DNA from: an uncultured Rhodospirillaceae bacterium | GTDB lineage: Bacteria > Pseudomonadota > Alphaproteobacteria > UBA9219 | Assembly (NCBI GenBank): GCA_964587125.1 | Contig: CAZPKC010000006.1 | Span: forward strand, 7,881-71,880 | Length of the DNA: 64,000 nt | Direction of reading: 5' to 3' | Shown here: positions 1 to 64,000 of the stretch, in pieces | Layout: every line of letters starts with the position of its first letter | How positions within the stretch are numbered: position 1 is the first letter of the stretch | Program-made: the position numbers and the translations under genes | The notes under the pieces: generated by a model | What the model saw: only the letters and a program-made list of their open reading frames with translations | Told to the model about the DNA's origin: nothing | Databases searched by the model: none

Positions 1-2348
1 ATTTTCGGAAAAGGCGTATTATAAATCGTGCCGACCCCGCCGCCTTGTTTAACGGCCTCAAAATTTTCCCCGATTTGATTTTCGGCATAATCCGGTTCGG
101 CCAACATACGAATGCTGTGGTTTTCCCACACGCCTGCATAAACGTCAAAATTCGCCCGTTTTCCTGCTTCATAAAGAATCGCCATTGTTTGCAGGCAGGA
201 GTCGATCCGGCGTCCTCCATCGGACAGCGCCCTTCTTGTACTGCCGGAACCATCGCCCAGAATCCACAACTCCACGCTGGTCGGCTCGGTTTCAATCTGA
301 TCTTTTTTCCAGCGTTGTAAATCTGCATCCTCAATTTTTTGTCCGGTCGCGCGTTTCGCGGCCAAATTCATGTGCGCTCGCATATCGAGACGTTGGCGCA
401 CGTCGCCGCCACGCGGCAATTGTTCTTTTTGCTTCGACAGGCCGCGCACAAATTGTTTTTGCTGATCGCGGATATAGACAAAATCGTCGGCGACGCGAGA
501 GATTACAGGCTCAAGTTCATTAATCCGCTTCCTGAATTCTTTCCAATCTCCGCCTGACAGTTTGGTAAGATCAACGTTCCTTTGGCCATCGCTGCCGCCC
601 TGCCCCATATTAAGGTCACAGGGAGTTCCATTTCCGGCTTTTTCGTCCCCTTGCGCCTCTTTGCCGTCCTTGCCGTTGGAGGCATTGTTTTTGCGTTCCT
701 GCTGCTTGGCGTCATGCGCGAGATCGCGTACAGTCTTTGCATCGTCCGTGTTGACTTCTTCTTCGCTCTTTTGGCGGTCGGCTTTCCGCGCTTCTTCCGG
801 CGTTGACGGCAAGCTGCCGTCAATATCCATTTTGCCGACGCCCTCGACATCAACCGAGCCGGGATCGCCGCCTTGCTGTTCCTCCCCGCCCGATCCGCTG
901 CTACTGCCTTGAGAGGGGGACGGATCGTCGGAATTTTGCTGATTTTGTTGTGACCCAGACCCGCTTGTCCCGTCGGATTGTTTTTCGCCCTGCTGTTTGG
1001 AACCTTCGCTTTGCCCGTTTTTCTGGTCTTCGGACTGCTGTTGCTTCTGATTCATCTTGTTTTCGGCATTTTCTTCTGCCGCGTCGATCAGAACTTGAGC
1101 GTAGGGCGCGGCGTATTTGTCCCAGATGCCGTCAATCAGCTTGCAACGTCGGTCGGCATAGGCCTCTACACTACGGGCGAAAACGCTTCTGAACAACCAA
1201 CGGTCGCGTGCAGCGGGTTGCAGATTGGCCACGCCTTCCGCGCCAACGCATTGTTTCATAAGATCATCAAAGTTGCTGTTATCCACGCCCTTAATGTCGG
1301 CGGGATCAACGCCAAGGTTTTTCCATGTCTCCGTATCCGATGTTTCAAACAGCCCATTGGTAGTATAAAAAGACAACGCTAAGGCTTTTCTGAGTTTGCT
1401 TAGGGCTTCCTCGGCGTCAGCAATCTCTTTTTGTTTTGGGGCAAGCGTTAATCCCTGTTTTTGGGGCAAATTGCCTTGCTCAACTGCCCTTAAATACGCG
1501 CCGGAGCCTTGCAGGGTTACGTTCGCTGTGTTTAACGACTCAGCAAAATCGTGCGGAAACTCGATGCTTTGATTGGCGGCATAACGGTTCACGCAATTGT
1601 CTTCCGTCGCGTTGTATATATCATGGCGCAATTCAAATTCTTTGCGGGTGCGCGAAAGCTGTTTGAATTCGTCGCGCGTCAGCTTGCGTGTCTTGCTTTC
1701 CTCTAACAATTTATCTACGCGCTCTTTCAACGGAAGCATCGCATCCGTATATCGGGTTGAAAGTTGCGCGTGGCCAACTTCGTGTATCATCACGCCCGTC
1801 GCATGAGCCAGCCCCTTCATTCCAGGCGCGGGGTCTTTGCCAAAGCCGAGCAGCAGTGTATGAAACAGGTCGATGTTGATATGGTTTTTATCCGGCGAGA
1901 ACCAGAACCAGCTCCCCGGCGTTCCCCAATCCATTGTAGCGTTGCGGTTGGTAATCGAAAGATCGACATAGCGTGCGGACGCGCCAAGTGACCCCGATAA
2001 CTGAGGATTGCGCGTCAGCGTTTTCCACAGAGAACTGGAACGAATTGTGCCAGATTTACTGTTTTGAAAAACAAACCCCAATCCAGCGGCCCAGACCAAC
2101 TGCCCCGCACGCGTCGATAAATCCGCCTCAACACGGGCGCTTGGATCGGTCATAACCTGTTCAAGCTTCGACCGTTCCTGTGCGGCTTCCGATGGCAAAG
2201 CGTCTAGGAATTCTTTAAAGCTCGTTTCGTTCAGGGATTTTTCGTTAAACCGTTTTTTCAGGTCAAGCGCATACGCGGTGAAAGGATCGTTATATATGCG
2301 ATCCAGTTCCGTTTGTACTGAAAGTCTTATTTCACCAAGGTTTGGCAT
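1..2348 (-). CDS. Large protein, partial in the window (its C-terminus runs past position 1). Putative HExxH metallopeptidase domain, then a long Q/S/G/E-rich acidic low-complexity linker, then a vWA domain (DUF2201-like metallopeptidase+VWA architecture)
   Basis: I translated the minus strand myself from ATG-ATG at about 2343-2348 and got an uninterrupted reading frame down to position 1. It is absent from the ORF track, presumably because there is no stop codon in the window. Motifs read directly: GVMIHEVGHAQ (HExxH) and LWILGDGSGSTRRAL (DxSxS MIDAS of vWA). Between them is a roughly 150-aa Q/S/G/E/K-rich linker. Confidence 0.55.
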   Translation of the reverse strand, partial: MPNLGEIRLSVQTELDRIYNDPFTAYALDLKKRFNEKSLNETSFKEFLDALPSEAAQERSKLEQVMTDPSARVEADLSTRAGQLVWAAGLGFVFQNSKSGTIRSSSLWKTLTRNPQLSGSLGASARYVDLSITNRNATMDWGTPGSWFWFSPDKNHINIDLFHTLLLGFGKDPAPGMKGLAHATGVMIHEVGHAQLSTRYTDAMLPLKERVDKLLEESKTRKLTRDEFKQLSRTRKEFELRHDIYNATEDNCVNRYAANQSIEFPHDFAESLNTANVTLQGSGAYLRAVEQGNLPQKQGLTLAPKQKEIADAEEALSKLRKALALSFYTTNGLFETSDTETWKNLGVDPADIKGVDNSNFDDLMKQCVGAEGVANLQPAARDRWLFRSVFARSVEAYADRRCKLIDGIWDKYAAPYAQVLIDAAEENAENKMNQKQQQSEDQKNGQSEGSKQQGEKQSDGTSGSGSQQNQQNSDDPSPSQGSSSGSGGEEQQGGDPGSVDVEGVGKMDIDGSLPSTPEEARKADRQKSEEEVNTDDAKTVRDLAHDAKQQERKNNASNGKDGKEAQGDEKAGNGTPCDLNMGQGGSDGQRNVDLTKLSGGDWKEFRKRINELEPVISRVADDFVYIRDQQKQFVRGLSKQKEQLPRGGDVRQRLDMRAHMNLAAKRATGQKIEDADLQRWKKDQIETEPTSVELWILGDGSGSTRRALSDGGRRIDSCLQTMAILYEAGKRANFDVYAGVWENHSIRMLAEPDYAENQIGENFEAVKQGGGVGTIYNTPFPK

Positions 2349-2793
2349 CATTAATCCACTGAATTATATAATTTTTTTGTCGGTAACAACAAATCGTTAC
2401 TTCAAACACAATTTATAATAATCGGAAAATGCAGTTTACAGGAAAGCAATGAAAGTAAATAGAAAATTCAGCGTTAACCATGATCGCGCTAATGTCCGCA
2501 ATTCTTACGGAACTGAAAGATCACTGTAGTAATTGTGCCTTTTGCCTTCTTGATATTCTTCGGTTGGAGGGAGTTCCTATCCGGTTTCACCCTGCGGTGC
2601 AGGACATTTAAACGTTGGGCGCGACTATCTGATTTTTCCAAGACTCCTTCGCAAAGTGCAGACCCTTTGAACTTGAAGCCTCACGCCACTGCGTTAAAAT
2701 GATTAACATTTATTCTTCCCTTGAAACCGCTAACTGCTGCCCTTAAGTGTAACGAGGTTCGGATATCGTCTACTAACCTCGACCATGAAAAGA

Positions 2794-2820
2794 AAAAAGG
2801 GCCAAATTTGGCCCTTTTTT
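2794..2820. terminator. GC hairpin flanked by A-run and T-run (aaaaaagggccaaatttggccctttttt); bidirectional intrinsic-terminator-like stem-loop
   Basis: Perfect 7-bp GC stem gggccaa/ttggccc, A-tract 5' and T-tract 3'. It lies in the divergent intergenic region between the first two genes. Confidence 0.45.
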
Positions 2821-3002
2821 CTTTTCACAGTTGATGAGAATGGGTTTGACCGTCCGAGAAGGAGGTTGGATGCCAAGCCATTCCTTATAGCGTTCGAGGC
2901 AGCACCGCGAACGCGCAAAAATATAATTTTATGGCGCAGACAGGGCGAGCGATGTGCCCTCTTAGGCACATCGAGAAGCCAATCTCTCTTCGACCAATAA
3001 AG

Positions 3003-3024
3003 AAGGGGCCAAGTGGCCCCTTTT
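3003..3024. terminator. Second, near-identical GC hairpin (aaggggccaagtggcccctttt), terminator-like
   Basis: Palindrome ggggccaagtggcccc followed by a T-run. It is a near copy of the hairpin at 2794-2820. An additional hairpin (cgatgtgcc / ggcacatcg) sits at about 2950-2974. Confidence 0.4.
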
Positions 3025-3177
3025 CATTTCAATGATCTGAAAACAGGGTGAGCCCATCACTCAGCCAGAAAACTTATTGGATAAACATGGTTAAAAAAGA
3101 TACTTCCGATGAAAGTATTTTTAGCCTCGTCCATGTTATATACTCAGGCGCTTTCATCATATGAATTTTAAAACATC

Positions 3178-5931
3178 ATGTTTGACCAAATTGATTACGA
3201 CTGCATGACGGCTTTAAGAGAACGGCTCCGCGTTCAAGTTGGGCTAACCCGCCATTATAATGTCAGTTGTTCGACGGGGCGCATTCCCCTTAGTAACGGG
3301 TCAAGTAGCGCTTCTCATTTTCAACCTGAAGAAAATGAAATTCTTCGCTTCTATACCCGCAAAGGAAATAACCACACGCCTCAGTTTCTATTGGCCCCCC
3401 TCACGCCCGAGGCGTTTGAAGAAAGGGTGCAAAACGTTAAGCTGACGACGGCCGGAAAACAACGCGCAGAGATTGTTCGACGCGCGATAAAAAAACATCC
3501 TGAAAATTTTTCGCGGCAAGTCGTCACGGCGTATTCGGCGCTTTATAACGAAATTCTGCCCTCCCGGATTCGGCAAATTACGATCGATTATGAACTTTTT
3601 GCTCCGGAATTTTTGATAGAGGTGCTTCAGGATAAAACCTCCGCAACGCACCAGCTTTTGGGGACAAAAGAGGGAAACGATTTTATTTTAACCCGCTTTT
3701 CGGATGTCCGTACGGCCTGGAAAATCGGGGAAACGCCTTTCGATTTGTTGCATACGACGCCAAAAGGCCCGATTCAGCTCATGCCCTATCGAGGCGACCT
3801 TTCTCCGGATACATTATGCAACAAGTTGAAAGCCGCAGAGATTATCCCGAAATCGGCGCTGAACACTCTCGTGTTTCTTCTTGAAGCTGGGCTTGCGCCC
3901 GTTGGCGGCATGGAACAGGTGCTTTATGCAACCCAAATCAAAGAACGCGTTCTTGAGTGGCTCAAGACTTGCCGCCCTGAGGACCCGCGTATCGACGCCT
4001 TTTCGAAAATCCCGACAGACCGTTCTTATTTCTCCTTATGGGGCGCGTGCTCGGATGATTTATGCGCCCCTGCCTATTACGGGAACGCGTTGCATGATTG
4101 GCGCCTGACCGAAGCAACGGCACGGGATATTATGGACGTGCCGGGATCGATCTCGATGAGCGCTGATTCCATCGTTCTTAACAATCGGTTGCTTTCCTCT
4201 TCCGAAGAATTTCTTGACGAAGAAACGGCTCGCGAAGCGTTCGCCCGTTTGGCTGAAAAAGGAGCTCTTGTTCTTGTGTCGAAACCCTCCTTGAAAAAAC
4301 AAAAGGGAGAGGCTTCTCGGAAATTGCAAGACATCACGGACCCCCTTCTTTCCGGATGCATGGATCGCGTTCTTAGAAAACGGCCGATGTTCGATTTGGT
4401 TCGCCAAGCCAAAACTCTTCGCGATTACGTGAATCCTCTTATGGACTGGACTTTTCAACCTGAAACGTTTCCCTATGCACGCTCCCTTCTGGGGCACATC
4501 GTCAATGAAATCAAAATCTGCTACGGGGATTCCACGGCGCAGGACGTCAAGAAGCAATTGGAGAAGAATTTTTCAGTTGAAACGGGCGTACACGTATCTC
4601 TTCCGCGCACGATGAACCGCCCGGGCAAGCCTTCTTCTCCGATTTTCAACAGCAGCACGCTTTGCTATCAGGCGATCCTTCTTTCCGCGGCGGCACAACT
4701 CACAACGCCGCTTGTTCCAACCGATTTATGGGCACAGGTCATCGACCTATTCCACGGCGTAGATTCGGCCCCTTATAATCCGCAGATTCAGCCTCTGCCC
4801 TCTTTCGTCGATTGGGATAAAATTCGGATCGACAAGAACGATCCGCGTTTTTATGAGAAGCTTGTTCCGCTCGGCCCCTTTTCGCGCTATTTCAGCATTT
4901 TTACGGACGGCATTTACGCGGGCGAACGCGAAACGTCCTGCTATACGCCCGGTGAAATCGAAGGCGCAACGATAACTCCCTTCGTTCGCGAAAGCCTCGC
5001 CGAACGGCTCACGCTTGCAAATATGCTTTTGCCGGAAGGCTATGCTTTTCTGGTATTCGAAGGACACCGTGAAGTGAGGGATCAGAAAACTTTTTTTGGG
5101 CGATTTGCCAACAAACTCTACGAAGACAAGAAAGGAAGTTTTATCGAGGAAAAACAGGGATTCTTGCGTCCCTATACGAAAGAAGACGCTTTTTCCGAGG
5201 CCCAAAAGCATTGGCTACCGCCGGATGCCGAAAATTCGACTCACACGACCGGAGGTTCGCTTGATCTCACCCTTGTTCGCTTCGATAAAAACGACTGGGA
5301 ATGCCTGCAAAAGCTTAATCGGGATCAGCAATATCTCCTTGATCTCGGTTTATCCGAATCCGATGACAGAATCTTCGAGATAGAATTGCAGCGCCATCAA
5401 CTTTTCCGAGAGAAGGCGCGGATGGTGCCGATGGGAATCGTTTTTGACGAAGTTTCTTGGGATGAAAAAGGTTATCGTAAATCAGACCTGCGCTATTTTG
5501 CGGAAAAGAGAGAACGCGAGCCAAAAAATCCCGAGTTTTTGCTAAGCGAGGAGGAAAAGCAGATTGAAGAAAATCGCCGTCTCCTTCACACGATCATGAC
5601 GATCGTCGGTTTTACGCCCGGAGAAAGAGAACTGTACCATTTTGACTTGTGGAACAAACGTTGGGCTACTTCCACAAAAAGCTCCGTTTCCTTTTACGGC
5701 CCCGCCGTTCGTTCACCCGAAAATCTGGAATTCGAGCAATTTCGGAGAGACATTCGCGATCTCAGCATCAAAGCCTCAAATCCGGATTTTGATCCTGCAA
5801 AATTGATCTGGGGCGATTCGATAAGATTTGAGCTTTTACGCCAATACGGATCGATGACAACCGCCAATCTCGACCGCCAGTACCGCGCGGCTTATATTCC
5901 TTCATGTCCGTTGTCCTGTAAAGCGATGTAA
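3178..5931 (+). CDS. 917-aa hypothetical protein. The C-terminal ~350 aa carry a VanX/DdpX-like (peptidase M15D) D-Ala-D-Ala dipeptidase signature. The N-terminal ~550 aa are unrecognised
   Basis: Long ORF in the track. Motifs read: ENSTHTTGGSLDLTLV matches the VanX zinc-site motif S-x-H-x-x-G-x-x-x-D-L-T-L. The downstream ERELYHFDLW matches the E-x-x-H catalytic/His-ligand motif. The upstream LPEGYAFLVFEGHRE resembles the VanX N-terminal GY...D/E-G-YRP region. Confidence 0.6.
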   Translation: MFDQIDYDCMTALRERLRVQVGLTRHYNVSCSTGRIPLSNGSSSASHFQPEENEILRFYTRKGNNHTPQFLLAPLTPEAFEERVQNVKLTTAGKQRAEIVRRAIKKHPENFSRQVVTAYSALYNEILPSRIRQITIDYELFAPEFLIEVLQDKTSATHQLLGTKEGNDFILTRFSDVRTAWKIGETPFDLLHTTPKGPIQLMPYRGDLSPDTLCNKLKAAEIIPKSALNTLVFLLEAGLAPVGGMEQVLYATQIKERVLEWLKTCRPEDPRIDAFSKIPTDRSYFSLWGACSDDLCAPAYYGNALHDWRLTEATARDIMDVPGSISMSADSIVLNNRLLSSSEEFLDEETAREAFARLAEKGALVLVSKPSLKKQKGEASRKLQDITDPLLSGCMDRVLRKRPMFDLVRQAKTLRDYVNPLMDWTFQPETFPYARSLLGHIVNEIKICYGDSTAQDVKKQLEKNFSVETGVHVSLPRTMNRPGKPSSPIFNSSTLCYQAILLSAAAQLTTPLVPTDLWAQVIDLFHGVDSAPYNPQIQPLPSFVDWDKIRIDKNDPRFYEKLVPLGPFSRYFSIFTDGIYAGERETSCYTPGEIEGATITPFVRESLAERLTLANMLLPEGYAFLVFEGHREVRDQKTFFGRFANKLYEDKKGSFIEEKQGFLRPYTKEDAFSEAQKHWLPPDAENSTHTTGGSLDLTLVRFDKNDWECLQKLNRDQQYLLDLGLSESDDRIFEIELQRHQLFREKARMVPMGIVFDEVSWDEKGYRKSDLRYFAEKREREPKNPEFLLSEEEKQIEENRRLLHTIMTIVGFTPGERELYHFDLWNKRWATSTKSSVSFYGPAVRSPENLEFEQFRRDIRDLSIKASNPDFDPAKLIWGDSIRFELLRQYGSMTTANLDRQYRAAYIPSCPLSCKAM

Positions 5932-5984
5932 AATATCGCGCTCTAGAAATAGGGTTCACAACAGGGGCTTTTTTAAGGTAAGAC

Positions 5985-7445
5985 TTGCGAGAGAAGGCAA
6001 AACAATCCCCTTTCCAAGGAAAGCCCCATATGCGTTCTATTTTTCGCAAGAAAATCATTACCCATACGGATTCCGAATATGACCGTAGTTCTTTACGAAA
6101 ATGCCTTTCCGCCCTTGACCTGACGTTGCTCGGCATCGGATGCATTATCGGCACGGGAATTTTCGTTCTTACGGGCATAGCGGCCGCGACGCAGGCCGGT
6201 CCCGCCGTTGTCCTGTCTTTTGTGATCGCCAGCGTCCCCTGCATTATGGCCGCTCTTTCCTATGCTGAACTGGCTTCCTGCGTGGGCGGTTGCGGCAGCG
6301 CCTATGGTTATTCCTATGCCGCATTCGGCGAACTGATCGCATGGATCGTGGGGTGGGACCTTATTCTCGAGTATGGGGTTTCGGTCGCAGCCGTCGCCAA
6401 TGGTTGGTCGGGTTATTTCAATAACATTCTGACTGTCATCGGCTTGTCGCTTCCCAACTGGCTTACGCGCGGGCCTTTCGACAGCGGGATCGTCAATCTT
6501 CCCGCCGCATTTATCATTCTGACGCTGATGGGCGTTCTTGTGCTGGGCATCCGGCAAAGCGCGCAGACGAACGCGGCGATTGTTTTTATCAAGCTCGTGA
6601 CGCTTGCCGTTTTCATCATTGTTGCGTTGTTCAATATTCATCCGGCAAACTGGCATCCTTTCATGCCTTACGGCTGGTTTTCAACTCTGCCCGGCGGAAA
6701 GACCGTCGGCGTCCTTGCTGCGGCTTCTTTGGTGTTTTTCGCCTATGTAGGTTTCGACGCCGTTTCGGTCGCCGTCGAAGAAACGCGCAATCCGCGGCGC
6801 GATGTGCCCATCGGCATTCTGGCCTCTCTGGGATTTTGCACGCTTGTCTATGTTATCGTATCGGGATTGCTGACTTCTCTCGTTCCCTACACCGAGCTTA
6901 ACGTGTCGTCGCCGGTCGCTTTCGCGCTTCAACAGATCGGCATTCATTGGGCGTCGGCATTGGTCGCCACGGGCGTTATCGCGGGACTGACTTCGGTGAT
7001 GCTGGCGCTTTACTACGCCCTAACCCGCATCATCTACGCCATGGGACGGGATGGTTTGCTGCCGCGAGGCGTGGCGCTCGTCAACGAGAGGACGCTCACC
7101 CCCGTGCGCGCGACGGTACTGCCGGGCATCCTTATGGCGATCATCGCAGGATTTTTTCCTCTCGGCATTTTGGCGGAACTGGTGAATATCGGCACGTTGG
7201 CGGCTTTTATTCTTGTGTGCGGGGGCGTCATCGTTCTGCGGTACACGCATCCGAAAATGCACCGCCCCTTCAAAGTGCCGGGAGGCATCGTCTTGCCGAT
7301 GCTCGGCGTCGTGACGTGCGGCGCATTAATCGCTTTCTTGCCGCTCATCACGCATCTTCGATTTGTCATCTGGCTTGTAATCGGCATCGCCGTTTACTTC
7401 GGCTACTCGGTCAGACACAGCAATCTGGCCGACAAGCACAACTAA
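5985..7445 (+). CDS. APC-superfamily amino acid permease (cationic amino acid transporter-like), ~12 TM
   Basis: Hydrophobic multi-helix translation. The N-terminal region LTLLGIGCIIGTGIFVLTGIAAATQAGPAVVLSFVIASV is typical of APC permeases. An alternative start at the internal ATG (about 6030) has an aggaaag Shine-Dalgarno. Confidence 0.8.
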   Translation: MREKAKQSPFQGKPHMRSIFRKKIITHTDSEYDRSSLRKCLSALDLTLLGIGCIIGTGIFVLTGIAAATQAGPAVVLSFVIASVPCIMAALSYAELASCVGGCGSAYGYSYAAFGELIAWIVGWDLILEYGVSVAAVANGWSGYFNNILTVIGLSLPNWLTRGPFDSGIVNLPAAFIILTLMGVLVLGIRQSAQTNAAIVFIKLVTLAVFIIVALFNIHPANWHPFMPYGWFSTLPGGKTVGVLAAASLVFFAYVGFDAVSVAVEETRNPRRDVPIGILASLGFCTLVYVIVSGLLTSLVPYTELNVSSPVAFALQQIGIHWASALVATGVIAGLTSVMLALYYALTRIIYAMGRDGLLPRGVALVNERTLTPVRATVLPGILMAIIAGFFPLGILAELVNIGTLAAFILVCGGVIVLRYTHPKMHRPFKVPGGIVLPMLGVVTCGALIAFLPLITHLRFVIWLVIGIAVYFGYSVRHSNLADKHN

Positions 7446-7466
7446 GGCTTCCGTAAAAAAAGATTT

Positions 7467-8216
7467 TCATTTACCGACTTGCTTGAGCGTCGCGGCAATC
7501 AGCCTTTTAGCCGCAGGCAGAGGATCTCCCTTGGTGACGTAATAAAGAGAGATTTTTTCTTTTTTGTCGAGCACCAACGGACGCACGGACGGAGTTGTCG
7601 AGCTTTCGCTCATAATGCCTAATGCCTCCGGTATTTGGGCTACGATTCTTTCGATCATAGTGGCATTAAGCATTTCGCGCCTATCCGCCTTTATCGGCTT
7701 GCCTCCCAGAAGATTCTTTTCGACATCGGAGCGAAGCCCCCCCGATGGAATTTCGGTCACAACGAGGATGGGTCTATCCTCGCCGCCGACCTCTTTCCAG
7801 TTGGTTGTTTTTCCGCTCAGGATATCGGCGATTTGAGATTCTTTCAGCTCTTTAACCGGATTAGATGGATTGACTGTAAAAGCAACATAGGTCTTTAAGA
7901 TTTCCAAGGGCTTGAACGCGGCAATATCGATAGCGCCGGGCGTTTCCGCATTCACTTTGGCGGCTGTGGCTGCCAAATCGCTGGATATCATGGCTATGTC
8001 GGCCTTGCCTTTCGCCAGATCGAGCAAGCCTTTGCCCGAACCGTTAGCCACGATATCAAGAACGAGCCCAGAATCCCGCTGAATTTCGGCGGCATGGGCA
8101 TCAAAAACCGCGGCGACAAACGTGGTCGATCCATGGATGGAAATCGTTTCGGCAATCCCTGACGTCGGAAACAGAAGCGCGCCAAGCAACACTATAATTT
8201 TAATGCCAGATTTCAT
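7467..8216 (-). CDS. Periplasmic solute-binding protein of the PstS/phosphate-binding-like PBP family (orphan, no transporter genes adjacent)
   Basis: Signal peptide MKSGIKIIVLLGALLFPTSGIA; motifs ISIHGSTTF and ANGSGKGLLDLAKGKADIAMISSDL. Start chosen at M20 of the track ORF (7467..8273). Confidence 0.6.
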   Translation of the reverse strand: MKSGIKIIVLLGALLFPTSGIAETISIHGSTTFVAAVFDAHAAEIQRDSGLVLDIVANGSGKGLLDLAKGKADIAMISSDLAATAAKVNAETPGAIDIAAFKPLEILKTYVAFTVNPSNPVKELKESQIADILSGKTTNWKEVGGEDRPILVVTEIPSGGLRSDVEKNLLGGKPIKADRREMLNATMIERIVAQIPEALGIMSESSTTPSVRPLVLDKKEKISLYYVTKGDPLPAAKRLIAATLKQVGK

Positions 8217-8385
8217 AAAAAATTCCTTATACGTTGGAGCAAAAAAGTTAAACGAGAGATTCTCTTCTACCAAAACCCGGATAAATTCACCAGTTCAAAA
8301 TGTCAGAAACAATTTTCGTTAGGGAAGTATTAAGGGCTGTGGCGCTACGTTCTTCGGGCAACGAGAATCATTCAGGAGAAGCAAA

Positions 8386-10203
8386 ATGGGTCGTTTGCGC
8401 GGGTTTTCTTTATCAACCAAAACGGGTCTTGTTGCAGTTCTTGTTTCCGTTATATTTGGCATCGCCGTCATCTGCTCGACGCATCTTATCTTAACTTCGT
8501 ACTTACTGGAACACGCACAAAAAGAGGTTGGCTCCAATCTGCGGTTGGCGCGCACCATCGTCGAATGGAGCTATGGAACGAATTATAGCCAAAAAGACGG
8601 TCGTCTGTTCGTCGGAAATCACGCTATCGATAACGATATGAATTTAATCGATCAAATCACCTCCCAGTTTGGTGAAGATGGCGAGGTTATGACGATTTTT
8701 AAAGACGATGAGCGCATCATTACGAACGTCATAGATCCCAAAACCAATTCGCGCGCGATAGGAACGAGGCTGTCCGAAGGACCCGCCTATAATTCGGTTT
8801 TCCGCGAAAAGAAAAAATACGATGGCGAAGCGACGGTTTTGGGAACCACCTATCTTTCGACCTACGATCCCATCTTTGACGAAAATGGAAAGGTCATAGG
8901 CATCTTTTTTGTAGGTCTTAACAAAGCGTCGGAACTTGCCATCATCAAGAAACTCGAAACCATCATGGCCAGCGCGACGGCGTTTATCGCCTTGCTTGTT
9001 GCCGGTATTTTCTGGTCGGTTTCCCGCTTCCAAATGAAGCCTCTTTTAGAAATGGTGGATGTCGTCGAAGGCCTTCGTCAGGGAAAAACGGGGATTGACG
9101 TGCCCTTTCTCGATCGAGGCGATGAAATTGGGAAAATGGCCTTCGCTATCGAAGTTTTCAAAAAAGACATCATCGAAAATGCCCGCCTGCAAGAAGAGCA
9201 AGAAAAAGAAAGAACCGCTGCCGAAAAACGGACGGCGGAGATTCTCCAATTACAGGCGGAGAAGGCAAAAGAGATGGAGGCCAACGAGAAGAGAACGGCC
9301 CAAATCCTCGAACTGCAAGCGGAGAGAGAACAAGAGCTTGCCGCTAAAGAAAAAAGAACAGTGCGGATATTTCAGCTTAACATCGATTTTGAGAAAGCGA
9401 TCGAGACGGCTCTTGATTCGCTTCTAACCGCCCAAACGGACCTGAACGCCACGGCGGGAGCCATGTCGGAGAATGCTTCCGTAGCCATACATACCGTTCA
9501 GTCGGCCGAGGTTTCCGTTCAGGACGTTTTGGCAAACATACAATCTATCGCTTCCGCGACGGAAGAATTGACCTCATCATCCGTCGAGGTTTCGCGGCAG
9601 GGTTCCTATTCGTCTAAAATTGCCATGAGCGCCATAAATGAGGTCGAGGACACCTCTAAAACTATAAACTCTCTGGCGGATATGGGGAAAAAGATCGGCA
9701 GTATCGTCGATATCATCAAAAACATCGCCTATCAGACGCGTTTGTTGGCCCTTAATGCGACGATTGAAGCGGCGCGCGCGGGCGATGCGGGAAAGGGGTT
9801 TTCCGCCGTTGCTTCCGAAGTTAAAACCCTTGCCGCCCAAACGGCAATGGCGACGGAAGACGTTGCTTCGCAAATTGCGCATATACAGGAAACTTCTCAG
9901 TTTGCCGTCGCTGCAATTATGAAAATTCGCACCATAATTAAGGAAATGTCGGAGATATCCGCCGCTGTCGCGGATCATGCGGAAGAACAGGGCTCAGCGA
10001 CGGCGGAAATTAGCCGTAATGCCAGCAGCGTCGCCAAAGAAGCGTCGAAGCTCTTAAACGACATATCCAGCGCGGAAGAATCGACCAACAAAACCGGATT
10101 GTCGTCGGGAAAAGTCTTGTCAGCTTCAATTTGCCTTGGCGCTCAATCCGACGAACTCAACAAAACCGTCAAGGATTATCTGACAAAAATCAGCCAAGCC
10201 TGA
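8386..10203 (+). CDS. Methyl-accepting chemotaxis protein with periplasmic Cache-type sensor, HAMP, internal coiled-coil repeats and C-terminal MCP signalling domain
   Basis: Two TM segments flank a ~160-aa periplasmic domain. Signalling-domain signature [36 protein letters not shown]. Repeated [14 protein letters not shown] units. Confidence 0.85.
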
Positions 10204-10215
10204 CAAAAGACGGGG

Positions 10216-10881
10216 CTATTTTCCGGTCAAGGCCCTATCCGACACGAACGGATTATCTTTGCGTTCTTGCGCAAAGCTTGATGTTTCGCCGTGACCCGGA
10301 ACGAAGTCAACATCTCCCAAAGGCCAAAGTTTTTGCGTGATGGAATAGGTCAAAGCTTCGGGATCGCTGTGCGGAAGATCAGTGCGCCCGATTGAGCCTT
10401 TGAAAAGAACGTCGCCGACTTGGGCAAAATTATTTTCCTTATTGTAAAAAACGACGTGGCCGGGCGTATGCCCGGGGCAATGAATAACTTGCCATGTCGT
10501 CTCGCCAACCGTGACCGTGTCGCCGTCTTCAAGCCAACGGTCGGGATCGAAGGTATCCATTCCCGCAATGCCGTAAAAAGTGGCGTGCTGGGGAATGTTT
10601 TCAACCCAAAAATCGTCGTCTTCGTGCGGCCCTTCGATCAGAGCGCCCGTTCTGGCTCTAAGCTCGCTCGCGCCGCCGCCGTGGTCAAGATGCCCGTGCG
10701 TGATCCAAATTTTCTCGACGGTTAAGCCGCGCTTTTCGACTTCGGCCAGAATTCGATCGACCTCGCCGCCAGGATCGATGACGGCGCATTTTTTCGTCTT
10801 GGCGCAAGCGACGATTGTGCAGTTCTGCTGGAACGGCGTGACGGGAACGATGAAATAATCGAGAGAAGAACTCGTTTTCAT
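10216..10881 (-). CDS. MBL-fold metallo-hydrolase (glyoxalase II-like)
   Basis: THGHLDHGGG metal-binding motif, plus downstream HCPGHTPGH and PGHGETS. The start overlaps the stop of the upstream gene by 4 nt. Confidence 0.8.
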   Translation of the reverse strand: MKTSSSLDYFIVPVTPFQQNCTIVACAKTKKCAVIDPGGEVDRILAEVEKRGLTVEKIWITHGHLDHGGGASELRARTGALIEGPHEDDDFWVENIPQHATFYGIAGMDTFDPDRWLEDGDTVTVGETTWQVIHCPGHTPGHVVFYNKENNFAQVGDVLFKGSIGRTDLPHSDPEALTYSITQKLWPLGDVDFVPGHGETSSFAQERKDNPFVSDRALTGK

Positions 10882-12746
10882 TTGATTTCTCCAAAACGCA
10901 AACGCGTTAAGGCGCGATGCAGAAGGCTCGCGCCGTCCTCCGACATAATGGATTCCGGATGGAATTGAAATCCCATAAAGCGGACGCCTTCCATCGCGAT
11001 AATCCGGTCTGTCTCGTCGATATCGAATTTAATGTCCCCATGCGCCCGCGCGTTCGCGTTGAAGACAGGCGAAAACGAATTATAAAATCCAAGGCGGAAT
11101 TTTTTCCCCAGAAGGTCGACTTCGCGTTGCATGCCCTGCGTCGAATGAATTTGCCTTTCGACATCGATTTTTTTATTTACCGCCAAAGCCTGATGCCCGA
11201 GGCAGATTCCAAGCATCGGTTTCCGCCGTTTTGTTAAATCGCTTATGATCTCCTGCAAACGACGCATGCGCGGATGCGTCATATCTGTCGGATCGCCCGG
11301 ACCGGGCCCAACGATCACAATATCGCTGTCGTCTTTGGACGGATCAAACGCGAGGCTATCCACGACGGAAACTTCCGCCCGCATCGTGCGCAGCATATGC
11401 CCTGCCATGTGCGCGAAGTCATCTTCATTGTTCAAAATCGTTATTTTGACCTTATCAAGGGCAAGCGCGCCCTCGGCATAAGGGTTTTGGCGGTTCATCC
11501 AGAAAGCCGACAGTTTTTCGTTCCTCGCGCGCAAAATGGGCTCGACCTTGCGGCAGAGATCGTCGGTCAGGTACGGTTCTTTAAGCTGGGCCGCGCCCGT
11601 CAAAACGCCCAACAACCCCATCGCTTTCGCGCGGGATTCTTTGGCTTCGTTGTCGGGATCGGAATCGCGCACGATGCCGCCTCCCGCCTGAACGCGAAAC
11701 TTTCCGTCGCCGTCGATCTCCGCGCAACGGATGAGAATAGCGCAGTCCAAATCCCCGTTGGGGATGTCCGTGCGCGGATTTGAATAGATTCCGATTTCTC
11801 CCGCGTAATACCGGCGCGATTCCGGTTCGTATTTGTGAATGATGCGCGCGGCGCTTTCCATAGGCGAACCGACCACCGTCGGCGCATGAAGCGTGCGTCG
11901 CAGAGCCGATATCGTATCGCGCCCCCGACGCCCGACAAGGCGGTATTCCGTATGCACGACCGCGCCGATGTCGCGCAAAAAAGGCCCTTCGACCTCGCCG
12001 CCGTCCGGACAAATGACGCCCATAATTTTCATTTCCTCATCGACGACTTGAAACAGCTCGTTGATCTCCTTGGGGTCGGCGAGGAAACGGTCGAGGCGCG
12101 CCACGAATGTCCCTCGGTCTTCCTTGCGCAAGGTTCCCGCGATAGGAACCATGATTGTTTCGTTGCCGCGGACTTCAAGATGCCTTTCAGGCGAAGCGCC
12201 TATGATAAATTGGTTTTTGGATTTATCCTTCGGGTGAATATTGGCGAAAAGCACGGCCATATACTGGCCGCGCTGATTCAGGATTTTGCGATAGATGCTT
12301 AAAGCGGTTTGGATATCGAAAGCCTCGATAATTCCGGAAAAACGCCGCGCCAGAGTCGTCTGGGAGGCGTTGCCTTTTTCGATCTCGTTTTTCTGAAAAT
12401 CGCGGACGAGATCGGCGTACGCTTTGTCGGAAAGCGATGCCTCGATTTTCCCGTCCCACGCGATTTCGGACCCCGGCAGTTCGCCCGCCAGAGTTTCCGT
12501 CGGGATAGATAAAGCGATTTCGATTTCAAGCGCCAGAATAGGCTCGTCCCCTCGCGCTTCGAAGCCGCGTTCCCTGATGGCGCGGTAAGGCAAGGCAAAA
12601 GCAATATCGCGCCCCGTTTGGCGCGCAAGCTTATGAATGTCGTCGATTTTATCGAGCGCATGAAACGCTCCCTGAGCGCACAATACGCGCCCTTGTTTTT
12701 CGATCAGCGCAAAAGAACGGTTTGTGTTTATGGAATCGAGAAACAT
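10878..12746 (-). CDS. Fused chorismate-utilising enzyme (anthranilate-synthase-like, PIAGT type) with C-terminal class-I glutamine amidotransferase; TrpE(G)/PhzE-like, 622 aa
   Basis: Chorismate-binding domain motifs ASPERHLEV, MVPIAGT (Ala, not the PabB Lys) and GGGIVRDSDPDNEAKESRAKA. C-terminal GATase with catalytic Cys in GICLGHQ. Shorter than typical 730-aa TrpE(G) proteins. Confidence 0.7.
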   Translation of the reverse strand: MFLDSINTNRSFALIEKQGRVLCAQGAFHALDKIDDIHKLARQTGRDIAFALPYRAIRERGFEARGDEPILALEIEIALSIPTETLAGELPGSEIAWDGKIEASLSDKAYADLVRDFQKNEIEKGNASQTTLARRFSGIIEAFDIQTALSIYRKILNQRGQYMAVLFANIHPKDKSKNQFIIGASPERHLEVRGNETIMVPIAGTLRKEDRGTFVARLDRFLADPKEINELFQVVDEEMKIMGVICPDGGEVEGPFLRDIGAVVHTEYRLVGRRGRDTISALRRTLHAPTVVGSPMESAARIIHKYEPESRRYYAGEIGIYSNPRTDIPNGDLDCAILIRCAEIDGDGKFRVQAGGGIVRDSDPDNEAKESRAKAMGLLGVLTGAAQLKEPYLTDDLCRKVEPILRARNEKLSAFWMNRQNPYAEGALALDKVKITILNNEDDFAHMAGHMLRTMRAEVSVVDSLAFDPSKDDSDIVIVGPGPGDPTDMTHPRMRRLQEIISDLTKRRKPMLGICLGHQALAVNKKIDVERQIHSTQGMQREVDLLGKKFRLGFYNSFSPVFNANARAHGDIKFDIDETDRIIAMEGVRFMGFQFHPESIMSEDGASLLHRALTRLRFGEIK

Positions 12747-12748
12747 AC

Positions 12749-13039
12749 CTATCCCCTTGAATCTGAATTATTTTGTTGTTCGGCTTTCTTTTCGCGCATC
12801 CTATATTTCAAACACCGGTAAACGCCATAAAGACTGATAAGCCCCCATGCCAAATTGGAGATAGAAGACGCTATGTTCGGATGGTAGACGAGGGAGAGAA
12901 GGATCATGATCGTCCCCGCCAGATTGATGGCCGAATAACCAAGTTTTTTCACATACTCGCGCTGCCATTGCGCGCGCCCGTATGCGTATATCGAAATTAC
13001 GGCTCCGAGAATCCCCACGGCATCAGGCAAATCCGTCAT
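12749..13039 (-). CDS. Small (96 aa) membrane protein, 2-3 TM, first gene of the operon with the TrpE-G-like gene
   Basis: Hydrophobic segments GILGAVISIYAY, INLAGTIMILLSLVY and LAWGLISLYGVY. The stop is 3 nt before the next gene's start. Confidence 0.5.
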   Translation of the reverse strand: MTDLPDAVGILGAVISIYAYGRAQWQREYVKKLGYSAINLAGTIMILLSLVYHPNIASSISNLAWGLISLYGVYRCLKYRMREKKAEQQNNSDSRG

Positions 13040-13121
13040 TTTCTTAAACCCCCGAACAAAACATGCCTTGCCACGTTACAATTAATCTGTCACCGAGAAT
13101 AGCCTGTATAATACTCCCGTT

Positions 13122-14513
13122 TTGGATGAGTCAAAGCATGATCCGGGTTTTGTTTTCATGAATTCGCCCTTCCCTTCAGAACGGTACGATGCAGATAACG
13201 CTTTCGCGCGCGGCGTCGCTGCCCAAATTAAAGGAGATATAAATGCCGCCGCGCAAGAATGGCGGCGTGCCCTCGTTCTTGCGCCGGAACACGCGCCTGC
13301 GCTTTATAATCTGGCTGTCGCTTCGGCTTTAATGGGGGATGAAAAAGGCGCCGAGGAAAATTATGAAAAGCTTCTGGCTCTGCACCCCGAGCATAGGGAC
13401 GCCCTTTTCAATCTTGCCAATCTGAAAAAACGTCAGAAGCGCGACGCCGACGCCGAAAACCTTATCAGGCGGTTGACAACCGCTCATCCCGATTTTGCTT
13501 CCGGTTGGGTCAATCTGGCTAAAATATATTCGGATCGCGGCGATTTGAAAAACGCGGAGCCGCTGCTTCGCAAGGCCTTAAAGCTCGACCCCTCCCACGT
13601 CGTCGCGCATTGGAATTTATCTCACGTTTTATTGCGTTCCCATTCTTGGGAAGAAGCATGGAAAGAATATGAATGGCGTTTGCAGCTTCCGGGCTGGCTC
13701 AAGCCGCCGGTTTTGGCAAAAGCGTGGACGAAAAACGTTCCGGCGCGACGCATTTTCTTATGGAACGACCAAGGCAGAGGGGACGCGCTTCAATTTCTCC
13801 GTTATCCCCGCCTGCTGGCGGAAAAAGGGCATGAAGTTTGGGTGCTTGTTCAGGAAGACTTGAAAACGATTGCCGCAACGGCGCCCGGCGTGACGGGAGC
13901 CGTCGGCCCCGACGATCCCTTCCCCGAAATCGACGCCGAAGCGCCGCTTCTCAGCCTGCCCTATCGCCTTGGTTTGCCCGATCCACGAAATGCGGGAACC
14001 GCGCCTTATCTTTCAAGCAAAAAGCAGATGTCCCTGCCCCATCGTTCCAAACAGCTTGCTGTAGGATTGGTTTGGGCTGGGAATCAAAAATTCAAAAACG
14101 ACGCCGATAGAAGCGCGCCGCTTTCCTCTCTTACGCCGCTTTTCGAGATCGAGAATATCGATTGGTACAGCCTTCAATGCGGCGACGCGCACGAACAAAT
14201 TCGGGAAAATCGTCTTTCGGACGTTATTCGAGATTTATCGCCGGGCTTAAGAGATTTTTCCGATACGGCCGCCGTTTTGGAAGCGTGCGATATTATCATA
14301 AGCGTCGATACCGCCGTCGCGCATTTGGCCGGAGCCCTTGGCCGCACGTGTTATTTGATGCTTTCAACAAAGCCGGATTGGCGTTTTGCCGACGATGAAA
14401 CGGCGAGCCTTTGGTATCCGACTTTACGCCCGTTCAGGCAAATCCACGCGGGCGATTGGCAAAGCGTTGTGTCCGATATCGCAACCGCGTTGAGAGAAAA
14501 ATTATCACAATAA
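13122..14513 (+). CDS. TPR-repeat protein fused to a glycosyltransferase family 9 (heptosyltransferase-like) domain
   Basis: The N-terminal half has TPR-like repeats (ALYNLAVASALMG, ALFNLANLKK, GWVNLAKIYSDRGD). The C-terminal half has LAVGLVWAGN... and IISVDTAVAHLAGALGRTCYLML, typical of GT9. An alternative start at M13 is possible. Confidence 0.65.
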   Translation: MDESKHDPGFVFMNSPFPSERYDADNAFARGVAAQIKGDINAAAQEWRRALVLAPEHAPALYNLAVASALMGDEKGAEENYEKLLALHPEHRDALFNLANLKKRQKRDADAENLIRRLTTAHPDFASGWVNLAKIYSDRGDLKNAEPLLRKALKLDPSHVVAHWNLSHVLLRSHSWEEAWKEYEWRLQLPGWLKPPVLAKAWTKNVPARRIFLWNDQGRGDALQFLRYPRLLAEKGHEVWVLVQEDLKTIAATAPGVTGAVGPDDPFPEIDAEAPLLSLPYRLGLPDPRNAGTAPYLSSKKQMSLPHRSKQLAVGLVWAGNQKFKNDADRSAPLSSLTPLFEIENIDWYSLQCGDAHEQIRENRLSDVIRDLSPGLRDFSDTAAVLEACDIIISVDTAVAHLAGALGRTCYLMLSTKPDWRFADDETASLWYPTLRPFRQIHAGDWQSVVSDIATALREKLSQ

Positions 14514-14550
14514 AAATCGCCGCACCGATAAATATCGATGCGGCGATTTT
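14513..14550. terminator. Bidirectional intrinsic terminator hairpin between convergent genes
   Basis: aaaatcgccgca-ccgataaatatcga-tgcggcgatttt: 11-bp stem, A-run and T-run on the two sides. Confidence 0.6.
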
Positions 14551-14564
14551 GAAACGATCACGAC

Positions 14565-17519
14565 TTACTGATTAATTCCGTCAATGCCGCAAGGCGTAAC
14601 TTCATTGCACTGAATAAGCGGCGTGATGCCCGCGTTTCCAGCCCCGCCCGCCTGAGGCGACAGTTCGGCAAGAGAAGTCGGGTTATCGCCGCCCGCATGA
14701 GGCGACAAATCAGCCAAATTCCCGCCCGTGGTCTCTCCGCCGCCGCCGTTCACGATCGAAAGAAGCGTGCCATAGGGTCCGTTTCTGTTGAAGTTATGAG
14801 GAACGTGCTCAAGCACGTCGCCGATGTCCAGAGGATCAACCGTCAACGTGCCCGGGACTATCGTAATAGTGTAGCCGTCGGGATTAGTCGCCACTGTGGC
14901 GACCGCGCCGATGTCAGGATAAGCACCCACGGGCGCCGGAGGCGGCGATCCCGCCGACGTTATATTACTAAAGGTCGGCGGCGTTGTAAGGAAGACGCCG
15001 AGATAAGCGCTCGGATCATAAGCGGCCCCGCCAATCGTATAGCTCGACGTAAAGCCATCGCTCGCCACGACCGACGTGTAGTCTTGCCCGAAAAACTTGG
15101 TCAGATCGTTGAAGGTCACGGTAAGAGCGGGCTCGACGGCGAAGACGTAACGGTCGCCATCGACGGTAATGCTGGTGGGATAAACGGTGTCCCAAATGGC
15201 CGTATTCCCGCTATCGAGGTTGCCGAATACGTCCGTCAGGGGACTGTAGCTATAAACCAGCCAGCGTCCGTCCAAAGCGGTGGGGCTTGCATTATTATTG
15301 ATGAAGTCGCCGTAGCTGTCGGCAAGCGTCACGGACGTTCCTTCTGCCGTGCTATTGACGCCGCCGTTTGCGCCCAGAGTAATGCTTCCGGCTCCGATGC
15401 TCGCGTTCCCCGCAAGAACCTCCGCCAGAAACACGCTGTTGCCCATCGTTTGCATGCCGTTAATTTCGATGCTGCCGGTGTCGTTCAACAGGTTCACGTT
15501 CGTTTGCCAAGTATAGCCGTTGGCCGTGATCGTTCCCGAATCGCGGAAAGTGTTGCCGACGGTAATGCTCGCCGCTTCGGAATTCACATCGCCCAAAACG
15601 GTATTTGTCAGTTGAAGGGTGATGGGGTCGCCTTCGTTATTGAACGCTTCGTCCGCCGGCGATCCGCCGACGCCGATGTTGGTGCCCGACGTAAGAGGTT
15701 CGAAGAAAACGTCTCCGGTTGTTTCTATGGTAGCCGTATTGTCCATGCTGATCGTGTCGGTCACGAAGACGATGTTTCCGCTGTCCCCTACACTGCCGAT
15801 CGTGGCTCCGTCGGTCACGACGATACCGTAATTCCCGTCGCTCGCGAGATTATCTCCGCCGCCGATGCCGACGATCTTGATATTGCCGCTCGTCGAAAGA
15901 ACTTCCGCGTCGGACGTTATGAAGACGCCATAGTTGTTTCCGCTAGGAGAAACATCGCCAATGCTTTCGACAGCGGCAACGAAGTCTTCGCTATCGCTGA
16001 CAGAAACATTTCCACCTTGGCCGAAGATTTTGACGTTGCCGCTATTCGAATAAACTTCCGTGCCACACGTCAGATAAACGCCATAGTTGTTTCCACTGCC
16101 AAAACCGCTGCCTGCGCCTCCGCCGATGCCAACGATCTTGATGTTGCCGCTATCCGATGAAACGACGTCGCCGCTATCCGATGGGACATCCGCGCCGGGC
16201 GGCGTTATCATAAAGACGCCATAGTTGTTTCCGCTGACATTGGCAGCGTCTTGACCGCCGCCTTGGCCGAATATCGAAATCTTGCCGCTACCGCTTGTCT
16301 CGACAACAGAGGCGTTGGCCAACTCGACGCCGTAATCGTAACCGGCCACAAAGGAAGATGCCCCGTTATATCCCGTGCCGGAGATGGAAATGTTCCCGCC
16401 GTTGCCCGCATTAAGCGTGGCGTCGTTAAGATAAACGCCGGCCGTATAAGAACTGTTGCCCTGACCGGCAAGTTTGATGTTTCCGCCGTTCGTGACAATG
16501 GACGAACCCGGATCCATTTCGATCGAGCCGCCGCTCGCCTTAACGCTGCCGTCATTGGTCGTAATGGACGAACCTGCGCCCATATCGATGGAGTTGGCCG
16601 TCAGAACGATCTGGCCGTTTACGGTTTCGACGTTTTCGGCCTGAACGATGCTGTCCAGATTGATCTGGCTGTCGACGACGGCCTCGGCTGCGGACGCCGT
16701 CAATATGACTTGGCCGCCGTTGGAATTGATCGTGCCTGTATTTTCGACCAGCTGATCCTTGATATTTCCGCTGGCCGTCATGCTAAGAAGCCCGTCGCCA
16801 TAAAGATCGACGGAAGTAGCCGTATCGCCGGAAGCAAGAATGACTGTGCCGACATTGGCGTTGATCGTGCCATTATTGACCACTTCAGGAGCGACAAGCG
16901 CGACAAGCCCGCTCGATGTTATCGTGCCGTTATTCGTGACGGACGCAGAGCCGTTGCCGCCCGGCGCAAAGGCGAACGTATTGGTCGTAACATTGGGATT
17001 GAAATTCGAAGAACTGATCGCGCTCGCCGTTGCGATCAAGCCGCCGACGCTGACGGTCGAACCATTTTCAAACGTGATGCCGTTGCCGTTAGCCAGAATA
17101 AGCGTGCCGTTCGGATCGCTGATCTTGCCGAAAATTTGCGAGGCGCTGTTGCCGCCAATTTGGGCAAGAGTCACCATACTTGAAGCAGTAGATTTGTTAA
17201 CAAAATCGACCGTAGCGCTGGAGCCGACGTTGAAGCTCAAAAAATTGATAATCGCGCTGGCTGAGGTTTGTTTGATCGTTTCGGTAACGGTAGGCTTCAA
17301 AATGGTACCGCCGAAGCTGTACCCCAAAGAGGCGTTGCCGCTGGAAGCAATGTTGCTCGGAGTAAGGATCTTGGTTGGAACGGGCGTCGTGAGCGCGGGA
17401 ACCGCTGCCAACGCGGAAGAAACGAACGCCGGATTGATAATGCAAACGGCGGTCAAAAGGCCAGCTATGCTGCTGGCAAATTTCTTATTGTGTTTTTTCG
17501 TCATAGCCGAGTCTCCCAA
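14565..17519 (-). CDS. TpsA-type exoprotein (filamentous-haemagglutinin-family N-terminal TPS domain) with repetitive beta-helical body
   Basis: Signal peptide, then a TPS-domain-like region (ISDPNGTLILANGNGITFENGS, resembling the NPNGI motif). Long G/S/N/T-rich sequence with repeated GNNYGV(Y/F) and SGNIKI(V/F)G(I/Q)GG units. Confidence 0.7.
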   Translation of the reverse strand: MGDSAMTKKHNKKFASSIAGLLTAVCIINPAFVSSALAAVPALTTPVPTKILTPSNIASSGNASLGYSFGGTILKPTVTETIKQTSASAIINFLSFNVGSSATVDFVNKSTASSMVTLAQIGGNSASQIFGKISDPNGTLILANGNGITFENGSTVSVGGLIATASAISSSNFNPNVTTNTFAFAPGGNGSASVTNNGTITSSGLVALVAPEVVNNGTINANVGTVILASGDTATSVDLYGDGLLSMTASGNIKDQLVENTGTINSNGGQVILTASAAEAVVDSQINLDSIVQAENVETVNGQIVLTANSIDMGAGSSITTNDGSVKASGGSIEMDPGSSIVTNGGNIKLAGQGNSSYTAGVYLNDATLNAGNGGNISISGTGYNGASSFVAGYDYGVELANASVVETSGSGKISIFGQGGGQDAANVSGNNYGVFMITPPGADVPSDSGDVVSSDSGNIKIVGIGGGAGSGFGSGNNYGVYLTCGTEVYSNSGNVKIFGQGGNVSVSDSEDFVAAVESIGDVSPSGNNYGVFITSDAEVLSTSGNIKIVGIGGGDNLASDGNYGIVVTDGATIGSVGDSGNIVFVTDTISMDNTATIETTGDVFFEPLTSGTNIGVGGSPADEAFNNEGDPITLQLTNTVLGDVNSEAASITVGNTFRDSGTITANGYTWQTNVNLLNDTGSIEINGMQTMGNSVFLAEVLAGNASIGAGSITLGANGGVNSTAEGTSVTLADSYGDFINNNASPTALDGRWLVYSYSPLTDVFGNLDSGNTAIWDTVYPTSITVDGDRYVFAVEPALTVTFNDLTKFFGQDYTSVVASDGFTSSYTIGGAAYDPSAYLGVFLTTPPTFSNITSAGSPPPAPVGAYPDIGAVATVATNPDGYTITIVPGTLTVDPLDIGDVLEHVPHNFNRNGPYGTLLSIVNGGGGETTGGNLADLSPHAGGDNPTSLAELSPQAGGAGNAGITPLIQCNEVTPCGIDGINQ

Positions 17520-17746
17520 ATTTCAAACGCCGAATATGGATTAACAGATTATTGATGCACAATGAAGTCTTAATGTTTCTTTAGCAACAGAAAAAAATAC
17601 TTTCACCCCTCCTGTGTACGGGAAAAATGTGGGAATTTACCCGTTTTTCCCCGAAAACTCTTGTTTACACACGGTTTTTAATCCTATACACTTCCGCGTC
17701 GCTGTTTGGTCTCGAAAATCGACTTTTATGCCGAAGGGAAAATCCG

Positions 17747-27898: not shown

Positions 27899-29523
27899 AC
27901 CAATCTCGATTTCTGCACGGCAGCCGCGATAAACGATTTGAATAGCGGATGCGGATCGAGCGGTTTGGATTTCAATTCCGGATGGAACTGGACGCCGATG
28001 AACCACGGATGGTCTTTGCGTTCGACCATTTCGGGAAGCTGTCCGTCGGGCGACATGCCGCAAAACACCAATCCGGCTTTTTCAAACTGCGGGCGATAAG
28101 TGATGTTCACTTCATACCGATGCCTGTGACGCTCGTGGATCAGGTCGGTTCCGTAGATTTCGTGCGCTTTGGTTCCTTTAATCAAACGGCACGGATACGC
28201 GCCAAGGCGCATCGTGCCGCCCAGATTTCCGTTCGACTTGCGGATTTCAAGCTGATTGCCTTTCATCCATTCGGTCATGAGGCCGATGACGGCGAAATCG
28301 CTCGCGCCGAATTCGCTCGATGTGGCTTTCGGCACGCCGCCCAGATTCCGCGCGGCTTCGATCACCGCGAGCTGCATGCCGAAGCAGATGCCGAAATAGG
28401 GGATCATTTTTTCGCGCGCGAATTGCGCCGCGCGGATTTTGCCTTCCGTCCCGCGTTCGCCGAAGCCGCCCGGAACCAGAATGCCGTCCACGCCGTCGAG
28501 ATAATGCAGCGTATCCGCGTTCTCGAACACCTGCGAATCCAGCCATTTGAGATTCACGCGCACGTTGTTGGCGATGCCGCCGTGCGTCAGAGCCTCGGAG
28601 AGCGATTTATAGCTGTCGAGAAGGCTTGTGTATTTGCCGACGATCGCGATTGTGACTTCGCCTTCCGGCTCGCGCACGCGCTGGACGATGTTCTTCCACG
28701 GAGTCAGATTCGGCTTCGGTTCCGTCGGCAAATTAAAATAGCGCACCGCCTGTTCGTCGAGCCCCTGCTCGTGATATTTGACCGGCACGTTGTAAATCGT
28801 GTCCATGTCGAGCGCTTCGATCACGCATTCGGGCTTGACGTTGCAGAACAGCGCAATTTTTCTGCGCTCGTTGTCCGGGATCGCGCGTTCCGCGCGGCAC
28901 AAAAGGATTTCGGGTTGAATGCCGACGCTGAGCAATTCCTTGACCGAATGCTGGGTCGGCTTTGTTTTAAGCTCGCCCGCGGATTTGATGTAAGGCAGAA
29001 GCGTCACGTGGATGAAGAGGCAGTTTGCCGATCCCTCTTCGTTGCGCAATTGACGGATCGCCTCGAGGAACGGCAGGCCTTCGATATCGCCCACCGTGCC
29101 GCCGATCTCGCAAAGGCAGAAATCTTCGCCGTGCAAATCGGCGCGGATAAATTCCTTGATCGCGTCGGTGACGTGCGGAATGACCTGAACCGTCGCGCCC
29201 AGATAATCGCCGTGGCGTTCCTTGCCGATGACGGACGAATAAATCTTGCCCGACGTGACGTTGTCGCTTTGCCGCGAGGCCACGCCCGTGAAGCGTTCAT
29301 AATGGCCCAGATCGAGATCGGTTTCCGCGCCGTCGTCCGTGACGTAAACCTCGCCGTGTTGCGTCGGCGCCATCGTTCCCGGATCGACGTTGAGATAAGG
29401 ATCGAGCTTGCGGAGGCGGACTTTATAGCCCCGCGCCTGCAGCAAAGCGCCGAGCGCCGAAGACGCGAGCCCCTTGCCCAACGAGGACACAACGCCGCCG
29501 GTAATAAAAATAAAACGAGTCAT
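27895..29523 (-). CDS. pyrG: CTP synthase
   Basis: [35 protein letters not shown]...; GATase domain with GICFGMQ. Confidence 0.95.
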
Positions 29524-29576
29524 TCAACAAATCTCCGCCAACTCAAACGACTTTAGGGCAGTCAATAAGAAAAACC

Positions 29577-29927
29577 TCATTTAGCCAAAGGAACCTGCGG
29601 CCCTGCGGGAGCCTGAGGAGCTTCGGGCGCTTTTTGCTCTTCGACAGGAGCCACGGGCGCAATCTGATCGATCAGGCTGGCGCTTTTATGCTGGCTGCTG
29701 GCCATAACGCCTAACGCAAGACTGTTCAGAATGAATAGCGTGGCGAGAACCGCCGTCGTTCTCGTCAGCAAATTGGCGGAACCGCGCGCCGTAAACAGGC
29801 CGCCCATCGTGCCGCCCCCTCCGCCGCCCATCAGGCCGCCGCCGTCCTGCGCCGTGCGCTGAACCAAAATCACGGCGACCAGCGCCAGAGCGAGGATCAA
29901 TTGAACGACAAGCAGGACATTTTGCAT
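29577..29927 (-). CDS. secG: Preprotein translocase subunit SecG
   Basis: MQNVLLVVQLILALALVAVILVQ...GGG-rich loop...LTRTTAVLATLFILNSLALG. Start at M26 of the track ORF. Confidence 0.8.
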   Translation of the reverse strand: MQNVLLVVQLILALALVAVILVQRTAQDGGGLMGGGGGGTMGGLFTARGSANLLTRTTAVLATLFILNSLALGVMASSQHKSASLIDQIAPVAPVEEQKAPEAPQAPAGPQVPLAK

Positions 29928-30550
29928 TGAGAAAACCCCTCGAAAAAAACGAACAAACAAAAAACAGCCGCACCGAATCTTTATGACCCGGTTCAGTTGC
30001 ATAGGACTTATTTTGGGCTGGAATGACTTTATAGATGATGTAAGGGGAAAAAGGAAGCGTTACGGAGAACTTTTCTTCGGAAATTTTCCGTCCGGTTTTC
30101 GGCGACAAATGCGAAAAGAAAAAAGACGATTTATTCATTATTAACAATAGAGTGGCGCGCATATTTAAATCTGTTTTCGATCATGAAGGCAATCGTTTCA
30201 ACCTCGATCTATTCTCTTCAGTTAAAGGCAAATTTTGATAGCATTTTTTCCGCGTCCGATTCGGCATACGCGGAGGCTTTATGGTTTTGCCGATAAAGTA
30301 AGGAGAAACTTTTTATGATCAATTCCCCTTTTGATTCAGACCAACAGACTAGGATATCCGTCTATAACGAAAGAGTGGAGAGAGCAAGCAGCCTTAGACT
30401 GCAAGAAAATATCGGGATATCTCTCGATAATACCTCTCGCGAGCCCGATCCGTCGAAACGCCCCCCGCTTCAGCTTCCAAACCGCCCCTCCCGAAGAACA
30501 AACGGGGTTTCCGAAAATTGGGCGCTAGCTCTTCCTCCCGCTCAGTAACA

Positions 30551-30889
30551 TTACCGATCCTCGAACGGAATGCCTTTCGCGGCGAGAAGTTTCTGCATCT
30601 CGCCCTCCTCCACCATCTCGCGCATGATGTCGCTGCCGCCGACAAATTCGCCTTTGATATAAAGCTGCGGCAGCGTCGGCCAGTTGCTGAAATCCTTAAT
30701 GCCCTGATGAAGGCTGGGATCGGCCAGAACGTCAATCGCCTTATATTTTACGCCAAGCATCGAGAGGATCTGCACCGCCTGCGCCGAAAATCCGCATTGG
30801 GGAAAAACGGGCGTGCCTTTCATATACAAAACGACGGGGTTTGTAGAAACTTCGGAGTGAATGCGCTCGGCGACGACAGGATTGATCAT
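30551..30889 (-). CDS. grxD: Grx4-family monothiol glutaredoxin
   Basis: CGFS active site (FPQCGFSAQAV) and WPTLPQLYIKGEFVGGSDI. Confidence 0.9.
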   Translation of the reverse strand: MINPVVAERIHSEVSTNPVVLYMKGTPVFPQCGFSAQAVQILSMLGVKYKAIDVLADPSLHQGIKDFSNWPTLPQLYIKGEFVGGSDIMREMVEEGEMQKLLAAKGIPFEDR

Positions 30890-31281
30890 GAAAAAATCTC
30901 CTCGTTCAACGGCGTATTATGCCTCCGGAACGCCGGGGAGAGAAGAAAAATCGGGAGACATTTTTGTCGAATCGACGTACTGTTTTTCGGCTATCGATGC
31001 GTACCTTTTTCGGCTCCAAGGATATTGCGTATGTTTTCTCCCGACTCGCCGCCACCTTTAAAATATCATCATGTGAAGCCTCCCTCTCCAAAACGCGAGG
31101 AAGCGTGGCTATGGGTTAAAAGAATTCTGCAGGTCTTGTTCATTATTATAGGCGTCGGCGCAATCGTCGGCATAATTCTTTTTGGCCCTAAAGGAAAGAA
31201 GCTCGTCTGCGACAGGAATATGCAGGTGGGAGCGTCGCTTATTTCTTTCGGCTCTTGCACAGAACAATAATCACTCTTTAA

Positions 31282-31521
31282 TTACTCTTTTTGCGGAATG
31301 GCCGTTTTCAACGACAGCGCATGAAGAACGCCACCCACGCGGCCCTGCAGAGCCGCGTAGACCATTTGATGCTGCTGCACGCGCGTTTTTCCGACGAAAG
31401 ACCGGCTTTCCACAGTCGCTTGGAAATGATCGCCGTCGCCGCGCAAGTCTTTTAATTCCACAACGGCGTCGGGCAAAGCTTCTTTAATCAGGCGCAAAAT
31501 TTCCGCTTCGGTCATCGGCAT
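31282..31521 (-). CDS. bolA: BolA-family protein
   Basis: 79 aa, with GDGDHFQATVESRSFVGKTRVQQHQMVYAAL. Confidence 0.8.
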   Translation of the reverse strand: MPMTEAEILRLIKEALPDAVVELKDLRGDGDHFQATVESRSFVGKTRVQQHQMVYAALQGRVGGVLHALSLKTAIPQKE

Positions 31522-31533
31522 CGTCTTGTTCCC

Positions 31534-33741
31534 CTATCTCATATAGTCCGGCAAGAAAGATTCATGCGCGCGGCGCAGCGCGTCCACGGCAACGCCGCCG
31601 TCGGGCAACGCGATATCGGCGCCATTTGTTTGGCCAAGCTTCGTCAAAAGAATGCCTGATGCTTTGGCTTTTTGGGCAACACTATCGGGAAATTTGGTCG
31701 CAATAACATAACGCCCCTGATCTTCGCCGAACCAGAAAGCCGCGTCGCCTTTCTGCTCGATCGAAATGCCGACGCCTTTTGGCATCGCCATTTCGGCTAT
31801 CGCCACGAGCAAGCCTCCGTCCGAAACGTCGTGGCATGAGGTCAGAAGTTTTTCGTCGATCAACGCGCGGACGAATTCGCCGCGTTTGCGTTCGTCCTTC
31901 AAATTCACTGGCGGCGGCGCGCCTTCTTCCTTGCCAAAAATTTCTCTCAAATAAAGGGATTGTCCGAGTGCGCCTTTCGTCTCGCCGAGGGCGAAGACGG
32001 TTTCACCCTCCCCCTGGAACGCGATGCCAACGGCTTTCGTCACGTCCGGCATCAGGCCGACGCCGCCGATCGAAGGCGCGGGAAAAATCGGATGGCCGCT
32101 CGTTTCGTTGTAAAGGCTGCAATTTCCCGATACGACGGGGTAATCAAGCGCAAGGCACGCTTCTTTGATGCCCTGAATCGCGCCGACGAACTGGCCCATG
32201 ATGCGCGGCTTTTCGGGATTGCCGAAGTTCATGCAGTCCGTGATCGCCAAAGGCTTGGCTCCCACCGCATTGATGTTGCGCCACGTTTCGGCGACAGCCT
32301 GCATGCCGCCCATGACGGGATCGGCGGCGCAATAACGCGGCGTGCAATCGGTCGTTATCGCCAAGGCTTTCTTGCTGTCGTCAAGCCGCACCACAGCCGC
32401 ATCGCCTCCGGAACCTTGCGCCGTGTTCGCGCGAACGAGGCTGTCGTATTGCTCCCATATCCAGCGCTTGGAGCACAGATCGGGCGAGGCAATGAGTTTT
32501 TGCAAGACGCCTAAGATCGTTTCGCCTTTTGGCAACGGATAGCTTGACGCCGCGATTTCGGCGGGAGGCTTCGTCGGCTCCCACGGGCGTTCATAAACCG
32601 GCGATTGATCGACGAGCGGCGCAACCGCGATATCGATTTCCTTATTGCCGTGAAGCGTGCAAACCATGCGGCCCGTGTCAGTCAAATGGCCGATGATGGC
32701 GAAGTCCAGCTCCCATTTTTTGAAGATGCGTTCAGCTTCGGCTTCGCGTCCGGGTTTCAAGACCATCAGCATGCGTTCCTGGCTTTCGGAAAGCATGATC
32801 TCGTAAGCCGACATCCCCTTCTCGCGCAACGGCACTTTGTCGAGGTCGATTTCGATGCCGAGGCCCCCTTTCGAGGCCATTTCGACGGCCGAGCATGTCA
32901 ATCCCGCCGCGCCCATATCCTGAATGCCGATGATCGCATCGGTCGCCATAAGTTCGAGGCACGCTTCGAGCACCAGCTTTTCCGTGAACGGATCGCCCAC
33001 CTGCACCGTCGGGCGTTTGCTCTCGGAATCTTGGTTGAATTCGCCCGAGGCCATCGTCGCGCCCTTGATTCCGTCGCGCCCCGTTTTGGAGCCGACATAG
33101 ACGACCGAATTGCCGACGCCCGCCGCGGCGGAATAGAAAATCCTGTTGGCGTCGGCGACGCCTACCGTCATCGCGTTGACGAGATTATTGCCGTTGTAGC
33201 TCGGATGAAAATTAGTTTGGCCGCCGACGGTCGGAACGCCGATGCAGTTGCCGTAGCCTCCGATCCCCGCCGTGACGCCCGCGATCAGGGATTTCGTTTT
33301 CGGATGATCGAGCGCGCCGAACCACAAGGCGTTGAGGTTGGCGACGGGCCGCGCGCCCATCGTGAAAATATCGCGCAGGATTCCGCCTACCCCCGTGCCC
33401 GCGCCTTGATAAGGCTCGATGTAGGAAGGATGGTTGTGGCTCTCCATTTTGAATATGGCAGCTTGGCCGTCTCCTATGTCGATCACGCCCGCATTTTCGC
33501 CCGGCCCGCAGATGACGTGCGGCCCTTTCGTCGGTAGTTGCTTGAGCCACAGCTTCGTCGATTTGTACGAGCAATGCTCCGACCACATCGCGGCGGCCAC
33601 GCCGAATTCCGCCAAAGTCGGCTCGCGCCCCATGATGCCCAAAAGGACTTTATATTCCTCGCGCGACATGCTGTGTTCGGCCAGCAATTTGTCGATGCCG
33701 CCTTTTTCTTTGGAAACCGTTTTTATCTTGGATTCTGTCAT
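31534..33741 (-). CDS. purL: Phosphoribosylformylglycinamidine synthase subunit PurL
   Basis: SREEYKVLLGIMGREPTLAEFGVAAAMWSEHCSYKSTK; two AIRS-like domains. Start placed at M12 of the track ORF. Confidence 0.9.
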   Translation of the reverse strand: MTESKIKTVSKEKGGIDKLLAEHSMSREEYKVLLGIMGREPTLAEFGVAAAMWSEHCSYKSTKLWLKQLPTKGPHVICGPGENAGVIDIGDGQAAIFKMESHNHPSYIEPYQGAGTGVGGILRDIFTMGARPVANLNALWFGALDHPKTKSLIAGVTAGIGGYGNCIGVPTVGGQTNFHPSYNGNNLVNAMTVGVADANRIFYSAAAGVGNSVVYVGSKTGRDGIKGATMASGEFNQDSESKRPTVQVGDPFTEKLVLEACLELMATDAIIGIQDMGAAGLTCSAVEMASKGGLGIEIDLDKVPLREKGMSAYEIMLSESQERMLMVLKPGREAEAERIFKKWELDFAIIGHLTDTGRMVCTLHGNKEIDIAVAPLVDQSPVYERPWEPTKPPAEIAASSYPLPKGETILGVLQKLIASPDLCSKRWIWEQYDSLVRANTAQGSGGDAAVVRLDDSKKALAITTDCTPRYCAADPVMGGMQAVAETWRNINAVGAKPLAITDCMNFGNPEKPRIMGQFVGAIQGIKEACLALDYPVVSGNCSLYNETSGHPIFPAPSIGGVGLMPDVTKAVGIAFQGEGETVFALGETKGALGQSLYLREIFGKEEGAPPPVNLKDERKRGEFVRALIDEKLLTSCHDVSDGGLLVAIAEMAMPKGVGISIEQKGDAAFWFGEDQGRYVIATKFPDSVAQKAKASGILLTKLGQTNGADIALPDGGVAVDALRRAHESFLPDYMR

Positions 33742-33839
33742 GTTGATCTTTCGTTTCTTAACCGCCCGAAACACTACACTAGATTCTTCCCCTGCAAAAT
33801 GGCAAGATTGAAAGGTTAACGGCCCCCACGGAGGATCCC

Positions 33840-34631
33840 ATGTCCATAACAGTCAAGGATATCGTCAAGGGCGGAAAACCCATTGTTTGCCTCACCTCCT
33901 ATACGGCGCCTATGGCGAAAATCGTCGATCCCCTTGTCGATATTATCCTGGTCGGGGATTCGCTCGGCATGACCATTTACGGGTTCGAAAATACCCTGCC
34001 CGTAACGATCGACATGATGATCGCGCACGGAGCCGCCGTGGTTCGCAACGCGTCGCATGCGCTCGTCGTCGTCGATATGCCCATAGGCACTTACGAGAAA
34101 TCGCCGAAGCAGGCGTTGGAAAACGCGCGGCGCATCATGAAGGAAACCAAATGCGCGGCGGTCAAACCGGAGGGCGGCGTCGAACTGGCTCCTACCGTGC
34201 GCCACCTCGTCGAAAACGGCGTGCCCGTGATGGGGCATGTCGGGTTGATGCCTCAATCCGTCGAGAAAATGGGCGGGTATAAAATTCAGGGGCGCAACGA
34301 CGAGGGCGCGAAAAAAGTCATGGCCGACGCCAAAGCCATAGCGGACGCGGGAGCTTTTTGCGTCGTCATCGAAGGAACGTTAGAGCCCGTGGCGAAAGAC
34401 ATCACGAACGCGATTTCGGTTCCCACAATCGGGATCGGCGCGTCGCCCGCGTGCGACGGGCAGGTTTTGGTGATCGACGATATTCTCGGGTTGTTTACGG
34501 CCTTCACGCCGAAGTTCGTCAAACGGTATGCGGAATTGGCGCCTGTTATTTCGGCTGCTGTCGGAAAATACGCGGAGGAAGTGCGCGCGCGGAAGTTTCC
34601 GGAAATGGGGCATTGTTTTTTGGCAAAATAG
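33840..34631 (+). CDS. panB: 3-methyl-2-oxobutanoate hydroxymethyltransferase
   Basis: [13 protein letters not shown]...[13 protein letters not shown]... Confidence 0.9.
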
Positions 34632-34704
34632 ATTGATGAAAGTATTATCGAACAAATAAATGGCTTAAAAAAAACAGGCGATAAAGGATCGATAATGTGG
34701 CCTG

Positions 34705-34962
34705 TTGGAGGATGACATGGATATTTCAGAAATTACGATCCTTTCCGGGACAGCAGCGTACGAGATTGCTAATTATGTGGTTATGACCCGTCGTCTTTTT
34801 CCCCGCAAAAAGAAAGACATATCTTCTGCTCCAATTGTCAGGCGGCTTACTGCGGAAGACAAGTATGCCTGCGAAAACGGATTGCCTCTTCCCAACCGCG
34901 CGAAACCGAGAACACAAGTTAAAGCCAATCCGCGAACGCTAATACCGGGTAATTCTTGTTAG
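34705..34962 (+). CDS. Possible small hypothetical protein (85 aa), AT-rich
   Basis: ORF only; weak. Confidence 0.2.
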   Translation: MEDDMDISEITILSGTAAYEIANYVVMTRRLFPRKKKDISSAPIVRRLTAEDKYACENGLPLPNRAKPRTQVKANPRTLIPGNSC

Positions 34963-34966
34963 TTTC

Positions 34967-35671
34967 TTAGAAAAACACATCGCCTGCGTTGATGTTGCGC
35001 TCGGTTCCGTCTTGCAAGCGCAGGTGAAGGTTGCCTTCGGAATCCAAATCCACAAATTCGCCGACGAGTTCGGTTTTGTCCGGAAGGCGGACGCGCAGGT
35101 TGCCTTTGCGGGCCTCTGCGAGCCACGCGGCGCGTATCGGAGCAAAGCCTTTTTCGTTCATACGGACGTACCACACATTGAAAGATTCCAAAATTGCATT
35201 CAAAACATCTTCGAGCGGGGGAAGGTTGCTTTTCTCCGCCGCAAGGCTTGTCGCCGGATAGAGTGGATTTTCGGGAATATTTTGTACGTTGAGGCCGATG
35301 CCTGCTATGAGAAAATCCCCGCCGGATTCCAGCAAAATGCCGCTGATTTTTTTGCCCTGCGCCAGAACATCGTTCGGCCATTTGAGTTCGACAATCGCAT
35401 CGGGCAAAAATCCGCGCACGACCTCGCTTATCGCCAGTGCCGCGACGAAGCTGTAATTTCCCCACGCGCGTTTTGGCAAAGGCGGGCGAAGAAGAACGGA
35501 AAAATATAAATTGCCTTCGGGGGATTGCCACGCGCGCCCCTGCCGTCCCCGTCCTGCGGTTTGGGTCAGAGCCCAAACAACCAAGCCTTCGGGAGCGCCG
35601 GTTTCCGCCGCCCTTTTGGCGTCGTCGTTCGTGCTTGCGGTCACCTCTATGCGGCGGATAGTGAACTTCAT
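34967..35671 (-). CDS. birA: Biotin--[acetyl-CoA-carboxylase] ligase (group I, no DNA-binding domain)
   Basis: ALTQTAGRGRQGRAWQSPEGNLYFSVLL; overlaps the nuoN stop. Confidence 0.85.
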   Translation of the reverse strand: MKFTIRRIEVTASTNDDAKRAAETGAPEGLVVWALTQTAGRGRQGRAWQSPEGNLYFSVLLRPPLPKRAWGNYSFVAALAISEVVRGFLPDAIVELKWPNDVLAQGKKISGILLESGGDFLIAGIGLNVQNIPENPLYPATSLAAEKSNLPPLEDVLNAILESFNVWYVRMNEKGFAPIRAAWLAEARKGNLRVRLPDKTELVGEFVDLDSEGNLHLRLQDGTERNINAGDVFF

Positions 35672-37140
35672 CAGCCTATAAATCCTTTTGCCGCGCTAAG
35701 CGCGCTATCGATCAACGGCGCGGGAACGAGCGCAAAACAAATCATCGCCAAGGATGAAAGCGCGAGAACGGTTTTGACGCCCCAATCCGGCAAGGGATCG
35801 ATGCCCATGAGAGGTTCGTCGAAATACATGATCTTGATGAGGCGCAGATAATAAGTCGCCGTCACGACGCTCGTCAAAACGCCGACGATCGCAAGCGGAA
35901 GCAAATCCGCTTTGACCGCCGCAAGGAACATGAAATATTTGCCGAAAAATCCCGCCAGCGGCGGAACACCCGCCAGAGAAAACATCAAAACCGCCATCGC
36001 CAGCGCCACAAGCGGATTGGTTTTCGAAAGGCCTGAAAGATCGACGATCGACTCGACGGCTTTGCCACGGCGGCGCAGGCACAAAATAACCGCGAAAGCG
36101 CCGAGCGTATTCAAAGCATAGATCGCAAAATAAATCAGGATGGCTTGAACGCCCGAAGCGCCTCCGACGACAAGCCCGATAAGGAGCGTACCGACGTTGG
36201 CGATGGAACTGTAGGCCAGAAGGCGTTTCAGGTTCGTTTGCACAAGTCCCGCGAACGCGCCCCAAAGCATCGAGGCTATGGAAATAAATATAATCACCTG
36301 ATGCGCCTGCGCCGTCAGGCCGATCATCGGCTGCAGCAAAAAGCGCGCGAATAAAGCCAGCGCCGCAAGCTTCGGCGCCGAGGCGAAAAACGCCGTCACG
36401 GGCGTGGGCGCGCCTTCGTAGACGTCCGGCGCCCACATATGAAAAGGCACGCCGGATATTTTAAATGCCAGCGCCGCGCAGACGAAAACCATCCCCGCGA
36501 CGACGCCCGGATGCGCCGCTCCGCGCAACGCGAACGCCAGATCGACGAAATCGGTCGTTCCGGCAAAACCGTAAATCAAAGAAATGCCGTAGAGCAAAAT
36601 CCCCGACGACAAAGCGCCGAGGACGAAATATTTCAGCCCCGCTTCGCTCGACCGCGCGTCGTCGCGCAAAAACGCCGCAAGGACATAGAGCGACAGGCTT
36701 TGAAGCTCCACTCCGACGTAAAGCGAAAGCAGATTGCTGGCCGAGATCATCAGCATCATGCCAAGCGCCGCGAAGAGCATCAAAACGGGATACTCGGGAC
36801 GTTCGCGCTTGCCGGATTCAAAATAGCTCCACGACAAAAGGATCGACAGCCCCGAAGCGCCGAGGACAATCGTTTTGGCAAAACGGGCGAAAGCGTCGTC
36901 CACGAATTGCGCGTTGAAAGCGAAAACAGGCAACGCGCCGTTCAGCAAAAGGCCAAGCCGCGACGGGCAAAACATCGTTGCAACGGCAAGGACAAAAACC
37001 GCAATCGCCAGAATGCCGATGTGCCGCGTCGCGCGCGCGCCGCAAACCGCAGCAGCGATAAGGGAGACGAGAGCCGCTACGGCAATCTCGATTTCCGGCA
37101 TCGCGACCATAAAGGATCGGGGATCAATCATGTTGCGCAC
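35671..37140 (-). CDS. nuoN: NADH-quinone oxidoreductase subunit N
   Basis: Polytopic membrane protein; last gene of the nuo operon. Confidence 0.85.
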   Translation of the reverse strand: MRNMIDPRSFMVAMPEIEIAVAALVSLIAAAVCGARATRHIGILAIAVFVLAVATMFCPSRLGLLLNGALPVFAFNAQFVDDAFARFAKTIVLGASGLSILLSWSYFESGKRERPEYPVLMLFAALGMMLMISASNLLSLYVGVELQSLSLYVLAAFLRDDARSSEAGLKYFVLGALSSGILLYGISLIYGFAGTTDFVDLAFALRGAAHPGVVAGMVFVCAALAFKISGVPFHMWAPDVYEGAPTPVTAFFASAPKLAALALFARFLLQPMIGLTAQAHQVIIFISIASMLWGAFAGLVQTNLKRLLAYSSIANVGTLLIGLVVGGASGVQAILIYFAIYALNTLGAFAVILCLRRRGKAVESIVDLSGLSKTNPLVALAMAVLMFSLAGVPPLAGFFGKYFMFLAAVKADLLPLAIVGVLTSVVTATYYLRLIKIMYFDEPLMGIDPLPDWGVKTVLALSSLAMICFALVPAPLIDSALSAAKGFIG

Positions 37141-38635
37141 TTTCAGCCTGCGCTTCGAAAAGAGTCAAAGTCCTTTCCAAAGTCGGCGCGTAAACAGTGT
37201 GGAAGGTCGAAGGATAAATGCCGATCCAAAAAACCAAAACGAGAAGCGGGGCAAAAACGGCGATCTCGCGCATGTTCAGATCGGACATAGCGCGAACATC
37301 CTCCTTATCGAGCACGCCGAAAAACAGGCGGCGATAAAGCCAAAGCATATAGCAAGCGCCGAAAATAATGCCCGTCGCCGCGAAGAAAGCAAACCAGCTA
37401 TTGGCCAAAAACGCGCCCTGCATGCTGAGAAATTCGCCGACGAAGCCGGAAGTGCCGGGCAGTCCTATCGCGGCCAGCATAAAGATCATGAACACCGCAG
37501 CATAACGCGGCATATTTGTTGCCATTCCTCCATAGCGCGAAATCTCGCGCGTATGCAGGCGGTCGTAAACAACGCCGACGCAGAGGAACAACGCGGCGGC
37601 GACGAAAGCGTGCGATATGATGACGAACATCGCGCCGTCGAAGCCTTGTTGGGTGAAGGTGAACAACCCCAATGTGACGTAGCCCATATGCGCGACGGAG
37701 GAATACGCGATGAGTTTTTTCATATCCGTTTGCGCCAAGGCAACAAGCGAGGCGTAGACAATCGCGATAAGGCTCAGGACGATCATCAGCGGCGCGAAAT
37801 ACTTGCTGGCTTCGGGAAGCATTTGAATAGAGACGCGAATGAAGCCGTAGGCTCCCATCTTCAGCAAAACGCCCGCGAGGATGACCGAACCTGCCGTGGG
37901 CGCTTCGACATGCGCGTAAGGCAACCACGTGTGGAACGGCCACAAAGGCGTTTTGACCGCGAATGATGCGAAAAACGCGAGCCACAACCAAAGGACCATT
38001 TCCTTGGGGAATTTGCCGCCCATCATCGCGGTCATATCGGTCGTGCCCGCATGAAGAACCATCGCGATGATCGCGATCAACATCAGAACCGAACCGAGAA
38101 GCGTATAGAGGAAAAACTTATAGGCCGCGTAGGTGCGTTTCTCTCCGCCCCACACGCCGATGATAAGAAACATCGGGATCAGCACGCCTTCGAAGAAGAC
38201 GTAAAACAATACGAAATCGAGGCTCGTGAACGTCCCGATCATCATCGTTTCGAGAACGAGAAGCGCGATCATGAATTCTTTGACCCGCGTTTTGACGCTT
38301 CCGATGGAGGAAAGAATACATAGCGGCGTCAGAATCGTCGAGATCATGACGAACCAAACCGATATGCCGTCGATGCCCTTGATATAGGCGATGCTGAAAG
38401 ACGGCATCCAGACGAAACGTTCCATAAGCTGAAAGCCCGTATTCGCCGAATCGAACCGTTGCAGCATGTCGAACGACAAAACGAGCGTCCCAAGCGAGAC
38501 TAAAAACGCGACTTTCTGAGCGATTTTGGCGCCTTCGTCGTTGCGGCTGTCGCCTTTGACAAACAACAAAATAAGAAACGCGCCGAAAAGCGGGAGAAAT
38601 GTGAGCGCGGAAAGGATGGGAAAGGTTGTCATCAT
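37124..38635 (-). CDS. nuoM: NADH-quinone oxidoreductase subunit M
   Basis: 503-aa antiporter-like subunit. Confidence 0.9.
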   Translation of the reverse strand: MMTTFPILSALTFLPLFGAFLILLFVKGDSRNDEGAKIAQKVAFLVSLGTLVLSFDMLQRFDSANTGFQLMERFVWMPSFSIAYIKGIDGISVWFVMISTILTPLCILSSIGSVKTRVKEFMIALLVLETMMIGTFTSLDFVLFYVFFEGVLIPMFLIIGVWGGEKRTYAAYKFFLYTLLGSVLMLIAIIAMVLHAGTTDMTAMMGGKFPKEMVLWLWLAFFASFAVKTPLWPFHTWLPYAHVEAPTAGSVILAGVLLKMGAYGFIRVSIQMLPEASKYFAPLMIVLSLIAIVYASLVALAQTDMKKLIAYSSVAHMGYVTLGLFTFTQQGFDGAMFVIISHAFVAAALFLCVGVVYDRLHTREISRYGGMATNMPRYAAVFMIFMLAAIGLPGTSGFVGEFLSMQGAFLANSWFAFFAATGIIFGACYMLWLYRRLFFGVLDKEDVRAMSDLNMREIAVFAPLLVLVFWIGIYPSTFHTVYAPTLERTLTLFEAQAESAQHD

Positions 38636-38644
38636 ACGGTCATT

Positions 38645-39514
38645 TCAGTGAGACGAAAGCGCGTAGGGTTTGATGGGACGGAAAAACTCTTCAGAATCGG
38701 AATAAACGCGAATGATACGATCGGCCGTTCCGTCAAAAAACAGTTCGCCAAGCGCAACGTCGATCATCGTCTTGAACGCAACATCGCCCTGCGGCAAGCC
38801 AAAGGATGCCGCATAGACTTGCAAGGGACTCGTTTTATCGAGAATCTTCACTTTGCCCGGATTGGCTTTATCGTAGCTGAGAAAATCGGAATAGGTTACG
38901 CCGGTCGCATCGGCTTTCTTCGTTTCGACTTCCTGCAAAATCGAAGAAAAATCGTTCATCTGCGGCAACGATTTGATTTGAGCCTTTGGGAATCTTACGG
39001 GAGCCAAAAAGCTGAAGGCTTCTCCGTCAAGCACCGAGATCGTATAGGCCGGATCGTTCGCGTCATCCGTTTTATGAATACGGTTTTCATCCGCGCGAAC
39101 GACGAGATACGTAGGCGCGTAAAAAAGCGGCGCGCTGAAATCAATCTCGCGCGCGCGGCCCGAAATCACGCCAATCCCGGTGCAAATGGCGTCGTAACGA
39201 TGCGTCGCGAGGCCCTCGACAACCGTTCCCCAATTCGTTTCTTCCGCCCATTCGATACGCAGGCTAAGCTTCTTGCCGATCTCTTCCATAATGTCGTGCG
39301 AAATGCCTTTGATCTCGCCGGTTTTCAAGTCCTTGAAAAGAACGGGGCTCCATATCGCATAGCCGCAGCGGATTGTCTTTGTTCGCATCACGCGGTCGAA
39401 CGCCGTTTCCTGTTTGGCGGGAGTCGCGTTTTCGCGCCCCGCAGGACGCAGGGCGACAACCAACAACGCGATAAGGGCGACGACGAGAGACAAAACCGCG
39501 ATTTTGTTTTTCAT
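38645..39514 (-). CDS. Family-3 periplasmic solute-binding protein (amino-acid-binding PBPb type), orphan, embedded between nuoL and nuoM
   Basis: Signal peptide MKNKIAVLSLVVALIALLVVA. Bilobal SBP_bac_3-like sequence (RCGYAIWSPVLFKD...DAICTGIGVISGRAREIDFSAP). Intergenic gaps of 4 nt and 9 nt to nuoL and nuoM. Confidence 0.65.
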   Translation of the reverse strand: MKNKIAVLSLVVALIALLVVALRPAGRENATPAKQETAFDRVMRTKTIRCGYAIWSPVLFKDLKTGEIKGISHDIMEEIGKKLSLRIEWAEETNWGTVVEGLATHRYDAICTGIGVISGRAREIDFSAPLFYAPTYLVVRADENRIHKTDDANDPAYTISVLDGEAFSFLAPVRFPKAQIKSLPQMNDFSSILQEVETKKADATGVTYSDFLSYDKANPGKVKILDKTSPLQVYAASFGLPQGDVAFKTMIDVALGELFFDGTADRIIRVYSDSEEFFRPIKPYALSSH

Positions 39515-39518
39515 GGAA

Positions 39519-41471
39519 TTACCCTTTCAGCCAAAACCAGGAGACAAAACCCGCCAATCCCACAACTATCGCTAAGGCATACGTATAGATATATCCGCTT
39601 TCGAGCGCGCTGACGCGCCGCGCCAGACGCAGGGATAACGCCGCGATCCCGTCGGGGCCGAAGCCGTCGATAAAGGCATCGTCGCCCTTTTTCCACAAAA
39701 AGTCGCCCATCAAACGCGTAGGCGCCGCGAACAAAGCGTCGTAAAGTTCGTCGAAGTAGAATTTATGATAAACAAAGCGATAGACGCTGCCGAATGCCGT
39801 CGAAACGATCGCGGGCATTTCGGGATTTCTGATATAAAAAACGTACGAAAGGGCGATGCCCGAGACCGCGACGATAAAAGGCAGCCATTTGTAAACGGCG
39901 CTTACGCGTTCCGCAGCGGCAATGGAATCATGCGCGGGCAAAACAAAAATCGCGCCGTTCCAGAACGCGTCCCTGCCTGCGCCGCCGAACCATTGATACG
40001 CGAAAAAGCCTGCGAATATCGCTCCCAACGCCAAAGGCACGAGCGGCCCCAGCATGATCCATGGCGATTCATGCGCGTGTTCAAGAACGCGTTCTTCTTC
40101 GCGAGGTTCGCCGTGGAATGTCATAAACAAAAGACGCCCCGAATAGAACGCCGTCATAAACGCGGCGCAAAGGCCGAGGACATAAGAGAACGTGCCGATG
40201 CTCGTTCCCCGTCCCAACGCGGAATTCAAAATCAGGTCTTTCGAATAAAATCCCGCAAAGCCGAAAACGCCGTCGATGCCTATGCCCGCCAGAGACAAAA
40301 AGCCGATTGCCATTAAGGTATAAGTCACGGGCGCCGCGCGACGCAAGCCGCCCATCTTGCGCATATCCTGCTCGCCCGACAAAGCGTGAATGACGGAACC
40401 TGCGCACAGGAAGAGAAGCGCTTTGAAGAACGCGTGCGTCATCAAATGGAATATGGACGCCGAATAAGCCGACACGCCCGCCGCGAAGAACATGTAGCCT
40501 AGCTGGCTTATCGTCGAATACGCGATGACGCGCTTGATGTCGAATTGCGTCAGGCCTATCGCGGCCGCGAAGATGCAAGTCAAAGCGCCTATGACCGCGA
40601 CGAAAGCCAAAGCGCCGGGCGCGTATTCGAATACCGGCGACATGCGCGCGACCATAAACACGCCCGCCGTCACCATCGTCGCGGCGTGAATCAAGGCCGA
40701 AACTGGCGTCGGGCCTTCCATTGCGTCGGGCAGCCACGTGTGCAAGCCCAACTGCGCCGATTTGCCCATCGCGCCCATAAACAGAAGGAGGCAAACGGTC
40801 GTCAATGCGGGAAAGGAATGGCCGAGAAAAATCCATTTTGCCGAAGCGAGCGCGGACGCTTTCAGAAACATTCCGGCGTAATCGAGCGAGCCGAACAACG
40901 TAAAGCACCCGAAAATTCCGAGAATAAAACCGAAATCGCCTATGCGGTTGACCAAGAACGCCTTGATCGACGCGTCGTTCGCGGCGGGCCTTTCGTACCA
41001 AAAATCGATGAGCAGGTACGACATCAATCCGACGCCCTCCCAGCCGAAAAACATCTGCAAAAGATTGGCCGAGGTCGCCAACATCGACATAAAAAAGGTG
41101 AAAAGGCTCAGGTACGCCATAAAGCGCGGCTTGCTTTTATCGGCGCTCATATACCCGATGGAATAAAGATGAACCATCGACGACACGCCGTTGACGACAA
41201 AAAGCATCACGGCGGCAAGCGTATCGATCTTGACGCCCCAGCTTACCGAGAGCGTTCCCGATTGAATCCAGTCGAACAAAACGCGGGTCGTGGGATGGCC
41301 TTGCAGCGCGACCTCGCGAAATAAATAAACCGACAGGCACGCCGCCAGAAGAACGCAGCCGCACGTAACGGCCTCTGAGGCTTTGTCTCCTATGCGCCTT
41401 CCAAACAATCCGGCGATACCCGCGCCAAGAAGGGGCAAAAAAACGACCGCAATGTCAAAAGGAAAGTTCAT
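39519..41471 (-). CDS. nuoL: NADH-quinone oxidoreductase subunit L
   Basis: 650 aa, antiporter-like with long C-terminal extension. Confidence 0.9.
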
Positions 41472-41779
41472 GGGTCCTTCATCAAGTTGGCGCGTTCGAC
41501 ATCGATGTCGCCGCGATTGCGGAAGTAGGAGACCAAAATTGCAAGGCCTATCGCGGTTTCGGCGGCGGCGACCGTCAAAACAAAAATCGTGAAAACCTGC
41601 CCGACCAGATTATGCTGAGTGACCGAAAACGCGACGAAATTGACGTTGACCGCAAGCAAGATCAGCTCGATCGACATCAAAATGACGATAATGTTGCGGC
41701 GATTGACGACGATGCCGACCAGGCCGATCGTAAACAAAATCGCGGCGACGATAAGAAAATGGGAAAGGCCTATGGTCAT
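41468..41779 (-). CDS. nuoK: NADH-quinone oxidoreductase subunit K
   Basis: 103 aa, 3 TM. Confidence 0.9.
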
Positions 41780-42384
41780 AGCTCCACCCCCTGCCCCGTC
41801 GGGACTTTTTTGATTTCAACGGCGTCGGCGACGGATATTCCGGTTTGTCGGCGCGTTTTTTGGCGGCGCGCGTCTTTGCGGGAGCGCAGCGTCAAGACAA
41901 TCGCGCCCGTCATCGCCACAAGCAAAATAATCCCCGAAACCTGAAACGGAAGAAAATAATCGGTGTAAAGAACCCGCCCTAGCGCGCGGGTGTTTTCGAC
42001 CGTTCCTTCGGACGACGCCAGCGCCGTTATCGCATGAGGTTCCGTGACCCACGCGCTCGCGGTTAGCACGAGCTGCGCCAAAAGCACGAGCGCAACCGCG
42101 AAGCCTGCGGGCAAATAACGCGTATAGCGCCGCTTCAAGGCGCGGAAATCGACGTCGAGCATCATGACGACGAACAGGAACAACACCGCGACCGCGCCGA
42201 CATAAACGATCAGAAGGATGAAGGCGATGAATTCCGCCCCCATCATCAAAAACAATCCGGCAGCGTTGAAAAAACACAGGATCAGAAACAACACCGCGAC
42301 AACGGGATTGCGCGCCGAAATAACCATAACGGCCGATGCCAGAAGAACGGCGGAGAAGAGGTAGAAGATGACGGATGTTATCAT
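41776..42384 (-). CDS. nuoJ: NADH-quinone oxidoreductase subunit J
   Basis: Start placed at [10 protein letters not shown] (M52 of the track ORF). The upstream extension is R/K-rich and non-membrane. Confidence 0.8.
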
Positions 42385-42391
42385 ATAATTA

Positions 42392-42877
42392 TCACCTGTA
42401 TTTCGCGTCCGCTTCGAGATTTGCGGCGACTTCCGCTTCCCATCTGTCGCCGTTCGAGAGAAGATGGTCTTTGGTATAGTATAACTCTTCGCGCGTTTCC
42501 GTACCGAATTCGAAATTCGGCCCTTCGACAATCGCATCCACGGGACACGCTTCTTGGCACAGACCGCAGTAAATACATTTTGTCATGTCGATATCGTAGC
42601 GCGTCGTACGGCGGATTCCTTTTTCGTTTGGCGCGGAATCGATCGTAATCGCCAGCGCCGGGCAAATAGCTTCGCATAGCTTGCACGCGATGCAGCGTTC
42701 TTCGCCGTTGGCATAACGGCGCAAAACATGCTCGCCGCGAAAACGCGGGCTCAGCGGGCCTTTTTCATACGGATAATTGATCGTGACCCTGCGCCGGAAC
42801 AGATAGGAAAAGGTCAGCGCGAGGCCGCGAAGTATTTCGTAGAGGGAAAAAGTTTTAATGGGGCGAAGAAAGTTCAT
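42392..42877 (-). CDS. nuoI: NADH-quinone oxidoreductase subunit I (2x[4Fe-4S] ferredoxin)
   Basis: [12 protein letters not shown] and [12 protein letters not shown]. Confidence 0.9.
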
Positions 42878-42886
42878 GCTTTTCCC

Positions 42887-43906
42887 CTATTTCGGCAACT
42901 TGTCGAACAGAACAAGATACCCTGATGTCACCACGACCCAAAGCAGCGATACCGGCAAAAGGACTTTCCAGCCGATGCGCATCAACTGGTCGTAGCGATA
43001 GCGCGGCAACGTCGCGCGCACCCACAAAAACACAAAAAGGCACAGGGCGATCTTGGCGGCGAACCAGACGATGCCCGGGATGAAATCGAGCGCAGGGATC
43101 GGCGAAAGCCAGCCGCCCAAAAACAAAATGCTGGTGATCGCGCTCAGCAAAATCATGTTGGCGTATTCGCTTAAGAAGAACATCGCGAACGCCATCGACG
43201 AATATTCGGTGTGAAAACCGCCGACGAGTTCGGATTCGCCTTCGGGAAGATCGAACGGATGCCGGTTCGTTTCCGCCAACGCGCAAATAAAAGTAACGAC
43301 GAACATCGGCGTCAAAAGGCCGAATGCGAACCAGCCGTTGCGCTGCGCTTCGACAATCGCCGAGAGATTCAGCGAACCCGCGCAGAGAAGGACGGTGACG
43401 ATCGCAAGCCCCGTCGATACCTCATAGGAAACCATCTGCGCGGCCGAGCGCAGCCCGCCCAAGAATGAGTATTTGGAGTTCGACGCCCATCCCGCAAAAA
43501 CAATTCCATAGACGCTGAGCGACGAAACGGCGATCAGATATAAAACGCCGACGTTGATGTCCGCCAAAACCACTCCGGCTTGAAACGGGATGACCGCCCA
43601 AGCCGCAAGCGCGAGGAAAAAAGCGAAAATCGGCGCGAGAAGGAATATGACTTTGTTCGCGCCCGTCGGCAGAACCGTTTCCTTGCCCAAAAGCTTCACG
43701 CCGTCCGCAACCGGCTGCAACAAACCAAAAGGCCCCGTCACGTTCGGCCCGCGCCGCAGTTGCATCGCGGCCATAACCCTGCGTTCGGCGTACGTAAGAT
43801 ACGCGACGGCGGCTAAAAGCGGCAGCACGACGCACAAGACCTTGAGGACGATCCAGAGGAGAGGCCAGACAGAAGGCCAAACGGTATTGAAGAAAAAGTC
43901 TTTCAT
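42887..43906 (-). CDS. nuoH: NADH-quinone oxidoreductase subunit H
   Basis: 339 aa membrane subunit. Confidence 0.9.
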
Positions 43907-43909
43907 GAT

Positions 43910-45955
43910 TTATTCCGGAGCCTCCTTTGAAAGAAGGGGCAGGATAACTTCGGCGCATTTCTTCATCGTCGGCGAGGCGCGGCTGATGGGATCGGTCGCA
44001 TAGAAATTCTCGATTGCGGGCGCGAACGGAATATTTTGAACGCTTCCCGCGCCGCCGAACCGCGACCACGCGGATTTTTCCGCAACGCCGATGTTGGCAA
44101 GCGCGGGAGCGCATTCGGCCATTTTCTCGCGCAGCTGCGTAATCGTGTCGAAAGGCAAAGGCGTTCCGAAAACGTCGGAGAAAGCGCGGATGATTTTCCA
44201 GTCCTCGCGCGCGTCGCCCGGCGGGAACGTCGCTTGCAACGCCAATTGCGGGCGGCCTTCGGTGTTGACGTAAGTTCCGGTCTTTTCGGTATAGGCCGCG
44301 CCCGGCAAAATCACGTCGGCATGATGCGCGCCTTTATCGCCGTGATGCCCTTGATAGATCACAAACGCATCTCCTAAATTTTTGAAATCGATTTCATCCG
44401 CGCCCAGAAGCCAGATCACATCCATACCGCCGCTAAGGATTTTGCGCGTTCCCGCGCCGCCCGTTTGCGGCAGAAAACCGAGATCGATTCCTCCCACGCG
44501 CGATGCCGCAAGCTGAAGGACATTGAACCCGTTCCAATCCTCGCGTATTGCATTAAAATGTTCGGCTAACTCTCTGACGGTTCTGTGTAAAGCAGCACCG
44601 TCTGAACGCGCCAAAGCACTCGCGCCGAGAATGAGCATCGGCTTTTTCGCGGATTTAAAAACCGCCGCGAATGCGCCTTCGCCGTTCATCAGATCGGAGA
44701 TGGATTGCGGCGTGTTGCCGATATATGCGTGCGGGTACGAAAGATCGGCCGGAGACCCTATGAGGCCTATGCGACAACCTCCACGCAGCCAGCGTTTGCG
44801 GATGCGCGCGTTGACCATCGTTCCCTCAACGCGCGGATTGGTTCCGATAAGCAAAATCGCATCGGCCTCTTCGATCCCCGCGATGCCGCTGTTCATCATA
44901 TAGGCCGCGCGACACGAAACGTCGTACTCCGCGCCGTCCTGCCTGCAATCCATGTTGGGCGAACCTATCGCCTCCATCAGGCATTTCAGCGCGAACATGG
45001 ATTCGCAATCCGCGAGGTCTCCCGCCAAGGCCGCGACGCGGGATGCCGCGCTGTCATGAAGTTTTTCGGCGATAACGGAGAAGGCTTCATCCCACGAAGC
45101 GGGAACGAGTTTTCCGTCACGGCGCACATAGGGCTTGTCGAGGCGTTGGCGTTTAAGCCCGTCGATAGCGAAGCGCGTTTTATCGTTGATCCATTCCTCG
45201 TTGATGCCGTCGTTGCGGCGAGGAAGGACGCGCATGACCTCGTTGCCGCGCGTATCGACGCGGATATTGCTGCCAATTGCGTCGAACACGTCGATGGTTT
45301 CGGTTTTCTGAAGTTCCCACGAGCGATAGGTAAAGGCCGCAGGTTTATTCGTCAAAGCCCCCGTGGGGCAGATGTCGATAAGATTGCCCGAAAGCTCGGA
45401 CGTCAGCGCGCGCGAAATATAGGTATCGATTTCAAGATTCTCGCCGCGATACATGCCGCCCAATTCGGGCGTGCCGCAAATCTCGTCGAGAAAACGGATG
45501 CAGCGCGTGCAATGGATGCAGCGCGTCATCGCGGTTTTGATAAGCGGCCCCAGTTCTTTTTCTTTAACGACGCGTTTGTCGTCTTTATACCGGCCGCAGG
45601 AACATCCATAGGCCACGGCTTCGTCCTGCAGATCGCATTCGCCGCCGCGGTCGCAGATGGGGCAATCGAGGGGGTGGTTGATGAGCAAAAGTTCCATCAC
45701 GCCTTGGCGCGCTTTTTTGACCATCGGCGTGTCTGTATGCACCACCATTCCCTCGGCGCAGGGTTGCGCGCAACTGGGAACTGGTTTCGGATTTTTTTCG
45801 ATTTCGACGAGGCACATGCGGCAATTGGCCGGAACGCTGAGCTTGTCGTGGCAGCAGAAATGCGGGATTTCGACGCCCGCCTGCTGCGCGGCCTGCAAAA
45901 TGCTCGTGCCCGCCGCGACTTCAAGTTGAATGCCATTGATGGTCAGTTTAGGCAT
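43910..45955 (-). CDS. nuoG: NADH-quinone oxidoreductase subunit G
   Basis: MPKLTINGIQLEV...; Fe-S cysteine clusters. Internal ATG chosen; the track ORF starts 9 nt upstream at an alternative start codon. Confidence 0.9.
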   Translation of the reverse strand: MPKLTINGIQLEVAAGTSILQAAQQAGVEIPHFCCHDKLSVPANCRMCLVEIEKNPKPVPSCAQPCAEGMVVHTDTPMVKKARQGVMELLLINHPLDCPICDRGGECDLQDEAVAYGCSCGRYKDDKRVVKEKELGPLIKTAMTRCIHCTRCIRFLDEICGTPELGGMYRGENLEIDTYISRALTSELSGNLIDICPTGALTNKPAAFTYRSWELQKTETIDVFDAIGSNIRVDTRGNEVMRVLPRRNDGINEEWINDKTRFAIDGLKRQRLDKPYVRRDGKLVPASWDEAFSVIAEKLHDSAASRVAALAGDLADCESMFALKCLMEAIGSPNMDCRQDGAEYDVSCRAAYMMNSGIAGIEEADAILLIGTNPRVEGTMVNARIRKRWLRGGCRIGLIGSPADLSYPHAYIGNTPQSISDLMNGEGAFAAVFKSAKKPMLILGASALARSDGAALHRTVRELAEHFNAIREDWNGFNVLQLAASRVGGIDLGFLPQTGGAGTRKILSGGMDVIWLLGADEIDFKNLGDAFVIYQGHHGDKGAHHADVILPGAAYTEKTGTYVNTEGRPQLALQATFPPGDAREDWKIIRAFSDVFGTPLPFDTITQLREKMAECAPALANIGVAEKSAWSRFGGAGSVQNIPFAPAIENFYATDPISRASPTMKKCAEVILPLLSKEAPE

Positions 45956-45964
45956 GCACTGCAC

Positions 45965-46155
45965 CGATAAAAAATGCCGTCATTCCGGAAAATTCGCTTT
46001 TTTGCCCCTGCTTGCAAAAATGCGAATTTATCCGGAATCCGATTTGCTTGGTTTGCTTACGGAAAGAGAACCAAATCGGATTCCGCATAAATTTTCTCTC
46101 GCTTTGCGAAGAGAAAATTTTGCGGAATGACGAGGATATATTGATGGCAGACGGG
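45965..46155. repeat. ~190-nt multi-hairpin element (three consecutive near-perfect stem-loops closed by an outer inverted repeat cgtcattccg/cggaatgacg), sitting between the GIY-YIG ORF and nuoG
   Basis: Read directly. Hairpin 1: attccggaaaattcgc...gcgaatttatccggaat. Hairpin 2: cggaatccgatttg...caaatcggattccg (14 bp perfect). Hairpin 3: aaattttctct...agagaaaattt. The outer ends (ccgtcattccg / cggaatgacgag) are complementary. Confidence 0.55.
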
Positions 46156-46449
46156 TTAGTTAAGATGGTCGTAGAGATCGATCCATTTCGGATTAAGCTT
46201 TTTAACAAGCTCGATCTTCCAAAGGCGTTTCCATTTTTTGACTTTCTTTTCAAAGGTAATGGCTTCGATTGCAGTTGGAAACTCGGCGCACCAGACAAGC
46301 TTTTTAAGGCCGTACTTTTTGGTATGTCCTTTGATAAGTCCTTCTCGATGCTCATGTGCGCGCCGCGCGATATTGTTTGTGACGCCGACATAGAGAGTGC
46401 CGTAAGGTTCGTCAGTGACGATATATACCCAAAAGCGCCTTTCATTCAT
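46156..46449 (-). CDS. GIY-YIG nuclease-family small protein (97 aa), inserted between nuoF and nuoG
   Basis: [29 protein letters not shown] matches the GIY-YIG motif (UPF0213/YhbQ-like). Its ATG overlaps the nuoF stop (ATGA). Confidence 0.7.
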
Positions 46450-47726
46450 GCCACCTTCGCTTTCTTGCGATAGTTTTCGATACGCTCGATCATAAGCGGC
46501 TTGAAGTGGCGGATGAGGCCTTGGATGGGCCAGACCGCGCCGTCGGCGAACGCGCAGATCGTGCGGCCTTCGATTTCCTTCGTCACGTCGAGCATCATGT
46601 CGATTTCGTCAACCGTCGCGTTGCCCTCGGCCATCCGCGTCATCATGCGCCAAAGCCAGCCCATGCCTTCGCGGCACGGCGTGCATTGGCCGCACGTTTC
46701 GTGCTTGTAAAAGCGGCTGATGCGCGCGACGGCGGAAATAATATCGGTTGATTTGTCCATCACGATCACCGCCGCCGTGCCGAGACTCGAATGAACGCTT
46801 TGCAGCGCGTCAAAATCCATCAGCACCGTGTCGCAGATTTCCTTGGGGATAAGCGGCATCGAGGAACCGCCGGGAATGACGGCAAGCAAATTATCCCAGC
46901 CGCCGCGAACGCCTCCGGCGTGTTTCTCGATAAGCTCTTTCAAGGGAATGCTCATCGCCTCTTCGACATTGCAGGGTTCGTTGACATGGCCGGAAAGGCA
47001 GAACAATTTCGTGCCGCTGTTTTTGGGACGTCCGAAGCTTGTATACCAATTCGCGCCGCGCCGGAGGATTTCAGGCACCGAGGCGAGCGTCTCGACGTTG
47101 TTGACCGTCGTCGGGCAGGAATAAAGTCCCGCGTTTGCCGGAAACGGCGGCTTGTTGCGTGGCTGGCCTTTTTTGCCTTCGAGGCTTTCCATGAGCGCGG
47201 TTTCTTCGCCGCAGATATAGCCGCCCGCCCCACGATGCAGATAAACGTCGCAATCCCATCCCGAACCCGCGGCGTTTTTGCCGAGCAGGCCGTAAGCATA
47301 AGCCTCGTCGATCGCCTGTTGCAGAATTTGGGCTTCGTTGAAAAATTCTCCGCGAATGTAGATATAGGCCGCATGCGCGTTGATCGCGAAGGCCGCGATG
47401 AGCGCGCCTTCGAGCAGACGATGCGGATCGTGGCGCAAAATATCGCGGTCCTTGCACGTTCCGGGTTCGGATTCGTCGGCGTTGACGAGAAGATAGTGCG
47501 GCTTCTCGGAGGGCTTCGGCATGAACGACCATTTCATGCCCGTGGGGAACCCTGCCCCGCCGCGTCCGCGCAAGCTCGATTTTTTGATTTCGTCGATGAT
47601 TGCGGATGCGCCTTTCCCGATGATTTCCGCCGTTTTATCCCAAACGCCGCGCCGCCGCGCGGCCGCGAGGTTCCAGCTCTCGAAGCCGTAAAGATTGGTG
47701 AAGACGCGATCTTTGTCTTTAAGCAT
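46446..47726 (-). CDS. nuoF: NADH-quinone oxidoreductase subunit F
   Basis: NAD/FMN-binding [10 protein letters not shown]; 4Fe-4S Cys motif. Confidence 0.95.
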
Positions 47727-48324
47727 CTGGTTTCGCCTTTTCTTTCAGGCTCGTCGGCCCGCTTTGGGCGCACGATCCGCGGCGTCCCGTTTGCGAGCCC
47801 GCTTTGGGTCTTTTGCCGACTTTCAGCGCGTCAAGAATATTTTCCATTGTTTCAGGCGTGAGGTCTTCGTAAACATCGTCGTTGATCTGAACCACCGGCG
47901 CGTTGACGCACGCGCCAAGGCATTCGACCTCGCATAGCGTAAATTTTCCGTCCCCCGTCGTTTCATCCATGCCGATGCCGAGTTTCTTTTGGCACGCGTG
48001 GACGACGCCGTCCGAGCCGCGCAGTCCGCACGAAATCGCCGTGCAGATTTGGACAAGGTTTTCGCCGACGGGCTTCAAATTGAACATCGTGTAGAAAGTG
48101 GCGACCTCGTAAACGCGCACGGGCGGCATATCGAGCATCTTTGCGACCGCGTCCATCGCGGCTTGAGGAAGCCAGTTGCCGCACTGCCGCTGCGCGAGGT
48201 CGAGAAGAGGTATCACGGCGCTGGCTTGGCGGCCTTGCGGATATTTGGCGATAATTTTCTGCGCCTGCGCGAGATTTTCGGCGGTAAAGGCGAAGGGTTC
48301 GGGCTGTTGGTTCGCTTTCTTCAT
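47719..48324 (-). CDS. nuoE: NADH-quinone oxidoreductase subunit E
   Basis: 2Fe-2S thioredoxin-like fold ([12 protein letters not shown]...CLGACVNAP). Confidence 0.9.
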
Positions 48325-49532
48325 CTATCCACCTCCCCGAACACAAGATCAAGGCTGCCGATGATCGCGACGGTATCGGCCAGCATATGGCCTTTGCAAA
48401 TTTCATCAATGGCTTGCAGATGCGCGAAACCCGTCGAGCGGATGTGGCAGCGGTACGGCCTGTTCGTGCCGTCCGCCACGAGGTAGACGCCGAATTCGCC
48501 TTTCGCGCTTTCAACTGCCGTGTAGGTTTCTCCGGCCGGAACGTGGAAGCCTTCGGAATAAAGTTTGAAGTGGTGAATCATCGCTTCCATCGACGTTTTC
48601 ATCTCGTCGCGGCGCGGCGGGGTCACTTTGCGGTCGTCGGATATAACAAGGCCTTCGGGCATGTCTTTCAGGCATTGGCGGATGATGCGCGCCGATTGGC
48701 GCATTTCGTTAAGCCGCACGAGATAACGCGCGAAGCAATCGCCCGTTTTCCCGACCGGTATGTCGAAATCGCACCGGTCGTAAACGTCGTAGGGCTGGGA
48801 CTTGCGCAAATCCCACGCGACGCCCGACGCGCGCAGCATCGGGCCCGAAAAGCCCCAATCGAGCGCCTGTTGCTTCGAAACAATGCCGATGTCCACCGTG
48901 CGTTGGCGGAAAATGCGGTTTCCGGTCAGAAGCTCTTCGAGATCGTCGATGAATTTGGGGAAATTCTCGGCCCACGCCTCGATATCTTCGGCAAGGCCTT
49001 CGGGCAAATCCTGATGCACGCCGCCGGGCCGGAAATAATTCGTGTGCATCCGCGCGCCGGACACGCGTTCGTAAAATTCCATCAGGATTTCGCGTTGTTC
49101 GAACCCCCACAAGGACGGCGTCACCGCGCCCAAGTCGATCGCAAACGTCGTGAGGCAGAGAAGATGATTCATGACGCGCGTGATTTCCGCGTACAGGACG
49201 CGGATATATTGCGCGCGCAAAGGCGGTTCGAGGCCGAGCAGTTTTTCTATCGCCAGAACGAACGCGTGCTCCTGCCCCAAAGGCGCCACGTAATCGAGGC
49301 GGTCGAAATAGGGAAGCGCCTGAAGATAGGTTTTGTATTCGATGAGCTTTTCCGTGCCGCGATGAAGAAGGCCGATATGCGGATCGGCGCGTTCGACGAC
49401 TTCGCCGTCCATTTCCAAAATCATGCGCAGGACTCCGTGCGCGGCAGGGTGTTGCGGGCCGAAATTGATCGTGAACGGCACGATCTTTTTGCCGTCGCGT
49501 TCCTCAGTCTGTTCGGGAAAGAAGTCGGTCAT
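48321..49532 (-). CDS. nuoD: NADH-quinone oxidoreductase subunit D
   Basis: Start at MTDFFPE (M16 of the track ORF). Confidence 0.9.
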
Positions 49533-50125
49533 TTTTCCCCGTCTCCCCGAAGTTGCACGTCCGTCATGCCTTCCCAAGGACTTAGGAAATCGAAATTGCG
49601 GAAGTCCTGCGGAAGCTTGACCGGCTCGTACACGACGCGTTTCTGATCCGCGTCATAACGAACTTCGACGTAGCCGGTCAGAGGAAAATCCTTGCAGAGC
49701 GGATGCCCTTCGAATCCGTAATCGGTCAGAATACGGCGCAAATCGGGATGGCCCGAAAAAGCGATGCCGAACATGTCCCACGCCTCGCGCTCGAACCAGC
49801 CTGCGGATTTAAAAACGCCCGTTGCCGTCGGAACAGGCGTATTTTCGTCAGTATGAAGTTTGACGCGTATTCGCGCGTTAAACTTCAGGCTGAGAAGCTG
49901 GTAGACGACTTCAAAGCGCTCGGGACGGTCGGGATAATCCGCGCCGCAGATATCCATAAGCTGGCTCATCATGATTTTGGGATCGTCGCGCAGAATTTGC
50001 AAAACCTCGACGATGCGCGCGCGCGGCACCGCGACCGACAATTCGCCGAGATCGACGGACGATTGAATGACTGCCGTGCCGAGGGCGCGGAGGACTTCGT
50101 CTCGAAGGTCTTCAATCGGAAACAT
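49529..50125 (-). CDS. nuoC: NADH-quinone oxidoreductase subunit C
   Basis: Start at MFPIEDL (internal Met). The track ORF's upstream extension is Arg-rich and runs through the nuoB region. Confidence 0.8.
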
Positions 50126-50127
50126 GA

Positions 50128-50643
50128 TTACACCCTGCGGATGACTTTTTTGCCGCGCCTGATCTTGCGCTGCAATTGCAAAAGCCCGTACACAAGCGCC
50201 TCCGCCGACGGCGGGCAACCCGGAATGTAGATATCGACGGGAACGATGCGGTCGCACCCGCGCACTACCGAATAGGAATAATGGTAATAGCCGCCGCCGT
50301 TCGCGCAACTTCCCATCGAGATGACCCAGCGCGGCTCCGGCATTTGGTCGTAGAGCCTGCGCAATGCCGGAGCCATTTTGTTGGTCAAAGTTCCCGCCAC
50401 GATCATTACGTCGGATTGGCGCGGCGAAGGCCGCGGCATCATGCCGTAACGGTCGAGGTCATAGCGGCTCATGAACGCGTGGATCATTTCGATGCCGCAG
50501 CACGCCAAGCCGAACGTCATCGGCCACATAGATCCCGCGCGCGCCCACGTCAGAAGATCGTCGATTTTCGCCAGAACGAAGTTCTTGCCTTCACCCTCCT
50601 CGCTCGGCTGCGCGGCAATTTGGCTTGGATTGGTTATTCCCAT
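50128..50643 (-). CDS. nuoB: NADH-quinone oxidoreductase subunit B
   Basis: [10 protein letters not shown]. An aaggag Shine-Dalgarno lies 7 nt upstream of the internal ATG (MGITNP...). Confidence 0.9.
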
Positions 50644-51002
50644 TCCAAGGCTCCTTTCTTCCATTCATAGACAAAGCCTATGGCAAGCACCAAAAGGAAC
50701 AGCATCATCGACAAAAATCCGGCCAAGCCGATGTCGCCGAGCGCAATCGCCCACGGGAAAAGAAACGCGAGTTCGAGATCGAAGATGATAAATAAAATGG
50801 CGACAAGATAAAAACGCACGTCGAATTTGGCGCGCGCGTCTCCGAAAGCCGGAAAGCCGCATTCGTAGGCGGAATTCTTCTCGGCATCCGGTTTTTGCTT
50901 GGCCAAAAGAAAGGAAAGCCCGACGGCGGCAAGGGCGACCGCAAAAGCGACGCCAAGAAAGATCAGAATGGGAAGATAGTCGATCAAAAGGCCGCTGAGC
51001 AT
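50634..51002 (-). CDS. nuoA: NADH-quinone oxidoreductase subunit A
   Basis: 122 aa, 3 TM; first gene of the operon. Confidence 0.9.
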
Positions 51003-51090
51003 GGGGAAAAACTCGGGTTGCGGGACTCTGGAAACGATTGAAACATCCGATGGTTAGGCGGGAAAATCAAGGGGATTCAGAGGGCTGTTC

Positions 51091-51798
51091 TTAATGTTCC
51101 TCGATCTCTTCACGCGCGGCGTTAAGATCGTCCTGAAAATCTGGGTTTGCGGTCAGCGCGCCCACAATCAGCATCGCCAGCAAGCGTCCGCCTTCGAGAT
51201 CGACGGGAAAATGGACGCCCGCTTCGACCCTGCGGAGGGCGATGGCATCGGCGCGGGCGCGTAAGGCGGAAAGTTCCTCGGGAGCCAGCATCCCCAGAAC
51301 TTCGGCAAGCACGCGCGACCCGGTTGTGTGGCCGCTGGGATAGGCTGGGCTTGCGTCAATCGGATCGACATAAAGTTTTACATGAGGATCGGCAAGATAA
51401 GGCCTTCTGGTGTGCCAGAATTTTTTGTCGGCATCCACCACCTGCCCCGTGGCACTCATCACGCGATCAAGAAGGGCGAATGTTTTTGGCAAGCGTTCGC
51501 GGGTAAAAGCGGGGCCAAGGGTATCCGTAAGCAATTCAATCCGGAATTTTTGTTCGTCCCTGATCGCGAAAAGTTCGGCGGGAGACAGATGGCGTTGCGC
51601 ATGCAAAATGGCTTTGATTTGGGATTTCCACGCGGAACCGCCTTCTTCAGGCGGAGGGAGCAAAAGTTGGGGCGGCAAAAATTGCGCCTGAATATAGTTT
51701 TGTTCGGCAACCGCTGCCCAAGGCGTTGACGGCACGGCAACGCCACAGAAACAGACAAGGGCGACGACGACAAAACGATAGAAGCGCGGCAGAAACAA
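51091..51798 (-). CDS. PAP2-superfamily acid phosphatase (class A-like), secreted
   Basis: Signal peptide; KKFWHTRRPY (KxxxxxxRP), PSGHT, RRVEAGVHFPVD (SRxxxxxHxxxD). Confidence 0.75.
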   Translation of the reverse strand: MFLPRFYRFVVVALVCFCGVAVPSTPWAAVAEQNYIQAQFLPPQLLLPPPEEGGSAWKSQIKAILHAQRHLSPAELFAIRDEQKFRIELLTDTLGPAFTRERLPKTFALLDRVMSATGQVVDADKKFWHTRRPYLADPHVKLYVDPIDASPAYPSGHTTGSRVLAEVLGMLAPEELSALRARADAIALRRVEAGVHFPVDLEGGRLLAMLIVGALTANPDFQDDLNAAREEIEEH

Positions 51799-51808
51799 GG
51801 AATTCTCC

Positions 51809-52192
51809 CTATTTCAAGAATTGAGGGGGCTGAAGCGCGTTCGGGTTTTGTTTATCTTGCGGCGCAGCATCCCCCGGAATCGGGTTGTTTTGAAAAGTTT
51901 CCCTTTTAATCGTTTCGGCTTCGACGCGCTCGGATTCAAGTTCCTCCATAGAGCGGTCGTAAAGCGCCTTAGCCGAAAAATTCCTTGGTTTAAAAGGCAC
52001 ATCGCCGAGGCGCGGCCAGTTTATCTCATCAAGAGAAGGCGGGGGCGTTTCGACCAAACGGGGTTGCGCCTTGACCTCGTCCGGAACCTCGTCGTGCCCG
52101 AAAAGATTCGGCACGTGGATGCTGTCGCACCCCGCAAGCAGAAAAAAACTTAGTAAAGGAACGATTGATGATGCGCCGATCGTGATTTTCAT
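51809..52192 (-). CDS. Small lipoprotein (127 aa)
   Basis: Internal start MKITIGASSIVPLLSFFLLAGCDS with lipobox LAGC. Embedded in a longer track ORF whose N-terminal part is Arg-rich and implausible. Confidence 0.5.
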   Translation of the reverse strand: MKITIGASSIVPLLSFFLLAGCDSIHVPNLFGHDEVPDEVKAQPRLVETPPPSLDEINWPRLGDVPFKPRNFSAKALYDRSMEELESERVEAETIKRETFQNNPIPGDAAPQDKQNPNALQPPQFLK

Positions 52193-52266
52193 GTAAGTTC
52201 TCGCGCCTTCCCCTTGCATCGATTGCAAGGCACCCTTTTTGCGTTTCATTCTCAATCCGCCCGGCC

Positions 52267-54357
52267 ATGACCATAGCAGAAGATTCCCCCGATTCCCAAA
52301 CCGGAAAAAAACTCGAGAAATCCCTCGACGCCATCGCGGCTCTCCGCAAAGCGATGGCCGAGCGTCTCGCCGAAACAGCCGCCGACGCGTCCGCCGAAGC
52401 CTTCGCGAAGGCGGAAGCCAAACCCGCGCAGGAATCCCGGCCCAAACAAGAATCTCAACCCAAAGCCGAAACCGCGCCCGCCGAAACAGCCGGAGATGCG
52501 CCGCAGCAAACACGGAGAAAAGATGACGCGGGCAGCGCCGCACCTTCGGTAAAGTCCGAGCCGCAAAAAGAAACAGACATCCATTTCGACATCGTCGAAT
52601 GGTCGCGGATCATGATTCATGTTTCCGAAGAGAGCCAAAAGCTTGTCCGCGACTATATCGTCCGCACGCGGGACAAGCCGGTCAATACCGTGCCGATCTC
52701 TCCGGTTCCCTTCATGGATTCTTTTTCGCAACTGATCTCGCGTTTTCTCGATAATCCCGAATCCTATACCGACGCGCAGCTCGCCACGTGGCAAAATTAT
52801 ATCGACCTTACGCGCGCGACTTTGCTGCGCCTCCAAGGGCATTCGGCCCCCCCGGTCGCGGAACCTCCCGCCTATGACAAACGATTCAAGGCCAAGGATT
52901 GGCAAACCAACTGGATGTTCGATTTTCTGAAGCAAGCCTATCTTTCGACCTCCGACGAAGCGCGCCGCCTGGTGCAGCAGGAAGCGTCGAACGTCGAAAC
53001 CAAAATGGCCAAGAAGCTCGAATTTTACTCGCGCCTGTTTTTAGACGCGAGCGCGCCCAACAATTTCTTCATGACCAATCCCGAAGTCTTGCGCGTCACT
53101 TTGGAAAGCAAGGGCGAAAATCTCATCAAGGGATTTGCGAATCTTCTGCGGGATTTGGAAAGCGGCAACGGTCTTTTGCGCATCCGCATGAGCGACTACC
53201 ACGCCTTCGAGTTGGGCAAGAACATCGCCGTCACGCCCGGAAAAGTCGTCTATCAAAACGATTTGATGCAGCTTATCCAGTACGCGCCGTCGACGCCTTC
53301 CGTGCATCGCGTGCCGTTTTTGATCATTCCGCCGTGGATCAACAAGTATTATATTCTCGATCTGCGCCCGGAAAATTCCTTCATCAAATATCTCGTTTCG
53401 CAAGGGCACACGGTGTTTTGCATCAGCTGGGTCAATCCGATGAAACGCCACGCCCTGACCCAGTTCGAGGATTATATGGAAACGGGGGCCTTGGCCGCTC
53501 TGCGCGAGGTCAAGCGCCTGACGGGGGAAGACAAGGCCAACGTCCTCGGTTATTGCATCGGCGGAACTCTTTTGGCGTGCACGCAGGCTTATTTGGCGGG
53601 TTTGCATGCGACTCCGGCCGATCTGCCGACAATCGCCAGCGCGACTTATCTCGTCACGATGATCGATTTCTCCCAGCCGGGCGATCTGGGCGTTTTCATC
53701 GACGAAGATCAAATCAGCCTTTTGGAAGACCGCATGGCGCGGCTCGGTTTTATGGACGCGAACAGTCTGGTCCTGACCTTCAACCTGCTGCGCGCCAACG
53801 ATCTGGTTTGGCCTTTCGTCATCAATAACTATTTGCTCGGCCGCGAACCTTTCCCGTTCGACATTTTGTACTGGAACGCGGATTCGACCAATCTGCCCGC
53901 CGCCATGCAAAGCTACTACCTACGCAAGATGTATCTGGAAAACAAGCTGATCGAACCGAACGCCCTCAAGATGAAAGATATCCCGCTCGATCTCGCCGAA
54001 ATTTCGACGCCGAGCTTTTTGCTCGCCACGCGCGAAGACCATATCGCTCCGTGGCGTTCGACCTATGCCTCGACGCATCTTTACAAAGGGCCCGTCACTT
54101 TCGTCCTTTCGGGGTCCGGGCACATCGCGGGCGTCATCAATCCGCCGGATGCGAATAAATACGGGTATTGGATGAACGGCGATTTGCCCCAAAATCCGGA
54201 CGACTGGTTGAAGGAAGCCACGCCGCACAAGGGCTCGTGGTGGCCGGAATGGATCAAATGGCTTGCATCTTTTGCCGGAGACGACGTGCCCGCGCGCGAA
54301 GTCACGTCCGGCATCGAAGACGCGCCCGGAAGTTATGTGAAGATAAGGGTGGTGTGA
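52267..54357 (+). CDS. phaC: Class I poly(R)-hydroxyalkanoate synthase with extended Ala/Glu/Lys/Pro-rich N-terminus
   Basis: Lipase box GYCIGG; the conserved PhaC core reads through to the C-terminus. Confidence 0.9.
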   Translation: MTIAEDSPDSQTGKKLEKSLDAIAALRKAMAERLAETAADASAEAFAKAEAKPAQESRPKQESQPKAETAPAETAGDAPQQTRRKDDAGSAAPSVKSEPQKETDIHFDIVEWSRIMIHVSEESQKLVRDYIVRTRDKPVNTVPISPVPFMDSFSQLISRFLDNPESYTDAQLATWQNYIDLTRATLLRLQGHSAPPVAEPPAYDKRFKAKDWQTNWMFDFLKQAYLSTSDEARRLVQQEASNVETKMAKKLEFYSRLFLDASAPNNFFMTNPEVLRVTLESKGENLIKGFANLLRDLESGNGLLRIRMSDYHAFELGKNIAVTPGKVVYQNDLMQLIQYAPSTPSVHRVPFLIIPPWINKYYILDLRPENSFIKYLVSQGHTVFCISWVNPMKRHALTQFEDYMETGALAALREVKRLTGEDKANVLGYCIGGTLLACTQAYLAGLHATPADLPTIASATYLVTMIDFSQPGDLGVFIDEDQISLLEDRMARLGFMDANSLVLTFNLLRANDLVWPFVINNYLLGREPFPFDILYWNADSTNLPAAMQSYYLRKMYLENKLIEPNALKMKDIPLDLAEISTPSFLLATREDHIAPWRSTYASTHLYKGPVTFVLSGSGHIAGVINPPDANKYGYWMNGDLPQNPDDWLKEATPHKGSWWPEWIKWLASFAGDDVPAREVTSGIEDAPGSYVKIRVV

Positions 54358-54687
54358 TTTTTATTAGCGCAATTGATTCACATCCCGCCGTAACCCCTTC
54401 CACTTAAAGTATGCCTTGTTCGAAACGCAGCCCAATCCCTTGTGCTCCGCCGCAACTTTAATAGATTGAACTCGTTTCGTTCACGGTATTAGTTAATTGA
54501 TAATCCACAGATTTTTTGAGATTCGACTCATTAATCCCTTGACCTCCCAATATTTCCCATGATATCCCATCCAAACCCAGAGGGAGACTGGGTTATCCCA
54601 AGTTCGAAGTCCGCACAGATACCAAGAATACGACCCGCGAGGATGCTTCCGGCATCCATGTAACCTTTTGTTTTCGCCGAGGAACTT

Positions 54688-55164
54688 ATGGCCGTTTTCC
54701 TGTCCAGTTTTGTCAATAAGATCGACAAAAAGGGGCGTGTGTCCGTTCCGGCTCCTTTCCGCGCGGCGCTTGGCGCCGACACCTCCGGAATTGTCGTCTT
54801 CCGTTCGTTGCAATACGAGGCTCTCGAAGGCTGCTCGATCGCGCATCTGGAACTCCTCAGCCAAAGCCTCGAAAAACAGGACCTTCCTCCCGACGTTTTC
54901 GAGTTGATCGAGACGACGATTTTCGGCGGCTCGGTGCAGTTGCCGTTCGACGGCGAAGGACGCATCAGCCTGCCGCAAAATTTGTTGACCGGCGTCGGCA
55001 TCACCGAAGAAGTCGCGTTTGTCGGACGGCGCAAGACATTCCAAATCTGGGATCCGAAAAAACTTGCCGCGCATGAGAACGCCGCGCGCGCCAAAGCCCG
55101 CGCCAAGGATATTTCGCTGAGCAAGATCATCGCTGCCGTCACGCAGTCTTCGAAGGAGGGCTGA
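54688..55164 (+). CDS. mraZ: Transcriptional regulator MraZ
   Basis: MAVFLSSFVNKIDKKGRVSVPAPFR; two MraZ repeats. Confidence 0.9.
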   Translation: MAVFLSSFVNKIDKKGRVSVPAPFRAALGADTSGIVVFRSLQYEALEGCSIAHLELLSQSLEKQDLPPDVFELIETTIFGGSVQLPFDGEGRISLPQNLLTGVGITEEVAFVGRRKTFQIWDPKKLAAHENAARAKARAKDISLSKIIAAVTQSSKEG

Positions 55165-56123
55165 TGACCGACGCGCCCTCCCATATCCCCGTCATGCTGC
55201 GCGAAGTAATCGCCGCATTGGCCCCGCGAGATGGCGGCGTCTATGTGGACGGAACTTTCGGGCGCGGCGGTTACGCGCGCGCCCTGCTCGACGCCGCCAA
55301 GACCGAAGTCGTCGCCATCGACCGCGATCCCGACGCCATCGAAGCGGGACAAAAAATGGTCGCCGAATTCAAGCCGCGCCTCACGCTTTTGCAAGGTCCT
55401 TTCGGCGCGATGGATGTCTTGCTGGCGGGCCAGCATATTTTCCGCGTTGACGGAATTACGCTCGATCTGGGCGTCTCCTCGCCGCAAATCGACGAGCCGG
55501 AACGCGGCTTTTCGTTCGCCGCCGACGGGCCTTTGGATATGCGCATGAGCAAGTGCGGCCCCAGCGCCGCCGATGTCGTCAACACGATGGATGAGCGCGA
55601 ACTGGCGAATGTCATCTATACGTTGGGCGAGGAGCGTTTCTCGCGCCGCGTCGCGCGCTGCATCGCCGAAGAGCGCGCGAAAAACCGCATCGCGCGCACG
55701 GCTCAACTGGCCGACATCATCCGCCGCGCCGTGCCGCGCTCAAGCGACGGCCTCGATCCCGCCACGCGCAGTTTTCAGGCTTTGCGTATTTACGTGAACG
55801 ACGAAATGGGCGAATTGACCCGCGCCTTGAACGCCGCCGTCATGTTGCTTAGCCCGCGGGGGCGTTTGGCGGTCGTTTCATTCCATTCGCTCGAAGACCG
55901 CGTGGTGAAGGATTTCATGCGCTCTCAAAGCGGCATGGGAGGGCAAGTATCGCGCCATCTGCCCGCGAACGATCACGAAAAGAAGGAACCTCTTTTCCAA
56001 ATCCTGACCAAAAAGCCGCAAACGCCGAAAGACGACGAAAGGACCGCCAATCCGCGCGCCCGTTCGGCCAAATTGCGCGTCGCCGAAAGAACCGACGCGT
56101 CCATCCAGAAGGAGGAAGCATGA
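55164..56123 (+). CDS. rsmH: 16S rRNA (cytosine1402-N4)-methyltransferase
   Basis: HIPVMLREVI...DGTFGRGGY... Confidence 0.9.
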   Translation: MTDAPSHIPVMLREVIAALAPRDGGVYVDGTFGRGGYARALLDAAKTEVVAIDRDPDAIEAGQKMVAEFKPRLTLLQGPFGAMDVLLAGQHIFRVDGITLDLGVSSPQIDEPERGFSFAADGPLDMRMSKCGPSAADVVNTMDERELANVIYTLGEERFSRRVARCIAEERAKNRIARTAQLADIIRRAVPRSSDGLDPATRSFQALRIYVNDEMGELTRALNAAVMLLSPRGRLAVVSFHSLEDRVVKDFMRSQSGMGGQVSRHLPANDHEKKEPLFQILTKKPQTPKDDERTANPRARSAKLRVAERTDASIQKEEA

Positions 56124-56638
56124 TCCGCTCGTATTCCTCCCTGCTTTTCTGGCTCGGCATGACGATCGCGGCGAGCCTTATGCTTTATCACACCAGCGAC
56201 AGGGTCCATGCTCTCGACGAGCAACTTCGCTCCCTTAACGCGCAAATAGAAGACGAGCAAAAGAGCCTGCATGTGCTGAAAGCCGAGTGGGTTTATCTGG
56301 CCAATCCCTCGCGCGTCGAAGCGGAAACGAAGCGGCATCTCGGCATCCAGCCAACAGCGCCGAACCGCATCGCCGCCTTGAAAAACATGGGCGACCTTTT
56401 GCCGTTGCAGGACGGAGTCTCCATGCCGCCCGTTCAAATGGCTCAAACACCGGCGTCCCATGCGCCCTCTTCATCTCCCGCGAAAACGGTTTCTCTCCCG
56501 CGCAACAAAAACGAACGCATTATGGCTTCGCTTAACGCGGGACGCATCAACGATCATATGACGATGCAGCACGCGGCAGCAGAAGCATCGACGGACAGAA
56601 TCGGCGCGTTGATCGGAAAACTAGGTTTGCATCCATGA
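56120..56638 (+). CDS. ftsL: Cell division protein FtsL-like
   Basis: Single TM, then a coiled coil (LDEQLRSLNAQIEDEQKSLHVLKAEW). Position in the dcw cluster. Confidence 0.65.
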   Translation: MIRSYSSLLFWLGMTIAASLMLYHTSDRVHALDEQLRSLNAQIEDEQKSLHVLKAEWVYLANPSRVEAETKRHLGIQPTAPNRIAALKNMGDLLPLQDGVSMPPVQMAQTPASHAPSSSPAKTVSLPRNKNERIMASLNAGRINDHMTMQHAAAEASTDRIGALIGKLGLHP

Positions 56639-58437
56639 CCAAATGGCGGCTTAAAGGGTCAGCAGAAGCGCCGCAGCCCAGTCTGCCGGGGTTGGATTTG
56701 AAGCCGAAAAGACACCGCCTTTCCACTCCGCACGAACAAGCCTTAAGTTTGGCGAAGGTTCGGCTTAGCGTCGTTTTTCTCCTTTTCGCGGTTACGTGGG
56801 GCGTGATCGGGGGGCGGCTGGCGTACCTATCCCTTTCCGGCGATCCGAACGCCCCTGTCGCGCGCGCGGAGCCGGACGACAACCCGATCAACCGCGCCGA
56901 TATTACCGATAGGAACGGAACGGTTCTGGCGACCTCTTTGCCCACCGTTTCTCTGTGCGCCGATTCCAAATCCGTCATCGATCCTGCCGAGGCGGCGAAG
57001 CAATTACTCGGGGTTTTGCCCGATCTCAATCCCCAGAAGCTCAGCGAGGACTTGCAAAACGGCAAGCATTGCTCGATCATCCGGCGCCATTTGACCCCGC
57101 GTCAATATTACGAAGTGAATAAGCTTGGCATCGCCGGGCTTGATTTTCTCCCCGACGAACGCCGCATCTATCCCGCGGGCAATTTGGCCGCGCACGTCGT
57201 CGGCTTCAGCGACATCGACAATAACGGGTTGGCGGGAATCGAAAAGTCGATGGACACGCGACTGAACGAAAATTCTAAACCGCTGGCGCTGGCGCTCGAT
57301 CTGCGCGTGCAATCCGTTTTGCGGCGCGAATTGTTGGCGGCCATGAACGATTACCGCGCCGAAGCCGCGACCGGCCTCGTCATGGACATCAACACCGGAG
57401 AAATTCTCGGCATGGTCTCGCTGCCCGATTTCGATCCAATACGCGCGGGTCAAGCTTCCGACGACCAGCTTTTCAACCGCGACACGCTCGGCGTTTACGA
57501 AATGGGCTCGACTTTCAAGATTTTCAACACGGCGCTGGCGCTCGAGTCCGGAACGGTCCATCTCGCCGACACGTTCGATACGACGCATCCGATCGAAATC
57601 GGCAGCTACAAGATCCGGGATTTTGAGAAGGAAGACCGCAATCTAAATGTCGCGGAGATTTTCACCCATTCGTCGAATATCGGATCGGCGCGCATGGCGG
57701 AGCGTTTCGGCGGCGTCAAACAACGCGCTTTTTTCGAACGGCTGGGATTGACTGAAAAAATTTCTCTTGAATTGCCGGAAGTCGGCGCGCCCTTGATACC
57801 CTCGGCGCGCGAGTGGGGCGAGGCGACCACGATGACCGCCGCTTTCGGCCACGGAATTGCGGTCAATGCCGTGCAGTTGGCAAGCGCCGTCGCCACCATC
57901 GTCAACGACGGGCACCCGGTGCATCCGACGCTCCTTAAACGCGACGATACATACGAAAGGGATGTCGATACCGTTATTTCTCCCCATACCTCCGCGCTCA
58001 TTCGCGGATTGATGCGTTTGGTCGTGACGCGCGGAACGGCCAAAAAGGCCGATGTCGAAGGCTATATGGTCGGCGGGAAAACGGGCACGGCGAACAAGCT
58101 GGCCAACGGCCATTATCTCGAAAACGCCAGAATCTCGTCTTTTATCGGCTTATTCCCGATCAACGCGCCGAAATATCTGGTTTTCGCGTCGCTGGACAAT
58201 CCCAAAGGCAACGCCAAAACCAAAGGCATAGCGACCGCGGGCTGGGTCGTCGCGCCGCTCGTCAATAACGTGGTGACGCAGATCGCCCCGATGCTTGGAA
58301 TGCCGCCTCTGGCAAAAGAGTCGAACGAGGCGACCGAGCGGCAGGTCCTCAAGCCCTTGGGCGCGGAGATCGTGGACGGGATTCCCGTCGATGACGGAAA
58401 GGATTACGCCGCCGTGGAGTCGGACAGCGTGGAATAA
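56635..58437 (+). CDS. ftsI: Peptidoglycan D,D-transpeptidase FtsI (PBP3)
   Basis: STFK (active-site Ser), SSN and KTGT motifs all present. Confidence 0.9.
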   Translation: MTKWRLKGSAEAPQPSLPGLDLKPKRHRLSTPHEQALSLAKVRLSVVFLLFAVTWGVIGGRLAYLSLSGDPNAPVARAEPDDNPINRADITDRNGTVLATSLPTVSLCADSKSVIDPAEAAKQLLGVLPDLNPQKLSEDLQNGKHCSIIRRHLTPRQYYEVNKLGIAGLDFLPDERRIYPAGNLAAHVVGFSDIDNNGLAGIEKSMDTRLNENSKPLALALDLRVQSVLRRELLAAMNDYRAEAATGLVMDINTGEILGMVSLPDFDPIRAGQASDDQLFNRDTLGVYEMGSTFKIFNTALALESGTVHLADTFDTTHPIEIGSYKIRDFEKEDRNLNVAEIFTHSSNIGSARMAERFGGVKQRAFFERLGLTEKISLELPEVGAPLIPSAREWGEATTMTAAFGHGIAVNAVQLASAVATIVNDGHPVHPTLLKRDDTYERDVDTVISPHTSALIRGLMRLVVTRGTAKKADVEGYMVGGKTGTANKLANGHYLENARISSFIGLFPINAPKYLVFASLDNPKGNAKTKGIATAGWVVAPLVNNVVTQIAPMLGMPPLAKESNEATERQVLKPLGAEIVDGIPVDDGKDYAAVESDSVE

Positions 58438-58526
58438 AATCAGAGAAGTGGCCCGCCAGGTACTCTTACGTGAGATGTTTTTCCATCGCTTGTATCCAAG
58501 GGGGCTACGTAACGCCGTTTTTATTT

Positions 58527-59990
58527 TTATAAAGTGTATTCGCTTATGGACTGATTAATATAAGTGTCCTTCGGATGCGAACGCGCATAGTTCTGATGAT
58601 AATCTTCGGCGGGATAGAAGCCCTTCAAGGGCTCAACCTTGGTCGCAATCGGAGCCGCGAAAACCTTCGCGCGTTGCAACTGATCGATATAAGCTTCCGC
58701 TATCTCTTGCTCTCTCGGTGTCGCATAGAATATCGCCGAACGATATTGCCCGCTGCCGTCGGGTTCATGGCGATCAAACTGGGTCGGATCGTGAGCGGCC
58801 GAAAAAAACACTTTTAAAACCTGTCCAAGCGTAATTTCGGCAGCGTCATATGCCACCCGTACTGACTCGGCATGTCCTGTTTTACCGGTGCTAATGCGTT
58901 CATAATTTGCCGAATCTGCTGTCCCTCCCGAGTAGCCTGAAACGGCGCTTGTCACGCCCTTCACATGCTCAAACACCGCCTGCACGCCCCAGAAGCATCC
59001 TCCAGCCAAAATGATGCTGGCTCCTTCGCTGATTTCCTCTAAATGAGTATCAAGGACAGGATCAGGCAATGTTACAGTATCTGGGCTTTCAAGCCTGCAT
59101 TCCATATGTCCATCAAGAACGCTTTTTTGTGGGGAGATCCCCCTTGTTTCTTGAGGCGACAAATTTTTCGTTCTTTCTTCCAAAATTTCTGTCAGATCTC
59201 CGATAGGACCTTTAACACGAACGCCGAACATGTTTTGGGTTGCGATCAAGCCTGTTACTCGCGATGACTTAACGAGTTCAGTGATATACGCCCCCGCTTC
59301 ATTGTGGTTGGGGCGTTTTTTGCTGTACTTGCTCTTGACCAACATGACGGTCGCATCAGTGACCATATAGTAGCCGTCTGGGCCTTCATTATTCATAAGT
59401 TCCTGCAGAAGTCCGCAGACCTTTTTAGCCCGGCTAAACGGAGAGGGTTCACTCTCCTTGTTAAGGCGTTCTTTCTTTTCAAGCTGTAAATCTTGTCGTT
59501 TGGCTTTTTGCAAAGTTTCGGAGGATAAGCCCATGCGCCATCTCATTGCGTCGCTTATGTTACGAAAACCAAAGTTTTCCATCAGCAGAAGCTCGGCATT
59601 TCCTGGAGAAAATTCCGTGTCCCGATAGAGAAGGGCTATGCCCTCTTCACCAATAATAGGCAGACACCGGCCAAGGCGCAGGTTATGCCTGTTCAACGAA
59701 GCCAGTATGTCGCCTTCGGGTCTTACATACGGTCCTAAACATATTTCGGAGGCCGCAACTTTACCTTCGGTTTTTACAACCGTGCCCAAACATACTTCGT
59801 AACCACAAGAAACAGCTTTTTCCTTCAGCCAATCGTCCGGAACTCCATCAAGCTCCATATCAAACATAAGCTCAACATCCGTCATTTTGTCAGTGACGGC
59901 ATTTTGCGTTTCTTCCGGAAGCTGCCAGAATCTGAGTCTGGCTTGCCTGTTAGCGTTCCAAATATGGGAAAGTATTTCTTTATAGTCCAT
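58527..59990 (-). CDS. Fusion protein: ~300-aa unrecognised AT-rich N-terminal domain plus C-terminal peptide-methionine (S)-S-oxide reductase MsrA
   Basis: The C-terminal domain has the MsrA signature AGGCFWGVQAVFEHVKGV and GYSGG...NYE. The N-terminal half is visibly AT-richer than the flanking genes. Confidence 0.75.
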   Translation of the reverse strand: MDYKEILSHIWNANRQARLRFWQLPEETQNAVTDKMTDVELMFDMELDGVPDDWLKEKAVSCGYEVCLGTVVKTEGKVAASEICLGPYVRPEGDILASLNRHNLRLGRCLPIIGEEGIALLYRDTEFSPGNAELLLMENFGFRNISDAMRWRMGLSSETLQKAKRQDLQLEKKERLNKESEPSPFSRAKKVCGLLQELMNNEGPDGYYMVTDATVMLVKSKYSKKRPNHNEAGAYITELVKSSRVTGLIATQNMFGVRVKGPIGDLTEILEERTKNLSPQETRGISPQKSVLDGHMECRLESPDTVTLPDPVLDTHLEEISEGASIILAGGCFWGVQAVFEHVKGVTSAVSGYSGGTADSANYERISTGKTGHAESVRVAYDAAEITLGQVLKVFFSAAHDPTQFDRHEPDGSGQYRSAIFYATPREQEIAEAYIDQLQRAKVFAAPIATKVEPLKGFYPAEDYHQNYARSHPKDTYINQSISEYTL

Positions 59991-60113
59991 ATTTTCGTTC
60001 CTGTTTATCCTTATGCTTGATGTTGAGAACGCTTATAATTGATATTCTTACGATTACAAACGGGGTTGAATAGTACAAAGGGAGATTTTGACGGTGACTA
60101 ACAGATTGAAAAA

Positions 60114-60188
60114 TGGTGCCGATTGTGTGATTCGAACACACGACCTACCGCTTACAAGGCGGTTGCTCTACCCCTGAGCTAAATCGGC
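60114..60188 (-). tRNA. tRNA-Thr (anticodon TGT)
   Basis: The reverse complement reads GCCGATTTAGCTCAGGGGTAGAGCAACCGCCTTGTAAGCGGTAGGTCGTGTGTTCGAATCACACAATCGGCACCA. It folds as a cloverleaf with anticodon loop CTTGTAA, T-arm GGTTCGAATCC-like and encoded CCA. Confidence 0.85.
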
Positions 60189-60316
60189 TAACTTAATTTC
60201 CTCCGCAACCGCCTTGTAACAGGTTTTGCTCGCCTGCGCTCGCGGGGCGGGTGCTCTACCCCTGAGCTAAATCGGCTAACTTCACTCTGCTCTACCCCTG
60301 AGCTAAATCGGCTTTT
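60189..60316. repeat. Tandem partial copies of the tRNA-Thr 5' segment (gctctacccctgagctaaatcggc plus the taactt flank) and of its anticodon-arm segment, immediately upstream of the tRNA 5' end
   Basis: Direct repeats read in sequence at about 60164-60193 (inside the tRNA), 60252-60283 and 60288-60313. caaccgccttgtaac is repeated at about 60206-60220. Confidence 0.7.
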
Positions 60317-60388
60317 GTCGATCATCTAACACAACATTTCCTAAACTAACAACTGGAAGTACGGGGACTTTGCTGCTAGACAAAATTC

Positions 60389-61252
60389 ATGACGAATCCG
60401 CAACAAATGCTGGCCGATCTTGAATGGCAGGTCGATATCGGCGCCGACGAGGCTATCGGCGAAAAGCCCTGCCTCGCAAAGTGGGCATCTGGAACCAAAA
60501 ACGTTGGATTGGATAAAAAAGAGGCCGTAACCGAACCCCCGTTTTTAGAAAACAGCCAAAAACAGGGTAGATTTTCCCCATCCGATACCCTCTTCCCCCA
60601 ACCCGCCCGCCAAGCCCCAATACCGGATGCAAGGCCCCGTGCCGGATGTTCCGCCCAAACGCTTGACGAGTTGCGCGACGAGCTTTCGAAATTCGAAGGA
60701 TGCGCTTTACGCTCGACAGCCATGAATCTGGTTTTTGCCGACGGGAATCCCGCCTCGCCCGTCATGTTCATCGGCGAAGCCCCCGGGGAAGACGAAGACC
60801 GGCAGGGAAAACCCTTTGTCGGGGTTAGCGGCCAGCTGTTCGACCGGATGCTGGTCGCAGCGAGCATGGCGCGCAAGGACATTTATATATCCAACATCCT
60901 GTTTTGGCGTCCTCCCGGCAACAGGACACCGACGGATGCCGAAATCGCGGCGTGCCTTCCTTTTGTCGAACGCCATATCTCATTGATAAAACCTAAAATT
61001 TTAGTTCTTTTGGGCGGCGTCGCAGCTAAAACCCTTTTGCGTACGACCGAGGGCATTACGCGCCTTCGGGGCCGATGGACGACCTATAATATGCCCCAAG
61101 AGTCTGGCTTCGATACCCCCATTCCTTGTCTGCCGATCTATCACCCTGCCTATCTGCTGCGTCAAGCAAGCGCCAAACGTCAAGCGTGGAACGACATTTT
61201 ATTGCTCAAAAAACGCCTCAAAGAAATTAACGCATTGAAAAACAACGAATAA
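60389..61252 (+). CDS. Uracil-DNA glycosylase, family 4, with N-terminal extension
   Basis: [31 protein letters not shown]...; HPAYLLR near the C-terminus. Confidence 0.85.
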
Positions 61253-61259
61253 ATTTTAT

Positions 61260-63212
61260 TTGCCTGTTTTTGGCAGTCGATTTTTCTTGCCCTCCCTTAC
61301 TTTCGTCCCTACAGCGTCACGCATGAACGACGTTTCGGCCAAAGAACAACCCTCCCGTCGCCTGCCCAAGATGGCAGCGATGGCGCTTGTCTTTTGGGGA
61401 TTAAGTTCCGGCTCTCCTTTGGACGCCGCGCCGGTTTGGATGCTTCAGAACGATTTGCCCCCGCATATCGCTCCTCAGGCAAAACTCCCTTTCGATGATA
61501 ACCAAATCAGCGTGTTATCGGAAGACGATGCCATTTTATACCGCGCCGCCTTTGCCGCGCAGGAAAAGGCCGATTGGACCTATGCCGATAAAGCCTTGGC
61601 GCAGATCACGGATAAAAGGCTTGTCGGGCACGTTTTGGCCGATCGTTATTTGCGCAGGCAAATGACCCCGAACGAGGCCACGCAATGGTTCGCTTCCTAT
61701 TCGTCCCTGCCCGAAGCCGAGACGCTTTACGACCAAGTCAAAAAGCTTAAAGGCCTTCCTGCCGCTTCCATCCCCCAACCTAAAGCCGTCGAAGAATGGC
61801 AAGGCAGCAACGGGTTTACTTCTTCTTCAGGCTTCCGAAACGTCAACGACAATGACGATCCCCTTCCCAAAAATCCTATCGAAACCGAAATAAATTCCGC
61901 TTTGCGCCACGGCGATGCGGCCAAAGCGCGTGAAATTCTGGATGCAGGATTAAACCGGGGCGCCTTGTCGATAACCCAATCGGGCGACCTTATCAGCCGT
62001 ATCGCCGCAAGTTTCTATTATCAGGGCGAGATCGAGAACGCGCGCAAGATGGCGCGCAGGGCCGTCGACTCCGGCGTTCCTTTCGGATTATGGATCGAGG
62101 GGCTTTCGGCTTGGACGCAGCGAGATTTCGGGACTTCCGCCTATTCCTTCGCGGAGCTTGCCGATACGAAGGGGCTTTCCTCATGGGACCGCGCCACGGC
62201 CGCTTATTGGGCCTATCGCGCCGAAAGCCGCCTTGGCGATAAGGCTCAGGCGCACCGCTGGCTGGCCGAAGCGGCAAAATCTCCGCAAAGCTTCTACGGG
62301 GCTATGGCTGTCCGCCTGATGGGACGTTCCCCCGAACATTCGTGGAAATTGCCGGAATTAAGCGCCAAATCCATTTCTCTCTTGACGTCCCAAGATGCCG
62401 GTTGGCAGGCTTTGGCTTTGGCTCAAATCGGGCGCGCCGATCTGGCGGAAAGCGAATTGCGCCAGATGCTTTCGGTTGAAAGTTCGCGCGACATGCAGAT
62501 GGCAGCTCTTGCTCTGGCGGAAGAAGCCCACATGCCGTCCCTCCTCCTTCAACTCAGCAGCGTAGCCGTTCGCGCGAACGGAAAGCCTTTCGACGCCGCC
62601 CTTTATCCCCTTCCGCCGTGGCAGCCTTCGGGCGGATTCACGGTCGATCGCGCCTTGATTTACGCAATCATGCTTCATGAATCCCAGTTCGATACGGAGG
62701 CAGTCAGTTCGCGCGGCGCGTGCGGCCTGATGCAGATTATGCCCTCGACCGCGCGGCGCATCGCCAACGATAACAGGGTCGTCCGCGTGGCGAGACACAC
62801 TTGCCCCGACACTCTGTTGGATCCCTCGACCAATATGAGCATGGGGCAGAAATTCGTCCACATTCTGGCCGAAAGGCCGATGATCGGCGATAATTTGCTT
62901 TTCCTGCTTGCCGCTTATAACGGAGGCCCGGGAAATCTCGCGCATTGGCTCGCCGGAGCTGACCGCTCCGATCCGCTTCTGTTTCTCGAAAGCCTGCCCG
63001 TCCGCGAGACCCGCGATTACGTGCAGCAGGTTATGATGCACTATTGGATGTACCGTTCGCGCCTGTCGGAGCCGGATACAGCAGCAGCCTCGTTGGCGCG
63101 CGGCGAATGGCCGAGATACGCATTAGGCGACGCAAGCGCGACGAAACGCGCCGACGCGGAAGGGCTTGAATTAGCGAGCCTTGAGTTGGCTAAAATGAAC
63201 GGGACGCGATAA
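61260..63212 (+). CDS. Soluble lytic murein transglycosylase (Slt family)
   Basis: Catalytic-domain motif IMLHESQFDTEAVSSRGACGLMQIMPSTARRIA (ES...GLMQ). N-terminal superhelical/TPR-like region. The start is probably the internal MNDVSAKEQ Met, about 63 nt downstream of 61260. Confidence 0.85.
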   Translation: MPVFGSRFFLPSLTFVPTASRMNDVSAKEQPSRRLPKMAAMALVFWGLSSGSPLDAAPVWMLQNDLPPHIAPQAKLPFDDNQISVLSEDDAILYRAAFAAQEKADWTYADKALAQITDKRLVGHVLADRYLRRQMTPNEATQWFASYSSLPEAETLYDQVKKLKGLPAASIPQPKAVEEWQGSNGFTSSSGFRNVNDNDDPLPKNPIETEINSALRHGDAAKAREILDAGLNRGALSITQSGDLISRIAASFYYQGEIENARKMARRAVDSGVPFGLWIEGLSAWTQRDFGTSAYSFAELADTKGLSSWDRATAAYWAYRAESRLGDKAQAHRWLAEAAKSPQSFYGAMAVRLMGRSPEHSWKLPELSAKSISLLTSQDAGWQALALAQIGRADLAESELRQMLSVESSRDMQMAALALAEEAHMPSLLLQLSSVAVRANGKPFDAALYPLPPWQPSGGFTVDRALIYAIMLHESQFDTEAVSSRGACGLMQIMPSTARRIANDNRVVRVARHTCPDTLLDPSTNMSMGQKFVHILAERPMIGDNLLFLLAAYNGGPGNLAHWLAGADRSDPLLFLESLPVRETRDYVQQVMMHYWMYRSRLSEPDTAAASLARGEWPRYALGDASATKRADAEGLELASLELAKMNGTR

Positions 63213-63326
63213 ATAAAAGCGGATTAAACTGTTTTTAACCAAGAATATTAAGAGCTTATAAATCATGTTCTTGTATTCTCGGCATCGTGCATTGAGTGAA
63301 AGTAATTATTTTAAAGGCATCTGGAA

Positions 63327-63683
63327 ATGGAGCCAAACAACACCTATAATGGTATCCGATCTGGCGGCGTCGAGTGTGTCTCGATGCCGAGAGTGTTGGG
63401 TGCGGTTATGGAAGAAGTAAAAAAGAATCTGACTCAGACTATGGCTGCAGCGGGGAAAGAAGTCGTCGCAAACCCGGGCGGCGTGCCTCGTACGTTTGAT
63501 TTTGAGCACAGATCTATGGAGGAGTTTCCTGCATGGTGGGCTGCGCGCGAGAAGGAAATTAATCTCCTCATTGCGAAGATTGAAGCGGAAGAACAGCCAG
63601 TCGTTGAAAGAAGGAAAGAGTCGGGAGTGGAAGAACTCAATCGGGTTGTCAAAGTTATGCGAGCGAATTTCGCCTTTAGTTGA
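63327..63683 (+). CDS. Small hypothetical protein, paralog 1 (possibly starts at an internal Met, ~90 aa)
   Basis: AT-rich ORF. C-terminal KESGVEELNRVVKVMRANF is shared with the next ORF. Confidence 0.45.
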   Translation: MEPNNTYNGIRSGGVECVSMPRVLGAVMEEVKKNLTQTMAAAGKEVVANPGGVPRTFDFEHRSMEEFPAWWAAREKEINLLIAKIEAEEQPVVERRKESGVEELNRVVKVMRANFAFS

Positions 63684-63949
63684 ACATGGAGAACGTGAGA
63701 AAGAGTCTGACTCAGACATTAGTCACGGCGAAGACAGAAGTCGCTGCAGGCCTCGACGACGTGCCTGACACATTAGATTTTGAACGTATGTCTATGGAAG
63801 AGCTTAGGGCCTGGTGGGTTACAGAAAAGGAAAGGCTTGATCGAAAGTATGGACTGCACTCGCCGGATGTTGGAAAAAAGAAAGAGTCTGGACTGGAAGA
63901 ACTCAATCGAGTTGTCAAAGTTATGCAGAATCATCTCGCTTGTAGCTGA
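63680..63949 (+). CDS. Small hypothetical protein, paralog 2 (89 aa)
   Basis: Collinear similarity to the preceding ORF (KSLTQT..., DFE(H)RSMEE(L/F)(R/P)AWW, KESGLEELNRVVKVMQNH). Its start overlaps the previous stop. Confidence 0.45.
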   Translation: MNMENVRKSLTQTLVTAKTEVAAGLDDVPDTLDFERMSMEELRAWWVTEKERLDRKYGLHSPDVGKKKESGLEELNRVVKVMQNHLACS

Positions 63950-64000
63950 ATATCCCGCAGTTCAGATCATAGCTGCGCGACAATTTTCTTCCAAAATTAA

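Follow-up and report, generated by a model that had tools for sequence, protein, structure and literature searches.

A long-form VanX-type dipeptidase domain fused to a circularly permuted, unannotated domain suggests an undescribed enzyme pair for D-amino-acid dipeptides

The question raised by this locus is what a VanX-type dipeptidase domain is doing at the end of a 917-residue protein, and what the remainder of that protein might be. The gene lies in the window, by which we mean the whole 64,000-nucleotide stretch that was analysed, and all features given here with coordinates are on its plus strand. The ORF (3178..5931) is complete, with an ATG start, 917 codons that translate without an internal stop, and a terminal stop codon, and it encodes, in order, a module A, a module B and an M15D domain. 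The identical 917-residue protein recurs in independent assemblies (ENA, JGI, Logan, NCBI), on 5 contigs in all. A sequence-only reading had described the protein as an orphan, and a word-indexed search, which returned only the protein itself and a stand-alone relative, P0002, suggested the same. An exhaustive HMMER scan overturned that view by recovering 351 relatives at E<=1e-3, in two separate families to which the two halves of the protein belong. Only the full-length architecture is unique; in the exhaustive search the fusion was confined to a single lineage and one 90%-identity cluster.

The C-terminal domain spans residues 536-874 (4783..5799) and matches positions 13-327 of a family-C profile HMM at E=6e-98, the profile having been built from 70 rows with the query among them (1/70). 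Both VanX-type motifs picked out in the sequence-only reading are real. The first, STHTTGGSLDLTL, at residues 687-699 (5236..5274), contains H689 and D696, which correspond to the VanX Zn ligands H116 and D123. The second, ERELYHF, at residues 816-822 (nt 5623-5643), includes E818-L-Y-H821 (5629..5640), the equivalent of VanX E181 and of H184, the third Zn ligand. Upstream of both, R631 (5068..5070) is the equivalent of VanX R71. Pairwise alignment to VanX (1R44) gave the correspondences GH-R631/R71, H689/H116, D696/D123, E818/E181 and H821/H184 at E=0.16; in VanX, R71 is the arginine that stabilises the transition state and E181 is the catalytic base. Because that E-value is weak and the query scores 20-24 bits against Pfam PF01427, under the gathering score of 27, the motif reading is not significant by itself. 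Scores against NCBIfam models were 21.5 bits for PRK10178 (DdpX cut-off 176) and 14.6 for dipept_VanX (VanX cut-off 320).

Firmer evidence comes from the family as a whole. In the 70-row alignment the catalytic columns are R in 70/70, H in 69/70, D in 69/70, E in 69/70 and H in 68/70, and although the query alone falls short of the Pfam threshold, 69 of 70 relatives match PF01427 (Peptidase_M15) at E<=0.01, with a best value of 7e-21. The family profile retrieved VanX 1R44 at E=4.9e-12, the next match being at 2.7e-4. An AlphaFold (AF2) model of residues 531-917 (pLDDT 90.5, pTM 0.90) was compared with the PDB using Foldseek; VanX 1R44 was the top match (E=4.3e-7, prob 1.00, TM 0.63 per VanX length) and the sole one with E<=1e-3, the next having E>0.05. 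Judged by these profiles and the predicted fold, the assignment of the C-terminal third to the VanX type (M15D, LAS clan), with its catalytic residues in register, holds.

The earlier observation that an insertion interrupts the domain was correct, since the spacing between the Zn-binding Asp and the catalytic Glu is 121 residues in the query vs 57 in VanX. Neither the insertion nor the large size is a peculiarity of this protein, however. Residues 536-874 belong to a family of stand-alone, long-form M15D proteins of ~350 aa (about 330-390 aa), in which the same spacing has a median of 106 and a range of 91-133, so that the query falls inside it. About 97 of the best 150 matches in the exhaustive search align query residues ~540-860 as one colinear stretch, including the insertion. 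That segment (~residues 702-746; 5281..5415), which follows the DLTL strand immediately, forms two helices in the 531-917 model (model positions 174-192 and 200-216) and is missing in VanX: the VanX alignment is interrupted between VanX residues 131 and 132, where the family profile advances from 169 to 212. The insertion is real and is a trait of the whole long-form family, whose members carry ~30 N-terminal, ~50 internal and ~70 C-terminal residues more than VanX. In NCBI these proteins are labelled 'M15 family metallopeptidase'. On two contigs the gene for one of them, P0010, which is 34% identical to the C-terminal region of the query by alignment, immediately precedes an alanine racemase gene.

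Such extensions could reshape the substrate pocket, and the query is unusual beside its catalytic positions, with E628 where D is usual and L819/Y820 where W/W is usual (family EWWH). It also scores under the PF01427 threshold, and with these unusual residues its activity or specificity may differ from that of VanX. The M15 domain might then act on an amide other than free D-Ala-D-Ala: the N-aminoacyl- or N-acyl-D-amino acid made by a pathway of the N-terminal domain's family and a racemase, for example, or else a muropeptide fragment, as for VanY or LdcB carboxypeptidases. VanXY, VanY and LdcB do come after VanX in the profile and fold lists, and 49 of 70 family members also match the VanY model. 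Nonetheless, VanX is clearly the nearest solved structure by profile and by fold, the predicted location is cytoplasmic and the neighbour of P0010 is an alanine racemase gene, and we regard action on another amide as improbable.

By profile comparison, the N-terminal region (residues 24-508) belongs to an unannotated family, referred to here as family N, of which it is a circular permutant. Against a profile built without the query, module A (residues 24-354; 3247..4239) matches positions 128-466 at E=1.3e-78 and module B (residues 394-508; 4357..4701) matches positions 13-125 at E=4e-34. Module A is equivalent to the last two thirds of the stand-alone family-N proteins and is 43% identical to P0002, while module B is equivalent to their N-terminal part and is 42% identical to P0002 residues 39-151 (both by BLASTP). 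The order in the query is A then B, whereas in every other full-length member seen it is B then A. The break falls at profile position ~126 with no loss of profile coverage, and between the modules lies a Lys/Ser-rich linker (residues 355-393; 4240..4356), outside both profile matches, which connects the native fold's C-terminus to its N-terminus. Module A holds Q114, G238 and the motif G243-G244-M245-x-Q247-x-x-Y250, and module B holds W424, F431, 'VETGvH472vsLP476R' and Q498. With the query among the aligned sequences, all 11 family-N invariants (Q114, G238, G243, G244, Q247, Y250, W424, F431, H472, P476 and Q498) are kept, and it is solely from this conservation that we infer the permuted fold to be viable.

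Stand-alone family-N proteins are 450-570 aa long and come from Alphaproteobacteria MAGs, including a Micavibrio sp. Among the members found, circular permutation and fusion to an M15D domain occur only in the window protein. P0060 was considered as a second permuted member and rejected, being an N-terminally truncated gene in native order. A word-indexed search with the family-N alignment returned close P0002 relatives only; scanning genome contigs with a single protein gave no match, and with an 8-sequence alignment gave 5 loci. Three upstream proteins without Pfam matches, the divergently encoded one of ~920 aa in the window and those of 861 aa at P0003 and 181 aa at P0002, were tested and are unrelated to the target.

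A permutation found in a single 90%-identity cluster could also mark a rearranged, non-functional gene, its N-terminal region the debris of duplication or recombination and the fusion a decaying remnant. The truncated P0060 shows that family N can decay, the ATG of the fusion gene is not preceded by an obvious Shine-Dalgarno sequence, and the gene's GC3 is 0.53 vs 0.65-0.73 in housekeeping genes. Yet neighbouring accessory genes have similarly low GC3, the 917 codons are uninterrupted, both modules are complete with respect to the profile, all invariant residues of both families are preserved and the C-domain model is highly confident. A dead gene is a very unlikely explanation. The 827-bp intergenic region upstream gave nothing above noise in Rfam, terminator and promoter scans.

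What kind of protein family N might be was approached through P0002, as a stand-alone proxy for the query N region. Its predicted structure (pLDDT 91.6, pTM 0.90) appears nearest to BshC and the class-I aminoacyl-tRNA synthetases, and family N probably has a tRNA-synthetase/BshC-like ligase fold. With the same model, a Foldseek search of the PDB gave no significant match and did not recover the BshC likeness, and the family-N profile found no match among PDB sequences. Pfam searches with 46 members at E<=10 gave no consistent match and none to BshC or tRNA-synt families. Neither HIGH (HxGH) nor KMSKS occurs in the query or the family-N consensus, which instead conserve 'ETGxHxxLPR' and 'GGMxQxxY'. 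To our knowledge no in vitro reconstitution of BshC chemistry exists, which leaves the analogy weak as a guide to mechanism. Literature searches on family N, BshC-like paralogues and permuted class-I synthetases found nothing relevant; if this reading is true, the window protein would contain a circularly permuted class-I-synthetase-like catalytic domain, of which these searches gave no report.

The gene neighbourhoods suggest a chemistry. Downstream of the fusion gene, across a 98-bp gap, is an APC-family amino-acid permease (6030..7445), noted as an amino acid permease in the sequence-only reading and matched by Pfam AA_permease_2 at 6.6e-49; its highest-scoring NCBIfam model, BcaP, gives 576 bits against a cut-off of 690. 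The gap contains no consensus terminator, and a promoter-like site lies at 5870-5898; co-transcription of the two genes is possible. At the stand-alone family-N loci, an MR_MLE gene of the OSBS/N-succinylamino-acid-racemase type (NSAR) is immediately downstream in 6/6 distinct loci. These partners are orthologous, the three sequences compared being 46-53% identical to one another, and the family-N partner scores above the cut-off of TIGR01928 (OSBS/NSAR type). No M15 gene was found in the family-N loci, and no MR_MLE gene in the whole 64-kb window. The window also holds a ~920-aa HExxH protein adjoining the fusion gene and a filamentous-haemagglutinin-like gene.

OSBS/NSAR-type enzymes of the enolase superfamily invert the configuration at the alpha-carbon of amino acids or dipeptides that are N-acylated. 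With a putative racemase as the partner of family N in one setting and a putative D,D-dipeptidase in the other, its chemistry would be that of N-aminoacyl or N-acyl amino acids. We propose, with confidence that is about evenly divided, that the fusion protein works in the cytoplasm and combines two enzymatic activities towards small D-amino-acid compounds that bear an N-aminoacyl (or N-acyl) group, D-Ala-D-Ala being an example. In the C-terminal domain, Zn would be bound by H689, D696 and H821, E818 would serve as general base and R631 would steady the tetrahedral intermediate, the predicted reaction being hydrolysis of a D-configured dipeptide. The N-terminal domain, on the model of MshC, BshC and the aminoacyl-tRNA synthetases, may activate the carboxylate of an amino acid with ATP and then ligate it to an amine. 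In the lineage of the window, the place of the MR_MLE partner would be taken by a D-stereospecific amide hydrolase that forms part of the same polypeptide. The analysis shows the domain boundaries, the permutation, the conserved catalytic and invariant positions, the fold similarities and the gene-neighbour counts; the substrates, the need for ATP and whether the pathway salvages D-Ala-D-Ala or D-amino acids or instead makes D-amino acids are all inferred. The earlier suggestion of D-amino-acid dipeptide salvage is compatible with the evidence. Counting against it, a ligase fused to a hydrolase of like bonds looks futile unless the bonds or substrates differ.

A simpler account would make the protein a plain DdpX/VanX-like D-Ala-D-Ala dipeptidase for D-Ala salvage, with the N-terminal 510 residues a non-catalytic binding, oligomerisation or regulatory module whose enzymatic role was lost after permutation. 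The profile and fold evidence for VanX is all this account needs, P0010 beside an alanine racemase and the target beside a permease fit nutrient salvage, and family N has no HIGH or KMSKS, no sequence link to any ligase and no Foldseek support for its fold. It sits less well with the N-terminal region, where 11/11 invariants, among them the polar H472, Q114, Q247, Q498 and Y250, are retained at ~25-40% overall identity, which argues that an active or ligand site has been maintained. The permutation break is clean, with no profile positions lost, and the strict pairing of stand-alone family N with an enzyme is typical of a metabolic enzyme, not a regulator. We consider loss of the N-terminal activity unlikely, if still a serious possibility.

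The bifunctional proposal can be extended, speculatively and in our estimate rather doubtfully, to family N at large. Its members would be a new class of aminoacyl-tRNA-synthetase/BshC-like ATP-dependent amide ligases, making dipeptides or N-acyl-amino acids, which, with an NSAR-type racemase and a D-stereospecific VanX-like hydrolase, provide an undescribed, ATP-driven and irreversible ligate-invert-hydrolyse route for L/D interconversion that makes D-amino acids or salvages them from the peptidoglycan of prey or of the cell itself; the fusion would then be a Rosetta-stone link.

The sequence-only reading had also raised a cell-wall-active effector; such a protein might be secreted or injected, and a predator might use it against prey peptidoglycan. 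From its PyrG relatives the uncultured host is probably a Micavibrio-like alphaproteobacterium, apparently akin to predators, M15 enzymes include cell-wall hydrolases, and the HExxH and haemagglutinin-like genes lie within the same window. However, the 917-residue protein has no signal peptide, lipobox or hydrophobic/TM segment (maximum 19-residue Kyte-Doolittle mean 1.42), and secretion is accordingly unlikely. Its nearest relatives are VanX dipeptidases with a closed, dipeptide-size active site, not endopeptidases, the fused partner's predicted fold is that of a cytoplasmic nucleotide-dependent enzyme, and the stand-alone families sit among metabolic genes. An effector is, on balance, extremely unlikely. 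Given the lineage's apparent relationship to predatory Micavibrio-like bacteria, the protein could plausibly serve to scavenge D-amino acids from the cell walls of prey.

If these readings are true, a sizeable long-form subfamily of VanX-type dipeptidases, so far uncharacterised, exists outside glycopeptide-resistance operons, which bears on how "vanX-like" genes are read in resistome surveys. The N-terminal region would expose a protein family absent from domain libraries, with a confident BshC/class-I-synthetase-like model and a strictly conserved racemase partner; with the racemase and the D,D-dipeptidase both indicating its chemistry, the family would be a well-defined target for enzyme discovery. 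As a natural circular permutant, the fusion would inform how catalytic domains of such a fold tolerate rearrangement.

Among known systems, the closest to the C-terminal domain are VanX and DdpX (E. faecium VanX 1R44, E. coli DdpX; MEROPS M15D, PF01427), which share with it Arg, His-x6-Asp and Glu-x2-His in the same order, the core fold and a predicted cytoplasmic location. They are ~200 aa long, against ~340 aa for the query domain, which has ~30 extra residues before the Arg, the ~45-residue two-helix insertion after the DLTL strand with ~20 more leading up to the ExxH helix, and a tail of ~70-95 residues beyond the final His. The query further differs in having ELYH for EWWH, a fused second domain of 510 aa, no van/ddp operon neighbours and scores below the curated Pfam and NCBIfam cut-offs for VanX/DdpX. 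Family N, in turn, is 9% or less identical to BshC (4WBD), MshC and the class-I synthetases (LysRS-I, CysRS). Its gene partner is an enolase-superfamily racemase where that of BshC is bshA/bshB, it comes from Alphaproteobacteria MAGs, and its domain in the window protein is a circular permutant.

For the proposed pathway, the precedents are the NSAR pathway, an irreversible D-to-L amino-acid conversion via an acylating enzyme, NSAR and a stereospecific deacylase, and the L-Ala-D/L-Glu epimerase operons. The three components proposed here were never seen together in one locus examined. The acylating enzyme of that pathway is a GNAT succinyltransferase using succinyl-CoA, whereas the putative bond-former here is aminoacyl-tRNA-synthetase-like, and its hydrolase is an M20 L-desuccinylase, whereas ours is VanX-like and, in the proposal, D-specific. 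The shared logic would be to combine a bond-forming enzyme, an MR_MLE racemase or epimerase and a stereospecific amide hydrolase, with N-acylated amino acids as the substrates throughout.

The target protein is encoded by the sole long reading frame at its position (3178–5931, + strand; 917 codons, ATG start). Its translation contains the two motifs from which the sequence-only reading had proposed a VanX-type domain, STHTTGGSLDLTL at residues 687–699 and ERELYHF at residues 816–822, together with the segment EGHRE at residues 628–632. Scanned alone, the target scored 20–24 bits across 33 residues against PF01427 (Peptidase_M15), under the gathering score of 27, and fell far under the cut-offs of the NCBIfam DdpX and VanX models. 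A phmmer comparison with VanX (PDB 1R44) gave a weak alignment (E=0.16) that pairs R631, H689, D696, E818 and H821 of the target with R71, H116, D123, E181 and H184 of VanX.

In a word-indexed search the full-length target returned only itself and P0002, a relative of 507 aa. When 1.84 billion cluster representatives were scanned exhaustively with HMMER, 351 proteins were recovered at E≤1e-3, 144 of them at E≤1e-10, and the earlier description of the protein as an orphan has to be given up. The relatives split into two sets without overlap. Family C (about 97 of the best 150 matches) consists of stand-alone proteins of 330–390 aa that match query residues ~540–860 in one stretch, and family N (about 52 of the best 150) of stand-alone proteins of 450–570 aa that match residues ~25–510 in two stretches. 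Among the matches listed, only the target carries both regions, and the fusion is therefore unique to the target lineage at 50% clustering.

Residues 531–917 were aligned with 69 family-C proteins, and the consensus of the 70 rows, DAYRP ... SPHNTGGxVDL ... EWWH, closely resembles the VanX counterparts DGYRP, SSHSRGSAIDL and EWWH. Five catalytic columns are conserved in 68–70 of the 70 rows, the target has the consensus residue in every one, and R631, H689, D696, E818 and H821 are in register with VanX. When family-C members were scanned singly, 69/70 matched PF01427 (best 7e-21) and 49/70 the VanY model. Searched against PDB, the family-C profile ranked VanX 1R44 first (4.9e-12); VanXYg/VanXYc and VanY-type carboxypeptidases came after it, with E-values from 3e-4 to 1e-2. 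An AlphaFold model of residues 531–917 (mean pLDDT 90.5, pTM 0.90) had VanX as its top and sole significant Foldseek match in PDB (E=4.3e-7, probability 1.00, TM 0.63 normalised to VanX), with VanY, LdcB and VanXY next in rank. The C-terminal third lies in the LAS/M15 clan with its catalytic motifs in register, and the original assignment therefore stands; we are confident that the domain has a VanX-type fold and catalytic machinery.

An insertion said to interrupt the domain is real, although it is a trait of all family C and not peculiar to the target. About 43 extra family-profile positions, two helices in the predicted structure, fall where the VanX alignment breaks (VanX residues 131/132), and the spacing from the zinc-ligand Asp to the Glu is 121 residues in the target, 91–133 in family C (median 106) and 57 in VanX. 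Family C also has ~30 additional residues ahead of the Arg, and 70–95 after the last His. The target carries E628 where 68/70 family-C members have Asp, and ELYH where most have EWWH; judged by sequence it is a somewhat divergent family-C member, which accounts for a Pfam score under the threshold. That D-Ala-D-Ala is the domain's true substrate is a tentative proposal that we would sooner doubt than assert. The domain may act on another amide: the ranking of VanX first by profile and by fold speaks for the dipeptide, and E628, ELYH and the longer spacing leave room for a different substrate. On two contigs the gene for P0010, a family-C protein that NCBI lists as "M15 family metallopeptidase [Alphaproteobacteria bacterium]", has an alanine racemase gene directly downstream. 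Two further relatives differ in architecture: in P0109 (834 aa) a YdhS-like FAD/NAD(P)-binding domain (PF13454, 7e-31) is fused in front of a long-form M15D domain, and in P0012 (612 aa) ~250 aa are inserted into M15D, after the Zn-Asp strand and before the ExxH helix.

The N-terminal region aligns with P0002 in swapped order, query 391–503 with P0002 39–151 and query 27–360 with P0002 162–493, at 42–43% identity in both pieces. A profile of 46 stand-alone family-N members, from which the query was left out, gave the same picture: profile positions 128–466 match query 24–354 (E=1.3e-78) and positions 13–125 match query 394–508 (E=4e-34). The break, at about position 126, costs no part of the profile. 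An unlikely rival reading of the swapped order is a rearranged gene in decay. Order exchanged without loss is what a clean circular permutation leaves behind, and we read this region as one from its alignment; once the homologues were re-permuted in silico 11 columns were invariant, query included (Q114, G238, G243, G244, Q247, Y250, W424, F431, H472, P476 and Q498).

No consistent Pfam match was obtained, even at E≤10, for the query N-terminal region, P0002 or any of the 46 members; an NCBIfam scan of the full-length target gave nothing in this region, and the family-N profile found no match among PDB sequences. Family-N proteins are named only "hypothetical protein" in their sources. P0002, modelled with the family alignment as a representative (pLDDT 91.6, pTM 0.90), has, in native order, a conserved ETGxHxxLPR after the first predicted strand and a conserved GGMxQxxY after a later one, where a helix starts; these positions are compatible with the two class-I nucleotide-binding loops. 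We consider an aaRS/BshC-like fold likely. That the domain performs ligase chemistry is a more speculative suggestion, and a non-catalytic N-terminal region is its rival. That family N has no canonical HIGH or KMSKS motif speaks for the rival, and the retention of all 11 invariant residues speaks for an active or ligand site that has been kept.

In all six distinct readable family-N loci (L001/L011; L005/L015, from Micavibrio sp. GCA_046294845.1; L007; L012; L013; L014) an MR_MLE enolase-superfamily gene lies directly downstream, often overlapping (5109–6245 in L001, 7555–8715 in L005). The three partners compared (L001, L005 and L007) share 46–53% mutual identity, and that of P0002 scores 254 bits on TIGR01928 (OSBS/N-succinylamino-acid-racemase type; cut-off 200.65) and far lower on L-Ala-D/L-Glu epimerase models. 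None of the six loci contains an M15 gene and the 64-kb window contains no MR_MLE gene, so in the target lineage a covalently joined D,D-dipeptidase-type domain takes the place of the usual racemase partner, at least locally. The two kinds of partner have N-acylated or N-aminoacylated amino acids as substrates, and the configuration of the C-terminal residue matters to both. P0060 (L016, 7535–8590, with equivalents in L017 and L018), a truncated gene of family N, is without most of module B (the strand and ETGxH part). It has a SAM-methyltransferase gene on one side and a gene of the Peptidase_S51 (dipeptidase E) family on the other, and the csgEFG genes for curli secretion lie downstream; the Peptidase_S51 neighbour is a third, weak hint at dipeptides. 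Around the P0002 pair (L001, 1041–7437), a methionyl-tRNA synthetase gene and a 181-aa protein without matches lie upstream and a MetA-type homoserine O-acyltransferase gene downstream, and these flanks are not kept in the Micavibrio locus L005. There, an 861-aa ORF without a Pfam match (3401–5986) sits directly upstream of the family-N gene in the same orientation and shows no relationship to proteins of the window.

Within the window, an APC-family amino-acid permease gene (best model BcaP, under cut-off) follows the target by 98 bp on the same strand, in agreement with the earlier description. The 98-bp gap has no consensus terminator and a promoter-like site overlaps the target 3′ end; the two genes may be co-transcribed. 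A secreted cell-wall-active effector, one of the earlier suggestions, is unlikely: no signal peptide or membrane segment was found in the target (highest 19-residue Kyte-Doolittle mean 1.42), and its N-terminus is hydrophilic. A ~920-aa ORF runs divergently from the target, with its 5′ 783 codons in the window (1–2351, − strand); it is unrelated to the target, has no Pfam or NCBIfam matches, and contains an HEVGH (HExxH metalloprotease-like) motif near residue 190. The intergenic region (2352–3177) is unusually long (827 bp) and AT-rich (GC 0.42), with no Rfam family above noise; its two perfect GC-rich palindromes with A/T runs on both sides, at ~2791–2822 (aaaaagggccaaatttggcccttttt) and 3003–3022 (aaggggccaagtggcccctt), resemble bidirectional terminators or repeat elements. 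GC3 is 0.52–0.55 in the upstream ORF, the target, a PBP-like gene and a Cache-MCP gene (1–10203), 0.67 in the permease, and 0.67–0.73 in the housekeeping genes pyrG, purL, DAHP synthase and nuoG (23988–45964), with 0.65–0.73 as the range for housekeeping genes of the window; the first ~10 kb may be accessory or acquired DNA. Further along is a 984-aa ORF (14565–17519, − strand) with a filamentous-haemagglutinin N-terminal (TPS) domain (TIGR01901, 1e-13), beside a TPR protein (13122–14513) and a 624-aa ORF without matches (17627–19501). The nuo operon, purL, pyrG and the DAHP synthase gene mark the window as chromosomal. The nearest named PyrG relatives (89–92% identity) come from MAGs that carry the label Bdellovibrionales or Alphaproteobacteria, family N is present in MAGs of Alphaproteobacteria, Micavibrio among them, and the host is probably an uncultured Micavibrio-like alphaproteobacterium.

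The C-terminal domain is of a known kind, to which it adds a new and divergent member, and its long-form subfamily appears to be uncharacterised. The N-domain family has no representative in Pfam, in NCBIfam or among PDB sequences, we found no literature on it, and its permutation and its fusion to M15D are unique among the matches listed from the 1.84 billion cluster representatives. Our overall picture, in which belief and doubt are evenly balanced, is of a cytoplasmic bifunctional enzyme: the C domain would be a Zn-dependent, D-stereospecific dipeptidase of VanX type, and the N domain an aaRS/BshC-like nucleotide-dependent ligase. The racemase that accompanies family N and the hydrolase fused to the target N domain suggest a scheme of ligation, inversion and hydrolysis, which could run towards either salvage or synthesis of D-amino acids. 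The N-succinylamino-acid racemase pathway, which interconverts D- and L-amino acids irreversibly, follows an analogous logic, although the proposed scheme would have an ATP-dependent ligase where that pathway has a succinyl-CoA transferase.

Follow-up and report, generated by a model that had tools for sequence, protein, structure and literature searches.

A PhzE-type fused enzyme from an uncultured alphaproteobacterium is probably an anthranilate synthase serving tryptophan synthesis

A 64-kb stretch of DNA (the window) contains a gene for a single-chain fusion enzyme, which is probably an anthranilate synthase of PhzE-type build that serves tryptophan synthesis. The two genes packed against it would have no role in the reaction. 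We put this reading as a whole at roughly 70%. From the N-terminus, its scaffold comprises a short leading region, the MST chorismate-binding domain and a linker, and it ends in a TrpG-like amidotransferase. Glutamine would be hydrolysed by Cys515-His596-Glu598, and the ammonia, passed internally, would add at C2 of chorismate while the C4 hydroxyl is lost, yielding 2-amino-2-deoxyisochorismate (ADIC). Unlike in PhzE, pyruvate would then be eliminated, so that anthranilate rather than ADIC would be released, and TrpD, TrpF, TrpC and TrpBA may convert it to tryptophan. The fusion gene appears to have been split off from the other trp genes, a separation that is usual in Alphaproteobacteria. It would now share a local transcription unit with two genes whose products would not act in the reaction, one encoding a housekeeping glyoxalase II of the YcbL/GloC type and the other a small CBU_0592 membrane protein.

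Table 1. Genes of the locus and domains of the fusion enzyme (window coordinates)
Feature	Position	Strand	Description and basis
CBU_0592-family small membrane protein	12749..13039	-	96 aa; ORF list and NCBIfam NF047864
MST-GATase fusion	10878..12746	-	622 aa; PhzE-type architecture; proposed anthranilate synthase, TrpE(G)-like
MBL-fold hydrolase, YcbL/GloC glyoxalase II type	10216..10881	-	221 aa; Lactamase_B and PDB 2xf4
Chorismate-binding domain, residues 108-374 of the fusion	11625..12425	-	Pfam
GATase (TrpG-like) domain, residues 437-613 of the fusion	10908..11438	-	Pfam

The ORF list and Pfam confirmed three packed genes on the minus strand, the middle one combining a chorismate-binding and a GATase domain, as the first-pass annotation had proposed (Table 1). 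The 4-nt overlap (ATGA) that it described between the fusion and MBL genes was also seen. The gap between the membrane gene and the fusion gene, given there as 3 nt, is 2 nt (GGA TAG GT ATG). The same trio, identical, was called as genes on ∼108 kb ENA and JGI contigs, indicating that the three genes are real and excluding chance ORFs; PF26604 was assigned to the called 96-aa gene. A promoter and terminator scan of positions 9900-13400 gave no signal above shuffle expectation. In the window, Rfam detected only a tRNA and no riboswitch, T-box or leader, and no small Trp-rich ORF was found upstream of the fusion gene.

Pfam matched the fusion to Chorismate_bind (PF00425; E 5e-44, profile positions 3-257 of 257) and GATase (PF00117; E 8e-23), in an order that places the chorismate-binding domain at the N-terminus. 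The catalytic residues are intact. The GATase triad consists of Cys515 (codon 11202-11204) within GICLGHQ, and His596 (10959-10961) and Glu598 (10953-10955) within FHPES. These codons were checked, and the triad columns are at least 93% conserved across all three fused classes in the alignment. Columns E187, G204, T205, K226, E230, H265, G293, E307, R311, D334, R340, E367, E370 and K374 are common to the fusion, E. coli TrpE and E. coli PabB. The PIAGT motif with Ala, noted in the first pass, occupies residues 201-205 (Ala203 codon, 12138-12140). Gln129 is encoded at 12360-12362, and Gly356/Gly357 of the AGGGIV motif at 11676-11681.

The best solved relative of the fusion is Burkholderia lata PhzE (PDB 3r74, E 7e-90, query residues 47-615 versus chain residues 69-632). 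Judged by sequence comparison, this full-length match settles the fold, and it agrees with the PhzE-like size and layout recognized earlier. Both proteins (PDB 3r74-3r76 for PhzE) are single chains of ∼620-640 aa with a short N-terminus, an MST domain, a ∼45-residue linker carrying RNxxL/IxxFW and a C-terminal GATase. The full-length alignment showed 34% identity, and the LPYRxxxERGF, GPGPGDP and catalytic-triad motifs are common to both. However, PhzE has Asn, Ser (PISGT) and Thr (VGSTLV) where the fusion has Gln129, Ala203 (PIAGT) and Gly357, the residues of E. coli TrpE. The gene contexts differ as well. PhzE genes adjoin phzD and phzC, as in Streptomyces locus L083, whereas the fusion gene never does so in the 46 loci of its clade, where trp genes are found instead.

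The full-length homologues collected number over 100, are 610-640 aa long and come mainly from Alphaproteobacteria and Micavibrio-like MAGs, and more than 100 non-redundant members share at least 50% identity with the window fusion. This clade is outside the coverage of any curated model. Against the NCBIfam models for TrpE, PabB and ICS, the fusion fell far below every cut-off; the best score among the curated anthranilate-synthase models was 130.4 bits for NF010081 (cut-off 645), compared with 116 bits for TIGR00564 (cut-off 518) and 109 bits for TIGR01815 (cut-off 739). The Rhizobium/Azospirillum-type TrpE(G) enzymes (NF010081/TIGR01815, ∼720-730 aa) have the same domain order and presumably the same function, but the fusion has ∼100-125 fewer N-terminal residues, those of the large insert after the LLES region of canonical TrpE among them. 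The shortfall of about 100 aa estimated in the first pass came to ∼107 residues against the 729-position NF010081 profile, and it is N-terminal (protein 177-610 aligned to profile 304-714). In the regions of the Trp feedback site, FALIEK aligned opposite LLLESA and GQYMAV opposite SPYMFF, and the ∼90-residue TrpE insert between them is absent.

Alphaproteobacterial TrpE(G) is typically encoded by a stand-alone gene behind a Trp-rich leader peptide; the S. meliloti trpL/trpE(G) system is reportedly a case for comparison. Among distant orthologues (44-66% identity), the fusion gene was found either within complete trp operons without trpE and trpG or after Trp-codon-rich leaders. In L051 (66% identity), the order is trpB-trpA-fusion-trpD-trpC-trpF; the genes overlap or abut, trpE/trpG are absent, and the TrpD, TrpC, TrpB and TrpA products exceed the curated NCBIfam cut-offs. 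The closest examined relatives of the L051 TrpD outside its subclade, P0279 and P0280, lie in canonical trpE-trpG-trpD-C-F-B-A operons, indicating that the fusion of L051 fills the anthranilate-synthase slot. The order is trpD-C-F-B-A-fusion in L022, L027 and L040, trpB-trpA-fusion in L017, L020 and L023, and fusion-trpD/C/F-trpB-trpA in L042.

Leader peptides rich in Trp codons were observed ∼100 nt upstream of stand-alone orthologues. The leader MIKLWWRWQ is present in both L014 and L015 and is conserved across synonymous changes; it reads MLKLRWRWQ in L016 and MVSLCWRWRRSFLNQ in L012. In L042, a hairpin and a U8 terminator come after the leader MINYISWWWDISEPWLS. The predicted fold of the L015 leader pairs the Trp codons with the segment just 5′ of the start codon (z = -4.1). 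ORFs with at least three Trp occurred in 1.5% of shuffled upstream regions. WW-containing ORFs upstream of the fusion genes of L017 and L020 were discarded as leaders because they lie inside the trpA coding region.

The first-pass annotation had seen no tryptophan-operon context and had proposed a pathway other than Trp synthesis. The former is correct for the 64-kb window, which has no trp genes, but fails for the orthologues inside trp operons lacking trpE/trpG. The latter runs counter to these operons, the Trp-rich leaders, the anthranilate-synthase-like active site and a trpF contig that very probably belongs to the same genome. Of the two marks by which that annotation would have recognized a housekeeping enzyme, about half is borne out: the fusion does not group with classical TrpE(G), yet in its clade it appears to serve the trp pathway as anthranilate synthase.

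The trp pathway was also searched for in the window's own lineage. The 7 kb beyond the window start contain no trp genes. A reverse transcriptase and bAvd, resembling a DGR element, were observed there. In L021, whose fusion is 73% identical to that of the window, the fusion gene and trpF are 10 kb apart. The metagenome that holds the window contig also has contig Ga0455670_0000951, which carries a genuine trpF, P0392 (254 bits, cut-off 216). The tetranucleotide correlation of this contig with the window is 0.983, compared with 0.944-0.982 for window chunks against the rest of the window, and its divergence from L021 is comparable to that of the window from L021. Judged by composition and synteny only, Ga0455670_0000951 very probably comes from the same genome as the window, and trpF is the sole trp gene tied to that probable genome. 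A search with the L051 TrpD gave no clearly clade-specific TrpD for the window's subclade, but it is uninformative because the TrpDs of the group share just 33-40% identity. The nearest matches examined outside the L051 subclade (P0279 and P0280) were rejected as belonging to unrelated canonical operons.

Class-specific positions were taken from a 212-sequence alignment by comparing the fusion's clade (n = 63) with PhzE-type sequences (n = 93). Only four columns separate the two: Q129/N, A203/S, Q233/M and G357/T. The corresponding residues of E. coli TrpE are Q, A, M and G, which match the fusion at three of the four. Ser at column 203 and Thr at column 357 were found in 100% of the PhzE-type representatives. 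A passage of PMC5906492, citing Li et al. (2011), names PhzE Ser217, Ser368 and Thr369 as three first-shell residues that differ from anthranilate synthase. Columns 203 and 357 correspond to Ser217 and Thr369, and the position of Ser368 is Gly356 in the fusion and Ala in E. coli TrpE. These three residues are absent from the window fusion (Ala203, Gly356 and Gly357), whereas the B. lata PhzE motifs are PISGT and VGSTLV.

The tree was built by neighbour-joining only and its internal nodes are weakly supported; in it, the split of the fusion's clade, E. coli TrpE and PabB from the PhzE-type and third-class sequences had a bootstrap of 75. The 13-leaf clade of the window had a bootstrap of 98, and its sister group holds L051 and leader-bearing loci. 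Trp-linked loci are spread over at least five sublineages, including the deepest.

In another reading, the fusion is an ADIC (or anthranilate) synthase for a specialised metabolite and works with the membrane protein and the coupled MBL hydrolase, which might, for example, hydrolyse a thioester or an enol-ether intermediate. The PhzE-type architecture and the JGI label 'phzE', the 4-nt overlap with the MBL gene and the window without trp genes would all fit, and so would the adjacent MBL gene in eight close relatives (L003, L004, L005, L007, L009, L011, L013 and L021), which is present as two tandem paralogues in L005 and L021. However, the adjacency extends to 8 of 46 clade loci, all with a fusion at least 73% identical to that of the window; four of the 12 loci from close relatives lack it, as do all 34 from more distant ones (≤66% identity). 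The membrane gene lies upstream in three of the 46 (L003, L004 and L009). The idea of a three-gene operon as a conserved module does not hold in these data, as the arrangement was not maintained across the fusion orthologues. The MBL protein (Lactamase_B at residues 15-197, E 4e-36) matches YcbL glyoxalase II over its full length, with E 1e-69 to the Salmonella YcbL hydroxyacylglutathione hydrolase (PDB 2xf4; residues 8-215 versus 2-210), and it has the size of the YcbL/GloC type (∼210-220 aa). It scored 93.8 against TIGR03413 (GloB; cut-off 200.8), a model that describes the longer classical GloB. The 96-aa protein scored 68.6 bits against NF047864, the CBU_0592 membrane family (cut-off 25). 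Moreover, isochorismatase, PhzF/G, NRPS or other biosynthetic genes did not recur near the fusion among the examined loci, where trp genes alone recurred as functional neighbours. A tblastn search found no PhzD-like isochorismatase in the window or within 10 kb in any genome locus examined, all 46 clade loci among them; the Streptomyces locus L083 served as the positive control and was detected. The presence of Gln, Ala and Gly, as in TrpE, instead of the PhzE-specific Asn, Ser and Thr also argues against this reading, which we regard as decidedly unlikely, and the MBL and membrane genes are probably incidental neighbours rather than pathway partners.

A fused PabB-PabA aminodeoxychorismate (ADC) synthase of the 'PIAGT' type, making p-aminobenzoate for folate, would likewise suit a gene that stands alone in the window. 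The Stenotrophomonas maltophilia ADC synthase (4grh), the third-best PDB match of the fusion (E 1e-20), shares its signature (PIAGT and TGAGIV). An Ala where the PabB motif PIKGT has its catalytic Lys therefore does not exclude PabB-type chemistry on its own, and the exclusion drawn from it in the first-pass annotation was overstated. The residues by themselves would leave the product undecided, as PIAGT and AGxG occur in 4grh too. Context and overall similarity make a PabB role very improbable: orthologues are embedded in trp operons otherwise without an anthranilate synthase and follow Trp-codon leaders, pabC or folate genes did not recur among the neighbour clusters, and the full-length likeness to the C2-aminating PhzE-type enzymes is much greater than that to PabB (25% identity with the E. 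coli enzyme). A true anthranilate synthase might also supply a non-Trp use, such as a signalling or quinolone-type molecule, after loss of the Trp pathway. Nearly the whole Trp pathway is reported missing in the predator Micavibrio aeruginosavorus ARL-13 (PMC3189940), many homologues come from MAGs labelled Micavibrio, and the TrpD search described above could be read in the same way. However, that search does not discriminate at such low TrpD identity, and trpF is present in L021 and on the same-metagenome contig of matching composition, so this reading appears unlikely. Anthranilate synthesis for tryptophan thus remains the preferred function of the fusion.

The fused anthranilate synthase of Streptomyces venezuelae has ∼620 aa, is PhzE-like and lies under a trp attenuator. 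Fused anthranilate synthases as such are already known: the S. venezuelae TrpEG, a single-chain TrpE-TrpG fusion, is described in passages of PMC5958127 and PMC5897657 citing Ashenafi et al. (2015) as having demonstrated anthranilate synthase activity. The chromosomal Streptomyces homologues L050 and L058 belong to another class (PICGT and SGxS, Asn129) and are 38-39% identical to the window fusion, indicating that the window's clade, mainly of Alphaproteobacteria-like MAGs, is at best a sister lineage. The locus itself is deflationary, giving no evidence of a new pathway with the MBL hydrolase. What it may change is annotation. JGI labels the clade 'phenazine biosynthesis protein PhzE / 2-amino-4-deoxychorismate synthase', and NCBI 'chorismate-binding protein' or 'anthranilate synthase family protein'. 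Taken at face value, the JGI label would wrongly predict phenazine-type metabolism, and the genomes would seem to lack anthranilate synthase and to be Trp auxotrophs, which matters for metabolic reconstruction of Micavibrio-like predatory or host-associated Alphaproteobacteria.

The clade also offers a same-scaffold comparator to PhzE, differing at four class-specific positions, with which the question of pyruvate elimination is open to mutagenesis. A passage of PMC5958127 states that the protein sequences give 'no indication' why PhzE halts at ADIC. We tentatively suggest, as a possibility we hold to be doubtful, that PhzE-type fused enzymes form three classes: an anthranilate-synthase class with Q129/A203/G357, a trp/WWW-linked class carrying Asn at the first of these positions, Cys or Ser at the second and Ser at the third, and the true ADIC synthases, in which the three are Asn, Ser and Thr. 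Should both trp-linked classes release anthranilate, residue 357 (PhzE Thr369) would be the sole consistent separator of anthranilate from ADIC producers on one scaffold (Gly/Ser versus Thr). Such a natural contrast within one architecture could explain why PhzE stops at ADIC, and would point to a trp-pathway origin of phenazine-type ADIC synthases. The third fused class (Asn129, Ser357) was also found in trp-operon and WWW-leader contexts (L079, L049 and L064).

We regard the 622-aa fusion, with a probability of roughly 0.7 as judged from sequence comparisons and gene context, as a glutamine-dependent anthranilate synthase that has a PhzE-type scaffold and serves tryptophan synthesis. Its gene belongs to a trio arranged head to tail in the ORF listing, and the same trio was called on ~108-kb ENA and JGI contigs of one environmental sample set. 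ORFs, Pfam domains and the CBU_0592 match agreed with the first-pass annotation on the number, types and order of the genes, and the junction sequence (ATGA) confirmed the 4-nt overlap it had given for the fusion gene and the gene of the MBL-fold protein (MBL gene). The gap upstream of the fusion gene, described there as 3 nt, is 2 nt (GGA TAG GT ATG).

Features in the window and just beyond its start (L088, contig k141_1748652)
Feature	Coordinates	Strand	Basis or remark
96-aa CBU_0592 membrane family product	13039..12749	minus	ORF call; family profile match
622-aa fusion	12746..10878	minus	ORF call; Chorismate_bind residues 108-374, GATase 437-613 (Pfam)
221-aa MBL protein	10881..10216	minus	ORF call; Lactamase_B residues 15-197 (Pfam)
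Large ORF, 917 aa	3178-5931		no Pfam match
TPS-domain exoprotein, 984 aa	14565-17519	minus	repetitive Gly/Ser/Asn-rich sequence
ShlB/POTRA_2 transporter	17627-19501	plus	Pfam on called genes
Class-II-like DAHP synthase	23988-25370	minus	11 kb from fusion gene
Aminotransferase	25498-26715	plus	beside DAHP synthase
GTP cyclohydrolase II	26716-27282	plus	beside DAHP synthase
tRNA gene	60117-60188	minus	74.8 bits; sole Rfam match in window
Reverse transcriptase (RVT_1) region	L088 1-903		
Large ORF, 919 aa	L088 6412-9171		no Pfam match

The neighbourhoods of the fusion gene were scanned with one genome per GTDB species (80 loci, flanks up to 10 kb each side). The MBL gene adjoined the fusion gene only in L003, L004, L005, L007, L009, L011, L013 and L021, whose fusion proteins are all at least 73% identical to that of the window. 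It was absent beside the fusion gene in L006, L008, L010 and L026, which belong to the tight clade of closest relatives, and in every scanned locus at 66% identity or less. The gene of the CBU_0592-family membrane protein adjoined in three loci only. The MBL protein matched Salmonella YcbL, a GloC-type glyoxalase II (2xf4), over its full length (E 1e-69). Because these adjacencies are patchy even in the tight clade and the MBL protein is a YcbL-type glyoxalase II, the trio is a recent and local grouping that includes a housekeeping enzyme and does not form a conserved unit of a pathway. The earlier proposal of a pathway other than tryptophan synthesis, shared by the fusion and the MBL hydrolase, is not supported. 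Two tandem MBL-fold paralogues of about 246-254 aa and 218-237 aa, not one, follow the fusion gene in L005 (~11.9-13.3 kb) and L021 (11881-13301); of the two L021 copies, the first is 57% and the second 73% identical to the MBL protein of the window.

When all flanking ORFs were clustered to find recurrent neighbours, the only recurrent functional neighbours of the fusion gene were tryptophan genes. In L051 (66% identity) the order is trpB-trpA-fusion-trpD-trpC-trpF, with genes overlapping or abutting; TrpD, TrpC, TrpB and TrpA scored above curated cut-offs, and neither trpE nor trpG was found at this locus. The closest examined relatives of L051 TrpD outside its subclade (P0279, P0280) lie in canonical trpE-trpG-trpD-C-F-B-A operons, so the fusion fills the anthranilate-synthase position of the L051 operon. 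The order was trpD-trpC-trpF-trpB-trpA-fusion in L022, L027 and L040 and trpB-trpA-fusion in L017, L020 and L023, while in L042 the fusion is followed by trpD/C/F, trpB and trpA. A neighbour-joining tree (588 columns, 100 bootstraps) was used for coarse statements only, because internal support was low. It placed the window fusion inside a 13-leaf clade (98% support), whose sister group contains L051 and loci with leader peptides, and spread the trp-linked loci over at least five sublineages, the deepest (L042) included.

L094 (182-7486) and its relatives, which hold the closest examined non-clade relatives of L051 TrpD, are canonical trpE-trpG-trpD-trpC-trpF-trpB-trpA operons with a DAHP synthase gene (DAHP_synth_1) at the end, suggesting that in the L051-type operon the fusion replaced separate anthranilate synthase genes. 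L042 is a 1.93-Mb chromosome (OY760177.1) labelled Candidatus Gracilibacteria, of unusual size and gene content for that label; its trp operon is complete and leader-controlled and starts with the PhzE-like fusion. Read with genetic code 11, the trpD region breaks into two ORFs of 103 aa and 643 aa, perhaps owing to an alternative code or a frameshift.

Stand-alone orthologues in the sister group carry a short Trp-rich ORF ~100 nt upstream. The ORF MIKLWWRWQ occurs in L014 (531-560) and L015 (708-737) with synonymous changes only, while the flanks diverge; at the same distance from the fusion gene, L016 carries MLKLRWRWQ and L012 MVSLCWRWRRSFLNQ. In the predicted L015 fold the stretch immediately 5′ of the start codon is base-paired with the Trp codons (z = -4.1), and the L014 leader folds similarly (z = -2.6). 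In L042 the ORF MINYISWWWDISEPWLS (9875-9928) is followed, directly before the operon, by a hairpin and a U8 run, a predicted terminator. Shuffled upstream regions contained an ORF with at least three Trp in 1.5% of cases. These ORFs resemble classical Trp-sensing leaders and look like uncharacterised trp attenuators of Micavibrio-like Alphaproteobacteria; they would tie even stand-alone fusion copies to tryptophan supply.

As to the rest of the pathway, no trp genes were found in the 64-kb window or in the ~7 kb beyond its start. In L021, which belongs to the tight clade, the fusion gene and a bona fide trpF (255.6 bits, cut-off 216) are 10 kb apart, and a search with this TrpF found P0392 (254 bits against 216) on contig Ga0455670_0000951 of JGI metagenome 3300041809, which also contains the window's contig (Ga0455670_0001600). 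The tetranucleotide composition of this trpF locus (L090) correlated with the window at r = 0.983, compared with 0.944-0.982 between single chunks of the window and its remainder and at most 0.967 for the closest relatives. L090 retains the trpF-EAL-...-LpxB synteny of L021, and protein identities to L021 are 54-66% for L090 and 57-73% for the window. We infer that the window's genome encodes trpF, in which case it would use anthranilate for tryptophan; a non-Trp use is unlikely. In Micavibrio aeruginosavorus ARL-13 almost the whole Trp pathway is reported missing (PMC3189940). The best 120 homologues include one MAG labelled M. aeruginosavorus (P0057, gene stand-alone), and the ARL-13 report is neither for nor against our reading of the fusion.

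The likeness to PhzE raises the alternative of an ADIC synthase for a specialised metabolite. By far the best solved relative of the fusion is Burkholderia lata PhzE (3r74, E 7e-90, residues 47-615), and the next ones, at E 1e-21 to 1e-18, are DhbC, an ADC synthase and TrpE. The fusion is 34% identical to PhzE, 25% to PabB and 39% to a Streptomyces homologue (L083) beside isochorismatase and DAHP synthase; in the chorismate-binding domain alone it is 29% identical to E. coli TrpE. In the multiple alignment the fusion has the PhzE-type layout: it lacks the ~90-residue N-terminal insert of TrpE and has LPYRxIRERGF, the linker motif and GPGPGDP in common with PhzE-type proteins, so the first-pass view that size and layout resemble PhzE was right. 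The Streptomyces venezuelae fused anthranilate synthase TrpEG is PhzE-like as well, at ~620 aa. No NCBIfam equivalog was reached, the best being the Rhizobium-type TrpE(G) model (130 bits, cut-off 645); classical TrpE, PabB, ICS and salicylate synthase models, which have cut-offs of 225-739, gave 46-118 bits. Full-length homologues (610-640 aa, at least 50% identity, non-redundant) number more than 100, nearly all in MAGs labelled Alphaproteobacteria, Rhodospirillaceae, Micavibrio or Bdellovibrionales, the last probably mislabelled. They are called 'phenazine biosynthesis protein phzE' by JGI and, by NCBI, 'chorismate-binding protein' or 'anthranilate synthase family protein'.

In an alignment of 212 sequences (fused homologues together with B. 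lata PhzE and the E. coli proteins TrpE and PabB), three classes of fused proteins emerged. The window clade (63 sequences) has PIAGT and AG[G/A]G without exception, as E. coli TrpE has PIAGT and AGAGVV; PhzE and 92 others have PISGT and xG[A/S]T; the third class combines PI[C/S]GT with SGxS and comes from actinomycetes, myxobacteria and a Cloacimonadota MAG. Just four columns discriminate between the window clade and the PhzE class (Q129/N, A203/S, Q233/M, G357/T), and the E. coli TrpE residues there are Q, A, M and G. Columns 203 and 357 are PhzE Ser217 and Thr369, and Gly356 occupies the Ser368 position; according to PMC5906492, PhzE and anthranilate synthase differ in no first-shell residues other than these three. 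The split of the window clade, E. coli TrpE and PabB from the PhzE and third classes had 75% support in the tree. An ADIC synthase for a specialised metabolite is quite improbable. The amidotransferase triad is intact (alignment and codons). A PabB-type ADC synthase was considered too: the first-pass annotation reasoned from PIAGT, with Ala and not the Lys of PabB, and the motif is present, but PIAGT and GAG occur in the solved ADC synthase 4grh too, which weakens both that reasoning and the residue argument. The residues alone are thus not decisive for the product; given the tryptophan neighbours, we consider an ADC synthase very improbable. Despite Asn129 and Ser357, third-class genes occur in trp-operon context (L079), with trpBA (L053) and behind WWW leaders (L049, L064), and this class may also be anthranilate synthases. 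It (L048-L082, L071/L073 among them) also includes some Holosporaceae-labelled MAGs, and has Asn at position 129. The L079 fusion lies inside a full trp operon (9926-16200), the L049 leader ORF is ~150 nt upstream of the gene, and several third-class genes follow WWW or W-rich ORFs.

If the fusion makes anthranilate for tryptophan, the window clade (46 loci) is an uncurated, mainly alphaproteobacterial group of fused anthranilate synthases called 'phzE' in JGI annotation, and the main value of the analysis is a corrected annotation. According to PMC5958127, PhzE converts chorismate to ADIC without pyruvate elimination, its homologue Lim6 gives ADIC and a little anthranilate, and the difference from anthranilate synthase is unexplained. 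The window clade offers a same-scaffold contrast for the question why PhzE releases ADIC, not anthranilate.

The window's DAHP synthase is 37% identical to the PhzC-like Streptomyces enzyme of L083, and in L010 a DAHP synthase gene lies directly downstream of the fusion gene. The TPS-domain exoprotein and the adjoining transporter are, by their domains, a predicted two-partner secretion pair. Outside the window, ~6-7 kb from its start, the RVT_1 gene and an accessory gene, bAvd, suggest a diversity-generating retroelement, of which the 917-aa and 919-aa ORFs could be targets.

What the first reader, a model, noticed from the sequence alone, without database searches (positions are those of the whole stretch)
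14565..19501. Divergently arranged two-partner secretion pair with a compact, repeat-built TpsA
The TpsB transporter is encoded divergently from its putative substrate rather than in the usual tpsB-tpsA operon order.

The TpsA is short (984 aa). After the TPS domain it consists almost entirely of G/S/N/T-rich units carrying the reiterated motif GNNYGV(Y/F)...SGNIKI(V/F)G. This suggests a beta-helix adhesin or toxin carrier with no obvious C-terminal effector domain.

A TPR-GT9 glycosyltransferase gene converges on the tpsA 3' end and could modify it. This is inference, by analogy with glycosylated TPS adhesins.
Basis: partly seen in the sequence, partly recalled or inferred. Interest (0 to 1): 0.5.

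Follow-up and report, generated by a model that had tools for sequence, protein, structure and literature searches.

The report
Switchable two-partner-secreted adhesin with built-in release protease
The divergent tpsA/tpsB pair is real, but it is half of a four-gene cassette: next door lie a LapG-type periplasmic protease and a DvhD-type c-di-GMP receptor, which probably cut the adhesin's conserved C-terminal "cysteine hook" tail and release it from the cell surface when c-di-GMP falls.

Summary
**Observation: confirmed.**
- tpsA (14565..17504, minus strand, 979 aa) has a TPS domain.
- tpsB (17747..19501, plus strand) has POTRA_2 and a ShlB barrel.
- The two genes are divergent, 242 bp apart.
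- Six G/S/N-rich beta-helix repeats exist, but they cover only residues 340-574.

- Just beyond tpsB lies an operon for a BTLCP/LapG-family cysteine protease (22319..23431) and a dCache-PAS-degenerate-HD-GYP protein (20104..22227).
- The latter's best sequence and fold matches are the three solved domains of Desulfovibrio DvhD, a c-di-GMP receptor.
- TpsA ends in tandem L-S-P-x-A-G-G units followed by PLIQC-x5-C-...Q.

**Comparative evidence.**
- In 11 of 14 related loci, in three gene orders, this protease/receptor pair sits beside a divergent tpsA/tpsB.
- Every complete TpsA there carries the same tail, usually with PAAGG, which fits the LapG cleavage consensus.
- Three tail-less TpsA relatives have neither gene nearby.

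**Best reading.** This is a CdrAB/LapDG-like, c-di-GMP-gated adhesin release switch built from DvhDG-type regulators. That combination is not mentioned in the main text of the Dvh or TPS papers I read.

**Caveats.**
- The window's own sites are PHAGG and PQAGG.
- The protease has N-C-K where LapG has the Ca-binding D-C-E.

**Glycosyltransferase link: not supported.**

The parts
14565..17504 (-). tpsA: 979-aa secreted beta-helical adhesin-like protein. Layout: signal peptide, TPS domain, six repeats, non-repeat beta region, degenerate MBG2 domain, C-terminal tail.
   Evidence: Pfam TPS 77.4 bits and TIGR01901 51 bits. The exact protein is on 5 public contigs. The AF2 model is beta-rich to about residue 890 and matches HxuA and EtpA.
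16563..17279 (-). TPS secretion domain of TpsA (about aa 76-314).
   Evidence: PF05860 match to residues 81-319 of the 984-aa ORF. PDB sequence hits to the EtpA and HxuA secretion domains.
15783..16487 (-). Six G/S/N-rich beta-helix repeat units (aa 340-574). Unit pattern: SGNIKI.G.GG, a variable loop, then GNNYGV.
   Evidence: Unit boundaries and the shuffle test (0 of 20,000 shuffles reach the observed counts) are.
14841..15125 (-). Degenerate MBG_2 (YGX-type) beta-sandwich domain (about aa 794-888).
   Evidence: End-to-end but weak PF18676 match (11 bits, E = 0.62) in the window protein. The same position scores 102 bits in L017 and 21 bits in L018. Strands are present in the AF2 model.
14643..14717 (-). 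Two tandem putative protease-recognition units in the TpsA tail: NLADLSPHAGG (P935-G939) and SLAELSPQAGG (P950-G954).
   Evidence: The tail is conserved in all complete TpsAs of the related loci and in 26 tail-bearing proteins collected. The variable residue x in P-x-A-G-G is Ala in 34 of 56 units. This resembles the LapG consensus [T/A/P]AAG (PMC13090378).
14568..14621 (-). Extreme C-terminus PLIQC966-NEVTP-C972-GIDGINQ: putative 'cysteine hook' that would hold the tail on the periplasmic side of TpsB.
   Evidence: The C-x5-C pair is present at the very C-terminus in all 26 tail-bearing proteins. The region has low pLDDT and looks extended. The analogy is to the CdrA cysteine hook (bioRxiv 10.1101/198937; 10.64898/2026.07.13.738186).
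17505..17746 (.). Divergent tpsA/tpsB promoter region with non-coding blocks conserved in five loci.
   Evidence: Alignment of the window, L006, L017, L018 and L034 shows three blocks: GT(G/A)TAAAC, ATGAAAG.ATTTTTT...TTGC and C(T/C)GTTAA. A sigma-70-like site lies at 17664-17692. No Rfam match and no unusual folding.
17747..19501 (+). tpsB: 584-aa Omp85-type outer-membrane transporter.
   Evidence: POTRA_2 72.9 bits and ShlB 63.7 bits. The exact protein is public. It is 47-65% identical to the TpsB of the related loci.
20104..22227 (-). DvhD-type inner-membrane c-di-GMP receptor. Layout: TM, periplasmic dCache, TM, PAS, catalytically degenerate HD-GYP.
   Evidence: - Best PDB sequence hits are DvhD 9rc0 and 9rbz (E = 3e-45 and 1e-42), against 1e-13 for active HD-GYP enzymes.
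- The AF2 model (pLDDT 83.9) matches 9rc0, 9rbz (TM 0.85) and the DvhD periplasmic domain 9rc2 (TM 0.71).
- Catalytic motifs are lost: HD is MN, HH is SQ, and GYP is G-P.
22319..23431 (-). LapG/DvhG-type BTLCP cysteine protease (370 aa). Layout: N-terminal membrane anchor, Pro-rich linker of about 140 aa, catalytic domain.
   Evidence: - PF06035, 60.8 bits.
- PDB hits to LapG 4u65 and 4fgo, E about 1e-17.
- The Cys, His and Asp columns are conserved, but the Ca-site D-C-E is N-C-K.
- The linker carries 33-nt and 27-nt imperfect tandem repeats.
19597..19989 (-). 130-aa ORF between the receptor gene and tpsB. It is not a conserved member of the cassette.
   Evidence: No Pfam or PADLOC match. No tblastn match in any related locus. 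The spacer is 15-225 bp in L006, L017, L018 and L019.
13122..14513 (+). TPR plus weak GT9-like protein converging on tpsA. It is a neighbour, not a conserved member of the cassette.
   Evidence: TPR matches are strong. Glyco_transf_9 scores 22.0 bits, at the cut-off. PDB hits cover the TPR part only. The gene is next to tpsA only in the window, L006 and L018, and is replaced or absent in L034, L017 and L030.

Best explanation
**What it is.** The locus is a four-gene surface-adhesion switch.

**Proposed mechanism.**
1. TpsB (an Omp85-type pore) exports TpsA from N- to C-terminus. TpsA folds outside as a short beta-helix stalk with one MBG2-like domain.
2. Its last 80 or so residues stay threaded through, or below, the pore. 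The terminal C966-x5-C972 pair forms a disulfide 'hook' in the periplasm, so the adhesin stays on the cell. This step is inferred by analogy with CdrA and HMW1.
3. The divergent neighbouring operon encodes a membrane-tethered periplasmic LapG/DvhG-type cysteine protease and a DvhD-type receptor.
4. At high c-di-GMP, the degenerate HD-GYP domain of the receptor binds the nucleotide. The receptor then restrains the protease through its periplasmic dCache domain.
5. At low c-di-GMP, the protease is freed. It cuts the tail at one of the tandem L-S-P-x|A-G-G units upstream of the hook, and the adhesin slips out of TpsB.

**Shown here.**
- The identity of all four proteins.
- The conserved tail.
- The conserved linkage of the four genes.

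**Inferred.**
- Disulfide anchoring.
- The cleavage position.
- c-di-GMP binding.
- The direction of regulation.
For: 1. **TPS pair.** Profile and fold evidence for the TPS pair.
2. **Receptor.**
   - It matches D. vulgaris DvhD far better than any active HD-GYP enzyme, by sequence.
   - By fold it matches all three solved DvhD domains, including the periplasmic dCache.
   - Its catalytic metal ligands are replaced.
   - Of the 8 canonical-site c-di-GMP contacts listed for DvhD in PMC13090378, 5 are identical (the L577, K582, M646, R650 and Y652 equivalents) and 1 is conservative (Y523 to F).
   - The residue aligned with DvhD R650 (window R653) is invariant in 72 homologues. R653 and Y655 (aligned with DvhD Y652) are invariant in the 4-sequence alignment.
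3. **Protease.** It belongs to PF06035, matches the LapG structures, and keeps the Cys, His and Asp columns. It has the same unusual membrane anchor plus long disordered linker described for DvhG (PMC13090378).
4. **Linkage.**
   - Among loci whose receptor is at least 51% identical to the window's, 11 of 14 with enough flanking sequence have tpsB and/or tpsA next to the pair.
   - Three gene orders occur: the window type, the L004/L038 type (tpsB-c93-dvhD) and the L030 type.
   - TpsA is only 31-42% identical between these loci.
5. **Tail.** Every complete TpsA in those loci, and 26 proteins in all, end with 2-3 P-x-A-G-G units plus C-x5-C. The variable residue x is Ala in 34 of 56 units, which gives PAAG, the LapG/DvhG consensus.
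6. **Negative controls.** Tail-less TpsA relatives P0006, P0015 and P0021 have no C93 or HD-GYP gene within 10 kb.
7. **Precedents.** LapG releases the TpsA adhesin CdrA by cutting a C-terminal TAAG upstream of a cysteine hook (PMC4694147; 10.1101/198937). DvhD and DvhG do the same job for T1SS adhesins (PMC10990149; PMC13090378).
Against: - **Non-canonical sites.** The window's own two units are P-H-A-G-G and P-Q-A-G-G. Neither has the di-alanine that LapG and DvhG need, and RR substitution blocks cleavage (PMC13090378). P0002 and L038 also lack PAAGG.
- **Altered Ca site.** The protease has N-C-K where LapG and DvhG have the Ca-binding D-C-E. The D316A/E318A mutant of DvhG is inactive (PMC13090378). 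However, N-C-K is strictly conserved in 8 loci, which argues for function.
- **Missing nucleotide contacts.** Two DvhD c-di-GMP contacts are not kept: Y621 is deleted and E668 is Ile. Ligand identity is therefore uncertain.
- **Linkage not obligatory.** Three related loci (L035, L036, L037) have the protease/receptor pair with no TPS genes within 10 kb.
- **No direct CdrA comparison.** I could not obtain the CdrA tail sequence, so the resemblance to CdrA is by described features, not by alignment.
- **No experiments.** Everything comes from uncultivated MAGs.
Confidence: 0.7

Rival explanations
1. A stand-alone TPS pair secretes a compact beta-helix adhesin that is glycosylated by the adjacent TPR-GT9 enzyme. 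The protease and HD-GYP genes are unrelated neighbours.
For: The TPR-GT gene converges on tpsA with a 51-bp gap and is kept there in L006 and L018. Glycosylated TpsA adhesins exist, for example HMW1/HMW1C (PMC5422565).
Against: - The GT9 match sits only at the cut-off (22.0 bits).
- The gene is replaced by another gene at the same syntenic spot in L034.
- It is absent near tpsA in L017 and L030.
- In contrast, the protease/receptor pair follows the TPS genes through three different gene orders.
Confidence: 0.08
2. The tail is a permanent anchor and the BTLCP protein is not a release protease. Having lost its Ca site, it might act as a processing, maturation or cross-linking (transglutaminase-like) factor, or as an inactive adaptor between the receptor and the TpsA tail.
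For: N-C-K replaces D-C-E. The window tail lacks a di-alanine. A Pfam DUF553 transglutaminase-like match is also seen.
Against: - The Cys, His and Asp columns are intact and the domain is 58-81% identical across loci, so it is under purifying selection.
- Most N-C-K loci (L006, L017, L034) pair with tails that do carry PAAGG.
- The D-C-E and N-C-K subclades share the same tail and gene linkage.
Confidence: 0.12
3. The protease/receptor pair controls a different, unlinked adhesin (for example a T1SS LapA/DvhA-like protein), and its position next to the TPS genes is inherited synteny.
For: L035-L037 and the more distant clade L023-L029 have the pair without any adhesin gene nearby. LapDG and cdrAB are unlinked in P. 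aeruginosa.
Against: - Adjacency survives rearrangement into three gene orders and receptor divergence down to 51% identity.
- In L004 and L038, tpsB, the protease gene and the receptor gene lie head-to-tail on one strand with short gaps.
- The TpsA tails carry LapG-like motifs.
- The tail-less controls lack the pair.
Confidence: 0.07

Closest known systems
CdrA/CdrB with LapG/LapD (Pseudomonas aeruginosa)
   Same: - A type Vb (TPS) adhesin with an MBG2-type stalk.
- It is held in its TpsB pore by a C-terminal cysteine hook.
- It is released by a periplasmic BTLCP protease that cuts an [T/A/P]AAG-type site upstream of the hook, under c-di-GMP control.
   Different: - Here the receptor is DvhD-type (dCache-PAS-degenerate HD-GYP), not LapD (LapD_MoxY-HAMP-GGDEF-EAL).
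- All four genes are in one locus, whereas cdrAB and lapDG are unlinked.
- tpsA and tpsB are divergent rather than forming a cdrAB operon.
- TpsA is 979 aa against 2154 aa.
- The site is a tandem L-[ASN]-P-x-A-G-G repeat rather than a single TAAG.
- The protease is membrane-anchored and lacks the D-C-E Ca site.
DvhA/DvhG/DvhD (Desulfovibrio vulgaris Hildenborough)
   Same: - The receptor architecture is the same, and DvhD gives the best sequence and fold matches.
- The HD-GYP domain is degenerate.
- The BTLCP protease has a membrane anchor and a long disordered linker.
- The protease and receptor genes are adjacent.
   Different: - The Dvh substrates are giant T1SS RTX adhesins with an N-terminal retention domain. 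Here the substrate is a TPS protein with a C-terminal tail.
- The periplasmic domains share only 16% identity.
- DvhG keeps D-C-E, whereas this protease has N-C-K.
- In the HD-GYP domain, the HD motif is SQ in DvhD and MN here.
LapA/LapG/LapD (Pseudomonas fluorescens)
   Same: The logic is the same: inside-out c-di-GMP signalling gates a periplasmic protease that frees an outer-membrane-plugged adhesin.
   Different: The secretion system (T1SS), the retention module (an N-terminal folded plug), the receptor family and the cleavage context (helix, DPxxxLxx, TAAG) all differ.
HMW1/HMW1B/HMW1C (Haemophilus influenzae)
   Same: It is a TPS adhesin tethered to its TpsB through a C-terminal segment with a disulfide-bonded cysteine pair (from my own knowledge of Buscher et al. 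2006). A glycosyltransferase gene lies in the locus (PMC5422565).
   Different: No regulated release protease or c-di-GMP receptor is known for HMW1. HMW1C is a GT41 enzyme in an hmw1ABC operon. The GT-like neighbour here is not conserved with the TPS genes.

Membership tests
Two-partner secretion (type Vb) system | TpsA with an N-terminal TPS secretion domain. | tested here: met
   PF05860 77.4 bits (cut-off 33.5) and TIGR01901 51 bits. PDB hits to the EtpA and HxuA secretion domains. The fold matches HxuA, EtpA and HMW1.
Two-partner secretion (type Vb) system | TpsB: an Omp85-type transporter with ShlB-type POTRA and a ShlB/FhaC barrel. | tested here: met
   POTRA_2 72.9 bits and ShlB 63.7 bits.
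Two-partner secretion (type Vb) system | TpsB-dependent export of TpsA. | not testable with these tools
   Both proteins have Sec-type N-termini by inspection. The genes are adjacent, and divergent in 8 of 8 related loci.
CdrA-type protease-released TpsA adhesins | A C-terminal [T/A/P]AAG LapG cleavage motif. | tested here: not met
   The window tail has PHAGG and PQAGG, with no di-alanine. At the family level the motif is met: 34 of 56 units are PAAGG, and 10 of the first 13 tails have at least one.
CdrA-type protease-released TpsA adhesins | A cysteine pair ('cysteine hook') C-terminal to the cleavage site. | tested here: met
   C966 and C972 are the only Cys residues in the last 490 residues. 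C-x5-C at the extreme C-terminus is found in all 26 tail-bearing proteins. Disulfide formation was not testable.
CdrA-type protease-released TpsA adhesins | MBG2-type stalk domains. | tested here: inconclusive
   One end-to-end but sub-threshold MBG_2 match in the window protein (11 bits). The match is clear in relatives: L017 102 bits, L038 with several MBG_2/YDG domains, and P0003.
CdrA-type protease-released TpsA adhesins | Sequence homology of the tail to the CdrA C-terminal anchor. | not tested
LapG/DvhG BTLCP proteases (Peptidase_C93) | BTLCP fold with a Cys-His-Asp triad. | tested here: met
   PF06035 60.8 bits. LapG structures 4u65 and 4fgo at E about 1e-17. The C, H and D columns are conserved in the alignment with LapG.
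LapG/DvhG BTLCP proteases (Peptidase_C93) | A Ca2+-binding Asp and Glu flanking the catalytic Cys (D-C-E). | tested here: not met
   The window has N-C-K, as do L006, L007, L016, L017, L032, L034 and L035. D-C-E is found in L004, L020, L030, L036-L039 and in LapG.
LapG/DvhG BTLCP proteases (Peptidase_C93) | Periplasmic location. | not testable with these tools
   An N-terminal hydrophobic anchor (aa about 9-27) is followed by a Pro-rich linker, as reported for DvhG (PMC13090378).
DvhD-type c-di-GMP receptors | Architecture TM - periplasmic dCache - TM - PAS - HD-GYP. | tested here: met
   The AF2 model has pLDDT 83.9. Foldseek gives 9rc0 (PAS/HD-GYP) E = 2e-18, 9rbz TM 0.85, and 9rc2 (DvhD periplasmic domain) E = 2e-9 with TM 0.71, ahead of other dCache structures.
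DvhD-type c-di-GMP receptors | Catalytically degenerate HD-GYP (metal ligands lost). | tested here: met
   HD is M-N, HH is S-Q, and GYP is G-P with a one-residue deletion. The MNIGK motif is shared by the four closest sequences, and N564, G566 and K567 are invariant in the 72-sequence alignment.
DvhD-type c-di-GMP receptors | Conserved c-di-GMP contact residues and actual c-di-GMP binding. | tested here: inconclusive
   At the canonical site, 5 of 8 contacts are identical, 1 is conservative and 2 are lost (Y621 deleted, E668 to I). At the bridging site, P567 is kept, K520 is R and R569 is E (against PMC13090378). Binding itself is not testable here.
DvhD-type c-di-GMP receptors | Encoded next to a BTLCP protease gene. 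| tested here: met
   The protease gene is 91 bp upstream on the same strand. The pair is adjacent in every related locus examined in which the sequence beside the receptor gene is available.

The most novel reading that the evidence does not exclude
This is a previously undescribed, self-contained four-gene cassette (tpsA, tpsB, BTLCP protease, DvhD-type receptor). It completes the 2x2 matrix of receptor type (LapD or DvhD) against secretion route (T1SS or type Vb). In its N-C-K subclade the protease has become Ca2+-independent, with a Lys replacing the metal, and has relaxed P1 specificity. It would then cut H|A, Q|A and K|A bonds in tandem P-x-A-G-G units, so that the number and type of units tune the release kinetics.
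Probability: 0.3. Interest if true: 0.6.

Novelty: new variant of a known kind. Interest (0 to 1): 0.5.

Why it matters
**Significance.**
- Regulated proteolytic release of adhesins is a central step in biofilm dispersal, but it is understood in only a few model systems.
- This locus suggests that the DvhD/DvhG module, so far tied to T1SS adhesins of sulfate reducers, has also been coupled to two-partner secretion in uncultivated proteobacteria.
- Receptor, protease and secretion route would then be interchangeable parts.

**Practical value.**
- The cassette is compact: about 9 kb and four genes, with adhesins as short as 740-979 aa. That makes it a tractable system for reconstitution.
- The natural N-C-K versus D-C-E and PAAGG versus P[HQK]AGG variation offers a ready-made test of what sets LapG-family calcium dependence and site specificity.
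- The conserved tail is also a simple sequence signature for annotating releasable TPS adhesins, which are currently labelled only 'filamentous hemagglutinin family protein'.

Tried and rejected
1. **Glycosyltransferase partner.** Rejected on comparative grounds. The PDB search gave only TPR hits.
2. **Riboswitch or structured leader in the tpsA/tpsB spacer.**
   - An Rfam scan of 13000-24000 at E <= 1 found only four sub-threshold matches of no relevance, and no c-di-GMP riboswitch.
   - Folding of the tpsA leader gave z = -0.54.
3. **The 130-aa ORF as a fifth component.** It has no Pfam or PADLOC match and is not conserved.
4. **Co-variation between the N-C-K protease and non-Ala P1 sites.** Rejected, because the N-C-K loci L006, L017 and L034 have PAAGG tails.
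5. **Search with the C-terminal 234 aa alone.** It gave only three fragments.
6. **Tail-profile search of 1.84 billion representatives.** It was diluted by the MBG_2 repeats of one alignment member. Tails had to be picked out by regex, so the count of 26 is a lower bound.
7. **Sequence search of the receptor's periplasmic domain against the PDB.** It found nothing. Only the fold comparison linked it to the DvhD dCache.
8. **Unavailable papers.** The Cooley et al. 2016 and Chatterjee et al. 2012 papers are not in the library. I therefore could not align the CdrA tail or list the LapG Ca ligands beyond those given in PMC13090378.
9. **Taxonomy.** The nearest named records are MAGs labelled 'Bdellovibrionales bacterium' and 'Alphaproteobacteria bacterium'. 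The lineage is unresolved.

Full report
**1. The observation**

- **tpsA.** It runs 14565..17504 on the minus strand. The mechanical ORF starts at a TTG (984 aa). An ATG five codons in, preceded by GGGAGA, gives 979 aa. That exact protein is called on five public metagenome contigs, so it is not a pseudogene.
- **tpsB.** It most likely starts at the ATG at 17747 (584 aa, also an exact public protein).
- **Spacer.** This leaves a 242-bp divergent spacer.
- **Profile matches.** Pfam gives TPS 77.4 bits for TpsA and POTRA_2 72.9 plus ShlB 63.7 bits for TpsB. NCBIfam gives the NPXG hemagglutinin N-terminal domain at 51 bits.
- **Fold.** An AlphaFold2 model of TpsA (mean pLDDT 68.7) is beta-strand-rich to about residue 890. 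It matches the full-length TpsA beta-helices HxuA and EtpA best.
- **Repeats.** The repeat motif is real. Six units lie at residues 340-574, and no shuffle out of 20,000 reaches the observed motif counts. They make up only about a quarter of the protein.
- **Downstream of the repeats.** There is a non-repeat beta region, a degenerate MBG_2 domain at about 794-888 (11 bits here, 102 bits at the same position in relative L017), and an 80-residue low-confidence tail.

**2. What lies next door**

On the minus strand beyond tpsB are three co-directional ORFs:
- a 370-aa protein (22319..23431);
- a 707-aa protein (20104..22227);
- a 130-aa ORF (19597..19989).

*The 370-aa protein* is a BTLCP/Peptidase_C93 protease (60.8 bits).
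- Its only PDB relatives are LapG from P. fluorescens and L. pneumophila (E about 1e-17).
- It has an N-terminal hydrophobic anchor and a Pro/Glu/Lys-rich linker of about 140 residues, built on imperfect 33- and 27-nt repeats.
- This is the arrangement reported for D. vulgaris DvhG (PMC13090378).

*The 707-aa protein* has HD_5 (HD-GYP) at 110.7 bits, with weak dCache and PAS signals.
- Its best PDB sequence matches are the D. vulgaris DvhD PAS/HD-GYP and HD-GYP structures (E = 3e-45 and 1e-42). Active HD-GYP phosphodiesterases score only about 1e-13.
- An AlphaFold2 model built on 72 homologues (pLDDT 83.9) has the topology TM, about 290 periplasmic residues, TM, PAS, HD-GYP.
- In Foldseek it hits 9rc0, 9rbz (TM 0.85, 44% identity) and the DvhD periplasmic dCache 9rc2 (E = 2e-9, TM 0.71), ahead of other double-Cache domains.
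- The catalytic motifs are gone: HD is MN, HH is SQ, and GYP is G-P.
- Of the eight canonical-site c-di-GMP contacts listed for DvhD (PMC13090378), five are identical, one is conservative, and two are lost (Y621 deleted, E668 to Ile).

**3. The TpsA tail**

The last residues read ...GTLLSIVN...NLADLSPHAGG-DNPTSLAELSPQAGG-AGNAGITPLIQC-NEVTP-C-GIDGINQ.

- The two closest full-length relatives in the protein database, only 33-42% identical elsewhere, end the same way. P0003 has two LAPAAGG units.
- PAAG fits the LapG/DvhG consensus [T/A/P]AAG, in which the bond between the two alanines is cut (PMC13090378).
- The order 'site, then Cys pair, then C-terminus' is the one described for CdrA. In CdrA, LapG cuts at A2105/A2106 of 2154 residues, and an intramolecular disulfide 'cysteine hook' keeps the protein in CdrB (PMC4694147; 10.1101/198937; 10.64898/2026.07.13.738186).

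**4. Comparative test**

I scanned the species-representative genomes and the JGI metagenomes with an alignment of the receptor, and looked up eight further proteins on their contigs (five receptor homologues and three TpsA relatives). This gave two groups.

*Group with receptor at least 51% identical to the window's.*
- Fourteen loci have usable flanks.
- Eleven carry tpsB and/or tpsA beside the protease/receptor pair: the window, L004, L006, L016-L020, L030, L034 and L038.
- Three do not: L035, L036 and L037.
- Three gene orders occur:
  - c93 > dvhD > then < tpsB | tpsA > (window type);
  - < tpsA | tpsB > c93 > dvhD > (L004, L038);
  - c93 > dvhD > < tpsA | tpsB > (L030).
- In all eight loci where both TPS genes are visible, they are divergent.
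- TpsA evolves fast (31-42% identity). TpsB (47-65%), the receptor (51-77%) and the protease domain (57-81%) are much better conserved.
- Every complete TpsA in these loci ends with 2-3 P-x-A-G-G units and C-x5-C.

*Wider search for the tail.*
- A profile search of 1.84 billion cluster representatives, filtered for the motif, raised the total to 26 tail-bearing proteins of 728-2185 aa, plus fragments.
- The variable residue x is Ala in 34 of 56 units.

*Negative controls.* Three tail-less TpsA relatives (P0006, P0015, P0021) have no C93 or HD-GYP gene within 10 kb. P0006 has the ordinary tpsB-tpsA order on a conjugative element.

*More distant receptor clade (39-43% identity, L023-L029).* The protease gene is divergent from the receptor gene and no adhesin gene lies nearby.

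**5. Mechanism**

The best-supported reading is a CdrAB/LapDG-like switch built with DvhDG-type regulators.

1. TpsB exports TpsA.
2. The tail stays in or below the pore, hooked by the C966-C972 disulfide.
3. The membrane-tethered protease cuts a P-x|A-G-G unit when the receptor, no longer loaded with c-di-GMP, lets it go.
4. The adhesin is shed.

Shown here are the protein identities, the tail and the linkage. The disulfide, the scissile bond, nucleotide binding and the sign of regulation are inferred from the CdrA, Lap and Dvh precedents.

**6. Reasons for caution**

- **Sites.** The window's own units are PHAGG and PQAGG, without a di-alanine. So are those of P0002 (PQAGG, PEAGG) and L038 (PASGG, PSAGG).
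- **Calcium site.** The protease has N-C-K where LapG and DvhG have the Ca-binding D-C-E. Mutating D-C-E inactivates DvhG (PMC13090378). N-C-K is, however, invariant in eight loci whose catalytic domains are 65-81% identical. Several of those pair with PAAGG tails. It therefore looks like a functional variant rather than decay, and it does not simply co-vary with the odd sites.
- **Linkage.** The pair can occur without linked TPS genes (L035-L037).
- **CdrA.** I could not align the tail with CdrA itself.

**7. The glycosyltransferase**

- The TPR-GT gene is next to tpsA only in the window and its closest relatives (L006 and L018, 68-69% identical).
- In L034, which shares the flanking DAHP-synthase and PabB-like genes, a nucleoside deoxyribosyltransferase gene occupies that position.
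- L017 and L030 have no TPR-GT gene near tpsA, and none is annotated in the L038 stretch read.
- The GT9 match is at the threshold.
- The modification idea is therefore unsupported, though not excluded.

**8. Comparison with the literature**

- The main text of the 2024 and 2026 Dvh papers ties DvhD and DvhG to T1SS adhesins of Desulfovibrionales. Type Vb secretion appears there only as the P. aeruginosa LapDG case. Their supplementary neighbourhood tables were not checked.
- The TPS review states that maturation protease genes are not part of TPS operons.
- A DvhDG-type module physically linked to a TPS pair, with a dedicated conserved tail, therefore appears to be a new variant of a known kind of system.
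- It is found so far only in MAGs labelled Bdellovibrionales or Alphaproteobacteria.

**9. Verdict**

- Interest is moderate (0.5). It is a tidy, testable extension of the Lap/Dvh/Cdr paradigm with two informative natural variants, not a new principle.

Noticed in passing
window 22319..23431 (-), catalytic motif near aa 283-287; also L006, L007, L016, L017, L032, L034, L035: The LapG-type protease has N-C-K where LapG and DvhG have the Ca2+-binding D-C-E around the nucleophilic Cys. The change is invariant within a subclade of eight loci. Sister loci (L004, L020, L030, L036-L039) keep D-C-E.
   Followed up: partly
window about 22892..23314 (-): The protease carries a membrane anchor plus a Pro/Glu/Lys-rich linker of about 140 aa, built on imperfect 33-nt and 27-nt tandem repeats. 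This feature was thought possibly specific to D. vulgaris Hildenborough DvhG. The relatives L004, L007, L036, L037 and L038 are about 213-216 aa with short N-termini that look like ordinary signal peptides; L017 and L030 are also short (stop-to-stop ORFs of 224-255 aa).
   Followed up: partly
window 17505..17746; L006 14083..14322; L034 14376..14628; L017 5995..6222; L018 about 3477..3704: The divergent tpsA/tpsB spacer keeps three non-coding blocks across five loci, although TpsA itself is only about 40% identical: GT(G/A)TAAAC, ATGAAAG.ATTTTTT..TTGC and C(T/C)GTTAA. These are probably shared promoter or operator elements. No Rfam match and no unusual RNA folding were found.
   Followed up: partly
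window 19597..19989 (-): This 130-aa ORF between the receptor gene and tpsB has no family match and is absent from related loci. L016 and L034 have different small ORFs in the same gap.
   Followed up: partly
L023-L029 (receptor 39-43% identical to the window's): In this second clade of DvhD-like receptors the protease gene is divergent from the receptor gene. It is followed by ORFs that, from their sequence motifs alone, look like a metallophosphoesterase and an HldE-like kinase (no profile search was run on them). No adhesin gene lies within 10 kb.
   Followed up: no
L039 7911..14268: A more distant protease/HD-GYP pair (31% identity) sits between a Slam-like TPR/SlipAM/DUF2860 protein and a TonB-dependent receptor. 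This hints at yet another class of surface substrate.
   Followed up: no
P0226 and P0045 C-termini (protein ids): More distant TpsA proteins end with related but different tails. P0226 has LADLEPASGG plus C-x9-C. P0045 has EPAAG and EPASG plus two Cys. The site-plus-cysteine-pair design may therefore be wider than the family defined here.
   Followed up: no
window 17081..17092 (-), TpsA aa 139-142: The second conserved TPS-domain motif, usually NPNG, reads N-G-N-G here and in L006. P0002 has N-Q-N-G.
   Followed up: no
window 3178..5931 (+): This 917-aa ORF has no Pfam or PADLOC match.
   Followed up: no
window 36000..44000: AT skew is strongly positive here (0.14-0.33) over a run of long minus-strand ORFs, and negative at 1..2000 and 6000..8000. 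The cause was not examined.
   Followed up: no

Follow-up and report, generated by a model that had tools for sequence, protein, structure and literature searches.

A solute-binding protein gene between nuoL and nuoM belongs to an expanded family with ABC-importer-linked members in uncultured Alphaproteobacteria

Introduction

In Escherichia coli, the glutamine ABC importer GlnHPQ (PAAT family, TC 3.A.1.3) is encoded by single genes for permease and ATPase together with the gene for the solute-binding protein (SBP) GlnBP, and the protein family described here resembles it both in these translocator genes and in the fold of its SBPs. Unlike GlnHPQ, however, this family has between 1 and 11 SBP genes per operon in addition to many unlinked copies, its SBPs possess an additional conserved helix motif at the N-terminus (ETxFxRVMRT) as well as a conserved Cys pair, and the copy analysed here is unlinked to a translocator and reaches no equivalog cutoff. 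There are precedents for the sharing of one translocator: HisJ and ArgT (LAO) share HisQMP, and in Pseudomonas aeruginosa the Cbc system recruits two orphan SBPs, CaiX and BetX (Chen et al. 2010; Thomas 2010, 'Homes for the orphans'; as cited in PMC8938411 and PMC7170509). Both systems match our proposal in that several SBPs of differing specificity use one translocator, with some of them encoded away from it; they have two or three SBPs, whereas the present family has up to 11 in a single operon, which we presume to share a translocator.

SBPs and other unexpected reading frames also occur within operons dedicated to respiration or housekeeping. MxaJ/MoxJ, a periplasmic protein resembling SBP_bac_3, is encoded in the methanol dehydrogenase operon; like the gene described here, its gene is enclosed by those of a respiratory dehydrogenase, but it is single and fixed, whereas the present family forms a variable array with its own ABC translocator. 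Unidentified reading frames (URFs) in nuo/nqo operons, including URF1–6 of Paracoccus denitrificans and those of Rhodobacter capsulatus, are said to have been described by Xu et al. in 1993 and Dupuis et al. in 1998. Such alphaproteobacterial URFs resemble our gene in being co-directional, non-complex-I frames placed between nuo genes. To our knowledge, no Paracoccus or Rhodobacter URF is located between nuoL and nuoM or encodes an SBP. Nor are the three supernumerary subunits known from Paracoccus complex I SBP-like (PMC8115037). Another parallel in placement is MsBP of marine Synechococcus, an orphan SBP encoded inside the mreBCD operon (PMC8938411). As with our gene, an orphan SBP is conserved there inside a housekeeping operon unrelated to transport; MsBP differs in being a cluster D, sugar-type SBP from Cyanobacteria, in its mreBCD host operon and in having no large paralogue radiation. 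Our literature search found no paper on the SBP expansion reported below or on the nuoL-SBP-nuoM arrangement.

Results

The window, that is, the whole 64-kb stretch of DNA analysed here, contains a nuo operon in which an SBP gene stands between nuoL and nuoM (Table 1). Direct reading of the junctions gave ...GGG TAA ttcc ATG AAA... for nuoL/SBP and ...CAC TGA aatgaccgt ATG ATG... for SBP/nuoM, the latter spacer becoming 12 nt if nuoM starts at its second ATG. The complete reading frame, its co-directional placement and both short spacers, all given in a preliminary description of this locus, were confirmed, with the minus strand as the coding strand. A promoter scan of the SBP locus returned 12 promoter-like sites versus 9.0 ± 2.8 in shuffled sequence, which is background level, and a terminator scan found none at the SBP junctions. 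Judged by its spacing, the SBP gene would be co-transcribed with nuo. An antisense ORF (38648..39613, plus strand) was discounted as a shadow ORF opposite the minus-strand gene, for which the support is strong. This nuo operon is also interrupted by a GIY-YIG URF, located between nuoF and nuoG.

Table 1. Features of the SBP gene and its host operon, in coordinates of the window.
Feature	Position	Strand	Basis
Orphan SBP_bac_3 gene, 289 aa, ATG start	38645..39514	minus	ORF and translation, Pfam
Predicted N-terminal export signal MKNKIAVLSLVVALIALLVVAL, codons 1–22	39449..39514	minus	predicted helix 3–22
Linker of ~12 residues RPAGRENATPAKQ, codons 23–35	39410–39448	minus	low-confidence region in predicted model
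Predicted mature periplasmic binding domain, residues ~36–289	38648..39409	minus	alignments; profile alignment to AncCDT-1 5T0W
Spacer, nuoL stop (TAA) to SBP start, 4 nt (ttcc)	39515..39518	minus	direct reading
Spacer, SBP stop (TGA) to nuoM start, 9 nt (aatgaccgt)	38636..38644	minus	direct reading
nuoL, 650 aa, directly upstream	39519..41471	minus	Pfam Proton_antipo_N, Proton_antipo_M, NADH5_C
nuoM, 503 aa (502 from second ATG), directly downstream	37124..38635	minus	Pfam Proton_antipo_M, Oxidored_q5_N; gene call
nuo unit, nuoA-B-C-D-E-F-(GIY-YIG URF)-G-H-I-J-K-L-(SBP)-M-N, 15 kb	35671..51002	minus	Pfam and gene calls
nuoA, first gene of nuo operon	50634–51002	minus	Pfam/gene calls
nuoN, last nuo gene	35671–37140	minus	Pfam/gene calls
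birA, directly after nuoN	34967–35671	minus	Pfam/gene calls

The product is a family-3 SBP, as had been described: residues 55–271 of the 289-residue protein match the Pfam profile SBP_bac_3 (E = 8.2e-21; 74.6 bits versus a cutoff of 26.4), the only other Pfam match being Lig_chan-Glu_bd, below its cutoff, and the profile matches in the PDB are all amino-acid-type SBPs. The Pfam search detected no homology to any of the 14 core subunits of complex I, and the idea that the gene might turn out to be a complex I URF unrelated to SBPs gave way to a true SBP on profile search. The AlphaFold model (pLDDT 91.6) shows a two-lobed fold, whose best Foldseek matches are AncCDT-1 (5T0W), a Trp-binding SBP (9E2B), GlnBP and LAO, with E-values from 1e-21 to 1e-17; target-normalised TM-scores against 5T0W, 9E2B, 8EYZ and 6SVF are 0.83–0.90, with an rmsd of ~2 Å. 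With two α/β lobes and a hinge, the predicted structure is superimposable on solved amino-acid SBPs. At a finer level of classification, the protein's best NCBIfam matches stayed below their equivalog cutoffs, namely EhuB (60.7 bits; cutoff 190.9), the LAO subfamily (55.4; 256) and GlnH (46.2; 303), and MoxJ-type models were absent among its NCBIfam matches at E ≤ 1e-3. A search of a plasmid collection returned distant matches only (≤28% identity), to rhizobial and Ralstonia SBPs.

The N-terminus consists of MKNK and 18 uncharged residues, followed by RPAG and the linker. These features support an export signal, called a signal peptide in the preliminary description. Because the N-terminus has no AxA cleavage motif, unlike paralogues in other genomes that carry textbook signal peptides (...PAFA/AEKE), the predicted export signal is at least as likely to be an uncleaved membrane anchor as a cleaved signal peptide.

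The protein is a member of a strongly expanded family whose members found here all come from uncultured alphaproteobacterial MAGs, often bearing the label Micavibrio or 'Bdellovibrionales'. Paralogues 36–53% identical to it sit in classical operons made up of one GlnP-like permease, 1–11 SBPs and one GlnQ/ArtP-like ATPase, and tblastn placed a permease and/or ATPase gene next to SBP arrays in 23 loci, with a maximum of 11 SBP genes between them (L017). Two such paralogues, P0029 (42% identity) and P0035 (36%), lie in operons of the order BPD_transp_1 - SBP - SBP - ABC_tran. L009_2248, the closest copy outside the clade of nuo orthologues (52–53% identity), directly adjoins a permease gene, and in a neighbour-joining (NJ) tree it branches, together with the likewise ABC-linked L013_5880, just outside that clade as its sister.

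The translocator itself comprises a single 221-aa permease gene and a single ~242-aa ATPase gene, whose best NCBIfam matches are GlnP (E = 1e-21) and ArtP/GlnQ (E ~ 1e-50), no equivalog cutoff being reached. In L083, for example, the permease and ATPase genes lie at 9316–9981 and 11677–12411. Between genomes, the permease is 55–90% identical (1704 homologues at E < 1e-30) and the SBPs 30–70%; greater conservation of the permease is what would be expected of one translocator serving many SBPs. At least 9–10 SBP copies were present in single MAGs within the few loci recovered, and the MAG SRP278252_co1_172, a relative, combines a translocator-linked copy (L020) with unlinked copies (L014, L073). 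When a permease encoded on the chromosome of an 'uncultured Micavibrio sp.' served as the query, 1754 matches were obtained, the best 120 of which (≥73% identity) include none named for cultured species.

In alignments, the binding domain of the window's SBP carries the family hallmark ETxF[DE]RVMRTxTIRCGY. Scaffold positions D108, D202, G70, Y52, C50, C111 and K200 are more than 98% conserved in the family and the pocket positions are highly variable; such an invariant scaffold with a variable pocket across paralogues provides indirect support for docking on a common translocator. The pocket residues of the window's SBP, placed by alignments that include a profile alignment to 5T0W, are W55, W95, G115, R120 and T207. 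When aligned via AncCDT-1, R120 corresponds to the α-carboxylate-binding Arg, which we take to be R75 in GlnBP and R77 in LAO, and is kept throughout the eight-member orthologue clade and in 125 of the 181 proteins of the family. By the same alignment, T207 occupies the position of the α-ammonium-binding Asp of GlnBP/LAO-type proteins (presumably D157 in GlnBP and D161 in LAO), a position that is T, A, S or G in the closest orthologues, E in L069 and L087, and D or E in 119 of the 181 family members. The Arg that canonically binds the ligand is kept, as are the residues of the aromatic sandwich; compared with a canonical L-amino-acid binder, the protein has the expected Arg and lacks the Asp and an equivalog-level match. 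Because Thr207 replaces the α-ammonium Asp, the ligand is possibly not an ordinary amino acid, and it is most likely a carboxylate-bearing small molecule, not necessarily a standard α-amino acid. A pocket with T207 and G115 would predict a ligand different from a plain L-amino acid.

A periplasmic protein with no part in transport, which might buffer or scavenge a ligand or be an enzyme of the cyclohexadienyl dehydratase type evolved from an SBP, would suit the missing Asp and the lack of a nearby translocator, and the best PDB sequence matches do include the AncCDT series and cyclohexadienyl dehydratases. The top match, however, is AncCDT-1, the binding-protein ancestor (E = 3.5e-41), and the real dehydratases 5HPQ and 3KBR reach only ~1e-12 to 1e-13; reconstructed ancestors are, moreover, consensus-like and tend towards high scores. 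As the real enzymes trail the binding-protein ancestor by ~30 orders of magnitude, a dehydratase-like enzyme was rejected as the main reading, and, given paralogues embedded between permease and ATPase genes, we regard a non-transport role of either kind as unlikely.

Comparison of the nuoL–nuoM interval among relatives, as proposed in the preliminary description, revealed intact orthologues of the SBP in this slot in six other genomes (L005, L006, L007, L008, L086 and L069), with 53–70% identity, which is comparable to the identity of birA in the same loci (51–68%). The number of SBP copies in the slot, determined in eight genomes, is 1, 1, 1, 1, 1, 4, 4 and 5; in L012, the four copies fall into different paralogue groups in the NJ tree, and L087, a member of the orthologue clade, is located outside nuo. 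The SBP gene is thus conserved in its slot and, by the measure of sequence comparison, appears to be under selection. A recently inserted passenger or decaying gene without function would fit the G+C content of the gene (~0.50–0.54), slightly below that of the flanking nuo genes (0.55–0.58). Against such a gene, the reading frame shows no damage, its slot is filled by orthologues in genomes across which NuoL is only 66–79% identical, the pocket signature is conserved among orthologues and the identical protein is present in four independent assemblies; neither the absence from all relatives nor the decay that would have contradicted the preliminary description is seen. These conservation data effectively refute the absence of function, which we give next to no credence.

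Paralogues also occupy other nuo junctions, namely nuoC/nuoD and nuoD/nuoE (L078), nuoF/nuoG (L026), nuoI/nuoJ (L069) and the position before nuoK (L036), amounting with nuoL/nuoM to six different junctions in all, a count that is biased, since the query by whose similarity the loci were ranked was itself embedded in nuo and no housekeeping operon is longer than nuo. Outside nuo, paralogues are found after purL (L006), before birA (L079), between ntrY and ntrX (L044) and between pyrG and kdsA (L038), and further ones follow secA, rpoN, nusG and petA. The wedged copies are co-directional with their host operons, almost without spacers. Because paralogues are wedged alike in many unrelated operons, the location would reflect a general habit of this SBP family rather than a link to respiration. 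A mobile cassette was considered and rejected, as spacers of −4 to +14 nt in the arrays (mostly ATGA overlaps), and those of 4 and 9 nt in the window, leave no room for repeats or att sites.

The gene had initially been suggested to couple a periplasmic signal to the expression or assembly of complex I. A lineage-specific accessory or assembly factor, that is, an anchored periplasmic protein made beside NuoL and NuoM that binds the membrane arm from the periplasm, would be in line with the conserved nuoL–nuoM position and tight spacing in eight genomes, with the anchor-like N-terminus, with the paralogues at five further nuo junctions and with the known supernumerary subunits of alphaproteobacterial complex I (PMC8115037). 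However, a slot copy number of 1 to 5, with the L012 copies drawn from different paralogue groups, is unlike that of a stoichiometric subunit, an orthologue-clade member has left the nuo operon (L087), the ligand-binding Arg and aromatic sandwich are retained, the family is demonstrably a transporter family, and the same wedging is seen in non-respiratory operons. We therefore consider such a factor very improbable, and the ABC-linked relatives, the variable slot and the generic wedging likewise leave the suggested coupling unsupported. We attach similarly slight weight to a bolder version, in which the anchored SBP sits on the periplasmic face of the membrane arm as a new supernumerary subunit and couples nutrient capture or its ligand to the proton-pumping modules; were an association with complex I true, the SBPs at six nuo junctions would be meaningful and not a sampling effect.

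No permease or ATPase gene adjoins the SBP gene, in agreement with the preliminary description. The family's permease and ATPase gave no tblastn match in the 64-kb window, Pfam detected no ABC components on its other large ORFs (30 further ORFs), and the flanking stretches of ~4.4 kb and ~6.8 kb outside the window, ~11 kb together, contain LpxK, KdtA, VIT1 and a retroelement and no ABC genes, which brings the DNA of this genome inspected for a translocator to ~75 kb of one contig. Linkage to a HisM/GlnP-type permease and a HisP/GlnQ-type ATPase was thus found for paralogues, in the 23 loci, and not for the window's gene, whose use of a shared translocator is suggested by its relatives.

An SBP unlinked to a transporter may instead serve as a sensor partner, the loaded protein docking on a chemoreceptor, a histidine kinase or another signalling protein, with placement in nuo tying the signal to respiratory-chain expression. 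SBP scaffolds are known to have been co-opted for signalling (PMC8938411), BvgS VFT domains are among the distant PDB matches of the window's SBP, and one paralogue lies between ntrY and ntrX. The neighbours of the window's gene, however, are nuoL and nuoM, no kinase or MCP flanks it, and the only MCP in the window (8386–10203) is 28 kb away and paired with a PBP_like_2-type protein. In addition, the nearest relatives outside the orthologue clade are transporter-linked, paralogues up to 53% identical lie in permease-SBP(n)-ATPase operons, the copy between ntrY and ntrX is most simply explained as one more wedge, given the many unrelated operons involved, and transcription with nuo cannot alone regulate nuo. 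The sensor role put forward in the preliminary description consequently finds little favour here, and we judge it doubtful.

Discussion

On balance, the window's gene probably encodes a functional periplasmic SBP that works with a shared translocator encoded elsewhere and uses the nuo transcript for its expression, with no role in complex I. Its product would be a periplasmic, probably membrane-tethered SBP of a lineage-specific polar-amino-acid-type (SBP_bac_3) subfamily. In uncultured Micavibrio-like Alphaproteobacteria, one strongly conserved GlnPQ-like translocator is accompanied by many diversified SBP paralogues, some lying between the permease and ATPase genes and the remaining ones dispersed as 'orphans', the window's copy included. 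This copy would bind its own ligand and pass it to the common translocator encoded elsewhere in the genome, and most likely belongs to dozens of scattered copies that feed a common ABC importer. Its position between nuoL and nuoM would allow it to be expressed by read-through from the long nuo mRNA, which is transcribed constitutively, with no need for a promoter of its own. Several observations count against this explanation, namely that the ~75 kb inspected of this genome's contig contain no translocator, that the α-ammonium Asp position is Thr207 and that the SBP reaches no NCBIfam equivalog cutoff; the six nuo junctions with SBPs could in principle mean a link to respiration, though their count is biased.

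For complex I biology, the insert in the nuo operon is very probably a passenger, and annotators should not read a nuo-embedded SBP as a new complex I subunit or regulator. The more useful result is that a group of uncultured Micavibrio-like Alphaproteobacteria combines one conserved GlnPQ-like importer with a very large, fast-diversifying set of SBPs. [quoted passage not shown] The wedging of SBP copies into host operons also offers a clean natural example of how new genes may gain expression by entering existing polycistronic units.

The window gene encodes an amino-acid-type binding protein

The solute-binding protein (SBP) gene is real and lies on the same strand as both neighbours. Direct reading of the two junctions ('...GGG TAA ttcc ATG AAA AAC...' after nuoL, '...CAC TGA aatgaccgt ATG ATG ACA...' before nuoM) showed that the 4-nt and 9-nt spacers reported in the preliminary description are exact. 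The family assignment made there was likewise borne out by the Pfam SBP_bac_3 profile (E=8.2e-21, 74.6 bits; gathering score 26.4). The AlphaFold model, based on 32 homologues, was confident (pLDDT 91.6): residues 3-22 form a helix at the N-terminus, joined by a linker of low confidence to a two-lobed alpha/beta fold. Top Foldseek matches in the PDB were amino-acid-type binding proteins only, namely AncCDT-1 (5T0W, a reconstructed binding-protein ancestor of cyclohexadienyl dehydratases, CDT), a Trp-binding SBP (9E2B), a Liberibacter cystine-type SBP, GlnBP, LAO and ArgBP, most with target-normalised TM-scores of 0.8-0.9. A profile search of PDB sequences gave the same result, with real dehydratases scoring far below binding proteins, so that a CDT-like enzyme or other non-transport binder is unlikely. 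Because no NCBIfam equivalog cutoff was reached (best EhuB, 60.7 bits vs 190.9), the protein represents a distinct subfamily rather than a named transporter component. The kind of protein is well known and the gene unnamed; its location is unusual yet explicable.

Four metagenome assemblies, independent of one another and made from peat and bog samples, contain an identical protein, at the nuoL/nuoM position every time. The window nuo operon holds one further foreign frame, a GIY-YIG URF whose overlap with the nuoF end is 4 nt; it is the second non-complex-I frame.

Features of the window and of related loci (L numbers, loci from other genomes carrying relatives; L001, source of gene calls for the window operon; L089, contig piece past the window's left end)
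Feature	Locus	Position	Strand	Remarks
SBP ORF	window	38645..39514	-	289 aa; SBP_bac_3
NuoL	window	39519..41471	-	Proton_antipo_N, Proton_antipo_M, NADH5_C; flanks SBP
NuoM	window	37124..38635	-	Pfam; flanks SBP on other side
nuo operon	window	nuoA (50634-51002) to nuoN (35671-37140)	-	birA follows directly; Pfam and gene calls
GIY-YIG URF	window	46156-46449	-	97 aa; between nuoF and nuoG; gene call and Pfam from L001
PBP_like_2 gene	window	7467-8273	-	phosphate-binding-protein-like
Methyl-accepting chemotaxis protein	window	8386-10203	+	sCache_3 sensor domain; divergent neighbour of PBP_like_2 gene
TpsA-like exoprotein	window	14565-17519	-	984 aa; TPS domain
ShlB/FhaC-type outer-membrane partner	window	17627-19501	+	POTRA_2, ShlB
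917-aa ORF	window	3178-5931	+	no Pfam match; adjoins large ORFs of L089
Reverse transcriptase (RVT_1) beside bAvd gene	L089	1-9171		just past window's left end
Translocator operon	L017	2157-12707		permease - 11 tandem SBP paralogues - ATPase; uncultured Micavibrio sp. MAG
Translocator operon	L027	4374-12734		permease - 8 SBP paralogues - ATPase
SBP paralogue	L078	6182-10670		nuoC/nuoD and nuoD/nuoE
SBP paralogue	L026	6293-9910		nuoF/nuoG
SBP paralogue	L069	1048-3181		nuoI/nuoJ
SBP paralogue	L036			before nuoK
SBP paralogue	L044	3124-7863		between ntrY and ntrX
SBP paralogue	L038	5311-8725		between pyrG and kdsA
SBP paralogue	L006			after purL
SBP paralogue	L079			before birA

Relatives form arrays in translocator operons

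A search of a large protein database gave 58 homologues (30-69% identity), all SBP_bac_3, and scanning a single genome for each species gave 182 relatives, from which 78 loci were kept, all from MAGs. These are labelled Alphaproteobacteria, Micavibrio, Rhodospirillales or 'Bdellovibrionales/Pseudobdellovibrionaceae', the last because NCBI places Micavibrio in that order; from the labels we infer GTDB Micavibrionales as the lineage.

Two homologues (42% and 36% identity), both on long contigs, each lie in an operon of the form BPD_transp_1 (221 aa) - SBP - SBP - ABC_tran (242-244 aa). Using this permease and ATPase as queries, we found one or both beside SBP arrays in 23 loci, with a maximum of 11 SBP genes in one array (L017) and 8 in another (L027). 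Neighbouring genes in an array usually share an ATGA overlap, and every SBP of these two arrays carries a classical signal peptide of its own. We know of no ABC operon with a comparable number of binding-protein genes. By NCBIfam, the permease resembles GlnP and the ATPase resembles ArtP/GlnQ; the permease (55-90% identity between genomes; >1700 homologues below E=1e-30) is far better conserved than the SBPs. The same permease-SBP-ATPase system was seen in two loci from MAGs labelled as unrelated phyla, Acidobacteria (L021) and Planktothrix (L045); these contigs are probably mis-binned.

From the loci we extracted 186 SBP copies: 84 translocator-linked, 41 in arrays with the translocator not in view, 40 single, 18 between nuoL and nuoM and 3 at other nuo or birA junctions. 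In a neighbour-joining tree of 181, the window SBP clades with nuoL/nuoM copies of L005, L006 (the copy adjoining nuoM), L007, L008, L086 and L069 (the second of five), together with a relocated single copy, L087; the next branches outside include the translocator-linked L009_2248 and L013_5880. Across the clade loci, identity to the window is 53-70% for the SBP alongside 66-79% for NuoL, 71-81% for NuoM and 51-68% for BirA, which marks the gene as old, intact and under purifying selection; with such conservation across genomes, a pseudogene or recent passenger is extremely improbable.

Occupancy of the nuoL/nuoM slot varies, with one copy in five genomes, four in two and five in one. The four in L012 come from other paralogue groups. 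The additional L069 copies are recent duplicates with N-termini in common: three of the five (5589-9918) are 78-82% identical among themselves, and in two of these the first ~40 residues are nearly identical to those of the window gene's orthologue, suggesting recent tandem duplication or gene conversion within the operon.

Family members are wedged into housekeeping operons

Paralogues also lie at other junctions of nuo and unrelated operons (see table); those in L078, L044, L038, L026 and L069 are co-directional and separate partner genes of conserved operons, the spacers ranging from -4 to ~60 nt. Among 36 single copies examined, 25 had a co-directional neighbour within 120 nt. Their annotated neighbours are unrelated housekeeping genes: secA, rpoN, nusG, petA, a CNNM/CorC protein and a radical-SAM protein upstream; map, RNase J and trxB downstream. 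Since no other such operon is as long as nuo, and since the ranking of loci used similarity to a query that is itself nuo-embedded, the nuo share is inflated and the count of nuo junctions is not readable as enrichment. Placement of this kind looks like a habit of the SBP family rather than of complex I. A role as an accessory subunit of complex I is very unlikely, given the variable copy number, the orthologue outside nuo and the generic wedging. The insertions are precise, yet leave no mobile-element trace.

Other nuo junctions vary too. In the close relatives L005 (307-1255), L006 (1045-2013) and L007 (3962-4578), a gap of 0.6-1 kb that lacks both SBP and nuo genes separates nuoJ and nuoK, which overlap in the window; this is a further variable junction. 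In L036 (4459-6124; MAG Kiruna_bin-02063), nuoL is followed not by nuoM or an SBP but by a gene for tRNA-Met (4731-4805) and an ORF of 370 aa, which by eye resembles a P4-type integrase; either the operon is interrupted after nuoL by an integrated element, or the contig is chimeric.

A variable pocket on a conserved scaffold

Pocket positions were assigned by alignment through AncCDT-1, with residue roles as in GlnBP/LAO. W55 and W95 form the aromatic sandwich, and the carboxylate-binding Arg, R120, is kept in all eight orthologue-clade members and 125/181 of the family. The alpha-ammonium Asp position is T207 in the window, T/A/S/G in the closest orthologues and D/E in 119/181; position 115 is Trp in 109/181 and Gly in the window and 5/6 nuoL/nuoM orthologues. 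Pocket positions vary widely, while the scaffold (D108, D202, G70, Y52, K200 and the C50/C111 pair, probably a disulfide) is >98% conserved, a pattern that fits a single docking scaffold with many specificities.

The nuo orthologues have an uncharged helix of 18-21 residues, then RP(A/G)G and a linker, and lack the AxA motif, whereas paralogues in L009, L013, L017 and L027 have an N-terminus ending ...PAFA/AEKE; membrane tethering of the window SBP is therefore predicted as likely.

A shared translocator as the proposed partner

We propose that the window SBP, translated from the nuo polycistronic mRNA, would be exported, probably stay anchored in the inner membrane, bind a carboxylate-bearing ligand and hand it to a GlnPQ-like translocator whose genes lie elsewhere. 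Sharing of a translocator is established for HisJ/ArgT, and also for Cbc, which serves the orphans CaiX and BetX (references cited in PMC8938411 and PMC7170509); for the location, an orphan SBP conserved in the Synechococcus mreBCD operon provides a precedent (PMC8938411). The weak point of the shared-translocator model is that no translocator was found in ~75 kb of the window's contig, in agreement with the earlier remark that no permease or ATPase is adjacent. Cultured relatives are covered by a single genome paper, which reported that M. aeruginosavorus ARL-13 lacks all known amino-acid, peptide and amine transporters (PMC3189940). Our literature search found neither this SBP radiation nor a nuoL-SBP-nuoM arrangement described, and the family-wide pattern, in which a single translocator is accompanied by many diversified SBPs and copies are wedged into operons, is worth following.

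The preliminary description had suggested a sensor partner; with no sensor adjacent and a family context of transport, we consider this improbable. If any binding protein in the window serves a sensor, the PBP_like_2/chemotaxis protein pair is the better candidate.

Other features of the window

The two-partner secretion pair fits a surface-attacking or predatory lifestyle. Past the window's left end, RVT_1 and bAvd suggest a putative diversity-generating retroelement; the ORFs that come next are large (860 and 919 aa) and have no Pfam match.

Follow-up and report, generated by a model that had tools for sequence, protein, structure and literature searches.

Site-specific cleavage of single-stranded DNA by a GIY-YIG nuclease was described in Neisseria by Chenal et al. 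(Nat Commun 2025; PMC11893778). The enzyme, SsnA, targets the NTS, a repeat of sequence CGTCATTCCCGCGMAVGCGGGAATCYRG that encompasses dRS3. SsnA is a single-domain GIY-YIG protein of 94 aa (CDD cd10448); it binds the hairpin as single-stranded DNA only, and on one strand only, with no binding of double-stranded DNA or RNA, and its cut falls a few nucleotides upstream of this structure. Substitutions Y6A, Y17A and E64A each abolish cutting. Cleavage is governed by the three nucleotides before the palindrome and binding by the C after it; when the palindrome sequence was altered with the hairpin kept, activity in the Neisseria system was abolished as well. Homologues, admitted to the family by a cd10448 assignment or by a BLAST E-value < 1e-10 to N. 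meningitidis SsnA, number in the thousands, and most are flanked by ‘Ssn-related motifs’ (SRMs). The NTS-ssnA-NTS layout was likened by the same authors to an insertion sequence (PMC11893778).

Repeats of this kind were catalogued by Di Nocera et al. (BMC Genomics 2013; PMC3733652) as CGTC-tagged REPs, which carry an unpaired CGTC or TGTC tag and stems starting with AT, and occur mostly as head-to-head dimers. The families described there have 8-9-bp stems and 4-5-nt loops. Their hosts are predominantly alphaproteobacterial, including Micavibrio aeruginosavorus, Azospirillum lipoferum and S. meliloti, and the Neisseria members were equated with dRS3. According to the same study, these repeats ‘apparently lack a dedicated transposase’ (PMC3733652). 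The link between GIY-YIG nucleases and CGTC-tagged REPs is already known from the 2025 Ssn paper and is not new here.

We report that a 97-aa open reading frame and a structured element next to it, both lying between nuoF and nuoG, are very probably an Ssn-family site-specific endonuclease for single-stranded DNA and a head-to-head pair of its cognate repeats. In its predicted organization, the locus departs from the published Ssn system twice: its paired repeats have long stems and escape the published motif, and the ssn gene is fixed in an essential operon.

In the window (the whole 64-kb stretch of DNA analysed), nuoF, which encodes the 51-kDa subunit of complex I (426 aa), occupies 46446..47726 on the minus strand and ends in a TGA stop at 46446-46448. 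The ATG (46449-46447) of the ssn-like gene (46156..46449, minus strand) overlaps this stop as ATGA. The downstream neighbour, nuoG (681 aa), lies at 43910..45955 on the minus strand. The two nuo genes were identified from the list of open reading frames and from Pfam families on an identical contig, L001, with gene calls on L001 also used for nuoG. The start of nuoG is most likely the predicted ATG at 45955 (MPKLTING...), as gene-called on two identical public contigs; given this start, the spacer between ssn and nuoG is 200 nt long (45956-46155), and nuoG begins 22 nt past the element. Upstream of ssn lies the nuoF coding sequence, and repeats are found on the downstream side only. A promoter/terminator scan revealed no promoter-like site for the ssn region and called no minus-strand terminator-like site in the ssn/element region. 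Together, the ATGA overlap and the lack of a promoter-like site suggest that ssn is read from the nuo transcript.

The Pfam GIY-YIG family (PF01541) aligns with residues 6-78 of the gene product (E = 2.1e-15; score 57 bits, cut-off 22.6), and Pfam matched no second domain in the 97-aa protein. The gene is the only GIY-YIG gene in the 64-kb window, and it adjoins both of the hairpins that combine a CGTC tag with an AT-starting stem. The spacing of its predicted catalytic residues Y9, Y20 and E67 (11 and 47 residues) equals that of the published Y6, Y17 and E64 of N. meningitidis SsnA, a correspondence of positions rather than of aligned sequences. Among 38 homologues Y20 is invariant, and Y9 and E67 are conserved in at least 90%. 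A profile search revealed more than 7900 homologues, with no Neisseria protein among the best 120 of these matches listed. In a PDB sequence search the nearest solved relatives were UPF0213 BH0048 and SLX1, both distant, and no Ssn structure was among the matches. The probable family assignment is drawn from protein size, residue spacing, the context of the homologues and the repeat sequence. Protein similarity and repeat type do not run strictly parallel in the family: the L007b protein is 77% identical to L008a, and their repeat types differ.

We also considered a GIY-YIG endonuclease of the group I intron or homing type and rejected it; the corresponding NCBIfam model (TIGR01453) reached 19.7 bits against a cut-off of 56 and covered the N-terminal 45 residues only.

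The sequence after the ssn stop is densely structured. When folded as RNA, the spacer forms three adjacent hairpins whose stems, of about 22, 14 and 23 pairs, contain single mismatches, at an energy of -81.5 kcal/mol compared with -49.9 ± 4.3 kcal/mol for shuffled sequences (z = -7.4; 0 of 200 shuffles as good). Folded as single-stranded DNA, the arms termed here motif A and motif B reached z = -7.0 and z = -7.2, respectively, and the core z = -10. The initial annotation, which had described a GIY-YIG frame beginning within the nuoF stop as ATGA (placed correctly, on the minus strand) and a spacer with three consecutive hairpins, was right on both counts. Its size for the structured element, about 190 nt, has to be revised: the triple hairpin proper spans 155 nt (45978-46132), and its degenerate flanks bring the total to about 200 nt. 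The outer inverted repeat that it had described as closing the whole element is also present, with CGTCATTCCG at 46132-46123 and CGGAATGACG at 45987-45978 and no other exact occurrence of either in the 64 kb, and turns out to consist of the CGTC tags at the 5′ ends of two inverted Ssn-related hairpin motifs.

These SRM/NTS-like motifs were delineated from the sequence, the DNA fold and a tagged-hairpin scan. Motif A (46076..46132, minus strand; hairpin 1 of the initial annotation) consists of CGTC, ATTCCGC, a 35-nt extended hairpin, GCGGAAT and CCGA. Motif B (45978..46042, plus strand; its hairpin 3) has the same design with CGTC, ATTCCGG, a 43-nt extended hairpin, CCGGAAT and CCGA. Between them, the two SRM tails, CCGATTTGG ... 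CCAAgcAAATCGG, fold together around a variable loop into a central hairpin (46039..46079, no strand assigned). A linker (46133..46155, minus strand) separates the element from the ssn stop and holds a degenerate flank, ctgccatcaatatatcct, similar to the flanks, themselves loosely conserved, that border copies elsewhere (58-copy flank comparison). Both arms open with CGTCATTCC and close with GGAATC, letters identical to those of the Neisseria NTS consensus; each thus has the functional parts of an SRM/NTS, namely the tag, the palindrome and the following C (CGTC-ATTCCGC...GCGGAAT-C and CGTC-ATTCCGG...CCGGAAT-C). Features of the CGTC-tagged REP superfamily are likewise found: a CGTC/TGTC tag, an AT-starting stem, inverted dimers and, in related metagenome-assembled genomes (MAGs), many copies per genome. 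These two arms, 24-170 nt downstream of ssn, are the only hairpins with a CGTC tag and an AT-starting stem that the scan detected in 64 kb.

The published SRM pattern, HGTCWYN(0-2)YYVSBRHN(0-5)WNVSBRGN(0-2)RNCYNB, gave 0 matches in the window on both strands, because it admits loops of 0-5 nt, too short for the 35-43-nt tip extensions. The same pattern does match in relatives (L008, L009, L115, L104 and L204). Repeat, exact-pattern and tagged-hairpin searches detected no second copy of the element in the 64-kb window, and no Rfam family was matched by it; the sole match in the window at the gathering score was a tRNA.

Judged by the window, the element would have appeared unique, and a search for further copies, which the initial annotation had proposed, would have been misleading there. 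A different picture emerged when a collection of genomes was scanned for the hairpin at its centre (GGAATCCGAT, 14-44 nt, ATCGGATTCC): at least 114 loci were returned, from which at least 58 non-redundant full elements of related MAGs were extracted. The 118 kb of JBAZNY01 that were covered contain at least 19 copies and the 93 kb of DATKSH01 at least 17 (both Micavibrio-like/alphaproteobacterial MAGs), and at least several are present in each of the MAGs of Micavibrio sp. and of Rhodospirillales/Rhodospirillaceae. JBAZNY01 is labelled ‘Bdellovibrionales’, the order under which Micavibrio is also filed at NCBI. Since copies are dispersed in related MAGs, the element is neither unique nor nuo-specific; they occupy dozens of unrelated intergenic contexts.

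All copies share one layout: GTCATTCCG-S, a variable hairpin, S-CGGAATCCGAT, a loop, ATCGGATTCCG-S, a second variable hairpin and S-CGGAATGAC. The S:S pair that closes each variable hairpin was compared in 104 arms among the matches listed; it was G:C in 54, C:G in 49 and non-complementary in 1, so that complementarity is kept in 103/104 and the covariation check foreseen in the initial annotation came out in favour of the hairpins. The tip inserts, which measure 35-43 nt in the window and up to about 80 nt in other copies, differ in sequence, and still 97% of them (copies among the matches listed) fold better than shuffles (z < -2). The covariation of the closing pair and the folding of unlike tips mean that the pairing has been selected. 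Tip sequences not only differ but have been swapped between positions, and the element is therefore a mosaic. The flanks of the copies form a loose, genome-specific inverted extension of about 20 nt (58-copy comparison). Most copies have no GIY-YIG gene in their 8-kb locus. Adjacency alone does not prove which enzyme acts on the copies.

The connection between gene and repeat was evident from the homologues. CGTC-tagged palindromes were located within about 100 nt of 9/9 hand-examined homologues (the window, L104, two in L007, L003, two in L008, L009 and L115), and the tag persists where the palindrome differs, as in L008 (CGTCATGCCAGCGAAGGCTGGCATCCCA) and Microbaculum marinum L009 (CGTCATCCCGG...). 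We then used 80 metagenome loci with ssn homologues of 44-59% identity and counted hairpins with a [CT]GTC tag and an AT-starting stem. Their density was 2.59 per kb within 250 nt of the gene compared with 0.12 per kb elsewhere, and five control tags showed no comparable enrichment near the gene at these loci. Tagged hairpins were present in 73/140 gaps flanking the gene and in 10/125 other gaps (odds ratio 12.5, P = 1.5e-15). In the commonest layout one hairpin ends 5-40 nt before the start codon and another begins 2-20 nt past the stop, with the tags outward. The published SRM pattern was enriched 20-fold beside the homologues (1.35 versus 0.07 per kb).

Individual genomes illustrate the range of arrangements. 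In Azospirillum lipoferum 4B a homologue (54% identical) lies in the sufB-sufC gap with a canonical SRM doublet on each side; these doublets have the same inverted-pair layout as the window element, but with short hairpins and an unstructured spacer. The Sinorhizobium meliloti homologue, in the gltA-lpxB gap, has one canonical SRM on each side. A second paralogue of JBAZNY01 (49% identical) is flanked by canonical SRMs on both sides, and this genome also contains an exact match to the Neisseria NTS consensus. In an alphaproteobacterial MAG a 77-78% identical gene in the DUF3576-leuS gap is preceded by a partial element and followed by a full one.

The comparison of the nuoF-nuoG interval in relatives, another check named in the initial annotation, showed that ssn is present at this junction not only in the window but also in L104 (the JBAZNY01 locus), L007 and L008, with extra copies at nuoE|F or nuoI|J. 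L007 (65-68% protein identity) has two genes in its nuo operon, at nuoE|nuoF and nuoF|nuoG, each followed by an element of the same design; at nuoF|nuoG of L008 the ssn gene is accompanied by a different repeat type. Identities to the window for ssn at nuoF|nuoG, nuoG and nuoF were, respectively, 92, 81 and 84% in L104, 68, 69 and 78% in L007, and 61, 62 and 75% in L008. The ATGA overlap of nuoF and ssn is kept in L104, and dN/dS of ssn between the window and L104 is about 0.02, a value obtained with saturated synonymous sites. None of the 80 loci of more distant homologues matched nuoD-nuoH queries (0/80). Among the loci compared, the nuo location of the predicted ssn gene is restricted to one clade. 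This pattern fits one old insertion at nuoF|nuoG that would have been retained as a working gene, with the caveat that a leuS-linked copy, that of DATKSH01, a genome whose nuo operon lies outside the comparison, is nearer to the window protein (78%).

The repeats themselves have been less stationary. The nuo genes of JBAZNY01 and the window are about 79% identical, and the element at nuoF|nuoG has opposite orientations in the two, as judged from which of its two distinct tip cassettes comes first. Another element occupies the nuoG-nuoH gap of JBAZNY01, a junction at which the window has a 3-nt spacer only, and for a third element at the JBAZNY01 locus (L104 34-183) the window offers no counterpart at any position. 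L104 and L007 also contain partial copies of the element with duplicated flanks. At two loci, filled and empty sites of the window and JBAZNY01 could not be cleanly aligned, since their intergenic sequences have drifted too far apart at a genome identity of about 79%; the element copies, whose boundaries are approximate, showed no target-site duplication. As for MITE features, inverted ends and degenerate extended flanks are present, and the sole associated gene encodes a hydrolytic nuclease. We conclude that the repeat family has continued turning over across these genomes.

The system may be pictured as follows. A gene-and-repeat module would have lodged between nuoF and nuoG in an ancestor of a Micavibrio-like clade; ssn would since have been read from the nuo transcript, and it has been kept by purifying selection. 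Each repeat comprises an unpaired CGTC tag, the palindrome ATTCCGS...SCGGAAT and the following C, with a 35-43-nt hairpin grafted on the tip, and the tails of the two repeats pair to form the middle hairpin. By analogy with the characterised enzymes of Neisseria, N. elongata, N. wadsworthii and Wolbachia, the protein would bind the hairpin only when it is exposed in single-stranded DNA, as may arise in replication, repair or DNA uptake, and only in a single orientation; it would nick a few nucleotides 5′ of the CGTC tag. For the doublet this predicts one cut just outside each end, on opposite strands, with the minus-strand site expected in the 46133..46155 linker. Recognition of the long-stemmed variants by Ssn is likewise predicted by analogy, and it is less certain because changes of the Neisseria palindrome abolished activity although the hairpin was kept. 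Possible roles in the host include limiting or shaping the recombination of incoming or replicating single-stranded DNA, or spreading the repeats.

Other explanations of the locus have to be weighed against an Ssn-type nuclease with its cognate repeats. Chance palindromes next to an unrelated small nuclease gene would agree with the single copy in the 64-kb window, but such a coincidence is refuted by the fold z-scores of -7 to -10, by at least 58 homologous copies elsewhere, by the strength of the gene-repeat association (P = 1.5e-15) and by the covarying closing pair, and we give it practically no credence. The initial annotation had also offered an element that serves RNA processing or stability in the nuo operon, a reading that we do not uphold. 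Here the spacer would primarily be a processing, stability or attenuation signal that sets the nuoA-F : nuoG-N ratio, and the GIY-YIG gene would be incidental. A very stable RNA fold within a polycistronic transcript, the T-run GGCATTTTTTAT that follows the element and the ability of REP-type hairpins to stabilise upstream mRNA (background in PMC3733652) all speak for such a signal. Yet the element has no Rfam match and no minus-strand terminator-like site, its copies occupy dozens of unrelated intergenic contexts, and its inversion at nuoF|nuoG in a relative alters the RNA sequence. The other repeat type at nuoF|nuoG of L008 and the 0/80 distant homologue loci that matched nuoD-nuoH queries also make an operon signal improbable. 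Nothing points to a dedicated nuo function of the element, and RNA is not a substrate of the characterised N. meningitidis SsnA; within the nuo transcript the element RNA may incidentally buffer upstream mRNA.

The remaining alternative assumes that the GIY-YIG gene and its repeat are currently mobile in a homing- or IS-like manner, the solo triple hairpins being MITEs spread by the nuclease. Here the initial annotation, which had suggested a homing-like insertion with a MITE/REP-like companion, was half right: the MITE/REP-like repeat exists, with copies in related genomes, whereas the enzyme falls far below the intron-type model (19.7 bits against 56). The dispersed multi-copy family with degenerate extended terminal inverted flanks is what an active selfish element would leave behind, and so are nuoG|nuoH and further sites at which only one of the window and JBAZNY01 carries a copy, the flipped orientation at nuoF|nuoG, the additional ssn paralogues at nuoE|F and nuoI|J, and the partial copies with duplicated flanks. 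Moreover, the bracket of outward tags around most homologues is IS-like, as the Ssn authors also remarked (PMC11893778). However, the chemistry of GIY-YIG enzymes is hydrolysis of DNA, strand transfer is not known from them, and no target-site duplication or clean filled/empty alignment (two loci, window versus JBAZNY01) accompanies the copies. The gene at nuoF|nuoG looks vertically inherited, its identities paralleling those of nuoG (92/68/61% versus 81/69/62%), and it is under strong purifying selection. We therefore regard current mobility as possible but doubtful, and retain the Ssn-family nuclease with a head-to-head pair of cognate repeats as our reading of the locus.

A bolder extension, which we put forward as speculation and think rather unlikely to hold in full, is that the extended-hairpin SRM doublets are still-mobile non-autonomous elements and that the SRM-ssn-SRM unit of about 0.4 kb is their autonomous form, a minimal IS-like element encoding nothing but a 95-aa GIY-YIG nuclease for single strands. 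If so, the unit would persist by settling in the spacers of operons that are highly transcribed and cannot be dispensed with (nuo here; suf in Azospirillum), and would there be co-transcribed and hard to lose; the CGTC REP superfamily would gain its missing mobilising enzyme, and a hydrolytic nuclease would drive a transposition-like process.

The locus ties together an insert in the nuo operon, a catalogue of alphaproteobacterial CGTC palindromes that had no enzyme, and the Ssn family described in 2025. Because the published motif misses long-stemmed paired hairpins as a class, censuses of Ssn systems underestimate their number. The enzymes of this clade may have recognition rules useful for single-strand DNA tools. 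Genes of the family recur in essential operons (nuoE|F, nuoF|G and nuoI|J here; sufB|C in Azospirillum), and the coupled, selected copy of the window is a tangible starting point for finding the function of Ssn in bacteria other than the naturally transformable Neisseria, a question left open by its discoverers (PMC11893778).

Compared with known systems, GIY-YIG homing endonucleases (I-TevI, Seg, Mob) share the catalytic domain and insertion between conserved genes, but they have a separate DNA-binding domain, cut double-stranded DNA and come without a repeat family. REP/REPIN-RAYT systems and BIMEs are similar in having a small gene between inverted hairpin repeats that are far more numerous elsewhere in the genome, in forming doublets and mosaics, in hairpin recognition in single-stranded DNA and in mostly vertical inheritance; their enzyme is an HUH tyrosine transposase (IS200/IS605-type) rather than a GIY-YIG hydrolase, and their tag is GTAG instead of CGTC. 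CGTC-tagged REPs have in common with the window element the CGTC/TGTC tag, the AT stem start, the mostly head-to-head dimers, the alphaproteobacterial hosts and the position downstream of genes, whereas the stems of more than 20 bp in the window contrast with 8-9 bp, and stem and loop sizes fall outside the four described families. The 2013 paper had no associated enzyme; the GIY-YIG association seen here agrees with the later Ssn work. The published Ssn system with its NTS/SRM repeats differs from the locus in four respects: the hairpin tips of the window bear a 35-43-nt extra stem-loop outside the published SRM pattern; the repeats are fused via their tails into a three-hairpin mosaic of about 150 nt; the window copy has downstream repeats only, in place of an SRM-gene-SRM bracket; and the gene is translationally coupled to nuoF in an essential operon. 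Against this stand a single-domain GIY-YIG protein of about 95 aa with equal spacing of catalytic residues, a gene adjoining inverted hairpin repeats that open with CGTCATTCC and close with GGAATC and then C, the dispersal of these repeats in many copies that are nearly always intergenic, and homologues bracketed by hairpins with their tags outward.

Besides the Ssn genes, the complex I (nuo) operons of the window and of L007, a relative's nuo locus with two Ssn homologues, host solute-binding protein genes as another recurrent type of passenger. The spacer between nuoL and nuoM in the window houses an SBP_bac_3 gene on the minus strand (38645-39514), encoding a periplasmic solute-binding protein of 289 aa, while L007 carries genes of the SBP_bac_3 type both between nuoC and nuoD and between nuoI and nuoJ. 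At the nuo locus of the Micavibrio-like MAG JBAZNY01 (L104), a hydrophobic ORF of 171 aa (6095-6610, minus strand), which has no counterpart in the window, lies between the triple-hairpin element and nuoG. Small additional ORFs are likewise found between several nuo genes of another relative (L008).

The 3′ part of the element occurs in partial tandem copies at L007 (4497-4665) and L104 (6711-6755). The partial copies are accompanied by a duplicated flanking stretch, which in L007 takes in the start region of nuoF. The window itself holds other repeats. Ahead of the minus-strand tRNA gene at 60117-60188 lie two additional partial copies of its 5′ half, at 60237-60282 and 60273-60318. The within-window repeat search also revealed several periodic direct-repeat families (D2, D4, D10, D16 and D20) with spacings of 66-153 nt in a single stretch, 15858-16877, that probably encodes a repetitive protein.

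The Ssn homologue of DATKSH01, located near leuS (L003, 2427-2744), is 77-78% identical to the window protein. In this homologue, unrelated residues take the place of the first beta-strand, and the first of the catalytic tyrosines is lost with it. The gene may be a decaying copy, yet it is present in five contigs.

The suf operon is another essential operon with an Ssn module: on plasmid AZO_p3 of Azospirillum lipoferum 4B, an Ssn homologue is located between sufB and sufC (L204, 1388-1896), with a doublet of canonical motifs at either side. Canonical motifs (CGTCATACCGGCGAAAGCCGGTATCCAG) also flank the second Ssn paralogue of JBAZNY01 on both sides, with their tags directed outward (L115, 5417-5800; 49% identity to the window protein). 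A single genome can thus accommodate several enzyme-repeat pairs. Along with the extended-hairpin variant, the same MAG carries at L104 (2161-2188) the sequence CGTCATTCCCGCGAAAGCGGGAATCCAG, an exact match to the published NTS consensus of Neisseria meningitidis.
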